DNA of 64,000 nucleotides from Pristiophorus japonicus. Lineage: Eukaryota. Below, one piece after another: positions 1 through 64,000 of the stretch. Below the pieces are notes generated by a model. That model did not search any database. It was not told the DNA's origin and was given only the letters and a program-made list of their open reading frames with translations. Position 1 is the stretch's first letter. Every line of letters starts with the position of its first letter. The translations under genes were made by a program, and so were the position numbers. The stretch covers positions 131,006,001 through 131,070,000 of the forward strand of contig NC_091993.1 in NCBI RefSeq assembly GCF_044704955.1, in the 5' to 3' direction.

Positions 1-1043
1 CCTGGTGCAAGGCTCAAGGATGTCTCGGAGCGGCTGCAGGGCATTCTGGAGGGGGAGGGTGAACAACCAGCTGTTGTGGTGCATACAGGTAAAAAATGGG
101 ATGAGGTCCGACAAGCTGAATTTAGGGAGCTAGGAGTTAAATTAAAAAGTAGGACCTCAAAAATGTAGTAATCTCAGGATTGCTACCAATGCCACATGCT
201 AGTCAGAGTAGGAATAGCAGGATAGTTCAGATGAATATGTGGCTTGAGGAGTGGTGCAAGAGGGAGGGATTCAAATTCCTGGGACATTGGAACCGGTTCT
301 GGGGGAGGTGGGACCAGTACAAACCAGACGGTCTGCACTTGGCTAGGACCGGAACCGATGTCCTAGGCAGAGTGTTTGCTAGTGCTGTTGGGGAGGGTTT
401 AAACTAATATGGCAGGGGGATGGAAATCTATGCAGGGAGGCAGAGGGAAGTAAAAAAAAAAAGGGGCAGAAGCAAAAGGAGAAAAGTAAGAGTGGAGGGC
501 AGAGAAATCAAGGGCAAAAATCAAAAAAGGGCCACTTTACAACATAATTCTAAAAGGAAAAAAAGTGTTAAAAAAACAAGCCTGAAGGGTCCGAGTCTCC
601 ATGCGAGGAGCATTCGTAATAAGGTGGATGAATTGACTGCACAGATAGCTGTTAATGGATATGATGTAATTGGGATTACGGAGACAAGGCTCCACGGTAA
701 CCAAGGCTGAGAACTAACATCCAGGGGTATTCAATATTCAGGAAGGATAGACAGAAAGGAAAGGGAGATGGGATAGCATTATTGGTTAAAGAGATTAACG
801 CAATAGTAAGGAGGGACATTAGCTTGGATGATGTGGAATCTATATGGGTAGAGCTGCGGAACACCAAAGGGCAGAAAACGTTACTGGGCGTTGTGTACAG
901 ACCACTAAACAATAGTAGTGAGGTTGGGGATGGCAAACAAGAAGAAATTAGGGATGCAATAAAGGTACAGCAGTTATCATGGGTGACTTTAATTTACATA
1001 TAGATTGGGCTAACCAAACTGGTAACAATACTGTGGAGGAGGA
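1..1043 (+). mobile_element. CR1 LINE, 5' part (ORF1 esterase C-terminus plus ORF2 endonuclease start), interrupted by ERV
   Basis: ORF 180-407 (...YKPDGLHL...GEGLN) is an SGNH esterase-type ORF1. ORF2 APE motifs SIRNK, GITET, ESIWVEL, GVVYRP and MGDFN follow. The sequence resumes exactly at 8629/8635. Confidence 0.92.
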
Positions 1044-1370
1044 TGTTAGAGAATTCAAGCTCTGCAGCCCGGCTGCAGTTTTGAAAAAAAACACAGACCA
1101 CACTGCATTAAGTCATCAACTTGACATTTTAGGACCTTTGGGTAGTGAGCCAATTAAAGGTTAACAGACTATTAATTGAGCCAATGAGATCAAAGAAGGC
1201 GAGTTCTTTTCTGTAAACTGATCAGGTATATAAACAGCCATTTTGGCAATGTGGTCTCAGAAGGACAAAGGCCTGGCTTAAAGCCAAGAGCTTGTTGCTG
1301 TTGCCAGAATAAAATTACATTAAAACTACAACCGGAGTTCGTATTTCATTGGAAATTAAGAGATCTAACA
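1044..1370 (+). repeat. ERV 5' LTR (327 bp)
   Basis: TGTTAGA...TCTAACA inverted ends; two GAGCCAAT boxes; TATATAAA 1227-1234; AATAAA 1308-1313; direct repeat of 8303-8628. Confidence 0.96.
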
Positions 1371-1374
1371 ATTT

Positions 1375-1392
1375 TGGCGTCACGAACACGAT
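1375..1392 (+). promoter_or_regulatory. Primer binding site, tRNA-Ser(CGA)-like
   Basis: TGGCGTCACGAACACGAT lies 4 nt after the LTR. It matches 17/18 to the complement of a vertebrate tRNA-Ser(CGA) 3' end as I recall it (TGGCGTCACGAACAGGAT). Confidence 0.8.
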
Positions 1393-1657
1393 CGCTGAGG
1401 GAAGAAACTGAATTTTGGACATCGGACCTACATACTGAGGTAAGGACTCCTCTTTATAAAAGTCCTCGGTCAAAAGTCTAAATTCGCTTCTCCTTCTACA
1501 CAATTCTGAATGCCTCCGGTTTGCGAACCCTCCGGTTGGTAGTCGGCTCGAGGTCCCATAGACGTCTAACTTCGGCGGTGTGTTAGTTAATTAATCACCG
1601 ACCTACTGATCGGCTGGAAAGCCTACGACTCGAGACCCCAGTAAAGAAATCAGTATT

Positions 1658-3214
1658 ATGGCAGCAGGAGACAAGAACAAAGAATGGCCTACAACTGTTA
1701 AAGGCGGGCAGGCACCACCTGAGGTTTCGATAGATGAAATCCTCCAACAGTTGAAAGAATACATAGAGCAACAATTCAACTTATCTAAAACCTGTATTAA
1801 GATCGAACAAAAGTACGGAACCTCCAAAGGACAATGGTCCTTGGACGAGATTAAAAGGGTCTGGGGAAAAACGACCCGTATGAAAAATAAAGAGCGAACC
1901 AGATGGTCCCTAGCCGTTATGGGACAGATTCGAAAGCGGAATGAAATTATAATGCGTTCCCAACATGATCGAGAACTGACCAGTACAAAAGGACCAACTG
2001 CTTGTGCACAGCTGCGACAGACAAGACTTGAACTTGAAAAATCGGAAGCGGAAGTTAAAGATCTTAAAGATGAAATTAAAGAATGGAAAAAATCATTAGG
2101 TCAAGAGACAGTAATAGGAAAAGGAAAATGTATCGGTCAATTCCCAGGGTACCCATGTTTGGATAAATTAAAAGCGCAAACGCGAAGACACGACCGAGGA
2201 ATAGATACGGATTCTGAATCCTCCGACAATACAGGATCGGAGGATGAAGAATTAGGGGTGAGCTTTGCCCAGTTTAAAAAAAGACGCGGTGTAGTCAAAT
2301 CAGAAGAGACTGCGGATGAGGACGGAACCAAAAAAACAAAGAAAAGGGTGTATGCAGAATATTTAGTTCATGATCCGGCAGACCCAGAGAAAATTGATAA
2401 ATGGTCCAAGGAGTTGCCCAATCCAAAGAAAGGGGGAGTGAAAACGTGGGACCAATTGGACCGCTCAAGAAATATATATCAACTTCATCCCTGGGACGGA
2501 GTGCAAATTTTGACCATAATGGTGCCAAAAACGCAGGGAAGAAAATTGCACGACAAGGTAGATGAAGCTTTGGGGCAGGATGAGCAAGAATTAGACACAG
2601 GATGGGAAGCGATTAAACACTGGCTGCAAGCCTTCAGTCCAGCTAAGACAGACTGGGGAAAAATTGCAGCCTGCCAACAGAAAGAAACAGAGGAGGTCCT
2701 GGAGTATGACGAGCGGTTTAGATGTACGTGGCTAGAACATTCGGGTATGAATAATACGGATGAGGAAATGGATGAACAAGTGTTTGGACCCCTGAAAGCC
2801 ACTTTCGTGGCAGGTCTAAAGCCAGAACTGTCCAAAATGCTTTAGGTAGTGTTAACGGACTGGGAAGGTAGAGGAACTACCTTTGCAGCATTGTTGGATC
2901 GATGTAACCAATTAGATCGGGATATGGGAGCTAAAGTCCGAGCTGTACAGACTATGGGATGCAAATCCCAGGATTCCAATAAACAGTTATCTGGAAAATT
3001 ACCTGGAAAATGTCATTATTGTGGGAAAGAAGGTCACTGGGCCAAGACGTGCAGGGCAAAACAGAAAGGTCGTGGCTGGGGAAGAGGACGCAGCCAGGGA
3101 TACAATTCAGCCAACAAGCCAGGCTTGTCACAAGATAACGATCTCATAGAAGCATTTAAGCGACTGACAATACAACAACAGAAGGAGTTACTTGGGATAG
3201 CAAAAAACGATTAG
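1658..3214 (+). pseudogene. gag: ERV gag (about 518 codons, one in-frame TAG at 2843-2845)
   Basis: ORFs 1658-2845 and 2849-3214 share a frame. MHR-like QQKETEEVLEYDERF, single CCHC knuckle CHYCGKEGHWAKTC, and YPxL-like motif YPCL. Confidence 0.9.
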
Positions 3215-6200
3215 AGCCCACCCTGGCCCCCCTCCTCGCACTAATACAACAGAGAGGAGATGGGCTATATACAACTGTGAGGGTGGGCGATAAGGATGTG
3301 GACTGTCTTTTAGACACTGGGGTGGAATTAACATGCTTACCCCTACAATATGGAGACTTTTTGCCGTTGGATGGTAGGGCACGTACAGCCTATGGAGTTG
3401 GGGGCCATAAAATGGAAATTAAAAAGGACAACACCGGTATTTATAGGGCTGGGTCCACATGAACTAACCACACCGGTCTGGATAGGCCCAGTAGATCAAC
3501 CCCTTTTGGAAATGGACGTTCTAATCCAAGTAGATTCATCGTTGCATTTCGAGGATGGTCGGGTGACATGGTCAATTAGAACTTTGAAGAAAGAAGAATT
3601 GAAGGAACACCCGATATGGGCTAAAGATAAGAATGATTGTGGCCTACTCCAGATGGAGCCTGCGTCATTTACCGGGACCAAGCCTCCATGCACTAAACAG
3701 TATCCCATCAGTCCAACTGCCATCGCGGGAATCTTACCGGTTATTCAGCAATTGGAGAAACAAGGGGTGCTTATTAAAATGCATAGCTCCTCCAATAGCC
3801 CCGTGTGGCCGGTACAGAAATCTAATGAGACTTGGCGTTTGACTGTCGATTATAGGAAAGCTAACCAGTGTATTGATCAAAAAGCTCCTTTGGTCGCAGA
3901 TCCCTCCACCATTTTTAATGCCCTCAAACCGGAACATAAATATTTCTCGGTTATAGATATGGCCAACGGATTTTGGTCGGTGCCTCTAGCACCGGAGGTT
4001 CGACAGTGGTTTGCTTTCACGGTCCAAGGACAATAGTATACTTGGACCCGGTTACCGCAGGGTTTCCACAACAGCCCTACGGTATTCCACATGGCTTTAC
4101 AAAGCTATTTGCGAGGATTACCTCCCCTGTCATCCAATATGTAGACGATATCCTGCTAGCTTCAAACACAGAAGAACAGCATGAACAAGATTTACGAGCT
4201 TTGCTGAACCACCTTCGGCTGAAAGGACATAAAGCCAGCATCGACAAAGCACAAATATCCCAAGAAGAGGTTGTATACCTGGGACAAAAGATTTCACAAG
4301 GAGAGAACTTACCCAGGATAGAACTTACCCATTCTGCCTGCTAAAAACCCCACCACTATTCAGGTACTAAGGTCTTTTTGGGGATTGTGTAACTTTAACA
4401 GAAATTGGATTGACTCCTTCACACAGCTTGCTCAGCCACTCAATGATATTTTAAAGGGGAAACGTGCCTCTAAAGAAGCCATCACCCTCATTAAGGAACA
4501 GCAAGAGGCCTTCCTGAGTTTGAAAAAGGCTTTGTGTTCGGCACCGGCTCTGGGAATCCCCGACAGTGGTAAGCCATTTACCCTGTTTGTCCATGAGAAA
4601 GAAGGATACATAACAGCTATACTGACACAAGAACATGGGGATCGGCAAAGACCTATTGGCTATTATTCGGCAAAACTGGATGCGGTAGCCCTTGGATGGG
4701 GAAGTTGCCTAAGGGCCATGGAAGCTACATGTCGAGCGGTAATGATCACTGCGGGTCTAGTCCTCGACCAAAAGCTGATTGTCAAGTGTCCCCACACCGT
4801 ACACGCTTTGCTGTCTATGAATAGAATGTCTCAGGTGACAGCAGCAAGATGGACCCGCTGGACAGCAGTTTTGGAAGCTCCTAATCTCCATATCGTCCGG
4901 GCCAGCCCGGTTAATCCCGCAACCATGCTCCCGATGTCAGAATCAAGGGAGCAAGAGGGGGGAGAATGTGAAGAGCATGACTGCATGGAGATTTTAAAAG
5001 AAACAGAAGAAGCAGCCTTAGCAGCAGAGGAGCCTCTGCACAACCCAGACCTCATCCTGTTTACAGATGGTTCCTCCTTTGTTGACAATGGTACCAGAAA
5101 AGCAGGATGGGCAGTTACAACCTTATATGAGGTAGTAGCAAAAGGATGTTTACCCTCAGTTACGGGCCCTGTCAGAAGCATGTCGAATAGCAGAAGGACA
5201 GACAGCCAAGGTCTACTCAGATTCGCGTTATGCTTTTGGAGTCGCTCACGACTTTGGTCTGTTATGGCGGAAAAGAGGATTCCTCACTGCTGCTGGTATA
5301 CCTATCCGAAATGGAAAAGAAGTCCGAGACTTACTAGAGACCATACAATTACCTCAGGAAGTGTCCATCCTGAAGTGTAAGGCACATACCAAGGAAAATA
5401 CCACGGAAGCACAGGGAAATGCCCTAGCCGACCAGGCAGCTAAAGATGCCGCCTCACAGGGTGTTCCCCCAGAAGAACCAACACAGATGTACAGATTGAA
5501 AGCACTCAGGACTCTGACATGAGACCTTCAAACAATGCAAGGCGAGTGCTCCCGAGAGGAAAAATGGACATGGATTGAGGCAGGAATTAAGCTATGTGAA
5601 GATGGTGTCTGGAGACAAAGAGTTACCGACAAGCCAGTCACGCCACAAGCGCTTATGCCTTTTTTAGCCCAACAGATCCACTCGTGGGGACATTTGGCCT
5701 CACAACAGATGACAGCACAGTTCCAGAAAAGCTGGTGGGGTCGGGGATTTAAAAAACATGCCCAGCTGGTAACAGACCGCTGTGTGGTCTGCCAGAAAAA
5801 TAATTCTGGACCCATCACGCTAATGTCCCAACTGAGGCCCCCTGCCCCTGTTGGACCATTCCAGCATCTGCAGGTTGATTATATATCTCTTCCTTCATGC
5901 CAAGGATACACTAACATTCTTGTCATGGTCGACAGATTCTCTAGATGGGTAGAAGCTGTCCCAACTAAAAGAGCCACAGCCAATCACACTGCAAAGGTCT
6001 TGTGTAAGGATTACATTCCCCGATGGGGAGTCCAGAGTAGCATTGACTCAGATCAGGGAACACACTTCACAGGTGCTGTCTGCCAAGAAGTCTGTAGGTT
6101 ACTGAACATTACGTGGGATTTACACTGTCCTTATCATCCACAATCATCAGGACAAGTAGAGCGAATGAATCGAACTCTGAAACAACAGCTTGCCAAATAT

Positions 6201-6650
6201 CACCAAGAAGGATCACCATGGCCCCAGGCACTACCAATAGTGCTATGTAGCATTAGGGCAACCCTGAACAGAACTACAGGTCTAAGCCCATTTCAAATTA
6301 TAACAGGAAGACCCATGTCGCTGCCAGGAACTATCGATTTACGGAAAGCTGATGTTCACTTAATGAGTGACACTTTGTTATCATACTGTCAGAACCTAAC
6401 CAATGCTATTAGTTCTGTTTCTCGACAGGTATCGGCAGCTTGGGGTAATCCACCCGAAGGAGGACACGACATTATCCCGGGAGTCTGGGTGTATGTGAAA
6501 AAGTTGCATAAAGAACTTTTGGGTGCCAAGTGGGAGGGACCTCATCAAGTATTATTGACCACCCAGGCAGCTGTTAAAGTCCAAGGAAAGAAAGCCTGGA
6601 TCCACACTTCACACGTTAAACAAGCACCCGTAACTGAAGCTGAAATCTAA
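3208..6650 (+). pseudogene. pol: ERV pro-pol (protease, RT, tether, RNase H, integrase) with several frameshifts and stops
   Basis: LLDTG protease; LPQGFHNSP and QYVDD in RT; FTDGSS and DSRYAF in RNase H; HHCC, D-D-E (QVDY, SDQGTHF, QVERMN) and GPH module in integrase ORF 5535-6650. Confidence 0.95.
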
Positions 6651-6674
6651 TAAGGACAATTACTTTTTGCGAAA

Positions 6675-7923
6675 ATGTATAAATTTACTGCATTACTGAT
6701 TGTAGGTATTCTAGGCATAGGCCTACTTCTTACTAGCCGACCCTCTGTACCAAAGGGAAATAGTAGGGTAGCAAGGGAATTACATGTAAATACCTTTTTA
6801 TATATATCATACATTTATGCCAAACAAGGTAACATTTCGAGTTGTTGGGTGTGTGCGCATATTCCTATTCACTCAAAGGGAGGGATTCCCTTGAGGCCAG
6901 TTCCCTTGAATATCTCGGAAATGGCTGAGTGGATAATTAATCAAAACAAAACAGGCAATGCGTTTCAGGATTCGGAGAACTGGGCACGTAAATGGAAGTC
7001 AGCAGGTTACAATCTGACTACCTTTGAAGGGGGATACCAACCGTGCTACAATAATTCCAAACGGCCCCCATTTTTTGTTATCACTAATACAACGGGAATA
7101 GGAAGACCGGGGGAATCCGTCTGTCTGATTAGAAACATTAAAGGAGGCCAAAATATGGGGTGTAGCAACTGCTCCCGGAATTATAATGTAACCAAGCCAC
7201 GGAACCGTCCAAACTGGGCCGATGTGGGAATTTTTAAACGCACCAGGGATTCTGAATAAAAAAGATGGAAAAGCTTGGACAGGCCCCGGAGTGTTGCTGA
7301 CAAAGAAACAGCTAACATTCATTGCCTATAATGGCACCTATTGGGTGTGTGGCCACAAGGCCTACCCTTGGCTGCCCCAGAATTGGACGGGATCCTGCTA
7401 TTTAGCCTACATTGTGCCTTATATGTATCATATAGAGTCACTGTCGGAACATTTACACTGTCCTAAGAGAGCTATCACAGAAACAGAGAGGTTCTTTGCC
7501 ATTCTGATCCCCGGGTATGGGACCACCAGACTGGCAAGGGAATCCATTAACATGGCATCCGTTGTGCAACGGGTAGCCAATGATACCTCAGAGGCCCTAG
7601 TTAAAATCAATGCAGAAATGGTAGCAATCCGCTCAGTAGCCCTACAGAATAGACTGGCCCTTGATTCCATCCTGGCTGAAAAGGGAGGTACTTGCGCCCT
7701 ACTCGGAACTGAGTGTTGCACATATATCCCAGATAGCTCCGAAGAAATGACCCACTTAGCGGAGCATATCCAAAAGGAGGTAGAAAAACTTAAGCAACCC
7801 CCATCATTCACTTTGTGGAGTGGAGCCACTGAATGGCTAGGTTCAATAGGAACTTCATTGGTGGAAGGTTTAATTCTATTTGTTGTAATTGTTTTATTTA
7901 TATTGTTTGATTATGTTGATTAA
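6675..7923 (+). pseudogene. env: ERV env, gamma-type (frameshift near 7222-7259)
   Basis: Signal-like hydrophobic N-terminus; SU CWVC (CxxC); cleavage site CPKR/AITE; immunosuppressive domain LQNRLALDSILAEKGG; CX6CC (CALLGTECC); C-terminal TM anchor. Confidence 0.93.
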
Positions 7924-8291
7924 AATGTTGTTGCGACCAGGCGGCTGTAGCTGCTGTCCCGCAGGTGAGACACCTTGCAGGTCCCAGCAGACCGTCTGTA
8001 CGTGGCACAGGGGTATATTATGCTTAAGGGAAGGTTGTTTACTGGTTGAATTAAGATATTGATTTGGATTAAATTGGAATAAGGTTAATCAACCTACTAA
8101 AACCAGACTTCCATTGTGGCCACGATGGAATTCAGATTGGTGTAAATTTGTGTGGAAGTTACTAGTCCGGACTTGTGGTGAAACACATCAACAAATTTTA
8201 GAAGGAAACTCTATTAACATGTATGAAATTATTTTTTAGAATGTTTAACCAGTGATACCTGATGTTTTATGATTCAGTTTGTGAAAGAATC

Positions 8292-8300
8292 AAAGGGGGG
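8292..8300 (+). promoter_or_regulatory. ERV polypurine tract
   Basis: AAAGGGGGG followed by AT, then the LTR start TG. Confidence 0.85.
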
Positions 8301-8302
8301 AT

Positions 8303-8628
8303 TGATAGAGAATTCAAGCTCTGCAGCCCGGCTGCAGTTTTGAAAAAACACAGACCACACTGCATTAAGTCATCAATCAACTTGACATTTTAGGACCTTT
8401 GGGTAGCGAGCCAATTAAAGGTTAACAGACTATTAATTGAGCCAATGTCAAAGAAGGAGAGTTCTTTTCTGTAAACTGATCAGGTATATAAACAGCCATT
8501 TTGGCCATGTGGTCTCAGAAGGACAATGGTCTGGCTTAACGCCAAGAGCTTGTTGCTGCTGCCAGAATAAAATTACATTAAAACTACAACCAGAGTTCGT
8601 ATTTCATTGGAAATTAAGAGATCTAACA
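8303..8628 (+). repeat. ERV 3' LTR (326 bp)
   Basis: Matches the 5' LTR with 9 substitutions and 3 short indels (manual count). Confidence 0.96.
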
Positions 8629-11047
8629 AGAGGATTTCCTGGAGTGTATAAGAGATGGATTTCTAGATCAATATGGAACCAACTGGAGAGCAGGCCATCC
8701 TAGACTGGGTCTTGTGTAATGAGAAAGGACTAATTAGCAATCTTGTGCGAGACCCCTTGGGGAAGAGTGACCATGATATGGTAGAACTCTTCATTAAGAT
8801 GGAGTGTGACAGTTAATTCAGAGACTAGGGTCCTGAACTTAAAGAAAGGTAACTTCGATGGTATGAGATGTGAATTGGCTAGGATAGACTGGCAAATGAT
8901 ACTTAAAGGGTTGACGGTAGATAGGCAATGGCACACATTTAAAGATCACATGGATGAACTACAACAATTGTACATCCCTGTCTGGCGTAAAAATAAAACA
9001 GGGAAGGTGGCTCAACCGTGGCTAACAAGGGAAATTAAGGATAGTGTTAAATCCAAAGGAAGAGGCATATAAATTGGCCAGGAAAAGCAGTAAACCTGAG
9101 GACTGGGAGAAATTTCGAATTCAGCTGAGGAGGACTAAGGGTTTAATTAGAAGTGGGGGGTGAAATAGAGCATGAGAGTAAGCTTGCAGGGAATATAAAA
9201 ACTGATTGCAAAAGCTTCTATAAATATATGGAGAGAAAAAGATTAGTGAAGACAAATGTAGGTCCCTTGCAGTCAGAATCAGGTGAATTCATTATGGGGA
9301 ACAAGGAAATAGCAGACCAATTGAACAAATACTTTGGTTCCGTCTTCACTGAGGAAGACACGAATAACCTCCCGAAAATACTAGGGGACCGAGGGTCTAG
9401 CGAGAAGGAGGAACTGAGGGAACTCCTTATTAGTCAGGAAATGGTGTTAGGGAAATTGATGGGATTGAAGGCCAATAAATCCCCAGGCCTGATAGTCTGC
9501 ATCCCAGAGTACTTAAGGAAGTGGCCCTAGAAATAGTGGATGCATCGGTGGTCATTTTCCAACATTCCATGAACTTTGGATCAGTTCCTATGGACTGGAG
9601 GGTAGCTAATGTAACCCCACTTTTTAAAAAAAAGGAGAGAGACAGAAAACAGGGAATTATAGACCGATTAGTCTGACATCAGTAGTGGGGAAAATGCTGG
9701 AATCAATTATTAAAGATGTAATAGCAACGCATTTTGAAAGCAGTGACATGATCAGTCCAAGTCAGCATGGATTTATGAAAGGGAAATCAAGCTTGACAAA
9801 TCTTCTAGAATTTTTTTGAGGATGTAACTAGTAGAGTGGATAAGGGAGAACCAGTGGATGTTGTGTATTTGGACTTTAAAAAGGCTTTTGAGAAGGTCCC
9901 ATACAAGAGATTAGTGTGCAAAATTAAAGCACATGGGATTGGGGGTAATGTATTGACATGGATAGAGAACTGGTTGACAGACAGGAAGCAAAGAGTGGGA
10001 ATAAACAGGTCCTTTTCAGAATGGCAGGCAGTGACTAGTGGGGTACCGCAAGGTTCAGTGCTGGGACCCCAGCTATTTACAATATATATATATAATATAA
10101 ATGATTTAGAGAAAGGAATTGAATGTAATATCTCCAAGTTTGCAGATGACACTAAGCTGGGTGGCGGTGTGAGCTGTGAGGAGGATGCCAAGAGGCTGCA
10201 GGGTGACTTGGACAGGTTATGTGAGTGGGCAAATGCATGGCAGATGCAGTATAATGTGGATAAATGTGAGGTTATCCACTTTGGTGGCAAAAACAGGAAG
10301 GCAGATCATCTGAATGGTGACAGATTAGTAAAAGGGGAGGTACAAGAAGACCTGGGTGTCATGGTACATCAGTCATTGAAAGTAGGCATGCAGGTACAGC
10401 AGGCGGTGAAGAAAGCAAATGGCATGTTGGCCTTCTAATGAGAGGATTTGAGTATAGGAGCAGGGAGATCTTGCTGCAATTGTACAGGGCCTTGAATATT
10501 GTGTTCAGTTTTGGTCTCCTAATCTGAGGAAGGACATTCTTGTTATTGAGGGAGTACAGCGAAGGTTCACCAGACTGATTCCCGGGATGGCAGGACTTAC
10601 ATATGAGAGACTGGATCGACTGGGCTTGTATTCACTGGAATTTAGAAGAATGAATGAATGAGAGGGGATCTCATAGAAGCATATAAAATTCTGACGGGAT
10701 TTGAGAGGTTGGATGCAGGAAGAATGTTCCCGATATTGGGGAAGTCCAGAACCAGGGGTCACAGTCTAAGGATAAGGGGTAAGCCATCTAGGACCGAGAT
10801 GAGGAGAAACTTTTTCCACTCAGAGAATTGTGAACCTGTGGAATTCTCTACCACAGCAAGTTGTTGAAGCCAGTTCGTTGAATATATTCAAAAGGGAGTT
10901 AGATGTGGCCCTTACGGCTAAAGGATCAAGGAGTATGGAGAGAAAGCAGGAAAAGGATACTGAAGTCGCATGATCAGCCATGATCATATTGAATGGTGGT
11001 ACAGGCTCAAAGGGCTGAATGGCCTGCTCCTGCACCTATTTTCTATG
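8629..11047 (+). mobile_element. CR1 LINE, 3' part (ORF2 RT, degenerate) with 3' tail
   Basis: VYLDFKKAF, GVPQGSVLGP, KFADDTK; ends ...CCTATTTTCTATG; continues the element at 1-1043. Confidence 0.93.
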
Positions 11048-11394
11048 CCATGTGACGGAGGTGCAAGGAGCAGGAAGGTCCTAAAGTTTGATGAGGGGCT
11101 GATGCTGCCATGGTCAAGGTCAAAGGGGTCATTGTGCTGGGTCTCAGGGATAAGCAGGTGTGTGGGAAAAGGAGGCAAATCAAGGTGCCAATACCAGGAA
11201 TCAGCCAGAGTTCCCCATCACTATTCGATGCTGCTGTTGCTGCTGTGTGTGTGTCAGATTGGGACTCAGTCACATAAAATGACTGGTGCCATCTGAAAAA
11301 TTGGGGGCATGATGTGAAATTGTTGAACTCAATGTCGAGTCTGGAAGGCAGTTTTAGAGGATTCTGATATTCCCATGACACCTCTCCAGACCCC

Positions 11395-11570
11395 TTCTTT
11401 ACCTGTACCATTACCATTACCTTTTGTCTTGCACCATCACACCTTTTGCCATTTAATCTCCCATCTTCCCTCCTCTCCCTTCTTTACCTGCCTCTGGACT
11501 TGCTTAAAACCTGCAGCATCTCTAACTTTTTCCAGTTCTGACAAAACATTGACCTGAAACATTAACTGTC
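11395..11570. mobile_element. Probable Penelope-like terminal-repeat fragment
   Basis: TCCAGTTCTGAC...GACCTGAAACATTAAC resembles the motif at 30990-31020. Family call from memory. Confidence 0.35.
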
Positions 11571-11577
11571 TGTTAGA

Positions 11578-11604
11578 GGGGGGGGGGGGGGGGGGGGGGG
11601 GGGG
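11578..11604 (+). repeat. poly-G tract (27 nt)
   Basis: Uninterrupted G run. Confidence 0.9.
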
Positions 11605-12284
11605 TGAAGAAAAGCATCGGAAGGCTTTCCTTTAACTAACATGAAAGCAACGTCCATTCAGTCCCACAAAGCTCACTCCATTCTAGAGTCCATGTATAAA
11701 TATGCCATCACAGATTCCCCAACTTTAAAGAAGTACTATCACGACCTTGCCTACTCAAACAGGAGTTACTTTTATTGGTATCGCTCGTTAAGCACCTTGG
11801 GGAAGTTTCACTACATTAAGTTCGCAAAGTTGTTAATATCACCATTATCAATCCTTGTGTGGAAAACACATTTTCATCTTTTGTGACATATTTTAAAGTG
11901 GTGGAAACCCTTTTTATGGAACAGTTATTGTTGACTAACAAGTTAACAGTCTGCCTGAAAAATAGAAAAATTAGGCACTTGAGGTCTTCAACATGCATGC
12001 CCTGGGCCCCTATTCATGAAAGGCGAACAGAGTCCCACGAGAATAACCTTGCATATATACCAAAGACTGTGTCTAAGAACATGCTGAAAGAACTACAGAC
12101 AATTTAAGCAGTTAATCCAGTAGCACATACCGTAAATGTGGTTATTGTACTGAATTGTCCCACCAGTTTCAAAATAGGACCCTTCACACGGTTACTGTTA
12201 AACATAGTAGTTTATATTTATCTACAGTAAAATCGATAACTCCTTTTCCACCTAATTGATCCAAGTTTCTCTGAAAACACCACC

Positions 12285-12615
12285 TTACATTTATATAGCA
12301 CCTTTAATGTAGTAAAACTTCTCCAGAGGCTTCACAGGAGCGTTATCAAAACAAAATTTGACACCACACCATACAAGGAGATATTAGAATAGGTGACCAG
12401 AAAGCTTGGTCAAAGAGGTAAGTTTTAAGGAGCAGAGAGAGGCAGAGGTTTAGGGAGGGAATTCCAGAGTTTAGGGCATAAAGAGCTGAAGCCATGGCTG
12501 CCAATCATGCAACGAAGGAAATCAGGAATGCCCATGAGGCCAGAATTAGAGGAACGCAGAGATCTTGGAGGGTTGGAAGAGGTTAGAGATAGGGACGGGC
12601 GAGGCCATGGAATCG
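12285..12615 (-). mobile_element. L2 LINE 3' fragment
   Basis: Homologous to the 3' end of the L2 at 47165-48318; reverse translation ...PKLWNSLP. Confidence 0.8.
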
Positions 12616-13003
12616 GTCTCCTTTCCACCAGTTATCTGCCCACTACTTCCTACTGCTTGCGTCAGATTGTTATGATCCACCACAGCACAATAGATAAGAC
12701 CTGCGTGATGTTTGCTCCTAAAGGAGAGGGCTGCATCAGCGTCAGGTGTACGGATTTACAGGTTTAGGACAAACCCACATCTTTCTGATCCAAAAGTGAG
12801 AGACTACAATCCCAAACAATTGATCATAAATGGCAATGGTCAAGGCAAGCGTGTGGTCAGAGAGAGTGTGTGGAACTAAACAAGAACAGCTCTATGCAGA
12901 AGGTATGGCTCCGGTTGCTTTCCTCATCAATCACAATTTGAAAACTGCATTCAATGTTTGGCAAATAGCAGCTTCTGAATGCAATATGTGGCAATAGAAA
13001 GTG

Positions 13004-14325
13004 AATGCATTGGTTGTCATCTTCCAAAATTCCATAGATTCTAGAACAGTTCCCACAGATTGGAAGGTAGCTAATGTAATCCCACTATTTGAGAAAGGTG
13101 GGAGAGAGAAAACTACAGACCAGTTAGCCTGACATCAGTAGTAGGGAAAATGCTAGAATCTATTATAAAAGGACATGGTAACAGGGCAGTTAGAAAATAA
13201 TAATAAGATTGGGCAGAGTCAACACAGATTTATGAAAGGGAAAGCATGTTTAACAAATCTGTTGCGTCTTTTGAGGTTGTAACTAGCAGAATAGATAAGG
13301 GGGAGGGGGAACCAGTGGATATGGTGTATTTGGATTTTCAGGAGGCATTCGTTAAGATGCCACACAAGGGGTTATTAAACAAAATCAGGGCTCATGGGAT
13401 TGGGGGTAATATACACTGGAATGGATTGAGGATTGGTTAACGATTCAGAAAACAGAGTAGAAATAAACGGGTCATTTTTGGGTTGGCAGGCTGTAACTAG
13501 TGGGAATCGGTGTTTGGGCCCCAGCTATTCACAATCTATATCAATGATTTGGATGAGGGGACCAAATGTAATATATCCAGGTTTGCTGATGATACTAAGC
13601 TAGGTGGGAATGTAAGTTGTGAGGAGGATGCAGAGAGACTTCAAGGGGATATAGACAGGCTAAGTGAGTGGGCAAGAACATGGCAAATGGAATATAATGT
13701 GGAATAATGTGAAGTTATCCACTTCTGTAGGAAAAATAGAAAAGTAGAGTATTTTTAAATGGTGAGAGATTGGGAAATATTGGTGTTCAGAGGGACCTGG
13801 GGGTCCTTGTACACGGATCACAAAGTTAACATGCAGGTACAGCAAGCAATTAAGAAAGCAAATGTTATGTTGGCCATCATTACAGGAGGATTTGAGTACA
13901 AGAGTAAAGACGGCTTAGTGCAATTTTATATGGCCCTGGTGTGACTACACCTGGAGTATTGTGCAGTTTTAGTCTCCATACCCAAGGAAGGATATAGTTG
14001 CCACAGAGGGAGTGCAAGAGAGGTTCACCAGATTGATTCCTGGGATGGGGGATTGTCCTATGAGGAGAGATTGAGTAGACTAGGCCGATATTCTCTAGAG
14101 TTTAGAAGATTGAGAGGTGATATTGAAACATACAAAATTCTTACAGGGCTTGACAAGGTTGATGCAGGGAGGATGTTTCCCCCAGGCTGGGGAGTCTAGA
14201 ACCAGGGGTCACAGTCTCAGGATAAGGAGTCGGCCATTTAGGACTGAGATGAGGAGGAATTTCTTAGGGTAGTGAATCATTGCAATTCTCTACCGCAGAG
14301 GACTGTGGAGGCTCAGGTGTTGAGT
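13004..14325 (+). mobile_element. CR1 LINE 5'-truncated ORF2 fragment (tail resumes at about 14984-15108 after an L2 insertion)
   Basis: VYLDFQEAF and RFADDTKLGG; homologous to 9540-10870. Confidence 0.88.
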
Positions 14326-14983
14326 TTCAACATCAACAACAACCTTGTATTTATACAGCGTCTGTAACATAGTAAAACGTCCCAAGGTGCTTCACAGGAG
14401 CGTTTAAAAACAAAACAAATACATGTGAAACCGAGCCACAAGAAAAAATTACAGCAGATGATCAAAAGCTTGATCAAAGAGGTAGGTTTTAAGGAGCATC
14501 TTAAAGGGTGAAAGAGAGGTAAAGAGGCTAAGAGGTTTAGAGACTTCCAGAGCTTGGAGCCCAAAAAGCTGAAGGAACGGCCACCAATGGTTGAGCAGTT
14601 ATAATCAGGGATGCTCAAGAGGGCAGAATTTGAAGAGTGTAGACATGTCGGGGGTTGTGAGGCTGATGGAGATTACAAGAGATAGGATGGGGGGAGGCCA
14701 TGGAGGCATTTATGAACAAGGATGAGGATTTTGAAATCGAGGCGTTGTTTAACCGGGAGCCAGTGTAGGTTGGCGAGCACAAGGGTGACGGATGAGCGAG
14801 ACCTGGTGCGAGTTATGACATGGGCTGCCGTGTTTTGGATGACCTCAAGTTTATGGGAAGGTCAGCCAGGAGTACATTGGAGTAGTCAAGTCTAGAGGCA
14901 ACAAAGGCACGGATGAGGGCTTCAGTAGCAGATGAGCTGAGGCAGGGGTGGAGACGGGCGATGTTATGGAGGTGGAAATAGGC
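14326..14983 (-). mobile_element. L2 LINE 3' fragment nested in CR1
   Basis: (CAA)n tail plus TATTTATACAGCG end; homology to the other L2 copies. Confidence 0.85.
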
Positions 14984-15557
14984 TAGAGATAGAGATCTAT
15001 AGGTTTGTGGATATTAAGTGAATCAAGGGATATGGGGGTAGAGCAGACAGGTGGAGTTGAGGTAGAAGATCAGCCATGATCTCATTCAATGGCAGAGCAG
15101 GCTCGAGGTTTTTTTTTCTTCCAGATAGCCAAATTGTTTTTGCACAGATTTTACATTTCAATTTGAAGAGCCTTCCTGAACTCACGCAATCTCGACAGGG
15201 CCGGGGGTGGGGTGGGGAGTGGCAGCAGCAGCTTTGTGGGTGAGGCCTCATCCAGCCACAATGAATCTTAGAGATCTTGGAAAACACCAAGGCAAGTGGT
15301 CTTGGGTGTAACTCACTTTGTTTAAAGTTCCAGAATCTATTGGGCTGGTCTGGCCGATTTTGCCCACATTGCACAGATATTGATTACGGGCCAATGTACT
15401 GACACAGTTGGTAATCCAAATCACTAAACCATTGCACCACCAAAAAAACGGTCAGTCAGGGTTTTCTGTTCCTGATTGCTTCCAGCCACTTTTGCTGCAA
15501 AGCAGCCATGTCTGGACATCTTGCTAACACTCCCTGCCGAGACTCACTGGCCTGGAT

Positions 15558-15952
15558 TCCAGCACCAGCCAGCACCCATAGACCCCAAGCACCGATGGGA
15601 CCCAAACTCTAGCACCCATGGACCCCCAGCATGCATCAGCACTTATGGAACCCATACTCTAGCACCCATGGTTCCCCAGCATGTGTCAGCACCCATGGAA
15701 CCCCAGCACCCAGCACCAGACAGCACCCATGGAACCCCAGCATGTGTCAGCACCCATGGAACCCCAGCACCCAGCACCAGACAGCACCCATGGAACCACA
15801 GCACGTGTCAGCACCCATGGAACCACAGCACGTGTCAGAACCCATGGAACCCGTATTCCAGCACCCAAGGAACCCCAGCATGCGCCAGCACCCATACTCC
15901 AGCACACATGGTACCCCAACATGTGTCAGCACCCATGGAACTCCAGTACCAG
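15558..15952. repeat. Degenerate minisatellite, about 28-34 bp units with core CAGCACCCATGGAACCCCAGCA
   Basis: About 12 visible repeats of the core. Confidence 0.85.
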
Positions 15953-16742
15953 CCCACATCTTCGGGACAGAAGAGGAAAACCGAGACGGTTATAAAGCAA
16001 GAACAAACCAAGAAAGACATCTCTGAAATTCCTTCCCAGGTTGCTTCCTAAACGTTTTTAGAAGGGTGTGGGGTCAGTGGGACGACATATCAAGATTAGA
16101 TAAATCACGTCTCCTGAAAGTGCACACATAACTCCTGCACATTCTGTGGCAGCCAAACCCAAGTGCAGAATTTACAGAACTCTGTGTTAATCTGTCCATT
16201 TTAAAATCAATTTGAAAATATTCCTTAGTTACAAGGAAGCTGTCATGATAAATTAAGACACAATATAGGATCAAGTTCTGATGAATTTGCAGTAAGTTGC
16301 TGCTTTTTGAACCTTTACCCCTTCCAACACAAAATAAAACTTTTACGCCTTCCTACTGAAAGATGCTTTCATTACACCATCTGAACTGCATTTAAACCCA
16401 GGTTTCACAGCTTTAACAACCTGTGCTGTCACCGAAACCAAATAGTCCCCGCTTTATCCAATAATTCATAATGTCTCGTAAATCTATCCTTCCTGCCACC
16501 CAGTGGCAAAGTTTGAACTTTACATCCACACGTGCAACTCGATGATCAAGTTTATCCTTAATTGCAAAACACTGTACAACAAAGGCATGCAACCTGCAGC
16601 TCGCAGCACACATGCAGCTCCTGAACCTGGCCAATTTATTCCTGTATTTCTTGCTCGCTGACTTGTCCTGTTTGTGGCTCCTTAACTGATAGACAAATTC
16701 TAAACCAAGATCTGTTGGCATCTGCAACTTGAGATATAAAGA

Positions 16743-18135
16743 ACAACTTGTATTTATTGTATTTAGTGCCTTTAATGTAATAATATGTCTAAAAGGAGCT
16801 TCATAAAACAAAATTTGACACTGAGCCAGATAAGGCGATATTAGGCAGATGACCAAAAGCTTGGTCAAAGAGGTAGGTTTTGAAGAAAGATTTGGATTTA
16901 TATAGCGCCTTTCACAATCACCGGATGTCTCAAGGAGTATTTTAAAGGAGTAAGGAGTGGAAGAGAGGTGGAGGTGCTTAGGGATGGAATTCCAGAGCTT
17001 AGAGCCTTGAATTGTGGGGCTGGAGGAGGTTACAGAGGTAGGGAGGGGCGAGGCTATGGAGGGTTTAGAAAACAAGAATGCGAATTTTAAAATTGAGGCA
17101 TTACTTAACTGGGAGCCAATGCAGGTCAGCGAGCACAGGGGGTGATGGGTGAACGGAATTTGGTGCGAGCTAGGATACGGGCAGCAGAGCTTTGGATCAC
17201 CTCAAGTTTCTGTAGAGTAGAATTGAGAGGCCAACCAGGAATGTGTTGGAATAGTCAAGTCTGGAGGTAACAAAGGCATGGATGAGGGTTTCAGCAGCAG
17301 ATGAGCTGAGGCAGGGGCAGAGATGGGCAATGTTATGGAGGTGAAAATAGGCGGTCTTAGTTATGCTGCAAATGTGTGGTCGAACACTCATTTCACAATC
17401 AAATATGACACCAAGATTGTGAACAGTGTGGTTCAGCCTCAGACAAATGTTGAGTGGGATGGAGTCTGTGGCTATAGAACAGAGTTTATGGCGGGGACCG
17501 AAGACAATGGCTTCAGTCTTTCCAATATTTAACTGGAGGAAATTTCTGCTCATCCAGTACTGGATGTTGGATAAGCAGTCTGATCATTTAGAGGCAGCGG
17601 AGGAGTCGACAGAAATGGTGGTGAGGTAGAGCTTGGTGTCGTCAGTGTACATGTGGAACCCAATGCTGTTTTCAGATGATGTCGCCAAGGGGCAACATGT
17701 AGATGAGAGGAGGGGGCCAAGGATAGATCCTTGGCGATTACCAGAGTTAACGATGCGGGGACGGGAAGAGAAGCCGTTGTAGGCGAGTCTCTGGCTACGA
17801 TTAGATAGATAAGAATGGAACCAGGCGAGTGCAGTCCCACCCAGCTGGACGATGGTGGAGAGGCGTTGGAGGAGAATGGAGTGGTCAACTGTGTCACAGG
17901 CTGCAGACAGGTCGAGAAGAACGAGGAGCGATAGTTTACCTTTATCACGTCACAAAGGATGTCATTTGTGACTTCGGTAAGAGCCGTTTCAGTACTGTGG
18001 CGAGGTGAAAACATGGAGCTCCGGGAAAGAGGATGAAGGATTTGGGATGTGACAACACACTCAAGGACTTGAGAGGAAAGGGAGGCTGGAGTTGGGGCGG
18101 CAGTTTGCAAGGACACAGGGATCAAGGGTGGTTTT
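16743..18135 (-). mobile_element. L2 LINE, 5'-truncated
   Basis: ORF 17197-17553 (FLQLNIGKTE...HAFVTSRLDYSN) and HSTETAL are typical of L2 ORF2. Confidence 0.9.
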
Positions 18136-19154
18136 ATTTATTTATTTTTTTTTTTAAATAGGAGAGGGGTACAGTATCAGAGATCATCAGTTAACATCAG
18201 CCAACATGGGAACCAGAAAATGAATTTGTCGGTCAAGTTTAGTGGGAATAGGGTTGAGGGAGCAGGATGCAAGTCTCATGGACAAGATGAGCGCGGAGAG
18301 GTCATGAGGGAGAAGTGGAGCAAGGTGCGAGTTCAGGGCTATGCAAATGAACAAACTTTCAATGTATTGCCCTCGTTTCTCCCCCCCCCCCCCCCCACCG
18401 CTCCAACGTACACATCGTGCAACCCAGGAGGGGAAAAAGCAGAAACATATACGGGAAGTTGACAAGCAGCTTAATATAATTGCAAGTTTGCTTGTTCCAG
18501 TCACAAACTGAAATAAAAGCAGAAGAGGAGCCTCACTCGGACTTCAAATCAGCACCATTTAACTAGACTGGCTCCATGGATTTTATCAGAGACCAGCGAG
18601 TGGTGACTCAGCTGTGCCGAGACATACAGCAAGCTGCCTGTGTTGCCATTTGCCCATTGCACATCTGTGTTTACAAGAGGAACAGGAAGTGTATTTTTAG
18701 ATCTCGCCCCTCTCTACCACCCTGCCCCACCCCCTCTCCCAGGTGGACCAATGATTCATTTTACCTTCTAGTCCTGCGACTGGAATTTTTAGCTCAGCCT
18801 TTACCAGAACAGGAAAACTCTAAACAGTGCACAAACTCTTCAATAATCACTACAAGCCCATCATCTCCGACCGTGCCAATTCAATGCTGCACTTTTCTGC
18901 TTTTTATAAACAAAGAAACCTGCCCAATCTGCATCATAAAATGGTGAGTCTTTGAATTTTCCTCTCGTTTCTCCTAAACGATAAAAACATTGCAGTATTC
19001 CAGATCCGACATCATTGTGTTGCTATCACAACCCAGCTCACCAACTCCTACTTGGACTCATTCTGTCCCAGACCCAAAAACCACAAAATCCTTCACATTG
19101 ATGGGCAGCTCTTCTTTTTGTAAATCGGGAAGTAACGGCTAAGCAACAGCACGT

Positions 19155-19288
19155 TTGAAACATAGAAACATAGAAAATAGGTGCAGGAGTAGGCCATTCG
19201 GCCCTTCTAGCCTGCACCGCCATTCAATGAGTTCATGGCTGAACATTCAACTTCAGTACCCCATTCCTGCTTTCTCGCCATACCCCAT
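19155..19288 (-). mobile_element. CR1 3' tail fragment
   Basis: GAAACATAGAAACATAGAAAATAGGTGCAGG octamer tail. Confidence 0.85.
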
Positions 19289-20544
19289 TGGTGCGGTCCT
19301 GCGCTTGGATTCTTTCCCAAAGTTTCACAAGAAAATATACAACTGAAAAGGAATACGGCATTATTGTTTCCATTCTACAAAACCAATTCAAAACTAAATA
19401 GAGCAGATCGTATTTGCAAACAATGCCAGTAAGCTGATGAAGATCAGTCCCAATTCCCCATTTACACTGCAGACCAACTGGACAACACCAAGTCCATCTG
19501 ACAGACAGCTCAGGCCACCTTGACCAACTGCCCTAAGGGCGCTTCTCCATTGCAGAATTGCAGCCAAAAGAGGAGGCACGGTCTCCCTCGGTCAGCTGCC
19601 CCACAGATCCAGGGGAAGGGAGATATCAATCTGCTACACAGAGTGACGATCACAGCTTCTGTAAATGTGCTCCATAGTTCCATAGGCCAAGGACACATCA
19701 GGGCTGTGGGATTAGCCTGGAATGTTACAGCAAAGATCTGGCAGACATATTTGGTGAAATTGCCTCCTTCTGCACTGTGAACTTTGAAGATGCTTTCCTC
19801 ACATGTGCTCAAACAATTGACCAAAACTTAAAACACGAGGTATAAAGGAGGCTTATGAATTAATAATCTACCTTGGCTCCCTTTTAGGCTATCTGAATGA
19901 AGCACGAGTTCTCCATCCGGCACTTCAACATTCCCGCTACATCTACACTGCTTCACAATACCAGGTGTGCCTGCTTTAGTCCATGTTAACTTGAGCAGAG
20001 AAAAAGATTAAAATCAGGCAAAGCGTGAAATTCATAGGGACTGTCTCACTGTCACAACCAGTTATTTTTTTTTTTAAAAAGCACGGAAAGAAAAAGTGCC
20101 TTTATTTATTAATCTTGGAATATTTAAGTGTTGAATATCACAAGGGAGTTTACTTACCCAGATGTAATTGGGTTTACAAGTGTATTTGTTGAGCAGCCCT
20201 CTACCTGATATCGCAATTTACAAACTGTTCAAAAACATCAAGGTCGGGAAAAAGTTTGTTTAAGAATCTCTAAACCCTTCGAAATGTGATTCCTCACTAG
20301 CTGCTAACACTTTTTTCACCCAAAAAGATTTCCCACTAGCCCTCGAAACTTGCTTCTGCCTCCGACTGGGCGACAGGAGGCAGGCAGAAGAACCAGAGCA
20401 AGTTAAAAATGTAAAACTAAATTTGGTTTGGTTAAAGTTACACAGGGCCTCAAGGCTCAGAGGTCCCAAATATGAATGAAGTCTGGGTGTGTCCCTCAGC
20501 AGCAACCCACTACTAATGGAACTTTGGGACAGGAGTCTCCATAC

Positions 20545-21380
20545 GCTCAGACTGCTTGTCCGACATCCAGCACGGGATGAGTAGAAATTTCCTCCAATTA
20601 AATAAAGGGAAGACCGAAGCCATTGCCTTCGGTTCACGCCACAAACTCCTTTCCTTTGCCACTGATTCGATCTCTCTCCCCGGCAACTGTTGAAGGTTAA
20701 CCAAGTCTGTTTACAATTGAGCTCCCTACCTCATATCTGTTCGATCACCAATACCACCCATTTCCACCTTCGTAATAGCGCCCCATCTCCGCCCTTGCCT
20801 CAACTTATCTGCTGCCAAACCCTCATCCATGCCTTTATCACCTCTAGATTGGACTATTCCAACACTTCATGCTGGCCTCCCAAGTTCTTCCCTCCCTAAC
20901 TTGGTGATCCAAAACTCTGCTGCCCGTTTCCGAACACACACCAAGTCCCACTCACCCATCACCCAGTGCTCCCTGACACGCAACGCATCGATTTTAAAAT
21001 TCTCATCCTCATTTTCAAATCTCTCCACGGCCTGGCCCCTCCTCATCTCTAATCTCCTCCAGCTGTATAATCCCCCTAGACCTTTGCGCTCCACCTATTC
21101 TGGCCTTTTGAACATCCCCAATTTTAATTGTTCCACCATTGGCAGCTATGCCTTCAGCTACCTAGGCCCCAAGCTCTGGAATTCCCACCCTAAATCTCTC
21201 CACTTCTCTTTCCTCCTTTAAGACGCTCCTTAAAACTTACCTCTTTGACCAAGCTTTTGGTCATCTGCCCGAACATCTCCTTATGTGGCTCAGTGTCAAT
21301 TCTTTTTGTAGCGCTCCTGTGAAGCGCCTTCGGACGTTTTATTACATTAAAAGCACTATATAAATATAATTTGTTGTTAA
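20545..21380 (+). mobile_element. L2 LINE 3' fragment
   Basis: HAFITSRLDYSN, IQNSAAR, PKLWNS; TTGTTG tail. Confidence 0.85.
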
Positions 21381-21382
21381 TT

Positions 21383-22620
21383 AGGCCATTTAGCCCTAGT
21401 GCTTGTCCCATCATTCAATCAGATCATGGCTGATCTGTACTTAACTCCATTTATCTGCCCTTGCTCCATATCCCGATACATTTACCTAATAAAATGGCAC
21501 ACTCAGTATTGAAAGTTTCAATTGATCCAGCCGTTTGAGTGAAAAGTGCTTCCTGATTTCACTCCTAAAAGGCCCAGCTTGAATCTTGTTGCCCCCTTGT
21601 TCTGGATTCCCACACCAGAGGAATTAGTATCCCTCTATCACCCTATTGAATCCTTTCCGCATTTTGAACACCTCAATTAAATCACCTCTCAATTTTCTAA
21701 ACTAAAGGGAATAAAAGCAAAGTTTATTCTACTTGCCTTCATAATTTAATCCTCATTCTGGTGACTATGCACTGTACCCTTTCCAAATATATCCTTCCCA
21801 AGATCGGTGCTCAAAACTGAACGCAGTACTCCAGATGCGGTACAGGTGAAGCATCATTTCCACACTTATTGAATTCGAAGCACATTGAGATAAAGGTCAA
21901 CATTCCATTAGCCTTTTTGATTAATGTTTGTACCACTAGGTTTGTGACGTGTATCCATCGACACCCAAATCCCTTTGCTTCGCCACAGCTTCTAGTCTCT
22001 CACTCAGAAAATATTAGGAACACAGGAACAGGAGGCCTCGAACATGCTCCGCCATTCAATTAGATCATGTCTGATCTACATCTAAACTCCATTTTCCTGG
22101 ATACACTTACTTAACATCTATTGATCAGTCTCAGAAGCTCCAATTGTCCACAGGCTCATGGAGAGACAAAGTTCCAGATTTCCACGACCCTGTGAGAAAT
22201 GTGCTTCCTGATTTTGCTCCTGAATGGCCTAGCTCTAAACCTCCCCGCACCCCCCCCCCCCCCACCAGAGGACATAATCCCTCTGCATATCAAACCTTTT
22301 AAAATCTTAAATACCTCGATCAGATCACCCAGTCTTCTAAACTCAGGGAATACAAGCCAACTTTATGCAATGTGTCCTCAAAATGTAACCCTCTAAGCCC
22401 CGGTATCATTAGAATGTGTCCTTCTCAAATCCAGAGTGGATGACTTCACACTTCCTGACAGCAAACTCCATCTGCCATAGTTTTGCCCAGTTAGTCGCTT
22501 GATGTTCATTTGTAACTTCCTCCTCCAACTTACTGTGCCTCTGAACAGCATCATCTGTAAACTTAGATATACAAGTCTGTTCCTTCATCCAAGTCATTAA
22601 TATATACAGTGAAAGACTGA
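21383..22620 (-). mobile_element. Two old, diverged CR1 3' fragments
   Basis: Degenerate CR1 3' ends at about 21383 and 22018; CISKFTDD and KCEVIH remnants. Confidence 0.65.
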
Positions 22621-23001
22621 AGCTTTTCACCATATATAGGAATGCACTGCAATGTTGGAGCACAAGCACATGGAGTTACAGTGGAAGCAGAGGCTCAATG
22701 CCCCACCTTATTAAATTATCAGTTGCACCACTGTGGGACGATGTCAAACTTAGTCCCTAACTAAGGAAGCTGGGAGAGTGTGTCCCAAGCCTGCTCAAAT
22801 GGCTCTGTGCTGCACTGGCAAAGGCCCGGAAAGAGTAAAAGGACCATCCAGCTCTGTGGCTGTTCCTTCACAGTCCCAATCGTGAGTACCATGTAGTTAA
22901 AACATGCTCAAGTAATGTAGACCCGGAGCTCCAACACCTTGTACTTTGAGCTGCAGAATAACGATTCATCCTGCAGTTACTCACACAGCAACTCGAAGAT
23001 T

Positions 23002-25421
23002 TAGAAACATAGAAAATAGGTGCAGAAATAGGCCATTCGGCCCTTCGAGCCTGCACCGCCATTCAATGAGTTCATGGCTGAACATGCAACTTCAGTACCC
23101 CATTCCTGCTTTCTCACTATACCCCTTGATTCCCCTAGTAGTAAGGACTACATCTAACTCCTTTTTGAATATATATAGTGAATTGGCCTCAACAACTTTC
23201 TGTGTAGAGAATTCCACAGGTTCACCACTCTCTGGGTGAAGAAGTTTCTCCTCATCTCGGTCCTAAATGGCTGACCCCTTATCCTTAGACTGTGACCCTT
23301 GGTTCTGGACTTCCCCAACATTGGGAACATTCTTCCTGCATCTAACCTGTCTAAACCCATCAGAATTTTAAACGTTTCTATGAGATCCCCTCTCATTCTT
23401 CTGAACCCCAGTGAATACAAGCCCAGTTGATCCAGTCTTTCTTGATAGGTCAGTCCCGCCATCCCGGGAATCAGTCTGGTGAACTTTCGCTGCACTCCCT
23501 CAATAGCAAGAATGTCCTTCCTCAAGAGCAAGAATGTTCTTCCTCAAGTTAGGAGACCAAAACTGTACACAATACCCCAGGTGTGGCCTCACCAAGGCCC
23601 TGTACAACTGTAGTAACACCTCCCTGCCCCTGTACTCAAATCCCCTCGTTATGAAGGCCAACATGCCATTTGCTTTCTTAACTGCCTGCTGTACCTGCAT
23701 GCCACCCTTCAATGACTGATGTACCATGACACCCAGGTCTCGTTGCCCCTCCCCTTTTCCTAATCTGTCACCATTCAGATAATAGTCTGTCTCTCTGTTT
23801 TTACCACCAAAGTGGATAACCTCACATTTATCCACATTATACTTATGCCATGCATTTGCCCACTCACCTAACCTATCCAAGTCACTCTGCAGCCTCATGG
23901 CATCCTCCTCACAGCTCACACTGCCACCCAACTTAGTGTCATCTGCAAATTTGGAGATACGACATTTAATCCCCTCGTCTAAATCATTAATGTACAATGT
24001 AAACAGCTGGGGCCCCAGCACAGAACCTTGCAGTCCCCCACTAGTCACTGCCTTCTATTCTGAAAAGTACCCATTTACTCCTACTCTTTGCTTCCTGTCT
24101 GCCAACCAGTTCTCAATCCACGTCAGCACACTACCCCCAGTCCCATGTGTTTTAACTTTGCACATTAATCTCTTGTGTGGCACCTTGTCGAAAGCCTTCT
24201 GAAAGTCCAAATACACCACATCTACTGGTTCTCCCTTGTCCACTCTACTGAAAACATCCTCAAAAAATGCCAGAAGATTTAGCAAGCATGATTTCCCTTT
24301 CACAAATCCATGCTGACTTGGACCTATCATGTCACCTCTTTCCAAATGCGCTGCTATGACATCCTTAATAATTGATTCCATCATTTTACCCACTACCGAT
24401 ATCAGGCTGACCGGTCTATAATTCCCTGTTTTCTCTCTTCCCTCCTTTTTTAAAAAGTGGGGTTACATTGGCTACCCTCCACTCCATAGGAACTGATCCA
24501 GATCTATGGAATGTTGGAAAATGACTGTCAATGCATCCGCTATTTCCAAGGCCACCTCCTTAAGTACTCTGGGATGCAGTCCATCAGGCCCTGGGGATTT
24601 ATCGGCCTTCAATTTCCCCAATACAATTTCCCGGCTAATAAGGATTTCCCTCAGTTCCTCCTTCTTACTCGACCCTCTGACCCCTTTTATATCCGGAAGG
24701 TTGTTTGTGTCCTCCTTAGTGAATACCGAACCAAAGTACTTGTTCAATTGGTCTGCCATTTCTTTGTTCCCCGTTATAACTTCCCCTGATTCTGACTGCA
24801 GAGGACCTAAATTTGTCTTTACTAACCTTTTTCTCTTTACATATCTATAGAAACTTAAGGAAGGATATACTGGCTTTGGAAGGGGTACAGAGACAATTAA
24901 CTAGGCTGATTCCGCAGAAGAGGGGGTTACCTTATGATGACAGATTGAGTAGACTGGGTCTTTACTTGTTGGGAGTTCAGAAGGATGAGGAGTGATCTTA
25001 TAGAAACATTTCAAATTATGAAAAGGGATAGACAAGATAGAGGCAGAGAGGTTGTTTCCACTGGTCGGGAAGACTAGAACTAGGGGGCACACAGCCTCAA
25101 AATACGGGGGAGCCAATTTAAAATCGAGTTGAGAAGGAATTTCTTCTCCCAGAGGGTTGTGAATCTGTGGAATTCTCTGACCAAGGAAGCAGTTGAGGCT
25201 AGCTCATTGAATGTATTCAAGTCACAGATAGATAGATTTTTAACCAATAAGGGAATTAAGGGTTATGGGGAGAGGGCGGGTAAGTGGAGCTGAGTCCATG
25301 GCCAGATCAGCCATGATCTTATTGAATGGTGGAGCAGGCTCGAGGGGCTAGATGGCCTACTCCTGTTCCTAATTCTTATGTTCTTATGAAACTTTTGCAG
25401 TTCCTCTTAATGTTCCCTGCA
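23002..25421 (-). mobile_element. CR1 LINE, 5'-truncated, interrupted at 24857-25387 by an opposite-strand CR1
   Basis: ORF2 pieces at 23154-24759 (LDFQKAFDKVPH, FADDTK); tail at 23002; host sequence resumes at 25388. Confidence 0.92.
24857..25387 (+). mobile_element. CR1 3' fragment of another subfamily, nested
   Basis: Tail (TTCTTATG)n; GAAACTT duplicated at 24850-24856 and 25388-25394. Confidence 0.88.
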
Positions 25422-26094
25422 TAGGCATCGGCAAGTTTCTTGCCAAGGGAATCATCTGGCACATATGGAGGCCACAGAAGGGAAAGGAAAGAAATCATCT
25501 TTACTTTAAATACTCATGTGATTACGCAAGTCACACACACTTTAAAAACTACACAACCTTTCATAAAATATCTAACTAATAGCAAATTTAATTTTACCAT
25601 CAAACTACCACATCTCCCATCCCATGGTGAATCAGAGCTTACGCTGTTGCAGTGAAGTGGGGTAAATTAACATGGTCACTAAAAGAAGTTTGAGAGACTT
25701 GCTCAGACAGTAAATCCTCACGTTTCCCAAGAACCAACTGATAAAAAAAAATTTCCCTATTGGATATATTTAACGTGACATGTGCCAACATTCATTGCCC
25801 ATAGAGATGTATGGGCAATAAATGCCAGCATTGCCAGTGACGCCTACATCACAAGAATGAATTATACACACTTTAGGCAAAACTGATTACAGATAATGCA
25901 CAGTCCAGATAGCATGAGTTCGTATTCTCCAGATGGACCAGCACACTCTTTACTTGACCAATCTTGCCTCCCTCCCGAGTCAGAATGTGTACTCCCCAAT
26001 AGCCAAGTGGGTAAGGGTGTCACCCAGCATGGCACGAGAGAGAGCTGGAGATGTAAAATTTCCTACTAGTACTAAGTTAGCCAAGGTAGGGTGC

Positions 26095-26605
26095 ATTCCT
26101 TATAATTTAGAAGGTTATGGGGTGAACTGATCAAAAATTTTAAGATATTAAGGGGAACAGATAGAGTAGATAGAGAGAAACTATTTTGGCTGGTTGGGGA
26201 TTCTAGGACTAGGGGGCAGATTCAGCCCTTTCAGAAATTAGGAAACAACTACACAGAAAGGGTGGCAGAAATTTGGAAATTTCTTCTGCAAATGGCAACT
26301 AATGCTAGATCAATTATTAATTTTAAATCTAAGATTGATAGCTTTTTGTTAGCCAAAGGTTTTAAGGGATAGGGGCCAAATGCAGGTATATGGAGTTCGG
26401 TCGCAGATCAGCCATGATCTCATTGAATGGCTAAACAGGCTCGATGGGCTCAATGGCTACTCCTGTTCCTGTTCTTATGGTGCCATAGAAACATAGAAAA
26501 TAGGTGCAGGAGTAGGCCATTCGGCCCCATCGAGCCTGCACCACCATTCAATATAATCATGGCTGACCATGCACTTCAGTACCCCATTTCTGCTTTCTCT
26601 CCATA
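26095..26605. mobile_element. Tail-to-tail CR1 3' fragments (+ at 26095-26480; - at 26485-26605)
   Basis: CR1 3' UTR motif GATCAGCCATGATC...CCTGTT on + and CATAGAAACATAGAAAATAGG on -. Confidence 0.75.
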
Positions 26606-27127
26606 GTGGTGTGTGCCAGTAGTGGGTTTACAATTAGCCTTAGTGTCCTTAAGTTAGAGAATGGAAAATTTATTCGAGATCTTGGCTTAGCTGTGGCATT
26701 CTTTAGACCCCTCCACCATACGAATGTATAGATACCCATGGGCCAGACACACACGATTAATGCTTCAACCTGGAACCAATCAAACTGCTTGCCAACAAGA
26801 GGCAAGTGTGTGACGTGAGCAGAGAAAAACACTTGAAGCAAATCTGGTAGACTCAGTGATTAAAAATATTAGTGCATCTGATTCTGACATTTAATATCAG
26901 GCTTATTCCTGTACTCCACAATACTTTGCTGGCAAAATATTTGCAGCTTTGCAGATTTCGCTCACCTGGAAAGAAGCAATAGGACAAATAATCAATGGAA
27001 CTACTGCCAAGCAGCAGCTTGGGGGATCAAAGTATAAACGGCCAATTGCTTTATGGGGCTAAAGTGCAAAAAACAGAGATTGGCAGGATTATACACAACA
27101 GCATCAGCAACAACCGACGACAACTAA

Positions 27128-28250
27128 ATAAGAACACAAGAAGTAGGAGCAGGAATAGGCCATTCGGCCCCTCGAGCCCGCTCTGCCATTCAGCAAGATC
27201 CTGGCTGATGATCTACCGTAACTCCACTTTCCTGCACTATCCCCATTATCACTTGATCCCCTTGATATCCAAAAATGTATCGATCTCCATCTTGAATATA
27301 CTCAAAGGCTGAGCCCTCCGGGGTAAAGAATTCCAAAAATTCACCGCCCCCAAGTGAAGAAATTTCTCATCAGTCCTAAATGGCCGACCCCTTATTCTGA
27401 GACTGTGACCCCTGGTTCTAGATTTCCCAGTCCCGGAAAACATCCTCTCTGCATCTACCCTGTCAAGCCCTGTAAGAATTGTTAATGTTTCAATGAGATC
27501 ACCACTCATTCATCTAAACTCTAGAGAATATAGGCCTAGTCTACTCAATCTCTCCACATTAGGACAATCCCCCCATCCCAGTAATCAGTCTGGTGAACCT
27601 TCGTTGTACTGCCTCAATGGCAAGTATATCCTTCCTTAGGTAAGGAGATCAAAACTGTACACAATACTCCAGGTGTGGTCTCACCAGGGCCATATACAAT
27701 TGCAGTAAGACATCTTTACTCTTATACTAATTCCTCTTGTAATAAAAGCCAACATACTATTTGCTTTCTTAATAGCTTGCTGTACCTGCATGTTAACTTT
27801 CAGTGATTGGTGTACAAGGACACCCAGGTTCCTCTGAACACCAACATTTTCCAATCTCTCACATTTAAAAAAATACTCTGCTGTTCTATTTTTCCTACCA
27901 AAGTGGTTAACTTCAAAGTTCTTCATATTTCCATTTGCCATGTTCTTGCCCACTCACTTAGCCTGTCTATATCCCCTTGAAGTCTCTTTGCATCCTCCTC
28001 ACAACTTACATTCCCACCTAGTTTTGTATCATCAGCAAACCTGGATATATTACATTTGGTCCTCGCATCCAAATCATTGATACAGATTGTGAATAGCTGG
28101 GCCCCAGCACCGATCCTTGCGGCACCCCATTCTGCCAACCCAAAAATGACTCGTTTATTCCTACTCTGTTTTCTGTCCGTTAACCAATCCTCAATCCATG
28201 CGAGCATATTACCCCCAATCCCCTAAGCCCTAATTTTGTTCAATAACCTT
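27128..28250 (-). mobile_element. CR1 LINE 5'-truncated fragment
   Basis: RFADDTKLGGNVSCEED; same subfamily as 13004-14325. Confidence 0.88.
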
Positions 28251-30404
28251 ATTGATAGTTTGATGAAAAAATAAGTTTTGTTTTCAATAGATTTGACTGG
28301 TCTGTAATTACAGATAGAGCACAACTCTGTTATTGTACTCATCTAAAAAGGAACACAATAGTCATTTAGGTAATTGTTCAGGCAACTACAGGTACTAATA
28401 GTAATAAACCTTACTAAACAAAGCACTTCAACAGTTTGCAGTTTCAACTTTTACAAAGATTTCTCTCTAACTTTCTAATAGGGCTAATGTGGAATATGTA
28501 CCGAACAATATTGCACACCATTGTGTGCATTTTGATTTGGAGTTACAAATTGAAATCTTTAACTATACACTTTATTTTTATTATAAAATCCCCTGCGGCA
28601 CTCTTTTCACACAAGATATCCCAAGCGCACTTTACAAAGATTCCACACATTATTACAGTATGTAGTTGAGCTATAAAACAAAGTAGATTCAGCAATAGTG
28701 CTTAGACCACTTTGTTCATGAAAATCTCGGTTTCTCCAGAAAGCACCAACACTTGGGTATAATTTCACTGGGACCAGTTGCCCTCGTGGCCAGGCTGTGT
28801 ACACGAAGCAGGATAGTGAACCTCAGTCAGCCATTGAACTGCTGAGCCCAATCTTACACATGCATCTCCCAACAGGAGTCACTGATGAACGATCAGGAGC
28901 AAGAACCCAGCGGATTCTTTCCTTCCCTACTCGGAAGGACAGAGTCCAAATATAGGACCTAAAGTGAGAGCAACTAACAGCAGAGAGCACAAATCAGGAC
29001 TTTAGCAAGTCAGTACACTTTATACCACTCAATTCTCAATTGCCAGAGTATAATTTCACTGGCATAACTTGCTTTCCAGTCACTTATTCAGCTGGACACA
29101 GGAATTCCTTGACAAGACAGATCAAGGTCCATCTCATTCATGTTCTACCACCATCCTGGTAGTGGTAGTCACATGGTATTCCTGGTGTACAAGTCAAGCA
29201 GGCTTATGACAGAGGGGCATCAGGCATCAAGCCCAAACTAGGCCTTGCCCAAGATCCACAGCGTATACCCTCCAGTAACAGTTACTGTGTACATCCCTCC
29301 ACAAACTCCCCAAGATGGGGCACCAAAACCAACTGCAGCATCTCAAAGACCAGTGATTAAATCTGGGGCTTCCCTGCAACGTACCTCTCTGGGCAATTTT
29401 TAAAATAACTAATTTAGAAAAGCATGGATTTACAAATTGACAGCGACAGTAGTAGGGAAAGAGTTACTGTACCAACAGTGAGAGACGGTGAACGACAAAT
29501 GGAAGTGGAGTGATCACACCCGGCTTCACCAGCTTCTTGGCAGACATCAATTCAGCTTTTAGTCACCATCTGCTCCAGAACAATTTCTCAACCTCATTTA
29601 TACCAAACATCATGACCTCCACATGCTTGGATTTTCCCCAAGAATCATCATTTGAGGAACCCTGGCTGAGTGTCCACTGCCCACCCCACACATTCCCAGG
29701 GCACTGAGGCCAGTAGTACTCACTGCTGTTCACTTGGTTCTGATTTTGGTGTCATAGTCCAGTGGGGAATACTACCCAAAGTACACATTTCAGCTCAGAA
29801 TAGGATTTTCCTGGAAAGCTAATCAAGCATCATGTGGAAAACCATATAAAAAACCTTGCTGGAGATACACAGATTGGTCATCGTTGGAGAAGGCAGGTTA
29901 ACATTGTGTTAACAGTGCTTCCTGGATCATCTCCCAGAGAAAGACAAGAACACACAGGGAAAAGTTTCAAATAAAGTGAATGCAATTTAGAACTATCATT
30001 ACGAAACAAGAGGCTGCTTGGTTAAAACGATCAGAACAAATATCAGCCAGTTTCTCCGCCCTATTTTTGTTGCCAAAACATTTTAGCTGGTGAAATTTGT
30101 CCCCAGGATCAAGCATATTCCAGGCAGATCAAAGCAGTTAAAAGCAACGTACATCTCCCTATGCAGTGCCGAAACATGCCTCAGCCTGAATCTTAACATC
30201 GTCCTATATTTTGCAATCCCAATTTCAACTTGCTTACTGCCTTGGAGATTGGCAATTTCATGATTTCTCTCACTCCCCCCAATTAAATTCCAGACCTTTT
30301 CACAGCTTCCAATCTTAAAACGGCGATGCTCGTCTTTATCATAAAATAGAATTCATGAAAATTATTTACATCAGATAAATGGCTATCACACAGAAAAAGA
30401 CTTG

Positions 30405-30851
30405 GGTTTATATAGCGCCTTTCATGACCACCGGACGTCTCAAAGCGCTTTACAGCCAATGAAGTACTTTTGCCGTGTAGTCACTGTTGTAATGTGGGAA
30501 ATGCAGCAGCCAATTTGCACATAGCAGGCTCCCAAAAACAGCAATGTGATAAAAAAAAACATTATCTGGTCATTGTTATGTTGATTGAGGGATAAATATT
30601 GGCCAGGACACTGGGGATAACTCCCCTGCTCATCTTTGAAATATGCTAGGGAATCGTTTAGGTCCACCTGAGATTAGACAGGGCCTCGGTTCACGGTCTC
30701 ATCCGAAAGACGACACTTCAAACAGTGCAGCGCTCCCTCAGCACTGCACAGGAGTGTCAGCCTAGATTTTTTTGTGTTCAAGTCCCTGGAGTTGAACACA
30801 ACCTTCTGACTCAAGAGGCGAGAGTGCGGCCCACTGAGCCACAGCTGACAC
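30405..30851 (-). mobile_element. tRNA-derived DeuSINE (SacSINE1/AmnSINE-like) with L2-type tail
   Basis: Minus-strand head with A box TGGCTCAGTGG and B-box-like GTTCAACTCC; Deu-domain-like TCTCATCCGAAAGAC...CAGTGCAGCGCTCCCTCAG; tail TTTATATAGCGCCTT shared with local L2. Confidence 0.75.
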
Positions 30852-30959
30852 TGAAGAGGTGTTAGGAACCGGCTTGGAGTCATCAAGCTTGATGGTATAA
30901 GGGAACTAAATAAATGCTGGGATTCAGGGGCACAGTTTCAAACATGCACATTATATGGA

Positions 30960-31120
30960 CACAGAAAATGCTGGAAGTACTCAGAACAGTTGTGGCAAAG
31001 GGTCATCGACCTGAAACTCTTGATTCTCTCTCCACAGATGCTGCCTGACCAGCTGAGTATTTCCAGAATTTTCTTTTCCTAGTTCAGATTTTCAGCATCT
31101 GCAGCATTTTGATTTTGTAT
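30960..31120. mobile_element. Penelope-like terminal/palindromic fragment
   Basis: GAAAATGCTGGAAGTACTCAG ... CTGAGTATTTCCAGAATTTTC inverted arms around GGTCATCGACCTGAAAC. Confidence 0.5.
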
Positions 31121-34100
31121 GCACATTAAAATGATCGGGATCAGATACTGCTCCAAGCCAGCTCCCCATCACCACTTCATAGAAAACAAAGTAAACCAAC
31201 AAACAGAAAAATGTAGAAGCTTTTTCAACCTTTGTTTAGAATGATTTATACAAAGGGTTACTAATGATAATATTCCATTGTTAGTAAGGGTGAAAGTCAA
31301 ATACTTCAGTCTTTGGGGGTCACAGCATGTATCATGGGGCACAGATAAAGTTTAAATCCATGCTCACATTTATTTGCAGGTATTTCAAGTTGTTCATACC
31401 AACAGCCACCGGATTTAGGATTCTCCCACTGAAGGAGGCTATGGCACTAACAACCACCTCTCCAAACATCCAGGCCCACAAGATTGAAACAGGACAAAGC
31501 AGAAAATGAGAAATAGGGCCGAATGATGTGGGCTTTGAGGCGCAGACTGCTGGGACTGGGGGTGCAGGCAGCCCAGGGCTGCAGCTTTAACAATGCTATA
31601 GATTATCCAGAAAACCCAATAAAGGGCAGGTTAAACATTTCATACAAAGTGCAATCAATACAAAGTTTAACCATGTGCTGTGAGAAGCAGCCCCAAACCC
31701 TCTCCTGTCTATATGCCCTGTAGATATAATACTCTCAGTGGGATGGCATTTTTGTTGGACCGGACGATGGACACATACACAAAATATGGTAGACCATCAT
31801 CTTCAAACTTCTGAAAATAGGAAGAAATCTAACCTCAGCTCCAGGGAACCCAACACCATTGTGTAGCTACAGAAAGGAAAGGTCAGGTTTTCAAATGTAT
31901 TTAATTTTTTATATTAAAAAATAGACATAAATGCTGGCATGCTAGAAACACAGCAGGTTAATCAGCATCGGAGCAGAAAAAGATGGATTAATATTTTAGA
32001 TGGGACCCTCACACCAAAATATTCTCTTCTCCATAGTATCAATTAGCCATTCATGATCTGCAGCTGGTGTTAGGGCTATGTGAATGCTAACAAAAAACAT
32101 TGAGAGTATAATCATGTTATAGGGTGCTCTGCAAACAAAATGGTGCATCAAGTCCAAAGAGGTGGAAACGGTGACAGGATTGGATATTCTGGACTTTAGG
32201 AATTTGAGTGAATCGTTTTAGTCTGTCAATTTCCAAAAAATGAATTCTTCTTTTCCAACTCCACTATGGTTTCTTTGTGATCCTGAACTTTACACACAAG
32301 GTGCAAGTTGTACCTGCAAACCATCTGGAGGGGCTACAGCTGGTAAACACCATATTCAATAACATATTGGACTATGTGACACCAAAGCATCGACATGCAA
32401 TTTAAAATTTTAAAAATGCACATTAAAAAACCTTCAGATTACGGCATCTTCTGAAGATGTCAGTGTCCCAGACACAGGATGGCAGCAGTGTCTGCAAAAC
32501 AAACACTAAAAGCTTCAAGTCTTTTTGCTTCCCAGAGACAGTTTGCGTCGAGCCAATTTCAGACAAACTATAAATCAGAAAGTTAACATCCTAACTGTAC
32601 AAGATTACTGTTCAATATTTTAATCCTACTTTAAAAACCTTACCTGGGTGCAAACACAAACATTAAATCAATAGTGTAAACACCTTTGTAGACAGCAAAT
32701 CCATAAGCGTCCAACGGTGATAGAAAGTTGTCTTGCAGACGCAGTAGTGTAGGAGTGCCCCATCCTTTACACCGTGTTTAACATAGCAGCCACAAGGGAG
32801 ACTCAGACCAGACGTCTTCGGTCAGTTAACAGTGCAAGCTTATCAGCTAGTTACTGGGCAATGCTATTCATTTTTTAAATATATAAAAGATCTCCTAGGT
32901 CAAAATACTCGAGTCGAAAGCTCACTGTGATGAGTTGAGGTAATACAGGTATGAGTGAGTTTGGGTACCTAGGAAGGACATGCACATCCATGGGGTGTGA
33001 AACTGTTACAAGCCACAACGTTTCCATCAAATAAGGCACCGGTAACATAGTAAAGAAAGTGTATTTAAACCAACTGCTAGCCCTGACGAAATATCAGGTG
33101 TATAGTACCTTTTCTTCCTCTCCAAATTAAGCAAATGGCACGCTTTTAAAGCTCCAGGATATGGGGCACTGCCTCACAATTCTAGGCAACGCTCGAGAAA
33201 AGCTGAACTTTTTATTTTGGGGAGGCACGGATTGCCTTGCTTTTTTGGTTTGGTCATGGGTTGCAAGATCATGACTTATTTTCAAGGATTCACATTCTTC
33301 AAACACTTCACAGATCTGTCGGGTCAAAAATTAACCCAAACTTTTTTTTTAAACTTTTTCAAGCAATTCTGGATCTTCGATTAGAACAGCATCAAGATGA
33401 TCAGCCAACGGTCAATTCTCAACATTTCAGAATGGGGAAACTCCCCCCATTTCGTTTCTTGCAGGCCACTGTTAAGTTAACGGTGACGCTGACGCTTCCT
33501 CCTCAAATAACGGGGGCTTCCGAAACACAAAGCCTCAAGTGCACACAAGGGTTCATTTTTTTTGCTTCATTCATCAAACTTACTCCAAGGCAGATTTTTT
33601 TTCCTCAAAAGAAAACACATTTTATTGATTTTGGTTGACAACATAATCAGCTCAACGCACGTGTGTCTGTGAAAGCCAGTATGCAGCTGGTCGAGCCCGA
33701 ATAGCTTTTCCTTTTGCCCCCAGAAATCAGCTATAAACAGCACACGGCAGCAGATCATTTCCCTCAAACACAGGACCTGGTTTCACATTAGAAGATACAG
33801 GAACTTTTTATATATTTTGTTTTTCAAGCTGCCATTCCAGCTCTTTAAAAACAAACAACAGAAATCTTTTCCCCCTGCAAAAGGCCATTCTACTTCACAC
33901 AAACATTGTCTTCGGCTCGCACTAAGTTCCAGCGGAAGTCTCCTCCTCAGCTTTGCCATTCAAATATTCTGTCACTTGGGTTTTGCAGGAAAGAAATATC
34001 AAATTAGACACAAAAAAATACATGCAACAGCAGTTTCTTCTATATAACTAACAAGAATACAGTCATTTTACACATAGCCTCAAAATAAATCAGCACTAAA

Positions 34101-37100
34101 GAAATTCAGTTGGCATGCTACTGAACAACTGCTTCTCACTAAGGCACCAATAAGACCCTAGGTTTCTAAAACAAATTTTTGATGCAGAGTTGTCAAAGAC
34201 ACTGTCTAAAAGCTGATATTTGCCTCCAAGATAAAAGTCCTATGTTAAATAGTCCCTAAGCAAGGCTATCGGATGCAAGTCTGAAGACTTGCCTGAGGAT
34301 TAAGCTTCTTTGCAGCTCTTCTTAATCCTCATTTACAGTGAGATTCTAACACTCTGGTTCATTTACAATTTGAAAAATTGAAGACCACTTCTCCCCGTGA
34401 GATGGGGATACCTGCACCAAAATGATTATGTGCCTGGGCTGTCAGGGTTGGGGAAGAGAATATTATGTAGGACATTAGAAGCATTATAGCATTTTTACAT
34501 TAACAATGGTGTCCAGGATCTGCCCTTTCCTCAGTGCCCTTAGGCTCACATCACAGGCAAATCTTACTGGCCCTCCAACCAATCAATGGAGAGCAGCAGC
34601 ACACAGACTAGAAAATAAAACGGAGAGTGTGACTCCAAGTCATGGGTCTCTGCTGGAGCACTACTCTCCCAGCATTGTGCAGTCAACATTAAACAGAGCC
34701 TCCATGTGCAGTGCCACCATGTCGGACTGCCTAGTATTCCCAATCTCAGCAGGAGATGGGCGAAAACAGTATATAAAATAAAAGACAAAAATATCGGTTA
34801 CATGACCATTCTGGAGCCTCCGTTCAGCTGGTTACAGTGGCAAAGGCCAATCCCCGGGGACAGGCTACCTGCTTGCCTTCACAGCCACAGGCCAATGAGT
34901 GGAGGCGAGCAGTTCTACACTAAACAAGGCGAGGGCAGTAGGGACACTACCTGAACTTTAAAACAAAGCCTGCAGCTGCAACTTTAAAACTGCTACACTG
35001 AATTCTGACTTTTGTCTCTCACAGCTGTCGTAAAAGACACTAGTGTAAGCGCCCCTTCTAAGAGATCGTCCTGTAACTTCACAGGGAAAAAAAAAATCAC
35101 AGAATCCTTATACTGAAAACAGAAGTTCCATGGTTAGAACAAGACTACTGCCTCACTGCTATGTGATGCTGAGAAAGCCAAAACCCCCTCACTCTTCTGC
35201 ATCTATACTCTTTACAGTCCAAAGTTGTCTAGGTTATCACTACTGTATCGTAATATTGAAATTAATCTAAATTATAGACAACTGCAGCTTTTGTACACCT
35301 GCCCCTTGAGTCAGCATGCCAACTGTTCAGGCATGTACTCCAGATTGATACTTCACACATTTTACACACCATCTCAATTCCCTAAAACTCTAGATCGTGG
35401 TTAAACCAAAAACACTGGTGCCATTTTTCAAGTTTGCATTTCACCACTTTAAATTATTCAAAATAATACAGTGCACACGGACTTGCTTTAATACATTTGA
35501 ATTCATTTCCAATGGTTAAAATTTCCATGCCAGTTTGATTAGATCAATAAGGCTCCGCAATGTAGATGCGTCCACCTTCTTTTGTTTTGTGCATCTTTCC
35601 TCTTTGATCCAAAATCCCAGACAGTGAAAGTACTCATTGTGGGTTTGGCACGCATGCGTACAAGCTTTGTACACACACGCACCTACACTTCAGTTTTAAA
35701 AAAGCTTGCTGTCCCCATCCCTCGTGTCAAAACTGGTTGTTGCTATATTAACATTTGTATTTGCTTAAGGCCATTAGCTCTGCCAGATGGAAGCTACCAT
35801 TAGCAAAGGCTAGTTATAGTGGGATGCGTATAAAATGATGCGATGGATCAGTACCTCCCAAAGCCAACACTGCTGTATTCAATGTGCAGGAAGTCTTTGT
35901 TTTACATAAACAATGTCTCCACAAACACTCCCATGTGTGTGTATGTACACAAGGGATACAGCAAGTATAGTTAGGTTTTTTTTTTGAACATCCTGCCCCT
36001 AATTCTCTCCCCCTCCTGAATGCTCACATTCACACAGTTCGCTGGTGCCATTAGCACCTGACCCCCCCTCACTCAAGTGGCTATTTTTCCCTTTGTGTTG
36101 CTAGACAGTGATTGGTGACAGGTTACACAGGGATCACAGCCCAGCCTGATCCTCTTCCCAAATAGCCGCACATTCACCACTTGCCAGTGGGAGTCCTCTT
36201 GCAGGACCACACGGACTGCAGCGGTTTAAGGAGGCTCATCACCACCTGCTCAAGGATTGGGGATGAGCATTAAATTCTGGCCTTGCTAGCGACGCCCATA
36301 TCGTGAGAAGTGACTTTGTAAAATTCAAAGAAATGACTAAATTTTACTCCCCTTAGCGCAGGGGCTCAAAGGCCAACTGATGTCTCGGCTCGGAGAATTC
36401 AATCTGCACAGCCTGAGCTACAGCAGGAGTGCCACTGGGGGAGCCAGATTCTTTTAGTTTATATCATGCTGGTAGGCAGGCCAATTTTAAAAATACTGTA
36501 AAACAGTGGCAGTGTCCAGCCCAGTGACCGCGAGCCCTCCGACCTCGAGCCGTGCTCGAACCCTGCAACCTCCTCAAACAAAAAAAAAAACGTCAAACCA
36601 CAATTTAACTTTCCCTGTGAAAATAAAACACAATCTTTGCAAGGTAGTCCTGATCACCAGTGTCCCAATGTCCCAGAAACAATTCAGGGGAGCTGGAGGT
36701 GGGGCAAGTACTTCCATCCAGTAAATACACAGCAGGTCAGGCAGTGTCGGTGGCAGCCGGCAACAGTGATGGCTGTCTACACAGACACCGACTGACCCAA
36801 GTGCTTACAGTCCTTTCTGATTTTGTTCAGATTTCCAGCACTTTGCTTCTTATTTGTATTACATAAACAAACAGTCAGTGTGCACGCATATTTATTTTTT
36901 TTCATTGGAAGATTGTTTCTCCATACCTATATGACATGCCTGTGTACTTGTTCAAACAGCATCTCCCATTAGTGCAAGGCCATTGCAAATCAAGCAGTTA
37001 CCCACCTTGCACTGCTATATTGAACAGTTGCTACTGCTGGCTGTATGAATGGGATCACATGTTTAGAGTTTCTTGCTGCATTAGGGAGAAACTACAAATG

Positions 37101-38601
37101 GCAAACTGTACATTTCATAGGGGTTCCTGCTCGACTGGAAAACAATTTTATAAAAACTTTCAAATATGGCTATCCAGCTCCTGTGACCACTATTGCTGCA
37201 AAGGGTATTACACGATTACACAGATCGACTGGTCTGTTCACCTTGCTTCCCAAAGGTGCCGACGATTACTGGGCTGGTTCAATTGGCCAGTCACCCTGTT
37301 ACACCTCGCCCAGTGTCATGTTTCATAAGAGTCCAACGGGCTACTTGACTAGAGGGCAACGTAGCCGAGCTTGAACTGGTCTCTTTCCAGACGTGGGGCG
37401 GGCAGGCTGGATAATGACGTTGTCCTCTGATCTCTCCTCTCTTCCTCGCCCCCACCCCCCCCACCACTGATGAGCTAGCCCTCTGAAGAACAAGTACACA
37501 GGCACCTTGCCACACATTCACACAAGTCCTTTTCAACCCAGAATTCTTGACATGCATAATCCATTGATGCTTTTTTGCATGGTATTTACTGCCCAGATCA
37601 TTGGTTCTAAAAGCTTGACCCTTCACTTTGGGTGTGTTAAACATTAATCAATCAATTTTGTAGCTTTTGGATTGAGATCCAAATGATTAAAAAGGTTTTC
37701 TGAACCATTAGGCAGCAAAGACAAAGTATTACCTTACTGTGTTTCAACGTTAGAGTTAGTTTGAGGATTACTGGTGCCCAAAAGATATTAAGTGCAAAAA
37801 ACAAAATAACTGCCTACAACTTACAGCACGTTACATAAAACAGTTTGCAAGGTGTCTGCACTCCAATATCAGTTACTTGATTTACAAAACTAGAAAACAA
37901 CTGGGTTTTGAACAATTGTTTTGCCCCTCAATAAAGATCTCAATAATAACGTTAAAGGAGTATGACCCTTAGGACTCTATTTCCAATAATGAAATCTGCT
38001 TGAAGAAAAAAACAACTACGGGCCTCTAGCACCGACAGGTATGCACTACCTTAAACAATGCAGGAAGCATTCAAGCTTTGTACAATTCATGGGTTATGCT
38101 CAATAGCGACAGTGCGTGTGTATGTATTTAAATGTAGTACGGGATACTTTTTGATGGGGTTGAAGGAAGAGGGAGCAAGGCAAAAGAAACTACCACATGG
38201 ATCGCAGATACGAGTGTATCCTTTTAACTGGGGACAGGCAGACACGGGTAAATAAGGAGATGGGATATAAAAACTTTAAAAATAAACATGTGGGCCACCT
38301 AGTCCAAAAGGTGTTAGTGACCACATACCCAGTTTAGTATTGCTGTGACTGAATTTGGTGTCAGGCAGAGCACTAGTTGGGAGGGTGGGTCACACCACTA
38401 CTTTACTATCAGTACACACAAGATCTATTTTTGCCAGCTCAGTTTTATTGGCATTTGGCAAGTAGAAAAGTAGGGCTCCTTACACAATGTGATTAAAGGG
38501 TCTGACAATTATGTTCGGCAGTTTGGTGAACTTGGCCCTCTTTGTATCCCGTACACATCACAATACACGACGATAGCACAGCAGATAGTACAATCTCAAT
38601 T

Positions 38602-41070
38602 CTAAGCTGTACCACGTACAATTATTATAACTAGACAGTCTTCTTCAGATTTGGCCAGGGCTCGAGCACAGGTTTGCAGATACTGTTGAGAAAAATCACA
38701 TGGAGGGAAAGCATGAAGCACACCGCTGTGGTCCTTCTCTTTGCTTCCTCCAACAGGCAGGCTGATGACACCAGCAGCCTGCTTTTGTTTTAGATAAGAT
38801 ACCAAGTTCCTCAGGGGTCTCTGTGGTGAAGTGGCTTGCTCTATAGCAGAGGACATCCCTTCCACATTTTCCATGCTGTTCAGTGCTGGTACGGCCAACA
38901 GGACACAATAGCCATTCGTGCCTGATGCCTTGATGCGTCTTGTTACCTCATCCAATTTAGGCTGATCTAGTCGTAAGCGCTGGGTGATTTTTAACTGTGC
39001 TATTTTTCCACCAGTTGAGACGTCCACTAATAAGTTGGTTGCAACGCTCAGATCACCTTCAAGGAAGTGCATATTCGTGGAGAAAGAACTATTTTTTAGA
39101 ACCAGCATTCCATGCCAGGCTACATTCAACTTGCGTTCATATTCCTGGAAGCTGTCAGATGCTTTGGCATTGGTGGAGTCGGATTTAGATTTGCTCCGCG
39201 TGGGACTTGCACATTCTGTAGTTCTATGTTTGCGGTCTTTATCCTTTTCGATCAAGTTTATAGCTTTCATCTCATGCTTACCACAAGAAACTTTTTCTAT
39301 GCTGTTACGGCGATCCCGACTGGGCGAATACCGCTCATTCTTGGCATCGCGGTCGGAGTCACTGTGACGCCCGCCATCACGGCTGCTATTACCCGGGCTA
39401 CGATCCGGCGAAATACAACGCCGCTTTCTAGACCGGTCATTACTGGGTGAATCAGTGGGGCGGGTGTCCGGAGGCCCTCTCCTTTTTCTTCTTTGGTCCC
39501 AATTTTGTAAAATATGGTCACGCCCACGTTCAAGAGACCAGCTATCCCGGACTTCACGATCGAGGTGATCAAATGGTTCGTGGCTATTCCGGTTTCTTTC
39601 CCGGACAGAAAGGACATGCCAGTCGTTGGCAGCAAAGAGGTCCCTTTCTCTGTAATGCATTGGGGGAGAATTCCTTTCCCTACCCCTCAGGCACTCCGCA
39701 CCACGGGGAAGAAGGCCGTCTCCAATCAAATCAAAATGAGGCAGAGGCAAGGCTTGCAGATATTGAGGATATCGATGCTCTGTATCTGCAAAGTCAACTC
39801 TTAGCCGCCGATCTGGTCCACCCAAGGGAAAGCCACGCATCTGAGTACAAGCAGCTTGTGCAGCATCCAAGCTTTCATACTGAATATAAGCCCAACTATC
39901 TCCCTTTCTGTAGTCAATAGACCTTATCGTCCCAAAGCGGTCAAATTCCCTTGCAAGACCAGCTACAGGAACCCAGGCACCCAATCCCCCAACCCACAAG
40001 CGAGTGGTTGGGGTCGCTTTCCCATAACCAATCTTGATAGGATTTCTCCCGATCACTTTGCCAGACATTGCAAGCTTAGCTCTGTGGGCCATGTCCAAGT
40101 TTTCAAATTTCAGGAAACCATATGAATTTCCTTGCCCACGAGGTGGCCGTTTGATATCCACCTCCAAGATAACTCCGAACCGTTCAAATGCAAGCAAAAG
40201 ATCATTTTGTGAAACTGAAGGGTCCAAGTTACCAATAAACAACGTCCTATTTGCTCTCTTGTCATCTTCTGGCAAGATTTCATCTTCCCTGAATGTAGTT
40301 CTGTCAAGTGTGTATGCAGCTCGTCCCCGGCCTTCATAAAAGGCATAATCACGCTCCCTTTCCAAATCTCTCTGGGGAGGCGGAGGTGGAGGAGGTGGCG
40401 GTGGTATCTGACGTCCCAAAGAACTGCGCTGCTGAGCTCGGTGTTCTCTGTAACCAAGTCCTGCAGGGGAAAGCGACCTCTGCCTGTGACGGTTGCCCTG
40501 GACACTTGGTGCAGAATACCCATCCAGTTCAGGGGAATAACTTCTTCCTTTTGGAGGAGGATAAACCGTTTCGATTTTCAGAGGGCGATCGTGCAGCACC
40601 AGCCTGCCCTTGGCATGCCTGGCAGCCTTGGCATCCTCAGAGTGCCTGAAATTCACCAGGGCCACCCTTTCATCCCCATCCCTGGATATTTTCACACTAA
40701 CATCCCCAAACTTCTTAAACTCGTGGAACAGCCCATCCTCAATGGCACCATCACTCAACTGGGAGCCCAAATTGCTGATCTTTAGAGTTTTGTATTCACC
40801 AGGTTGCCTCTCATTCCTGCTAGTCCTTGAGGAAGCAGAGGAAAGACTCAAGTTATTAGCAGTTCGGTTGGGAGGATAGACATCATAGTCTCTGTTGTTG
40901 GTCCTTTTGCCACTAATATTGCGAGTCCTCTTGGCATTGCCATGGTTCTTGTTGTTCCTATTGATGCTGTTGTGATTATTCCCCATTTTCCTGGGCTGCT
41001 GGTGGTGGCCTCCTCGCCTGTCCTCCCCGCGTTTACCGCCAGCTTTGGGCGACACGTCCTTCTCCTTCAT
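38602..41070 (-). CDS. RBM15: RNA-binding motif protein 15 (SPEN family; 3 RRMs plus SPOC), 822 aa, single large coding exon
   Basis: YKTLKIS.LGSQLSD..EDGLFHEFK.FGDVSVKIS, RANRTLF.GNLD, KATPTTRLWVGGLG, DFADTEHRY, and SPOC QRLRLDQPKLDEV...AKSEED.L.IIVRG. These diagnostic segments match RBM15 rather than RBM15B. Intact ORF. Confidence 0.95.
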   Translation of the reverse strand: MKEKDVSPKAGGKRGEDRRGGHHQQPRKMGNNHNSINRNNKNHGNAKRTRNISGKRTNNRDYDVYPPNRTANNLSLSSASSRTSRNERQPGEYKTLKISNLGSQLSDGAIEDGLFHEFKKFGDVSVKISRDGDERVALVNFRHSEDAKAARHAKGRLVLHDRPLKIETVYPPPKGRSYSPELDGYSAPSVQGNRHRQRSLSPAGLGYREHRAQQRSSLGRQIPPPPPPPPPPQRDLERERDYAFYEGRGRAAYTLDRTTFREDEILPEDDKRANRTLFIGNLDPSVSQNDLLLAFERFGVILEVDIKRPPRGQGNSYGFLKFENLDMAHRAKLAMSGKVIGRNPIKIGYGKATPTTRLWVGGLGAWVPVAGLAREFDRFGTIRSIDYRKGDSWAYIQYESLDAAQAACTQMRGFPLGGPDRRLRVDFADTEHRYPQYLQALPLPHFDLIGDGLLPRGAECLRGRERNSPPMHYRERDLFAANDWHVLSVRERNRNSHEPFDHLDREVRDSWSLERGRDHILQNWDQRRKRRGPPDTRPTDSPSNDRSRKRRCISPDRSPGNSSRDGGRHSDSDRDAKNERYSPSRDRRNSIEKVSCGKHEMKAINLIEKDKDRKHRTTECASPTRSKSKSDSTNAKASDSFQEYERKLNVAWHGMLVLKNSSFSTNMHFLEGDLSVATNLLVDVSTGGKIAQLKITQRLRLDQPKLDEVTRRIKASGTNGYCVLLAVPALNSMENVEGMSSAIEQATSPQRPLRNLVSYLKQKQAAGVISLPVGGSKEKDHSGVLHAFPPCDFSQQYLQTCARALAKSEEDCLVIIIVRGTA

Positions 41071-41960
41071 ATTCCTTCGGTTTCACAATAATTAATCCAA
41101 GCCGTATCGAAAGATCGGATTTAACCCGCTTTTAAAGCGATTTATTGATCCAAAATGCGGGCGGGTTGCGCGGCTCCCTCACTGCCGCTGCTTCATGTCG
41201 ATTGCGGGGAGAATGGAAGCAATCGGCACGTTTGAATCGACACTTTCCCTCACCCGATCCGCCGATGTGCCGCTTGCTTTGCTTCTCTCGCGGTTCCCGA
41301 TGGATTTTTTTTCCCTCACTTCTTTCCCGGAGATTTTCACCGACGCCGAAAAGCCTCCCGCCTCGCCGCCGCCATTTTGTACCACGCCCCGCCCCACCGC
41401 CCCGCGCTGATTGGCCGGGGTCTGCGGTCCTCGCGCTCCGATTGGCCGGGGTCTGCAGTCCCCGCGCTCTGATTGGTCGGCCCGGGTTGTCATTCAGCCG
41501 ACACCATGGTGACGCTCGGGAGCAATCGCTGCTTGAAATGTGAGCCAGCGGCTGGAAATGGCGGCGGAGCGGAGCAGAAGCCGGGCCCGAGAGTTTGCAG
41601 GCGCAATGGCGGAGGTTGGTGCGTGTTTTTACTCTGCTGTGATTGGGCCTGCTCGTGGGCCAATCGCCTGGCCCGAGTTTTAGCGGCGTTTCTCTCTGAA
41701 CAAAATGTGGAGAAATTGACCGATTGTGTTGCGAAAAATCTCAACAAAAAATTACTTCAAAAAAACATCGGCGGAAAACGCTGTTCGAATTCAAACGGAC
41801 GGACAGCTCGCCCCGCCCCTTTACTACGCTCCCATTGGCTGCAGCCGAGCGCTCTGTCGCCTGATTTGCTGCTTCACACGTCAAACAAACGGGAGCCCCG
41901 CCCTCTAGATATTCATAGGCTGAGCGCGCAGGACGCCATTCGGCCCATTGTGCCCCTCTC
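41000..41960. promoter_or_regulatory. CpG-island promoter of RBM15, probably bidirectional
   Basis: CpG-rich in a CpG-depleted background; YY1 motif GCCGCCATTTTG 41368-41379; GC box about 41386-41395; ATTGG at 41410, 41441, 41472; further CCAAT/ATTGG at about 41642, 41660, 41834. Confidence 0.85.
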
Positions 41961-41989
41961 CCCCCCAACCTCACACACTTCACCTCTGT

Positions 41990-44150
41990 CACAGCTGACC
42001 CTGCCATTATCTTCCGGCCACATCCACAGCAGAGCTAAACCCGCCTCTTTCCACCTGTGTAACATCGTCTGTCTCTGCCCCGCCTCAGCTCATCCGCTGC
42101 TGAACCCCTCATCACTGCCTTTGTTACCTCCAGACCTCACTACTCCAACACACTCCTGGCCGGCCTCCCACATTCTACCCGACGTAAACTCGAGGACATC
42201 CAAAACTCGGCTGCCCCATGTCCGAACTCACACCCAGTCCCGCTCACCCATCACCCCTGTGCCCCGTGTCCTAACTCGCACCCAGTCCCGCTCACCCATC
42301 CCCCCTGTGCCCCGTGTCCGAACTCGCACCCAGTCCCACTCACCCATCACCCCCTGTGCCCCGTGTCCGAACTCGCACCGAGTCCCGCTCACCCATCCCC
42401 CCTGTGCCCCGTGTCCTAACTCGCACAGAGTCCCACTCACCCATCACCCCCTGTGCTCACTGCCCCGTGTCCGAACTCGCACCCAGTCCCACTCACCCAT
42501 CACCCCCTGTGCTCCGTGTCCTAACTCGCACAGAGTCCCACTCACCCATCACCCCCTGTGCTCCGTGTCCGAACTCGCACCCAGTCCCACTCACCCATCA
42601 CCCCCTGTGCTCACTGCCCCGTGTCCGAACTCGCACCCAGTCCCACTCACCCATCACCCCCTGTGCCCCGTGTCCGAACTCGCACCCAGTCCCACTCACC
42701 CATCACCCACTGTGCTCACTGCCCCGTGTCCGAACTCGCACCCAGTCCCACTCACCCATCACCCCCTGTGCCCCGTGTCCGAACTCGCACCCAGTCCCAC
42801 TCACCCATCACCCCCTGTGCTCACTGCCCCGTGTCCTAACTCACACCCAGTCCCACTCACCCATCACCCCCTGTGCCCCGTGTCCGAACTCGCACCCAGT
42901 CCCACTCACCCATCACCCCCTGTGCTCGCTGCCCCGTGTCCGAACTCGCACCCAGTCCCACTCACCCATCACCCCCTGTGCTCACTGCCCCGTGTCCTAA
43001 CTCACACCAAGTCCCACTCACCCATCACCCCCTGTGCATCGTGTCCGAACTCGCACCGAGTCCCGCTCACCCATCACCCCCTGTGCTCACTGACCCGTGT
43101 CCTAACTCGCACCGAGTCCCACTCACCCATCACCCCCTGTGCTCACTGCCCCGTGTCCTAACTCACACCGAGTCCCGCTCACCCATCACCCCCTGTGCCC
43201 CGTGTCCTAACTCGCACCGAGTCCCGCTCACCCATCACCCCCTGTGCTCACTGCCCCATGTCCTAACTCGCACCGAGTCCCACTCACCCATCACCCGCTG
43301 TGCTCACTGCCCCGTGTCCGAACTCACACCCAGTCCCACTCACCCATCACCCCCTGTGCCCCGTGTCCTAACTCGCACCGAGTCCCGCTCACCCATCACC
43401 CCCTGTGCTCACTGACCCGTGTCCTAACTCACACCGAGTCCCGCTCACCCATCACCCCCTGTGCCCCGTGTCCTAACTCGCACCGAGTCCCGCTCACCCA
43501 TCACCCCCTGTGCTCACTGACCCGTGTCCTAACTCTCACCGAGTCCCGCTCACCCATCACCCCCTGTGCCCCGTGTCCTAACTCGCACCCAGTCCCGCTC
43601 ACCCATCACCCCCTGTGCTCACTGCCCTGTGTCCTAACTCGCACCCAGTCCCGCTCACCCATCACCCCCTGTGCTCACTGCCCCGTGTCCTAACTCGCAC
43701 CCAGTCCCGCTCACCGACCTACATTGGCTCCTGATTAAGCAGCGCCTCGATTTCAAAATTCTCATCCTTGTTTTCAAATCCCTCTATGACCTCGACCCTC
43801 CCTATCTCTAATCTCCTCCAGCCATCCCCCCCCCCCCCCCCACAACGAGATATCTGCACTCCTCTAATTCTGCCCTCTTGAGCATCCCTGATTGTAATCG
43901 CTCCACCATTGGTGGCTGTGCCTTCTGTTGCCTGGGCCCCCAAGCTCTGGAACTCCCTGCCTAAACCTCTCTACCTCTCTTTCCTCCTTCAAGATGCTCC
44001 TTAAAACATACATCTTTGACCAATCTTTTGGGTACCTGCTCTCATTTCTACTTGTGTGGCTCGGTGTTACATTTTTAGTGCATAATAATCCTTTGAAGCG
44101 CCTTGGGACGTTTCACTACATTAAAGGTGCTATATAAATGCAAGTTATTG
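41990..44150 (+). mobile_element. L2 3' fragment with internal tandem expansion
   Basis: L2 sequence up to ...CCAAAACTCGGCTGCCC, then the array, then resumes GACCTACATTGGCTCC through the 3' tail. Confidence 0.88.
42212..43715. repeat. L2-derived minisatellite 1 (49- and 56-bp units, about 28 copies)
   Basis: CCCCGTGTCC(G/T)AACTCGCACCCAGTCCCACTCACCCATCACCCCCTGTG(CTCACTG) repeated. Confidence 0.95.
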
Positions 44151-44472
44151 TTCATTCCATTTTTGTCTATCTATTCGTAGCCAGAGAATCACCTGCAACG
44201 GCTTCTCTTCCTGCCTCCGCATCGTTACCTCTGGTTTCCCCCAAGGATCTGTCCTTGGCCCCTCCTATTTCTCATCTACATGTTGTCCCTCGGCGATATC
44301 ATCTGAAAACAGAGTCAGTTTCCACATGTACGCTGACGACACCCAGCTGTACCTCACCACCACTTCTCTCGATCCCTCCACGGTCTCTAAATTGTCAGAC
44401 TGCTTGTCCAACATCCAGTTCTGGATGAGCAGAAGTTTCCTCCAATTAAATATTGGGAAGACCGAAGCCATT

Positions 44473-45096
44473 GGGCTGGATTTTCACTCTTCTGCCTCTG
44501 TTAGCGCCCCAGAGGGGTGGCAATGGCGACGATAAGCACTTCTGGGCGGGCGGGCAGCTTGCAGTGTCCCGCCGGGACATTCGGAGCCGGTTTGGATGGG
44601 TCGCAGAGCAGTACCGCCCGGGAGACTGGAGACGGGAGACGGTGTACAATGTCCCTGGTTGTGACACCGACTCGATTTTTGGTTGCCACCCGACCCGTAG
44701 CACTCTGTAGAGCACCCTGTTGGGACCGCCTGTGGAAGCTGGCGCTCTGAGCTGTAGCGGCTGTCGTGAGGTAAGTTATGTCGACCTCAGGTGAGCGTAT
44801 TATTTTTTTTGCGATTTATGTTGTGGTGGCTTGAGTTATGTATTGGGAATGTTTTCGGTGTTATTTTTTCAGGTTCCCCCGCGCCCCGAGTCCTCTCTTA
44901 TGGCGCTCCGAGTCCAGCTGTTTAGTTTGTGATTTTCGCTTGCTCAGCCGGCCTCGTGCCCTAAAAGAGGTGTGCAACTCCTCACTTCGCGATCCGCTCC
45001 AAACTCCGGGCTCAGCTGATGAATTATGCGGCGGCAGTTGCAGACTTTACCACCCAGGACAACGCCGCAACAGAGGCGCGGCCGAATTTCTCCCCC
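44473..45096. mobile_element. Non-autonomous DNA transposon (PIF/Harbinger-like MITE), 624 bp
   Basis: Cleanly interrupts the L2 codons for EAI/VFGP; ATT on both sides (44470-44472 and 45097-45099); GGG...CCC ends with weak TIRs; CpG-rich. Confidence 0.7.
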
Positions 45097-45413
45097 ATTG
45101 TCTTTGGTCCTCGCCACAACCTCTGTTCCCTCGCCACCGACTCCATCCCTCTCCCGAGCATCTGTCTGAGGCTGAACCAGCCCTTCGCAACCTTCGCAAC
45201 CTTGACCCTGAAACGACCACATATTCTAAAACTAACTAAAACCCGCCTATTTCCACCTCTGTAACATCGCCCATCTCCACCCCGCCTTAGCTCATCCACT
45301 GCTAAACCCCTCATCCGTGCCTTTGTTATCTCTAGACTTCACTACTCCAATGTACTCCTGGCTGGCCTCCCACATTCTACCCTATGCAAACATGAGGTCA
45401 TCCAAAATTCGGC

Positions 45414-46735
45414 AGCCCGTGTCCTAACTCACACCGAGTCCCGCTCACCCATCATCCCCTGTGCTCACTGACCCGTGTCCTAACTCACCCCCAGTCCCGC
45501 TCACCATCACCCCCTGTGCTCACTGCCCATGTCCTAACTCACGCCCATGTCCTAACTCACACCCAGTCCCACTCACCATCACCCCCTGTGCTCACTGCCC
45601 GTGTCCTAACTCACACCCAGTCCCGCTCACCATCACCCGCTGTGCTCACTGCCCCGTGTCCTAACTCACACCCAGTCCCGCTCACCCATCATCCCCTGTG
45701 CTCGCTGCCCCGTGTCCTAACTCACACCCAGTTCCGCTCACTCATCATCCCCTGTGCTCGCTGCCCCGTGTCCTAACTCACACCCAGTCCCGCTCACTCA
45801 TCATCCCCTGTACTCACTGCCCGTGTCCTAACTCACACCCAGTCCCACTCACCATCACCCCCTGTGCTCACTGCCCGTGTCCTAACTCACACCCAGTCCC
45901 GCTCACCATCACCCGCTGTGCTCGCTGCCACGTGTCCTAACTCACCATCATTCCTTGTGCTCGCTACCCTGTGTCCTAACTCGCACCAAGTCCCACTCAC
46001 CCATCACCGCCTGTGCTGACCCGTGTCCTAACTCACACCCAGTCCCGCTCACCATCACCCGCTGTGCTCGCTGCCACGTGTCCTAACTCACCCAGTCCCG
46101 CTCACTCATCATCCCCTGTGCTCACTGCCCCGTGTCCTAACTCACAACCAGTCCCGCTCACCATCATTCCTTGTGCTCGCTACCCTGTGTCCTAACTCGC
46201 ACCAAGTCCCACTCACCCATCACCGCCTGTGCTGACCCGTGTCCTAACTCACACCCAGTTCCGCTCACGCATCACCCCCTGTGCTCACTGCCTCGTGTCC
46301 TAACTCACACCCAGTTCCGCTCACTCATCATCCCCTGTGCTCACTGCCCCGTGTTCTAACTCACACCCAGTTCCGCTCACGCATCACCCCCTGTGCTCAC
46401 TGCCTCGTGTCCTAACTCACACCGAGTCCCACTCACCCATCACCCCCTGTGCTCACTGCCTCGTGTCCTAACTCACACCGAGTCCCACTCACCCATCACC
46501 CCCTGTGCTCACTGCCCCGTGTTCTAACTCACACCCAGTTCCGCTCACTCATCATCCCCTGTGCTCACTGCCCCGTGTTCTAACTCACACCCAGTTCCGC
46601 TCACCCATCACCCCCTGTGCTCACTGCCTGTGTCCTAACTCGCACCAAGTCCCGCTCACCCATCACCCCCTGTGCTCGTTGCCTGTGTCCTAACTCGCAC
46701 CAAGCCCCACTCACCCATCACCCCCCTGTGCTTGC
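45414..46735. repeat. L2-derived minisatellite 2 (about 24 copies, more diverged)
   Basis: Same L2 segment as in array 1, tandemly repeated. Confidence 0.95.
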
Positions 46736-47164
46736 TGACCTACATTGGCTACCAGTTAAGCAACGCCTTGATTTCAAAATTCTCATCCTTGTTTACAAAT
46801 CCCTCCCTGGCCTCGCCCCTCCCTATCTCTGTAATCTCCTCCAGCCTCACAACCCCCCGAGATATCTGCACTCCTCTAATTCTGCCCTCTTGAGCATCCC
46901 TGATTATAATCACTCAACCATTGGTGGCCATGCCTTCTGTTGTCTGGGCCCCAAGCTCTGGAACTCCCTCCCTAAACCTCTCTGCCTCTCTTTCCTCCTT
47001 TGAGATGCTGTTTAAAACCTACCTCTTATCTGTAATTTCTTCTTTTACGGCTCGGTGTCAAATTTTTGTCTTATAACACTCCTGTGAAGCGCCTTGGGAC
47101 ATCTTACTACATTAAAGGTGCTATATAAACACAAGTTGTTATTTAAAAGAGCAATACAATTAGT

Positions 47165-48318
47165 ATCTGCACTCGCCTGGTTCCATTCTTATCTATCTAA
47201 TCGTAGCCAGAGAATCGCCTGCAACGGCTTCTCTTCCTGTCCCACATCGTTACCTCTGGTGTCCCCCCAAGGATCTGTCCTTGACCCTTCCTATTTCTCA
47301 TCTACATGTCACCATGGGACAACATCATCCAAAAACACAAAGTCAGTTTCCACATGTACACTGAGACACCCAGCTCTACCTCACCACCACTTCTCTCGAC
47401 CCCCCCATGGTCTCTAAATTGTCAGACTGCTTGTCCGACATCCAGTTCTGGATGAGCAGAAATTTTCTCCAATTGAATATTGGGAAGACTGAAGCCATTG
47501 TTTTCGGTCCCCGCCACAAACTCCGTTCCCTAGCCACTGACTCCATCCGTCTCCCCAACTCCTGTCTGAGGCTGAACCAGACTGTTCACAACCTTGGTGT
47601 CATAGTTGATCCTGAAATGAGCTTTCGAGCACATATCCACAGCATAACTAAAAGCGCCTATTTCCACCTCCGTAACATCGCTCATCTCCACCCTTGCCTC
47701 AGCTCATCTGCTGCTGAAGCCCTCATCCGTGCCTTTGTTACCTCCAGACTTGACTATTCCAACGCACTCCTGGCTGGCCTCCCACATTCTACCCTACGTA
47801 AACTAGAGGTGATCCAAAACTCGGCTGCCCGTGTCCTTACTCGCACCCAGTCCCGCTCACCCATCACCCCCTGTGCTTGCTGACCTACATTGGCTCCCGG
47901 TTAAGCAACACCTTGATTTCAAAATTCTCATCCTTGTTTTCAAATCCCTCCATGGCCTCGCCCCTCCCTATCTCTGTAACCTCCTCCAGCCCCACAAACC
48001 TCCCCCCCCCCCCCCCCCCCGCCGCCACCCCCCGAGATATCTGCACTCCTCTAATTCTGCCCTCTTGAGCATCACTGATTATAATTGTTCAACCATTAGT
48101 GGGCGTGCCTTCTGTTGCCTGAGCCCCAAGCTCTGGAACTCCCTCCCTAAACCTCTCCTCTGCCTCTCTTTCCTCCTTCAAGGTATTCCTTAAAACCTAC
48201 CTCTTTGATCAAGCTTTTGGTCACCTGCGCTAATTTCTCCTTGTGCGGTTCAGTGTCAGATACTCCTTGGGACGTTTCACTACATTAAAGGCGCTACATA
48301 AATACAGGTGGTTGTTGT
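47165..48318 (+). mobile_element. L2 LINE 3' fragment (unexpanded reference copy)
   Basis: ORFs 47407-47883 and 47831-48193 encode the L2 ORF2 C-terminus; single copy of the repeat unit at about 47826-47882. Confidence 0.92.
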
Positions 48319-48784
48319 CCCACTTTCTCCTGCTCTTACCCCATAGCCCAGTAAATGTTTCCTTTTGAAGTATTTATCTAATTCTCTTTTGAAAGCTACA
48401 ATTGAATCTGCTTCCGCCGCCCTTTCAGGCAGCGCGTTCCAGGTTACAACAATTATCTTAAATAATTGTGTCCTCTGGTTACCGACCGTCCTGCCACTGG
48501 AAACCGTTCCTCCCTATTTACTCAATCAAAACATTTTCAAAACCTCTCTCAAATCTCCCCTTAACCTTCTCTGCTCTTTGGATGGAAAGTGACGGAAGGT
48601 GTTGTCGCCAGTGCTATCGAGCGACAATTACTCACCAATGCTCAGTTTGGGGTCCGCCAGGACCATTTAGCTCCAGACCTCAGTCTTGGTCCAAACATGG
48701 ACAAAAGAGCTGAATTCCAGAGGTGAGCTGAGAGTGACTGACCTTGCCATCAAGGCAGCATTTGACCGAGTGTGGTATCAAGGA

Positions 48785-51700
48785 AACATAGAAAATAGGT
48801 GCAGGAGTAGGCCATTCGGCCCTTCGATCCTGCACCGCCATTCAATAAGATCATGGCTGATCATTCCCTCTGTACCCCTTTCCTGCTTTCTCTCCATACC
48901 CCTTGATCCCTTTAGCCGTAAGGTCATATCTAACTCCCTCTTGAATATATCCAATGAACTGGCATAAAAAACTCTCTGCGGCAGGGAATTCCATAGGTTA
49001 ACAACTCTCTGAGTGAAGAAGTTTCTCCTCATCTCAGTCAGTCCTAAATGGCCTACTTCTTATCCTAAGACTATGTCCTCTGGTTCTGGACTTCCCCAAC
49101 ATCGGGAACATTCTTCCTGCATCTAACCTGTCCAGTCCCATCAGAATCTTATATGTTTCTATGAGATCCCCTCTCATCCTTCTGAACTCCAGTGAATAAA
49201 GGCCCAGTTGATCCAGTCTCTCCTCATATGACAGTACAGCCATCCCTGGAATCAGTCTGGTGAATCTTCGCTGCACTCCCTCAATAGCAAGAACGTCCTT
49301 CCTCAGATTAGGAGACCAAAACTGAACACAATATTCCAGGTGAGGCCTCACCAAGGCCCTGTACAACTGCAATAAGTCCTCCCTGCTCCTATACTCAAAT
49401 CTCCTAGCTATGAAGGCCAACATACCATTTGCCTTCTTAGATACCTGCATGCCAACTTTCAATGACTGATGAACCAAGACACCAAGGTCTCATTGCACCT
49501 CCCCTTTTCCTAATCTGCCGCCATTCAGATAATATTCTGCCTTCCTGTTTTCGCCCCCAAAATGGATAACCTCACATTTATCCACATTATACTGCATCTG
49601 CCATGCACTTGCCCACTCACCTAACCTGTCCAAGTCACCCTGCAGCCTCTTAGCATCCTCCTCACAGCTCACACTGCCACCCAGTTTAGTGTCATCTACA
49701 AACTTGGAGATATTACACTCAATTCCTTCATCTAAATCGTTAATGTATATTGTAAAGAGCTGGGGTCCCAGCACTGAGCCCTGCGGCACTCCACTAGTCA
49801 CTGCCTGCCATTCTGAAAAAGACCCGTTTATCCTGACTCTCTGCTTCCTGTCTGCCAACAAGTTCTCTATCCACATCAGTACATTGCCCCCAATAACATT
49901 CGCTTTGATTTTGCACACCAATCTCTTGTGCGGGACCTTGTCAAAAGCCTTTTCAAAGTCTAAATACACCACATCCACTGGTTCTCCCTTAACCACTCTG
50001 TTAGTTACATCCTCAAAAAATTCCAGAAGATTCGTCAAGCATGATTTCCCTTTCATAAATCCATGCTGACTTGGACCGATCCTGTCACTGCTTTCCAAAT
50101 GTGCTGTTATTTCACCCTTAATGATTGATTCCAACATTTTCCCCACTACTGATGTCAGGCTAACCGGTCTATAATTACCTGTTTTCTCTCTCCCTCCCTT
50201 TTTAAAAAGTGGTGTTACATTAGCTACCCTTCAGTCCATAGGAACTGATCCAGAGTCGATAGATTGTTGGAAAATGATCACCAATGCATCCATATTTCTA
50301 GGGCCACTTCCTTAAGTACTCTGGGATGCAGACTATCAGGCCCCGGGGATGTATCGGCCTTCAATCCCATCAATTTCCCTAACACAATTTCCCGCCTGAT
50401 AAGGATATCCTTCAGTTCCTCCTTCTCACTAGACCCACTGTCCCCTAGTACAATCGGAAGGTTATTTGTGTCTTCCTTCGTGAAGACAGAACCGAAGTAT
50501 TTGTTCAATTGGTCTGCCATTTCTTTGTTCCCCATTATAAATTCACCTGAATCCAACTGCAAGGGACCTACGTTTGTCTTCACTAATCTTTTTCTCTTCA
50601 CATATTTATAGAAACTTCTGCAGTCAGTTTTTATGTTCCCTGCAAGCTTCCTCTCGTACTCTATTTTCCCCCTCTTAATTAAACCCTTTGTCCTCCTGTG
50701 TTGAATTCTGAATTTCTCCCAGTCCTCAGGTTTGTTGCTTTTTCTAGCCAATTTATATGCCTCTTCCTTGGTTTTAACACTATCCTTAATGTCCCTTGTT
50801 AGCCACGGTTGAGCCACCTTCCCTGCTTTATTTTTACTCCAGACAGGGATCATCCATCATTGCTGAGGTTCATCCATGTGATCTTTAAATGTTTGCCATT
50901 GCTTATCCACCGTCAACCCTTTAAGTATCCTTTACCAGTCTATTCTAGCCAATTCACGCCTCATACCATCGAAGTTACCTTTCCTTAAGTTCAGGACCCT
51001 AGTTTCCGAATTAACTGTGTCACTCTCCATCTTAATAAAGAATTCTACCATATTATGGTCACTCTTCCCCAAGGGGCCTCGGACAACAAGATTGCTAATT
51101 AGTCCTTTCTCATTACACATCACCCAGTCTAGGATGGCCAGTTCTCTCGTTGGTTCCTCGACATATTGGTCTGGAAAACCACCCTAATACACTCCAGCAA
51201 ATCCTCCTCCACCGCATTGCTTCCAGTTTGGTTAGCCCAATCAATATGTAGATTAAAATCGCCCATGTTAACTGTACCTTTATTGCACACATTCCTTATT
51301 TCTTCTTTGATGCTGTCCCAACCTCTCATACTGTTTGGTGGTCTGTACACAACTCCCACTAGCGTTTTCTACCCTTTGGTGTTCCGCAGCTCCACCCATA
51401 CCGATTCTACATCGTCCAAGCCAATGTCCCTCCTTACTATTGCATTAATTTCCTCTTTAACCAGCAACGCACCCCGCCTTCATTTCCTCTCTGCCTATCC
51501 TTCCTAAATGTTGAATACCCCTGGATGTTGAGTTCCCAGCCTTGGTCACCTTGGAGCCATGTCTCCGTGATACCAATTACGTCATACCCGTTAATTGCTG
51601 TCTGCGCAGTTAGTTAGTCCACCTTATTCCGAATACTCCTCACATTGAGGCACAGAGCCTTCAGGTTTGTCTTTTTAGAATTTTGCTGTAATGTGGCCCT

Positions 51701-53551
51701 TTTTGTTTTTTGCCTTGGGTTTCTCTGTCCTCCACTTTTACTATTCTCCTTTCTATCTTTTGCTTCTGCCTCCATTTTATTTCTCTCTGTCTCCCTGCAA
51801 AGGTTCCCATCCCCCTGTCATGTTAGTTTAACTCCTCCCCAACAGCACTAGCAAACACTCCCCCTAGGACATTGGTTCCGGTCCTGCCCAGGTGTAGACC
51901 GTCCGGTTTGTACTGGTCCCACCTCCCCCAGAACCGGTTCCAATGTCCCAGGAATTTGAATCCCTCCCTGCTGCACCACTCCTCAAGCCACGTATTCATC
52001 TGAGCTATCCTGTGATTCCTACTCTGACTAGCACATGGCACTGGTAGCAATTCTGAGATTACTACTTTTGAGGTCCTACTTTTTAATTTAGCTCTTAGCT
52101 CCCTACATTCGTCTCATAGGACCTCATCCTGTTTTTTTACCTATATTGTTGGTACCTAAAAGCACCACGACAACTGGCTGTTCACCCTCCCTTTTCAGAA
52201 TGTCCTGCACCCACTCCGAGACATCCTTGACCCTTGCACCAAGGAGGCAACATACCATCCTGGAGTCTCGGTTGCGGCCGCAGAAACGCCTATCTATTCC
52301 CCTTACAATTGAATTCCCTATCACTATCGCTCTCCCACTCTTTTTCCTGCCCTCCTGTGCAGCAGAGCCAGCCACGGTGCCATGAACTTGGCTGCTGCTG
52401 CCCTCCCCTGATGAGTCATCCCCCTCAACAGTACCCAAAGCGGTGTATCTGTTTTGCAGGGGGATGACCGCAGGGGACCCCTGCATTACCTTCCTTGTAC
52501 TGCTCTTCCTGTTGGTCACCCATTTACTATCTGGCTGTGTACCCTTTACCTGCAGTAAGACCAACTCACTAAACGTGCTGTTCACATCATTCTCAGCATC
52601 GTGGATGCTCCAGAATTCATCCACCTGCAGCTCCAGTGCCGCAATGCTGTCCGTCAGGAGCTGCAGGTGGATACACTTCCCGCACACGTAGTCGTCAAGG
52701 ACACCGGAAGCGTCCCTGACTTCCCACATAGTACAGGAGGAGCATAACACGTGTCTGAGCTGTCCTGCCATGACTTAACCCCTAGATAGATTTAATTTGT
52801 CAACAACAATGCTAAATGTTACTTACTGATAAAGAAAAGAAAAAAGAAAAGCTGCTTACCAATCACCAGCCAATCATTTACCCCCTTGGCTGTGATGTCA
52901 CCTTTTGATTTCTTTCTACTTCTTTTTTGCCTTCTCTCCCAGCTGCAGCTACACAAGCTCCGCCTTTATAGGGCACTCGCCTCCCGCCTCCAGACTGCTG
53001 CCGCTCGCCTCGAACTGTTGGGCCTTTATAGGGCACTCGCCTCCCGCCTCCAGACTGCTGCCGCTCGCCTCGAACTGTTGGGCCTTTATAGGGCACTCTC
53101 CTCCCGCCTCCCGCCTGCTGCCGCTCGCCTCGAACTGTTGGGCACTCGCCTCCCGCCTCCCGACTGCTGCCGCTCGCCTCGAACTGTTGGGCCTTTATAG
53201 GGCACTCGCCTCCCGAACTCCCGCCTGCTGCCGCTCGCCTCGAACTGTTGGGCCTTTATAGGGCACTCGCCTCCCGAACTCCCGCCTGCTGCCGCTCGCC
53301 TCGAACTGTTGGGCCTTTATAGGGCACTCTCCTCCCGCCTCCAGACTGCTGCCGATCGCCTCGAACTGTTGGGCCTTTATAGGGCACTCGCCTCCCGCCT
53401 CCCGCCTGCTGCCGCTCGCCTCGAACTGTTGGGCCTTTATCGGGCACTCGCCTCCCGCCTCCAGACTGCTGCCGCTCGCCTCGAACTGTTGGGCCTTTAT
53501 AGGGCACTCTCCTCCCGACTCCCGCCTGCTGCCACTCGCCTCGAACTGTTG
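48785..53551 (-). mobile_element. Full-length CR1 LINE (5' tandem monomers, ORF1, ORF2, tail); ORFs disrupted
   Basis: ORF1 51823-52771 (Cys finger CSSC...CGKC, esterase VIGNSIVRG, DGLHL); ORF2 fragments 49034-51650; tail at 48785. Confidence 0.94.
52962..53551 (-). repeat. Ten tandem ~60-bp monomers at the CR1 5' end
   Basis: Unit GCCTTTATAGGGCACTCGCCTCCCGCCTCCAGACTGCTGCCGCTCGCCTCGAACTGTTGG on +. Confidence 0.93.
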
Positions 53552-54109
53552 GGAGCCCGAGTAAAACTGAAGTCAATGGAAATCAGAGGGAAAACTCTCC
53601 ACTGGCTGGAGTCATACCCAGCACAAAGGAAAGATGGTTGTGGTGGTTGGAGGTCAATCATCACAGCCCCAGGACATCGCTGCAGGAGTTCCTCAGGGCA
53701 GTGTCATAGGCCCAACCATCTTCAGCTGCTTCATCAATGACCTTCCTCCATCATAAGGTCAGAAGTGGGGATGTTCGCTGATGATTGCACAGTGTTCAGT
53801 TCCATTCGTAACTCCTCAGATAATGAAGCAGTCTGTGCCTGCATGCAGCAAGACCTGGACAACATTCAGGCTCGGGCTGATAAGTGGCAAGTAACATTCA
53901 CACCACACAAGTGCCAGGCAATGACCATCTCCAACAAGCGAGAGTCTAACCACTGCCCCTTAACATTCAATGGCATTACCATCGTCGAATCCCCCACCAT
54001 CAACATCCTGGGGCACCATTGACCAGAAACGTAACTGGAGCAGCCACATCAATAACTGCTGGCCTTGCAGGGACACCCACTTCCCAGGAACAAATAATAA
54101 AAAAGGAAA

Positions 54110-54560
54110 ACAATCCCAGCCTCTCCAATCTCTCCACATAACTGAAGTCCCTAATCCCTAATACCACTCTAGTAAATCTCCTCTGCACCCTCTCGAAGGC
54201 CTTGACATCCTTACTAAACTGTGGTGCCCAGAATTGAACACAATATTCCAGTTGGCGCCTAACAAGTGTTTTTATAAAGATATAAAGCTTTTGTACTCTA
54301 TGCCTCTATTTTTATAAAGCTTTTATATAACCTGTCCTGCCATCTTCAAAGATTTGTGTTGCTCTACCCCCAGCTCTCTGTTGCTGCAGCGCCTATACCA
54401 TTTAGTTTATCTTGCCTCTCCTCATTCTTCCTTCCAAAATGCAACACTTCACATTTCTCAGCAATAAATTTCATCTGCCATGTGTCTGCCCATTTCATCA
54501 GTCTGCCTGTGTCCTTCTGAAGACTGTTACTATCCTGCTCATTGTTTACTGCCTTTCCAA
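54110..54560 (-). mobile_element. Old CR1 ORF2 fragment
   Basis: WADTWQMKF..EKCEVLHFG and QRRFTR remnants. Confidence 0.75.
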
Positions 54561-55167
54561 GGGTCAGATAGATATCTTTCACAAATTAATATTTTGGGAT
54601 GCAGTATAAAGTAATCTGAGGCATGATGTTTGATGAATCAAGAACTCCGTTATTGTATTGTATCATGCAACTACCAGAATGGTAGACGGTGAACTAGATG
54701 GTCATTGGTCACTTTTATCCAGCCTTTCTTTGTGTGGGATGTCTGATGTTCCAAGGGCTTCACATAGCAAAGCATTGTACCAGTGGAGCTGCATGATGCA
54801 TGGTCAGTGATTGACGCAGGGTGGGTGGCTGCTCTCTCTCTTTGCTTCACCACAAAGTGTGTAGGATCCTAAGAGGCACCCACTAATACTCGGCAGCCTC
54901 CTCACCCACTCCGAGGCAGCACCCAGAGTGAGCACTGGGATAGGCTGTGGAAGGTTCTCCCCATACACCCTCTCCAGCTGTGAAATCTGGTGCCACATTA
55001 TTTTAACTTTGTCCAGCATTTTCTTCTGATGGTGCAGGATAAGGTGTCAGCAGATGGAAGGCCGGGTACCCATGGTCATTGAGTTAGTCAGAGGTGAGCT
55101 GTGCATAGGACCAATGGCCAACCTTGTGGATTAGGCACTTCAGTGAAAGTCTCGCCTGTGTAATGTG

Positions 55168-55697
55168 ATGTGCAGTTCTGGTCACCACATTACATGAAAG
55201 TTGTGATTGCACTGGAAAGGGTACAGAGGAGATTTACAAGAATGTTGCCTGGACTGGAGAATTTTGACTCTGAGAGAAGATTGGAGATGCTGGGTCTATT
55301 TTGTTTGGAACAGAGGGAGCTGAGGGGAGACCTGATTGAGGTATATAAAATTATGAGGGGCCTGGATAGAGTGTATTGGAAGGACCTGTTCCCCTTGGCA
55401 GAGAGGTCAACAACCAGGGAGCATAGATTTAAAGTAATTGGGAGGAGGTTTAGAGATGATTTGAGGGTAAATTTCTTCACCCAGAGGGTGGTGAGGGTCT
55501 GGAACTCACTGCCTGAAAGGGTGGTAGAGGCAGAAACCCTCACCACATTTAAAAAGTACTTGGATATGCACTTGAAGTGCCGTAACCTACAGGGCTATGG
55601 ACCAAGAGCTGGAAAGTGGGATAGCTCTTTGTTGGCCGGTGCGGATACAATGGGCAGAAATGGCCTCCTTCCGTGCTGTAAATTTCTATGATTCTAT
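55168..55697 (+). mobile_element. CR1 3' fragment
   Basis: QFWSPH...ERVQRRFTRM...WNSLPE; tail (ATTCTATG)n. Confidence 0.88.
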
Positions 55698-56061
55698 GAG
55701 AGAAAGAAAGGACTTGTATTTGTACAATATCTTTCACATCCTCAGGAGATCCCAAATTGCCTCACAGCCAATGGTATACTCTTGAAGTGTAGTCACTGTT
55801 GTAATGTCGGAAAGGCAGCAACCAATGTGAACACAAGAAAGCATGCCCTTTCCTGACTAGTTATTTCAGCAGGACCAAATTCTGGGTCACTGTTGGGCGC
55901 CCTGCCTTGGTGAGTGAGTCTCCTATTTCACTTACTCCATGGTTAGACCTCCTGGATGGCAAAGTTGTGCAGAATTCAGCAACCAGCGATAGTCTTGCAG
56001 ATCTTGCTGGGGCCATGCTACAAAACTTTGAACCAGGTCCCGGAAGTATTCTCAGTAATCC

Positions 56062-56490
56062 TCATAGACAGTCCCTCGAAACGAGGATGACTTTCTTCCA
56101 CGCCAAAAAGGGATGAGTTCACAGGTGTTTCAATGAAGGACCTAATATTCCATCCTGAAGGGTGGAAGATGCCTGTGCTTGGATTTTTTTAACGTGGGGT
56201 GGTCGTTGCACACCAGCCACCACACGGGCTTGACAGAGCTAGGTCTTGGTCCAGTGGCAAGGATTACCCAAGACAACTGGAGACCAGCTCTGCTGCACGG
56301 ACCTAGTGCGCACAGATATCGCAATGTGGCTGGCCCGTGCTGCCCCTGGGCCCTTGCCTCTTCTGAGCCCTGAACACACGCCTCTCCCGAGTCCCAGTCA
56401 TGTCGCGCTATAATCTCTCACCGTTCCTTCGCCCTGACCTCGCCGCTTCTGCTGTACCTGCGCACGCTCCAATCACCGACCTGGACCTTG
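56062..56490 (-). mobile_element. Non-autonomous RTE-related element or SINE
   Basis: Minus-strand end AAGTCATCCTCGTTTCGAGGGACTGTCTATGA matches the RTE 3' UTR at 63082-63115; the rest is non-coding. Confidence 0.6.
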
Positions 56491-56714
56491 ATGTTGGTGT
56501 GGCACACAGCTTGTATCATTACTCAGCTGGTCCTTGTGACTATCCTAATCATCATTAACCAGGGCTGAATACTGTCCCCTGGACTCCAGGAGCCATCCAG
56601 CCAGTCTGCCACCTCCTTTCAATAGCCCCAGGCAGAGGATTGTTTTGCAGTGACGGAGGCATTAGTCTCCATGTTCCAGAGCTGCCAGTCACTGACCATC
56701 AGCACACTGACACG

Positions 56715-56980
56715 TTGCAACAACAGCTTGCATTTATATAGCGCCTTTTAGTTAGTCAAATATCCCAATGAACTTCACAGGCATGTTATCAAACAAAATC
56801 AATCACCAAGCCACATGAGATATTAGGGCTGGTGACCAAAAGCTTGGTCAAAGAGGTAGGTTTTAAGAAGCGTCTTAAAGGAGGAGAGAGGCGGAGGGGC
56901 AGAGGGGCAGAGTGGTTTCGGGAGGAAATTCCAGAGCTCGGCCCAGGAAACTGAAGGCATAGCCGCCAAGGATGGTTGAT
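56715..56980 (-). mobile_element. L2 3' fragment
   Basis: CAACAACAGCTTGCATTTATATAGCGCC tail; TGACCAAAAGCTTGGTCAAAGAGG. Confidence 0.8.
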
Positions 56981-57248
56981 GAACCTCCTGGGATTGTGTG
57001 AAGAGGCCTGATGCCAACAGAACACTATAGATTTCTGACAATCCTTTGATGTGGAAGCCTTTCTGCTCATTTTATTCTGGTGCCAGTTTGCCAAAGGCAA
57101 AGTAACGAAGGTGTTGCAAACAATGCATCAGTGAGCTGCTTCATACATCTGTGCACTGCAAATTGGCTGATGGAATGAGTCAAAAGTTCAGGGCTGTGGC
57201 CATCTCCAAAGTGACTGGCAGTGCCAACCCTGCAGTGGCGATGGTTTG

Positions 57249-57459
57249 TGTTGTGTATCTGTAAAGCATGTACTCCCATGTTCCATCACCAGGGAGCTCA
57301 TCCCCTGATGTCCCAAGGAATCCTAGCATCCCTTGGGAGCACTGTATATAAGCCGGCCCCTAAGGCCTGTTGCTCCCTCTGGAGTGTCTTATTAAAGACT
57401 GAGGTCACTGTTACTTTAACCTCCCTGTGTGCAGCCTCACCTGTGTTAGGAACACAACA
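57249..57459 (+). repeat. Gypsy 5' LTR
   Basis: TGTTGTGT...ACACAACA 8-bp inverted ends; TATATAA; ATTAAA. Confidence 0.95.
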
Positions 57460-57491
57460 ACTGGCGACGAGAATACGAATCCAACGCAAAG

Positions 57492-60400
57492 ATGCAGCAA
57501 ACTGTGGGCATCCTGGAGAAGTTCTCGGAGGGTGAGGACTGGGAAGCCTATATCGAACGGCTAGACCAGTACTTTGTAGCCAATGAGCTGGACGGAGAAG
57601 GAAGCGCTGCAAAAAGGAGAGCGGTCCTCGTCGCAGTCTGCGGGGCACCGACCTACAGCCTCATGAAGAATCTTCTGGTTCCGTGAAACCCACAGATAAG
57701 TCTTATGAGGAGCTGTGTATAACTGGTTCGGGAGCATCTTAACCCGAGGTAGAGCATACTGATGGCGAGGTATCGGTTCTACACGTGCCAGCGATCTGAA
57801 GGTCAGGAAGTGGCGAGCTACATCACCGAGCTAAGGCGACTTGCAGGACAATGTGAATCTGATGGCTACCTGGAGCAAATGCTCACAGACTTTTCTGTAC
57901 TGGGCACTGGCCACGAGACCATCCTACGAAAACTTTTGACTGTAGAGACACCAACCCTCAGTAAGGCCATTGCGATAGCACAGGCGTTTATGTCCACCAG
58001 TGATAACACCAAACAAATCTCAGCAGACAAGTGCCAGCAAAGTTCATAAATTAACTGGAACTGTGTTTGTGAGCAGAAATGTACAGGGCAGAACCCATGA
58101 GTCTGCAACTGCCGGCAGGTCTCAGGTGACCCAGATGACTCGGAGTCCCCAACAAAGGATGAATGTAAGGCAATTCACACCTTGTTGGCGTTGTGGAGGC
58201 TTCCATTCAGCTTATTCATGCCGCTTCAAAGGGTATGTTTGCAAGAGCTGCGAAACAATGGGGCACCTCCAACGAGCTGCAAGCTCTGCAAAACCTGCTA
58301 ACCACCACGTGGCAGAGGAAGATCGGTCCATGGTGGATCAAAGTAATTTCGAGCCTCAGAGAGAGGAGGCAGATGCTGAAGTACACGGGGTGCACACATT
58401 TTCGACAAAATATCCACCTATAATGCTAAATGTAAAATTGAATGGCTTACCTGTAGCCATGGAACTGGACACTGCCGCTAGCCAATCCATCATGAGTAAA
58501 AAGATGTTTGAGAGACTGTGTTGCAACAAGGTATTCAGACCAGCCCTGAGCCCCATCCACACGAAACTGAGAACGTACACCAAAGAGCTTATCACTGTCC
58601 TGGGCAGCGCCATGGTCAAGGTCACCTACGAGGGCACGGTGCACGAACTGCCACTCTGGATTGTCCCGGGCGATGGCCCCACACTACTTGGAAGGAGCTG
58701 GCTGGGCAAAATCCGCTGGAACTGGGATGATATCCGAGCGCTATCACATGTCGATGAGGTCTCATGTACCCAAGTTCTTAACAAATTTCCGGCCCTTTTT
58801 GAGCCAGGCATTGGAAACTTTTCCGGGGCGAAAGTGCGGATTCACTTGGTCCCAGAGGCACGACCCATTCACCACAAGGCGCGAGCGGTACCTCACATGA
58901 TGAGGGAGAGAGTGGAAATCGAGCTGGACAGGCTGCAACGCGAGGGCATCATCTTCAGCGAGTGGGCCAGCCCAATTGTTCCAGTTCTCAAAAGTGATGG
59001 CACGGTCAGGATTTGCGGCGATTATAAAGTAACTATTAATTGTTTCTCGCTACAGGACCAATACCCACTACCTAAGGCAGACGACCTATTTGCAACACTG
59101 GCAGGAGGCAAGACATTCACCAAGCTCAACCTGACTTCGGCCTACATGATGCAGGAGCTGGAGGAGTGTTTGAAGGGCCTCACCATCAACATACACAAGG
59201 GACTTTTCATCTACAGCAGATACCCGTTTGGAATTCGGTCGGCTGCAGCGATCTTCCAGAGAAACATGGAGAGCCAATCAAGTCGATACCACACACTGTG
59301 GCTTTCAGGACGACATATTGGTCATGGGTTGAGACACCGCCGAGCACCTATTGGGGAGAAAGATCGTGGCGGACGGCAGTCGGCCCACAGACGCCAAGGC
59401 AGAGGCTATCAGGAATGTGCCCAGGCCACGGAATGTCACGGAGCTGCGGTCGTTCCTGGGACTCCTCAACTATTTTGGTAACTTCCAACCGGGGTTAAGC
59501 CTTTTAGAGCCTCTACATGTGTTATTGCGCAAAGGTGAGAACTGGGTATGGGGGAAAAAACAAGTAATTGCTTTTGAAAAAGCATAAAACATTTTATGCT
59601 CCAACAAGCTGCTTGTATTGTATAACCCGTGTAAAAGACTCGTGCTAGCATGTGATGCATCGTCGTACGGAGTCGGGTGTGTATTACAACAAGCTAACGT
59701 TGCGGGGAAGTTGCAACCTGTCGCCTATGCTTCCAGGAGCTTGTCTAAGGCCGAGGGCCTACAGCATGATTGAAAAAGAGGCATTAGCGTGTGTGTTCGG
59801 GGTAAAGAAAATGCATCAGTACCTGTTTGGCCTCAAATTTGAGCTGGAAACCGATCACAAGCCCCTCACATCCTTGTTCACTGAAAACAAGAGGATAAAT
59901 GCCTCAGACGACATACAAAGGTGGGCACTCGCACTATCAGCGTATAACTATACCATCCGCCACAGGCCAGGCACAGAGAACTGTGCAGGTGTTCTCAGTC
60001 GGCTACTATTGCCCACCACAGGGATGGAAATGGCGCAGCCTGTAAACTTGTTGATGGTGGCACAGCCCGCAGACTTGTTGATGGTCATGGAAGCATTTGA
60101 AAATGATAAATCACCTGTCACGGCCCGCCAGATTAGGACTTGGACCAGCCAAGATCCTCTGCTGTCCCTTGTAAAAAAAAAAAACTGTGTACTGCATGGG
60201 AGCTGGGCCAGCATCCCCGTTGAAATGCAAGAGATAATCAAGCCGTTCCAGCGGCGAAAGGACGAGCTGTCCATTCAGGCGACTGCCTGTTGTGGGGTAA
60301 CCGCGTAGTGCTACCCAAAAAAGGGCAGGAAGACGTACATCTCAGATCTCCACAGCACACACCCCGGTATAGGAATGATGAAAGCGATAGACAGATCCCA

Positions 60401-61479
60401 CGTGTGGTGGCCCGGTATTGACTCTGACTTAGAGCCCTGTGTACGGCAATGCAGCGTGTGTGCTCAATTGAGCAACACGCCCAGAGAGGCACCATTAAGT
60501 TTGTGGTCCTGACCCTCCAGACCATGGTCGAGGATCCATGTTGACTATGCGGGCCCGTTTCTCGGTAAAATGTTCCTGATAGTGGTGGATGCTTTTTCAA
60601 AATGGATTGAAAATGAAATAATGTCGGGAAGCACCGCCACCGCCACCATTGAAAGCCTGAGGGCCATGTTTGCCACCCACGGCCTGCCTGACATACTGGT
60701 CAGTGACAACGGGCCATGTTTCACCAGTGCCGAATTTAAAGAATTCATGATCCGCAATGGGATCAAACATGTCACCTCGGCCCCGTTTAAACCAGCCCCC
60801 AATGGGCAGGCAGAGCGGGCAGTACAAACAATCAAACAGAGCCTTAAACGAGTCACGGAAGGCTCACTCCAAACCCGCCTGTCCCGAGTACTGCTCAGCT
60901 ACCGCACGAGACCCCACTCGCTCACAGGGGTGCCCCTGGCTGAGCTACTCATGAAAAAGACACTTAAAACCAGACTCTCGCTGGTTCACCCCAATCTGCA
61001 TGATCAGGTAGGGAGCAGGCAGCAGCAACAAAATGTAAATGATGGTCGCGCCACTGTGTCACGGGAAATTGATCTGAATGATCCTGTGTATGTGCTAAAC
61101 TATGGACATGGTCCCAAGTGGATCGTGGGCACGGTGATAGCTAAAGAAGGGAGTAGGGTGTTTGTAGTCAAACTAGACAATGGACAAATTTGCAGAAAGC
61201 ACCTGGACCAAACGATGCTGCGGTTCACAGACTGCCCTGAACAACCCACAGCAGACAGCACCTTTTTCGAGCCCACAACACACACCTAAAGGATCAACAA
61301 CACCACGCCGGACCAGGAAATTGAACCCATCACGCCCAGCAAGGCCAGGCTCACCCAGCAGCCCTGCAGGGCCAACAACACGCCAGCCCAGCGAGGGCAC
61401 AGCCAACACACCAGAACAGACATTTGAACCGAGGCGGTCCACCAGGGAAAGAAAGGCTCCCGACCGCCTCACCTTGTAA
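57492..61479 (+). pseudogene. Gypsy gag-pol polyprotein remnants
   Basis: EDWEAYIERL; twin knuckles CWRCGG.H...C and C..C...GH; ELDT protease; WASPIVPV.K.DG.VRICGDY; CDAS and TDHKPL RNase H; VVDAFSKW, SDNGP, NGQAER integrase. Multiple frameshifts and an RT deletion near 59350. Confidence 0.92.
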
Positions 61480-61512
61480 ATAGTTTTCACTTTGACTTTG
61501 TGGGGGGAGTGA

Positions 61513-61723
61513 TGTTGTGTATCTGTAAAGCATGCACTCCCATGTTCCGCCACCAGGGAGCGCATCCCCTGAAGTTCCAAGGAGTCCCAGCATCCCTTGG
61601 GAGCATTATATATAAGCCGGCCCCTAAGGCCTGTTCCTTACTCTGGAGTGTCTTAATACAGACTGAGGTCACTGTTACTTTAACCTCCCTGTGTGCAGTC
61701 TCATCTGTGTTAGGAACACAATA
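61513..61723 (+). repeat. Gypsy 3' LTR
   Basis: Direct repeat of 57249-57459 with about 18 substitutions (manual count). Confidence 0.95.
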
Positions 61724-62131
61724 GTTTGCAGGTCAGATTTTGTCTGATGGTACAGGTCAATGATCGAGTCCCTGGTGAAGTGGAACTTAGGCAGGTGGTG
61801 CCCAGACCTCCCCAGGTAGGTGTGTCTGTCCGTAATGTCTGTCTCTGCTGCCTCACCTCTCTCCTTCATCCCTTTCTTTCACCTGCAAGAAAAACAGAGA
61901 GAGGAAATGTTTATATTCCAGTTTTTGACTCTAGAAATCAGGGAACCTGTGATTCACCACAAACAGTTCATTTCCTCAAAGCGCAAGGACATCCTGACCT
62001 TCATCGGCCACTTTATATGGGCAGCACATTCCCTGCGAGAACAGTGGAGAATCACACTGAGCCTCATGTTGCTCAGTGTTTGCACAGTATCAGCAGGCTC
62101 TCACACACAATGTGGAGGAATAGTTCAGACT

Positions 62132-63210
62132 GACAACAACAACAACTTGTATTTATATAGCGCCTTTAACGTAGTGAAATGTCCCAAGGTGCTTCACAGG
62201 AGTATTATAAGATTTAAAAAACAATTGACACCGAGCTACTTAAGTAGAAATTAGGGCAGGTGACCAAAAGCTTGGTCAAAGAGGTAGGTTTTGAGGAGCG
62301 TCTTGAAGGAGGTAGAGAGGCGGAGAGGTTTAGGCAGGGAATTTCAGAGCTAAGGGCTGAGACAACAGAAGGCACGGCCGATGGTCGAGCGATTATAATC
62401 ATGGATGCTCAAGAGGGCAGAGTTAGAGGAGCATCGACATCTCGGGTAATTGTGGGGCTGAAGGGGATTACAAAGATGGGAGGGGCGAGGTCAAAGGGAT
62501 TAGAAAATAGGGATGAGAATATTCAACTTGAGGCGTTGCTTAACCAGAAGCCAAAGTAGGTCAGCAAGCACTGGGGTGATATGCAAATCTTCTGGGACGA
62601 TAGACGCACCAACGTCAGTGCTCTCGATCAGGCCAACATCTCCAGCATCAAAGCACTGACCACACTCGACCAGCTCCGTTGGGCGGGCCACATCGTCCAC
62701 ATGCCCGACATAAAACTCCCAAAACAAGCGTTCTATTCAGAACTCCTACACGGCAAGCGAGCTCCAGGTGGGCAGAGGAAACGTTTCAAGGACACCCTCA
62801 AAGATTCCTTGATAAAGTGCAACATCCCCACTGACACCTGGGAATCCCTGGCCAAAGACCACCCTAAGTGGAGGAAGAGCATCCAGGAGGGCACTGAGCA
62901 CCTCGAGTCTCGACGCCAAGAGCATGCAGAAAACAAGCGCAGACAGCGGAAGGAGCGTGCGGCAAATCAGACTCCCCACCCACCCTTTCCTTCAACCACT
63001 GTCTGTCCCACCTGTGACAGAGACTGTAATTCCCGTATTGGACTGTACAGTCACCTGAGAACTCACTTTTAAATTGGAAGCAAGTCTTCATCGATTTTGA
63101 GGGACTGCCTATGATGGGATGATGATGATGGGATAGGTGAGCGAGACTTGTTGCGAGTTAGGACACGGGCAGCCGGGTTTTGGATCATCTCTAGTTTACG
63201 TAAGGTGGAA
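62132..63210 (-). mobile_element. L2 3' fragment split by an RTE insertion
   Basis: (CAA)n tail at 62134; GGGGTGAT resumes as ...GGTGAGCGAGACTTG at about 63135. Confidence 0.82.
62581..63130 (+). mobile_element. RTE (BovB-like) LINE 3' fragment
   Basis: QLRWAGHIVHM, LPKQAFYSEL, GGQRKRFKDTLK, C-terminal C2H2 (CPTC...HLRTH); (GAT)n tail. Confidence 0.88.
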
Positions 63211-63491
63211 TCATAGAATCATAGAAATTTACAGCACGGAAGGAGGCCATTTCGGCTCATTGTGTCCGCACCAGCCAACCTGAAAGCTATCCAGCCTAAT
63301 CCCACTTTCCAGCTCTCGGTCCGTAGCCCTGTAGGTTACGGCACTTCAGGTGTGCATCCAAGTATTTTTTAATGTGGTGAGGGTTTCTGCCTCTACCACC
63401 CTTTCAGGCAGTGAGTTCCAGACCCTCACAACCCTCTGGGTGAAGACATTTCCCCTCCTGTCTCCTCTAAACCTTCCCCCAATTACTTTAA
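63211..63491 (-). mobile_element. CR1 3' fragment
   Basis: Reverse-complement homolog of 55430-55697. Confidence 0.85.
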
Positions 63492-64000
63492 GGGCTGGGT
63501 TTTCGGGTTTGGGGGTTTTTGGGCGAAAACACAAGCGATAAGTGAAAATTAACATTTTCACCGTGCTAATGATTTAAGGCCTAATTTTCGGCCTTTGTGT
63601 CTGGGGCACATCGCAAAGGGAGGCATTGCACAAGTGTTCTCAGCGCAAGAACGCGATCCTCGCCAACTTTGGTGCGGGGCCGGGAGCGCTGCGAGAGAGG
63701 CCTTGGGAGAGGAAAATAATTCCAAAAAACATTCCTAAAACATTTACAAGACCCTTAACTAATCGCTGCAAAAAATTAAAAAATAAAAAGTTTGTACTTT
63801 TTTTTTCAGGTTTTCTGACTTACTGCTGCCGTCAGGGCTGCACCCACAGGTTTGACCTGTCGCTATTCTGGGCTCGGGGGAAGGGGCGGGAGAGAGCAGA
63901 AACTCAATCACAAACGTTGGAGTCATTGCACGTTGGTGCACCTCTCCTCAGTGGTACTTGGAAGCGTCGCCGCAAACAGGTTCCCCAGGATCCCGCCCGG
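63492..64000. mobile_element. Probable second Harbinger-like MITE, runs off the window
   Basis: Interrupts CR1 after TAA; starts GGGCTGGGTTTTC, like GGGCTGGATTTTC at 44473; CpG-rich. Confidence 0.55.

Follow-up and report, generated by a model that had tools for sequence, protein, structure and literature searches.

A defective endogenous retrovirus of Pristiophorus japonicus with mixed class hallmarks belongs to an unnamed fish group that probably branches beside class I

The window analyzed here, a 64,000-nucleotide stretch of the Pristiophorus japonicus genome (NC_091993.1, positions 131,006,001 to 131,070,000), contains a provirus at 1044-8628 with a complete LTR-PBS(Ser)-gag-pro-pol-env-PPT-LTR order, inserted in a LINE (Table 1). 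A sequence-only reading had delimited the element at these coordinates and listed reverse transcriptase (RT), tether, RNase H and Env motifs, a single CCHC knuckle, a serine primer binding site (PBS) and a 5(-6)-bp target-site duplication (TSD); the TG...CA ends, every quoted motif at its mapped position, the primer site and the duplication were all recovered. Pfam matches on the provirus comprise zf-CCHC, RVT_1, RT_RNaseH, RNase_H, rve, MLVIN_C, and TLV_coat, and no match to dUTPase was detected in it. The LTR pair is 2.8% diverged (322 aligned sites, four transitions, five transversions, and three gaps; K2P 0.028), which corresponds to a poorly fixed age of ~65 My at a shark rate of 2.2e-10 or ~6.5 My at a mammalian rate; in the searchable text of PMC4422223 the former rate is an assumption and the latter is quoted. 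Every gene is broken, with stops or frame breaks in gag, pro-pol, and env, and the provirus is defective: the locus is a dead copy, and nothing at it points to a host function. Contigs from all four sequencing runs, representing two organisms, cover 30 of 30 provirus bins with many variants, and the provirus therefore belongs to a multicopy family, although depth does not equate to copy number.

Table 1. Features of the provirus and its insertion site (positions in the window)
Feature	Position	Strand	Remarks
Host LINE split by provirus	1..1043, resuming from 8630	+	joined in uninterrupted paralog
Left target-site copy GAGGA	1039..1043	+	6 bp if 1038 counted
5' LTR	1044..1370	+	TG...CA ends; TATA-like motif 1227; AATAAA 1308
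Primer binding site	1375..1392	+	starts 4 nt past LTR; tRNA-Ser(CGA) 3' end, 17/18 bases
gag	1658..3214	+	in-frame stop 2843-2845; single CCHC knuckle 3011-3052
Predicted -1 frameshift signal	3202..3270	+	A AAA AAC in gag register before gag stop, then stem-loop; function predicted
Protease	3202..3580	+	-1 frame relative to gag; DTG in LLDTG 3307-3321; frame break near 3420
Reverse transcriptase	3581..4560	+	YVDD at 4138; stop 4034; frame breaks near 4130, 4310
RT motifs	NSPVWPVQK 3794-3820; WRLTVDYR 3833-3856; IDMANGFWS 3953-3979	+	
Tether (degenerate RNase H)	4561..4990	+	PF17919, PF17917
pol motifs	LTQEHGDRQRP 4622-4654; DSRYAFGVAHDFG 5220-5258	+	
RNase H	5030..5480	+	frame break near 5156
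Integrase	5523..6650	+	HHCC, D-D-E core, MLVIN_C/GPY-type tail, WEGP 6531-6542; stop 5520 just upstream
env, gamma-type	6675..7930	+	CWVC, ISD, CX6CC; frame breaks near 7240 and 7920
env motifs	CWVC 6843-6854; ISD 7642-7665; CX6CC 7693-7719	+	
Polypurine tract	8284..8300	+	read from sequence
3' LTR	8303..8628	+	
Right target-site copy GAGGA	8629..8634	+	preceded by one extra/mismatched base

The tRNA-Ser(CGA) that matches the primer binding site was found at one locus (L076), the single one of 22 loci fitting the search pattern in which a tRNA lay at the match. GAGGA is exact on both sides of the insertion, so that the duplication can be described as 5 bp plus one base or as 6 bp with one mismatch. 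The provirus flanks join up in an uninterrupted paralog of the LINE at 52241-48787, and this paralog and the empty-site joints are compatible with either length. A 6-bp duplication deduced from six letters that fit either side of the empty-site joint was discarded, the first T of the LTR itself matching the LINE. The LINE contains RVT_1 matches and is presumably CR1-like.

The protease frame lies -1 to gag, an offset absent from the features listed by the sequence-only reading, whose title announced a class II hallmark without spelling it out; this offset is our candidate for it. An A AAA AAC heptamer in the gag register occupies 3202-3208, immediately before the end of gag at 3214; three of the seven slippery-type heptamers between 1600 and 3300 are in the gag register, and this is the only one located at the gag end. 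The stem-loop 3' of the heptamer has a z score of -3.3 and was equaled in stability by one of 200 shuffles, with its most stable stem beginning 15 nt downstream, whereas the usual heptamer-to-stem spacing is 5-9 nt. Across 3162-3633, a contig from the second organism shows a single gap among the indel rows listed, apparently located at the 3420 break. Two Gag-Pol fused proteins from the cyprinid clade have junctions that read as KAQQEQEK and STKRTGK, which, compared as proteins, match at six of seven residues what the 0 and -1 frames of a single stretch would encode, a compatibility reached by one of 793 heptapeptides of that protein and by two of 60,792 overall. In the cyprinid relatives, too, pro-pol apparently lies -1 to gag. 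Together, the heptamer with its frame offset, the stem-loop, the cyprinid protein junctions and the second organism's contig suggest that -1 gag/pro frameshifting is likely group-wide. In contrast to this offset, an in-frame gag stop was present in all six gamma, epsilon, and snakehead retrovirus (SnRV) isolates checked, and the searchable text of PMC3835772 also describes such a stop in retroviruses of this kind. A search for Gag relatives gave one match among 2680 candidates, and the Atlas matches were Gag-like but scored under 0.9.

The N-terminal half of RT is matched best among isolates by SnRV (119 bits versus 106), whereas the rest of Pol is matched best by gamma and epsilon viruses. 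The RT wording SPVWPV..WRxTVDYR had been taken as a mark of class III. The WPV.K..WRLT.DYR pattern is, however, common to SnRV, foamy viruses (PVYPVPK..WRMVLDYR), and MuERV-L, and loosely to gypsy elements. With a spread that reaches SnRV, foamy viruses, and, loosely, gypsy, the pattern is probably an ancestral state and is not diagnostic of class III. The proposal that the provirus lies near SnRV-like endogenous retroviruses (ERVs) stood for the N-terminal half of RT and not elsewhere: SnRV (L028, its identity confirmed by motifs in a published alignment) shares the WPV.K..WRLT.DYR and WTRLPQGFH motifs and a single CCHC with the provirus, and identity falls from 42% in RT to 26% in thumb/tether, 33% in RNase H, and 32% in integrase (IN). 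SnRV departs from the provirus in its in-frame gag stop and in an env frame of 1134 codons that lacks CX6CC.

The described classes match the provirus in part. Class I (gamma, epsilon/WDSV-WEHV, ERV1) resembles the provirus in tether, RNase H, a GPY-type IN tail, one CCHC, and a gamma-type Env, and the provirus has the 1-2 CCHC knuckles and GPY/F-type IN tail that characterize this class. Its RT and IN, however, lie outside class I, as sister rather than nested; it has a -1 gag/pro offset rather than an in-frame read-through stop, and its TSD, from one locus, is 5-6 rather than 4 bp. XtERV-S and ERV-L/ERV-S, in the accessible part of PMC8278194, share with it a serine PBS and a gamma-type TM on a non-class-I RT, and their 5-bp TSD compares with 5 or 6 bp in the provirus; XtERV-S is described there as lacking CCHC, encoding a dUTPase and YIDD, stopping gag in frame, and having a Ser(AGA/TGA) PBS, whereas the provirus has CCHC, YVDD, no dUTPase match, the -1 offset, and Ser(CGA). 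CCHC and MLVIN_C also separate it from ERV3 (ERV-L/ERV-S), which lacks a zinc finger and GPY/F. The ERV4 elements of crocodilians and turtles, as characterized in the accessible text of Chong 2014 (PMC4299795), likewise have Env, no dUTPase, and a position outside classes I and II, with a 5-bp TSD against 5 or 6 bp in the provirus, but lack the zinc fingers and GPY/F motif, both of which the provirus has; the same text leaves SnRV- and Ovex1-related ERVs, some with zinc fingers or GPY/F motifs, unclassified. Likeness to class II/ERV2 is confined to the frameshift and possibly a 6-bp TSD, the RT falling outside the alpha/beta/delta clade and the CCHC being one rather than two. Lokiretroviruses, by available description, have an Env like the Mononegavirales fusion protein, whereas that of the provirus is gamma-type TLV_coat. 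The provirus thus departs in one or more defining traits from each of class I, ERV3, ERV4, class II, and the lokiretroviruses. A gamma-type Env on a non-class-I Pol has a precedent in XtERV-S (PMC8278194) and in the accessible text of bioRxiv 2021.11.23.469661.

Relatives of the provirus were found in ray-finned fish, to whose ERVs its Pol is 44-66% identical depending on the domain. The N-terminal half of RT as a query gave eight proteins of 177 candidates at 61-67% identity, including Pol proteins of Astyanax and Coilia; the RT of P0005 as a query gave 38 matches among 728, Alosa included, and protein cluster look-ups extended the group to Cyprinus, Danio, and Lepisosteus. Outside the group, the best full-length matches were 36-40% identical (representative library, best 150). 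Neither the 72 pattern matches in viral contigs nor the 167 in metagenome contigs yielded a confirmed relative. The group has been sampled before, without a name, in two published data sets. Cy_ca_ERV4 and Le_oc_ERV2 stand next to rows from eel, pike, and cod within the clade Huo labels in the accessible material of Xu 2018 (PMC6001957). Wang and Han 2023 (PMC10435555), in its accessible part, includes the intact and polymorphic ERVs Mamb.ERVi.1, Oste.ERVi.1, and Eluc.ERVi.2 and states that many ERVi have no assignable genus. The RT wording of these five is that of the provirus, and, compared by eye, P0018, P0022, and P0058 are nearly letter-for-letter identical to Xu and Wang and Han rows, with P0018 inside the provirus clade. 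The provirus is at most 63-66% identical to any member of the group and differs from them in being defective and older. The claim of an undescribed lineage consequently holds in part: members exist in both data sets, but the accessible passages of PMC6001957 and PMC10435555 give them no group name, PBS, Env, frameshift, or domain placement, and no group name, class I sister placement, or frameshift was found in the searchable open-access literature. A motif scan of the accessible Xu 2018 (PMC6001957) alignment file gave no match.

Trees were built for each Pol domain from 77 rows containing all four domains, of which 58 were used after 19 near-duplicates were dropped, with partial, class II, and gypsy rows added where alignable. 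The provirus pol was entered with X at its frame breaks, and the provirus group was represented by nine rows. Two pattern scans of viral contigs, yielding 31 and 30 loci, supplied the reference isolates, whose genus labels are our presumptive assignments from motifs and lengths. Patterns designed for RTs like those of ERV-L and SSSV matched no locus, and the trees were made without ERV-L, ERV-S, ERV4, SSSV, or lokiretrovirus sequences. The provirus and the ray-finned fish ERVs form one clade in RT (100/100), IN (100/99), thumb/tether (100), and concatenated Pol (100/100), and weakly in RNase H. In the RT tree (72 rows, 243 columns), the group joins class I/II with 95/95 support, class I/II alone having 100/99; in the IN tree (67 rows), the values are 99/97 and 98/91, and in concatenated Pol (58 rows, 850 columns, LG+G4, without class II), the group joins class I with 100/99 and class I alone has 100/100. 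The earlier suggestion of a deep-branching fish lineage is thus supported by RT, IN, and concatenated Pol, all of which make the group sister to class I. The thumb/tether and RNase H trees are less resolved, and a class I excluding the group was not rejected by either (p 0.61 after removal of one long row and p 0.157 after removal of six rows, respectively). In the RT and IN trees, class II sits within class I on long branches, unlike in published trees, which warns of artifact in both.

The provirus belongs to an unnamed fish group that we consider likely to be the sister branch of class I, to retain ancestral RT motifs and, judging from the reading frames, to express Pol by a -1 frameshift. 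The apparent mosaic would then follow from the group having split before the class I/II RT gained its NTP..P/QDLR wording and after a class I-like tether, RNase H, and IN tail had formed, so that the mixed features are likely ancestral products of deep branching rather than of recombination. The alternative that deserves most weight, though we judge it unlikely, is that the group belongs to clade Huo (SnRV/class III, broadly taken) as one of its arms and that its class I likeness is a shared ancestral state; its position would then depend on the foamy rooting. Published members sit among the Huo labels in S2 Fig of Xu 2018, as read from the label order of the accessible figure, and SnRV is the closest isolate for the N-terminal half of RT. 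A Huo-like clade (the group plus all nonfoamy basal rows) was not rejected in AU tests of RT (p 0.23), RNase H (p 0.14), IN (p 0.088), or concatenated Pol (p 0.074); for thumb/tether, removing one long row makes it the best tree. For RT, RNase H, IN, and concatenated Pol, other trees score better than a Huo-like clade; the best RT, IN, and concatenated trees join the group with class I, and RNase H identity is 24-28% to SnRV-like ERVs versus 41-50% to class I. Joining the group with six SnRV-like rows (SnRV and five amphibian or coelacanth ERVs) was marginally rejected by the AU test in RT (p 0.035). Under either rooting, as class I sister or Huo arm, the group lies immediately beside class I/II.

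An intra-pol recombinant, which the sequence-only reading had offered alongside a deep lineage, would have acquired RNase H, and perhaps the tether, in the group's ancestor from an epsilon-like class I virus. The RNase H tree does lean toward the epsilon viruses, weakly (SH-aLRT 89-90), the DSRY.FGV.HDFG wording of RNase H is common to both, and replacement of RNase H and IN in retroviruses is reported in the accessible text of PMC7947760; RT, for its part, rejects the group with epsilon (p 0.005), as does concatenated Pol (p 6e-5). Against recombination, the positions from RT and IN agree, neither tether nor RNase H rejects that position, many nonepsilon class I ERVs carry the same RNase H wording, and two crossovers would be needed because IN agrees with RT. 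We regard recombination as improbable, somewhat more so than the Huo placement, and the proposal of an ancient recombinant is not supported. That the provirus is an ordinary, epsilon-like class I ERV with a drifted RT is very improbable. In tether, RNase H, and IN, the isolates that match it best are gamma and epsilon viruses, and one CCHC, MLVIN_C, and a gamma-type Env fit this reading, but class I without the group has full support in concatenated Pol, gag-pol has no in-frame stop, and the TSD does not readily read as 4 bp; the RT test of the group with epsilon and the concatenated Pol results largely refute it.

On the preferred reading, as sister to class I, the progenitor would have been a simple env-bearing orthoretrovirus, with a Pol that was class I-like in its back half and an Env of gamma type. 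Its reverse transcription would have been primed by tRNA-Ser(CGA), a single -1 ribosomal frameshift at A AAA AAC would have yielded Gag-Pro-Pol, and Env, with disulfide-linked gamma-type SU and TM, would have been made from spliced RNA; integration would have duplicated 5-6 bp of target. A bolder and more tentative version, which may well be wrong, is that the group is a genus- or clade-level lineage, sister of all class I (or I+II), that uses a single -1 gag/pro-pol frameshift and is still entering fish germlines. In that case, read-through of a stop codon became fixed at a later point along the class I stem, or the fish group replaced it. Classes I and II are parted from other retroviruses by a long, thinly sampled stem, and a lineage branching from it would help to order the class traits of RT motifs, recoding, TSD length, and gamma-type Env and would show that motif labels such as "class III RT" can mirror ancestral states. 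The polymorphic relatives in cyprinids and pike in the accessible published data indicate that the group is recent enough for genome-based study.

A second group of retroviral Pol-bearing proteins, comprising P0203, P0205, P0024, P0025, and P0133 and including Mustelus and Heterodontus among its members, was placed basally by RT and IN, whereas its RNase H was placed near class I. In the concatenated Pol tree, this group splits immediately outside the window group plus class I (branch supports 99/98), and it may represent a further stem lineage or else a true RNase H swap. Two CCHC knuckles are present in P0025. Within the window group itself, the 90% cluster of member P0018 contains 3937 sequences, a size suggestive of very extensive recent amplification in some host or hosts.

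In the provirus, four bases (window 1371-1374) separate the CA of the 5' LTR from the primer binding site; the usual spacing is two bases.

Other features of the window are collected in the table. The 826-codon frame, which we take to be RBM15-like, is probably a host gene. Several further LINE fragments are found elsewhere within the window.

Features of the window outside the provirus
Feature	Position	Strand	Details
Open frame	38605-41082	-	826 codons; three RRM domains and one SPOC domain
Long tandem arrays	42211-46732		56-bp unit, C-rich
LINE paralog	48787-52241	-	Uninterrupted; 82-86% identity to the provirus-hosting LINE
Tandem array	52962-53553		60-bp
Protease and integrase ORFs of a Ty3/gypsy-like LTR element	57979-61286	+	Element separate from the provirus

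Follow-up and report, generated by a model that had tools for sequence, protein, structure and literature searches.

The window analysed here, a stretch of 64,000 nucleotides of Pristiophorus japonicus DNA, contains a provirus bounded by two LTRs (Table 1). The succession LTR, primer-binding site, gag, pol, env and LTR, together with a tether, an RNase H and a retroviral env TM, marks the element as a vertebrate retrovirus and not a Ty3/gypsy element, and its integrase matches PFV with 95 bits versus 56 for Ty3. Being defective, the copy may not be translated at all: apart from the lesions in gag and env, its pro-pol contains a stop and several changes of frame. In the broken piece the protease Pfam matches are weak (E 0.012-0.028), but intact relatives can be aligned over the DTG region. 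The C-terminal half of the protease and the RT lie in one frame (3332-4036), and protease and RT likewise share one ORF in the relatives P0003, P0005, P0025 and L002. ARAGORN found no tRNA, and an Rfam scan returned three chance-level matches, none of them at the gag-pro junction.

Table 1. Features of the provirus, in positions of the window
Feature	Position	Strand	Basis or remark
5' LTR	1044..1370	+	compared with the 3' LTR: 313 matches, 9 mismatches, a few gaps
Primer-binding-site-like sequence	1375..1392	+	sequence; presumably tRNA-Ser-like
gag, one CCHC knuckle	1658..3214	+	zf-CCHC, E 1e-4; in-frame stop 2843-2845 in this copy
Slippery heptamer A_AAA_AAC	3202..3208	+	gag phase, codons Ala-Lys-Asn
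Spacer, 7 nt, containing gag stop TAG 3212-3214	3209..3215	+	
Predicted stimulatory stem	3216..3288	+	folding, shuffles, sliding windows, pair probabilities
pro-pol (protease, RT, tether, RNase H, integrase with MLVIN_C)	3208..6650	+	begins in -1 frame; domain matches
env, gamma-type TM	6675..7923	+	TLV_coat, E 2.3e-18; broken in this copy
3' LTR, purine-rich tract just before	8303..8628	+	LTR comparison

The gag frame closes with the codons GCA AAA AAC GAT TAG (Ala-Lys-Asn, Asp, stop), and the heptamer, which ends one codon before the TAG, stands in the X XXY YYZ register of gag, exactly as a preliminary description of this DNA had read it; the contig comparison has no variant row there. Of the frames, only -1 continues into the protease. 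Specifically, it is open through the motif DCLLDTG, as that description also held, and is so already from 3160, with no ATG found between 3160 and the DTG motif. The 0 frame, once past the TAG, reaches a TAA after nine codons, again as first described, and the +1 frame contains stops. Since 26 XXXYYYZ heptamers occur across the provirus, the presence of a heptamer by itself is not above chance; this one lies at the end of gag, is in phase and precedes the strongest downstream fold among the 26 (-38.1, the next being -28.6).

Canonical -1 signals carry a stable RNA structure 5-9 nt downstream of the slip site. Here folding predicts, as stimulator, a long stem of nested helices that begins 7 nt past the heptamer and is composed of 3216-3224/3280-3288 (9 bp, G+C-rich), 3225-3229/3262-3266 and 3232-3237/3254-3259, with pair probabilities of 0.75-1.0. 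The 87-nt fold of -38.1 kcal/mol has a z of -4.2 (0 of 200 shuffles as stable) and ranks first, as the most stable, of 2500 sliding windows in the provirus, a rank and a z to be read with the fact that the 87-nt length was picked after the fold had been seen. The four hexamers from which the preliminary description had assembled its own structure, AGCCCA with TGGGCT and CTCCTC with GAGGAG, are all where it placed them, and the second pair is kept as the inner helix of the fold. The AGCCCA/TGGGCT helix, in contrast, has no place in the fold of minimum energy: its pair probability is 0.0 in the 3209-3295 ensemble, where the earlier structure reaches -16.0 kcal/mol against -36.8 for the nested stem. 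As for variation between contigs, the 47 positions of the element contain one of the 16 variant sites, against 1.5 expected, and there is no covariation; conservation of the stem sequence is therefore not demonstrated. That site, 3255, is the only one in the stem, and its one-sided change keeps the pairing as G-U. The stem sits within protease-coding sequence, which might fold for other reasons.

It is rather unlikely, yet worth weighing, that a genuine -1 shift is stimulated by a pseudoknot instead of the nested stem, a reading that is a variant of the frameshift explanation and not exclusive of it. Crossing pairs do exist: 3215-3220/3261-3266, the helix of the preliminary description, is crossed by 3233-3240/3276-3283 with a summed stack energy of -19.3, the basal helix combined with the downstream partner 3226-3230/3319-3323 reaches up to -26.2, and the majority of the retroviral signals listed in the excerpt of PMC3835772 are pseudoknots. 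However, the nested stem, which uses the same bases, is much more stable than either, and the loops of 12 and 20 nt do not resemble a compact MMTV-type knot. Helix enumeration, which scores crossing pairs by summed stack energy, also favours the nested stem over a compact H-type pseudoknot.

With regard to its relatives, the RT is nearest to a snakehead-retrovirus-like record (L001) and to foamy viruses. In particular, it matches foamy RT with 85 bits, MLV with 67 and HIV with 45, and no RT of MMTV or HTLV appears among the best 60 of 204 RT matches. L001 (10,688 nt), which we take to be SnRV on account of its UAGGGC junction and its size, is 42% identical to the RT piece (pairwise E 1e-36) and 31% identical in the integrase. 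In an RT tree containing no WDSV, ERV-L, MLV or MMTV row, the element groups with L001, a long branch, at 95/99 against three other RTs. The element is likely, from its sequence, a snakehead-retrovirus-related endogenous retrovirus; because readthrough would be blocked by the TAA after nine codons, it is an SnRV relative by sequence and not by the readthrough marker. Closer still is a lineage of shark and teleost ERVs, with 56-68% identity to the RT piece in 29 of 32 matches; its records come from Astyanax, Coilia, Cyprinus, Misgurnus, Siphateles, Cirrhinus, Onychostoma, Boreogadus, Scyliorhinus and Callorhinchus, and include L002. The zf-CCHC family is listed in none of the 32 RT matches, most of the 19 that were read beginning at or after the protease. 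Scans of viral contigs recovered the SnRV-size record alone or no match, a prokaryote-genome scan returned nothing, and two metagenome loci (L003, L004) gave weak RT matches. The elephant-shark CmiERVs were compared by eye as possible members of this family and set aside: neither sequence belongs, and decay has made the phase of the scaffold 2 junction illegible (PMC4422223, excerpt).

Comparison of copies indicates that the -1 phase is not a lesion private to this provirus. Contigs of three runs (X1, X5 and X6, under two organism labels; X1 may itself be the source sample, and X9 lies outside the junction) have no indel row in 3000-3420, and hence no extra indel that would bring the protease into register with the gag TAG, a point on which the preliminary description had made its proposal depend. 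Single contigs span the junction in X5 (3162-3500) and X6 (3078-3486), with one gap each, and the sole indel row is downstream, inside the protease.

The Gag proteins of the relatives point in the same direction. Homologous Gags share a C-terminal helix ending K-N, G-N or L-N, and such slip-compatible ends occur in seven related sublineages (shark, teleost and unnamed). The dipeptide is present in 13 of 20 Gags of the lineage, with the other 7 failing the test, compared with 5 of 48 other Gag matches and a background of 10%; being read at the protein level and in non-independent relatives, it leaves the DNA heptamer unfixed. The corresponding Fisher p of 1e-5 should not be read literally, since its rows are related to one another and a quick tree served to delimit the group. 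The nearest Gag, P0148 of Callorhinchus milii, has the C-terminus TKNA. In one family, a Gag end QEKN before the stop (P0076) and the -1 residues TGKKL (P0009) are compatible only as A_AAA_AAC/T; these are separate loci, P0009 being a fused one. In the ESM Atlas, P0071 resembles retroviral Gag, and a search with the Gag C-terminal piece for a longer homologue yielded 73 candidates, none at E<=0.001.

These observations also bear on the possibility that the offset is an artefact of decay, that is, that an ancestor with in-frame readthrough, like SnRV and L002, acquired a family-fixed indel and that heptamer and stem are coincidental. This copy does carry many lesions, heptamers are common in it, both L001 and L002 are in frame, and around 16-17% of decayed human class I ERVs look -1 at gag-pro (excerpts of PMC1224870 and PMC4724089). 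Nevertheless, we regard this explanation as improbable: the phase is identical in the contigs of the three runs and both organism labels, the strongest fold of the provirus is located 7 nt past the heptamer, slip-compatible Gag ends recur across the seven sublineages, and a family with no means of making Pol would depend on a helper to amplify. More improbable still is a Pol made separately, as in foamy viruses, by splicing of its mRNA or by initiation at a start of its own, with an offset that needs no recoding: among solved structures, RT and integrase match foamy-virus proteins best, and foamy pol has its own start in a different frame (PMC8278194, excerpt), but the -1 frame has no ATG before the DTG motif, Gag carries a CCHC knuckle absent from foamy and foamy-like fish Gags, and the in-phase heptamer and stem would be left unexplained.

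Taken together, we estimate a probability of roughly 85% that 3202-3288 is a gag-pro junction acting as a programmed -1 ribosomal frameshift signal in what is likely an SnRV-related ERV. The proposal of the preliminary description, frameshift-based Pro-Pol expression in a fish ERV outside class II, is accordingly supported by phase, predicted fold, copy comparison and relatives. According to this model, ribosomes would pause at the predicted stem; most would then terminate at the TAG one codon on, and the others, having slipped back by one base, would produce Gag-Pro-Pol. Slippage of tRNA-Lys and tRNA-Asn would generate the junction ...AKN-RLEPT..., and one shift would serve all of Pro-Pol. 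The same strategy may operate across the shark-teleost lineage through sites of the type A_AAA_AAC, G_GGA_AAC or U_UUA_AAC; AAAAAAC and GGGAAAC are among the retroviral slip sites listed in the excerpt of PMC3835772.

The mechanism is ordinary, and the unexpected part is its position in the tree. Jern 2005 reportedly treats stop-codon readthrough between gag and pol in a common frame as a marker for gamma, epsilon and SnRV. In the excerpts of PMC13517186 and PMC1224870, readthrough is assigned to gamma, epsilon and SnRV and frameshifting to alpha, beta, delta and lenti, and the latter paper terms the mode of Pol expression a 'global' marker. A -1 signal on the readthrough side, together with a nested in-frame relative, would show that this marker flips. 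In L002, a close relative nested among slip-type Gags, gag and pro share a frame, and the junction lacks both a heptamer and a strong stem (z 0.65); the expression strategy was therefore likely switched inside this lineage, as judged from these sequences. The in-frame junction of L001 has an ordinary fold (z -1.3). In the literature, we found neither a report of such a switch nor an account of pol expression in the shark-teleost ERV lineage. A broader reading, on which we are evenly divided, is that -1 frameshifting yields Gag-Pro-Pol, independently of class II, in an undescribed, widespread shark-teleost lineage placed on the snakehead/class III side, that L002 and a cod-family relative converted the junction to UGA-CUAG readthrough, and that frameshifting perhaps came first, with repeated origins of readthrough. 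If true, the two main retroviral branches could not be told apart by a fixed translational strategy, and a frameshift-to-readthrough switch would have occurred inside one clade. The homologous junction pair would offer a view of how one recoding mechanism replaces another, and of which came first in retroviruses.

In comparison with known systems, the label 'MMTV/HTLV-style' applied in the preliminary description holds for the heptamer and the spacing. MMTV, HTLV and BLV have the same AAAAAAC at the end of gag, with 6-7 nt of spacing versus 7 nt here (PMC3835772, excerpt, first number column as read). The label does not extend to the rest: those class II and delta viruses require a second, pro-pol shift (PMC5009743, excerpt), whereas protease and RT share a frame in this element, its predicted stimulator is a long nested stem, and its RT is not class II. 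Accordingly, with one shift and no compact pseudoknot predicted, the element is not MMTV/HTLV kin. Foamy and foamy-like fish ERVs lack a Cys-His box in Gag and give pol its own start, unlike this element, which has a zf-CCHC and whose -1 frame offers no ATG upstream of DTG. HIV-1 makes Gag-Pro-Pol by one -1 shift (PMC5009743, excerpt), as proposed here, where protease and RT in one frame mean that a single shift would suffice, and its stimulator is a stem-loop (PMC4373837, excerpt), comparable to the predicted stem; however, it belongs to an unrelated branch and slips on UUUUUUA, whereas this junction has AAAAAAC and a gag-pol overlap of only about two codons. SnRV has a single CCHC knuckle and XtERV-S joins a pol resembling class III to an env whose TM is gamma-type, both as in this element. 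Yet SnRV, OVEX1 and XtERV-S, relatives in clade Huo/class III, have gag and pol in the same frame, separated by a stop codon, and L002 reads in frame across UGA-CUAG, whereas the element described here has a -1 phase and a slip site.

The elements that the preliminary description had assigned to the slip site and its reading frames are all confirmed from the sequence of the gag-pro junction. In particular, the heptamer A_AAA_AAC lies in gag phase ahead of the gag stop, the -1 frame is open into the protease motif DCLLDTG, and frame 0 beyond the TAG is closed by a TAA after nine codons; the +1 frame contains stops too. Among the 26 XXXYYYZ heptamers of the provirus, this is the one followed by the first-ranking fold. 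On the basis of sequence and predicted folding, a programmed -1 frameshift for Pro-Pol is the reading we favour, with a probability of roughly 85%. Specifically, ribosomes on AAA AAC would pause before a predicted stem 7 nt ahead, and a fraction of them would slip to AAA AAA and go on through CGA TTA GAG towards the protease. Relatives encode protease, RT and integrase in one frame, so that a single shift would serve all three. The remaining ribosomes would terminate at the gag TAG, which lies within the spacer.

Coordinates of the provirus, the candidate frameshift signal and neighboring features in the window
Feature	Position	Strand	Basis
Provirus, full-length, decayed	1044-8628	+	LTR comparison, ORFs, domain matches
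Flanks GGAGGA and AGAGGA, resembling a 5-6 nt target-site duplication	1038-1043 and 8629-8634		
Primer-binding-site-like sequence	1375-1392		
Candidate -1 frameshift signal	3202-3288		
Heptamer A_AAA_AAC	3202-3208		sequence
gag stop	3212-3214		sequence
Predicted basal helix, GCCCACCCU with AGGGUGGGC	3216-3224 : 3280-3288		fold of 3209-3295
Predicted extension of the stem	3225-3229 / 3262-3266		
Predicted further extension	3232-3237 / 3254-3259		
env	6675-7923		
C-rich tandem array, 49/56-nt units	42200-46600		
C-rich tandem array, 60-nt units	52900-53600		
C-rich tandem array, about 27/34-nt units	15560-15960		
Dispersed repeats	19-28 kb and 44-50 kb		

As for the stimulator, the four hexamers of the two helices first proposed (AGCCCA/TGGGCT and CTCCTC/GAGGAG) are indeed present where they had been placed, but the outer helix has a pair probability of 0.0 in the fold of the region, which predicts a longer nested stem (-36.8 kcal/mol vs -16.0 for the original structure). 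The full fold reaches -38.1 kcal/mol (z -4.2), a value equalled by 0 of 200 shuffles, and comes out top among 2500 87-nt windows slid along the provirus, the window length having been picked after the fold was seen. A search of Rfam gave no match at the site. A variant of the same reading, in which the stimulator takes a pseudoknot form, is rather unlikely: crossing helices are present at the junction, but they are weaker than the nested stem by helix stack energies, a measure that includes no pseudoknot energy model. With the stem corrected, the signal appears as a real, well-formed candidate for -1 frameshifting, better than first described.

The provirus has LTRs of 327 and 326 nt (313 matches, 9 mismatches) and a primer-binding site that we take to resemble tRNA-Ser. 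This primer class is reported for XtERV-S and HERV-S too. Domain searches identify a gag with one CCHC knuckle, a pro-pol that includes a tether, RNase H and an integrase with an MLVIN_C match, and a TLV_coat match in env. The insertion lies within an element that is presumably a LINE, whose ORF pieces flank both sides. By eye, the env resembles that of elephant-shark CmiERV scaffold 2 (PMC4422223, supplement), with gag and pol differing; this likeness suggests an env shared by different shark ERV lineages.

Because gag (one internal stop), pol and env (several breaks) are damaged, the frame relation of this single copy is untrustworthy without other copies. Contigs of four sequencing runs were compared with positions 3000-3500, with thresholds of 80% for likeness and 5% for share: 2832 from X1 (a run read to 72%, which may be the source sample itself), 10 from X5 (different organism label), 14 from X6 and one from X9, located outside the junction. 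They gave 16 substitution rows and one indel row, counts that understate rare variants, since contigs drop them. The sole indel row lies some 210 nt downstream of the junction, in the protease, where the window copy is broken. No indel row occurs between 3000 and 3420, which supports the -1 phase as ancestral to the family rather than a lesion of this copy; single contigs bridge the junction in X5 and in X6. Decay of a readthrough ancestor to the present phase is a very unlikely alternative. Among the run contigs, heptamer and basal helix have zero variant rows, and the one variant site within the stem preserves a G-U pair. One variant observed in the element vs 1.5 expected gives no sign that selection acts on the stem.

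Distant relatives carry compatible Gag ends. Of 726 candidates, a search with the RT piece retained 32 proteins; identity is 56-68% in 29 of these, and the named sources are Astyanax, Coilia, Cyprinus and serrasalmids. The zf-CCHC family is listed for none of the 32. Most of the 19 inspected begin at or after the protease, and P0009 and P0018 have a Gag part upstream. A four-row Gag profile matched 7 proteins and 961 representatives (best 150 of the 961 used); 68 of 155 distinct ids were kept, after dropping 76 without knuckle, 9 with tails >100 aa and 2 too short upstream. Among these 68, a slip-compatible dipeptide ends 13 of 20 Gags of the lineage, that is, the shark-teleost ERV group holding the provirus, vs 5 of 48 others (background 10%). 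The seven lineage Gags lacking it are P0069, P0072, P0088, P0090, P0091, P0092 and P0095, and two excluded rows have it, namely P0148 (Callorhinchus, TKNA) and P0089 (Scyliorhinus, SKNY). The Gags nearest to the window come from these two genera, which makes a cartilaginous fish the probable host, with P0148 as sister (support 98/89 in one tree, 92/86 in another). P0148 is UniRef V9L759 of Callorhinchus milii, labelled 'RNA-binding protein 4', and is a Gag C-terminal fragment of the lineage. Compatible ends are spread over roughly seven sublineages (K-N-x, E-K-N, Q-G-N twice, P-G-N, G-N-Q, L-L-N); G-N ends would fit G_GGA_AAC and L-N ends U_UUA_AAC, a peptide not fixing the DNA. In P0076 and P0009, two loci of one family, the Gag end QEKN* of the former and TGKKL in the latter, a fusion of no visible cause, agree in the -1 frame alone and there require A_AAA_AAC or A_AAA_AAT; 0 of 32 possible words occur in 1482 control positions. 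The related Pol cluster P0025, with 3937 members in NCBI assemblies, suggests a family that is large and was amplified recently; its Gag probably ends QEKN.

A readthrough-type arrangement does occur among the relatives. Of three loci from a metagenome scan, the useful one, L002, has a homologous Gag and an RT of 50-52% identity. Its gag and pol are both open in the same frame, with TGA-CTAG between them (L002 1020-1045), a known readthrough context according to PMC13517186. Sequence and fold scans of its junction detected no heptamer and no unusual fold, and LETP after its stop corresponds by eye to RLEPT after the window slip site. The Gag tree places L002 together with P0092 (Boreogadus, ending TDLE) and three G-N-ending Gags (93/99), inside a 12-row clade including the window (98/98). 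Forcing the remaining lineage rows together without these two was rejected (AU p 0.0019 in one tree, 0.0026 in the other), in a test whose groups were named after the tree was seen, with long branches and with L002 as one low-coverage contig. L002 is likely nested among slip-compatible Gags, and readthrough may have replaced frameshifting inside the clade. The locus taken to be SnRV (snakehead retrovirus) has TAG-GGC in frame, and the trees give it no firm position. Separate, foamy-style production of Pol is very improbable, as the -1 frame has no ATG ahead of the protease motif and the window Gag has its knuckle.

The comparison with the literature draws on passages of PMC1224870, PMC8922424, PMC2717909, PMC13517186, PMC8672886, PMC5009743, PMC3835772, PMC8278194, bioRxiv 2024.07.05.601823, PMC10435555, PMC4724089, PMC6001957, PMC5210030 and PMC4422223. 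Titles, abstract openings and passages on fish and shark ERVs, SnRV and ERV-L relatives gave no -1 frameshifting in the lineage; Repbase reports and large ERV-survey supplements lie outside this scope, and a prior mention there is possible. By the published descriptions, gag-pol is in frame in SnRV (PMC1224870, PMC13517186), and OVEX1, XtERV-S and anuran ERVs, on the published SnRV/class III side, are likewise described as in frame. For decayed class III ERVs of humans, mixed gag-pro phases are reported (-1, 0 and +1 in 12, 16 and 9), so that a -1 precedent may exist there. By RT, the window element falls outside the MMTV/HTLV and HIV groups (foamy 85, MLV 67, HIV 45 bits) and is 42% identical to the presumed SnRV locus; any formal class placement is provisional, the tree being without references for epsilon, ERV-L or class II. 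The site nonetheless shares its heptamer, and closely its spacing, with the gag-pro site of MMTV and HTLV (PMC3835772), and the single shift proposed is what HIV needs (PMC5009743). The mechanism would be of a known kind, but in an unexpected retroviral branch.
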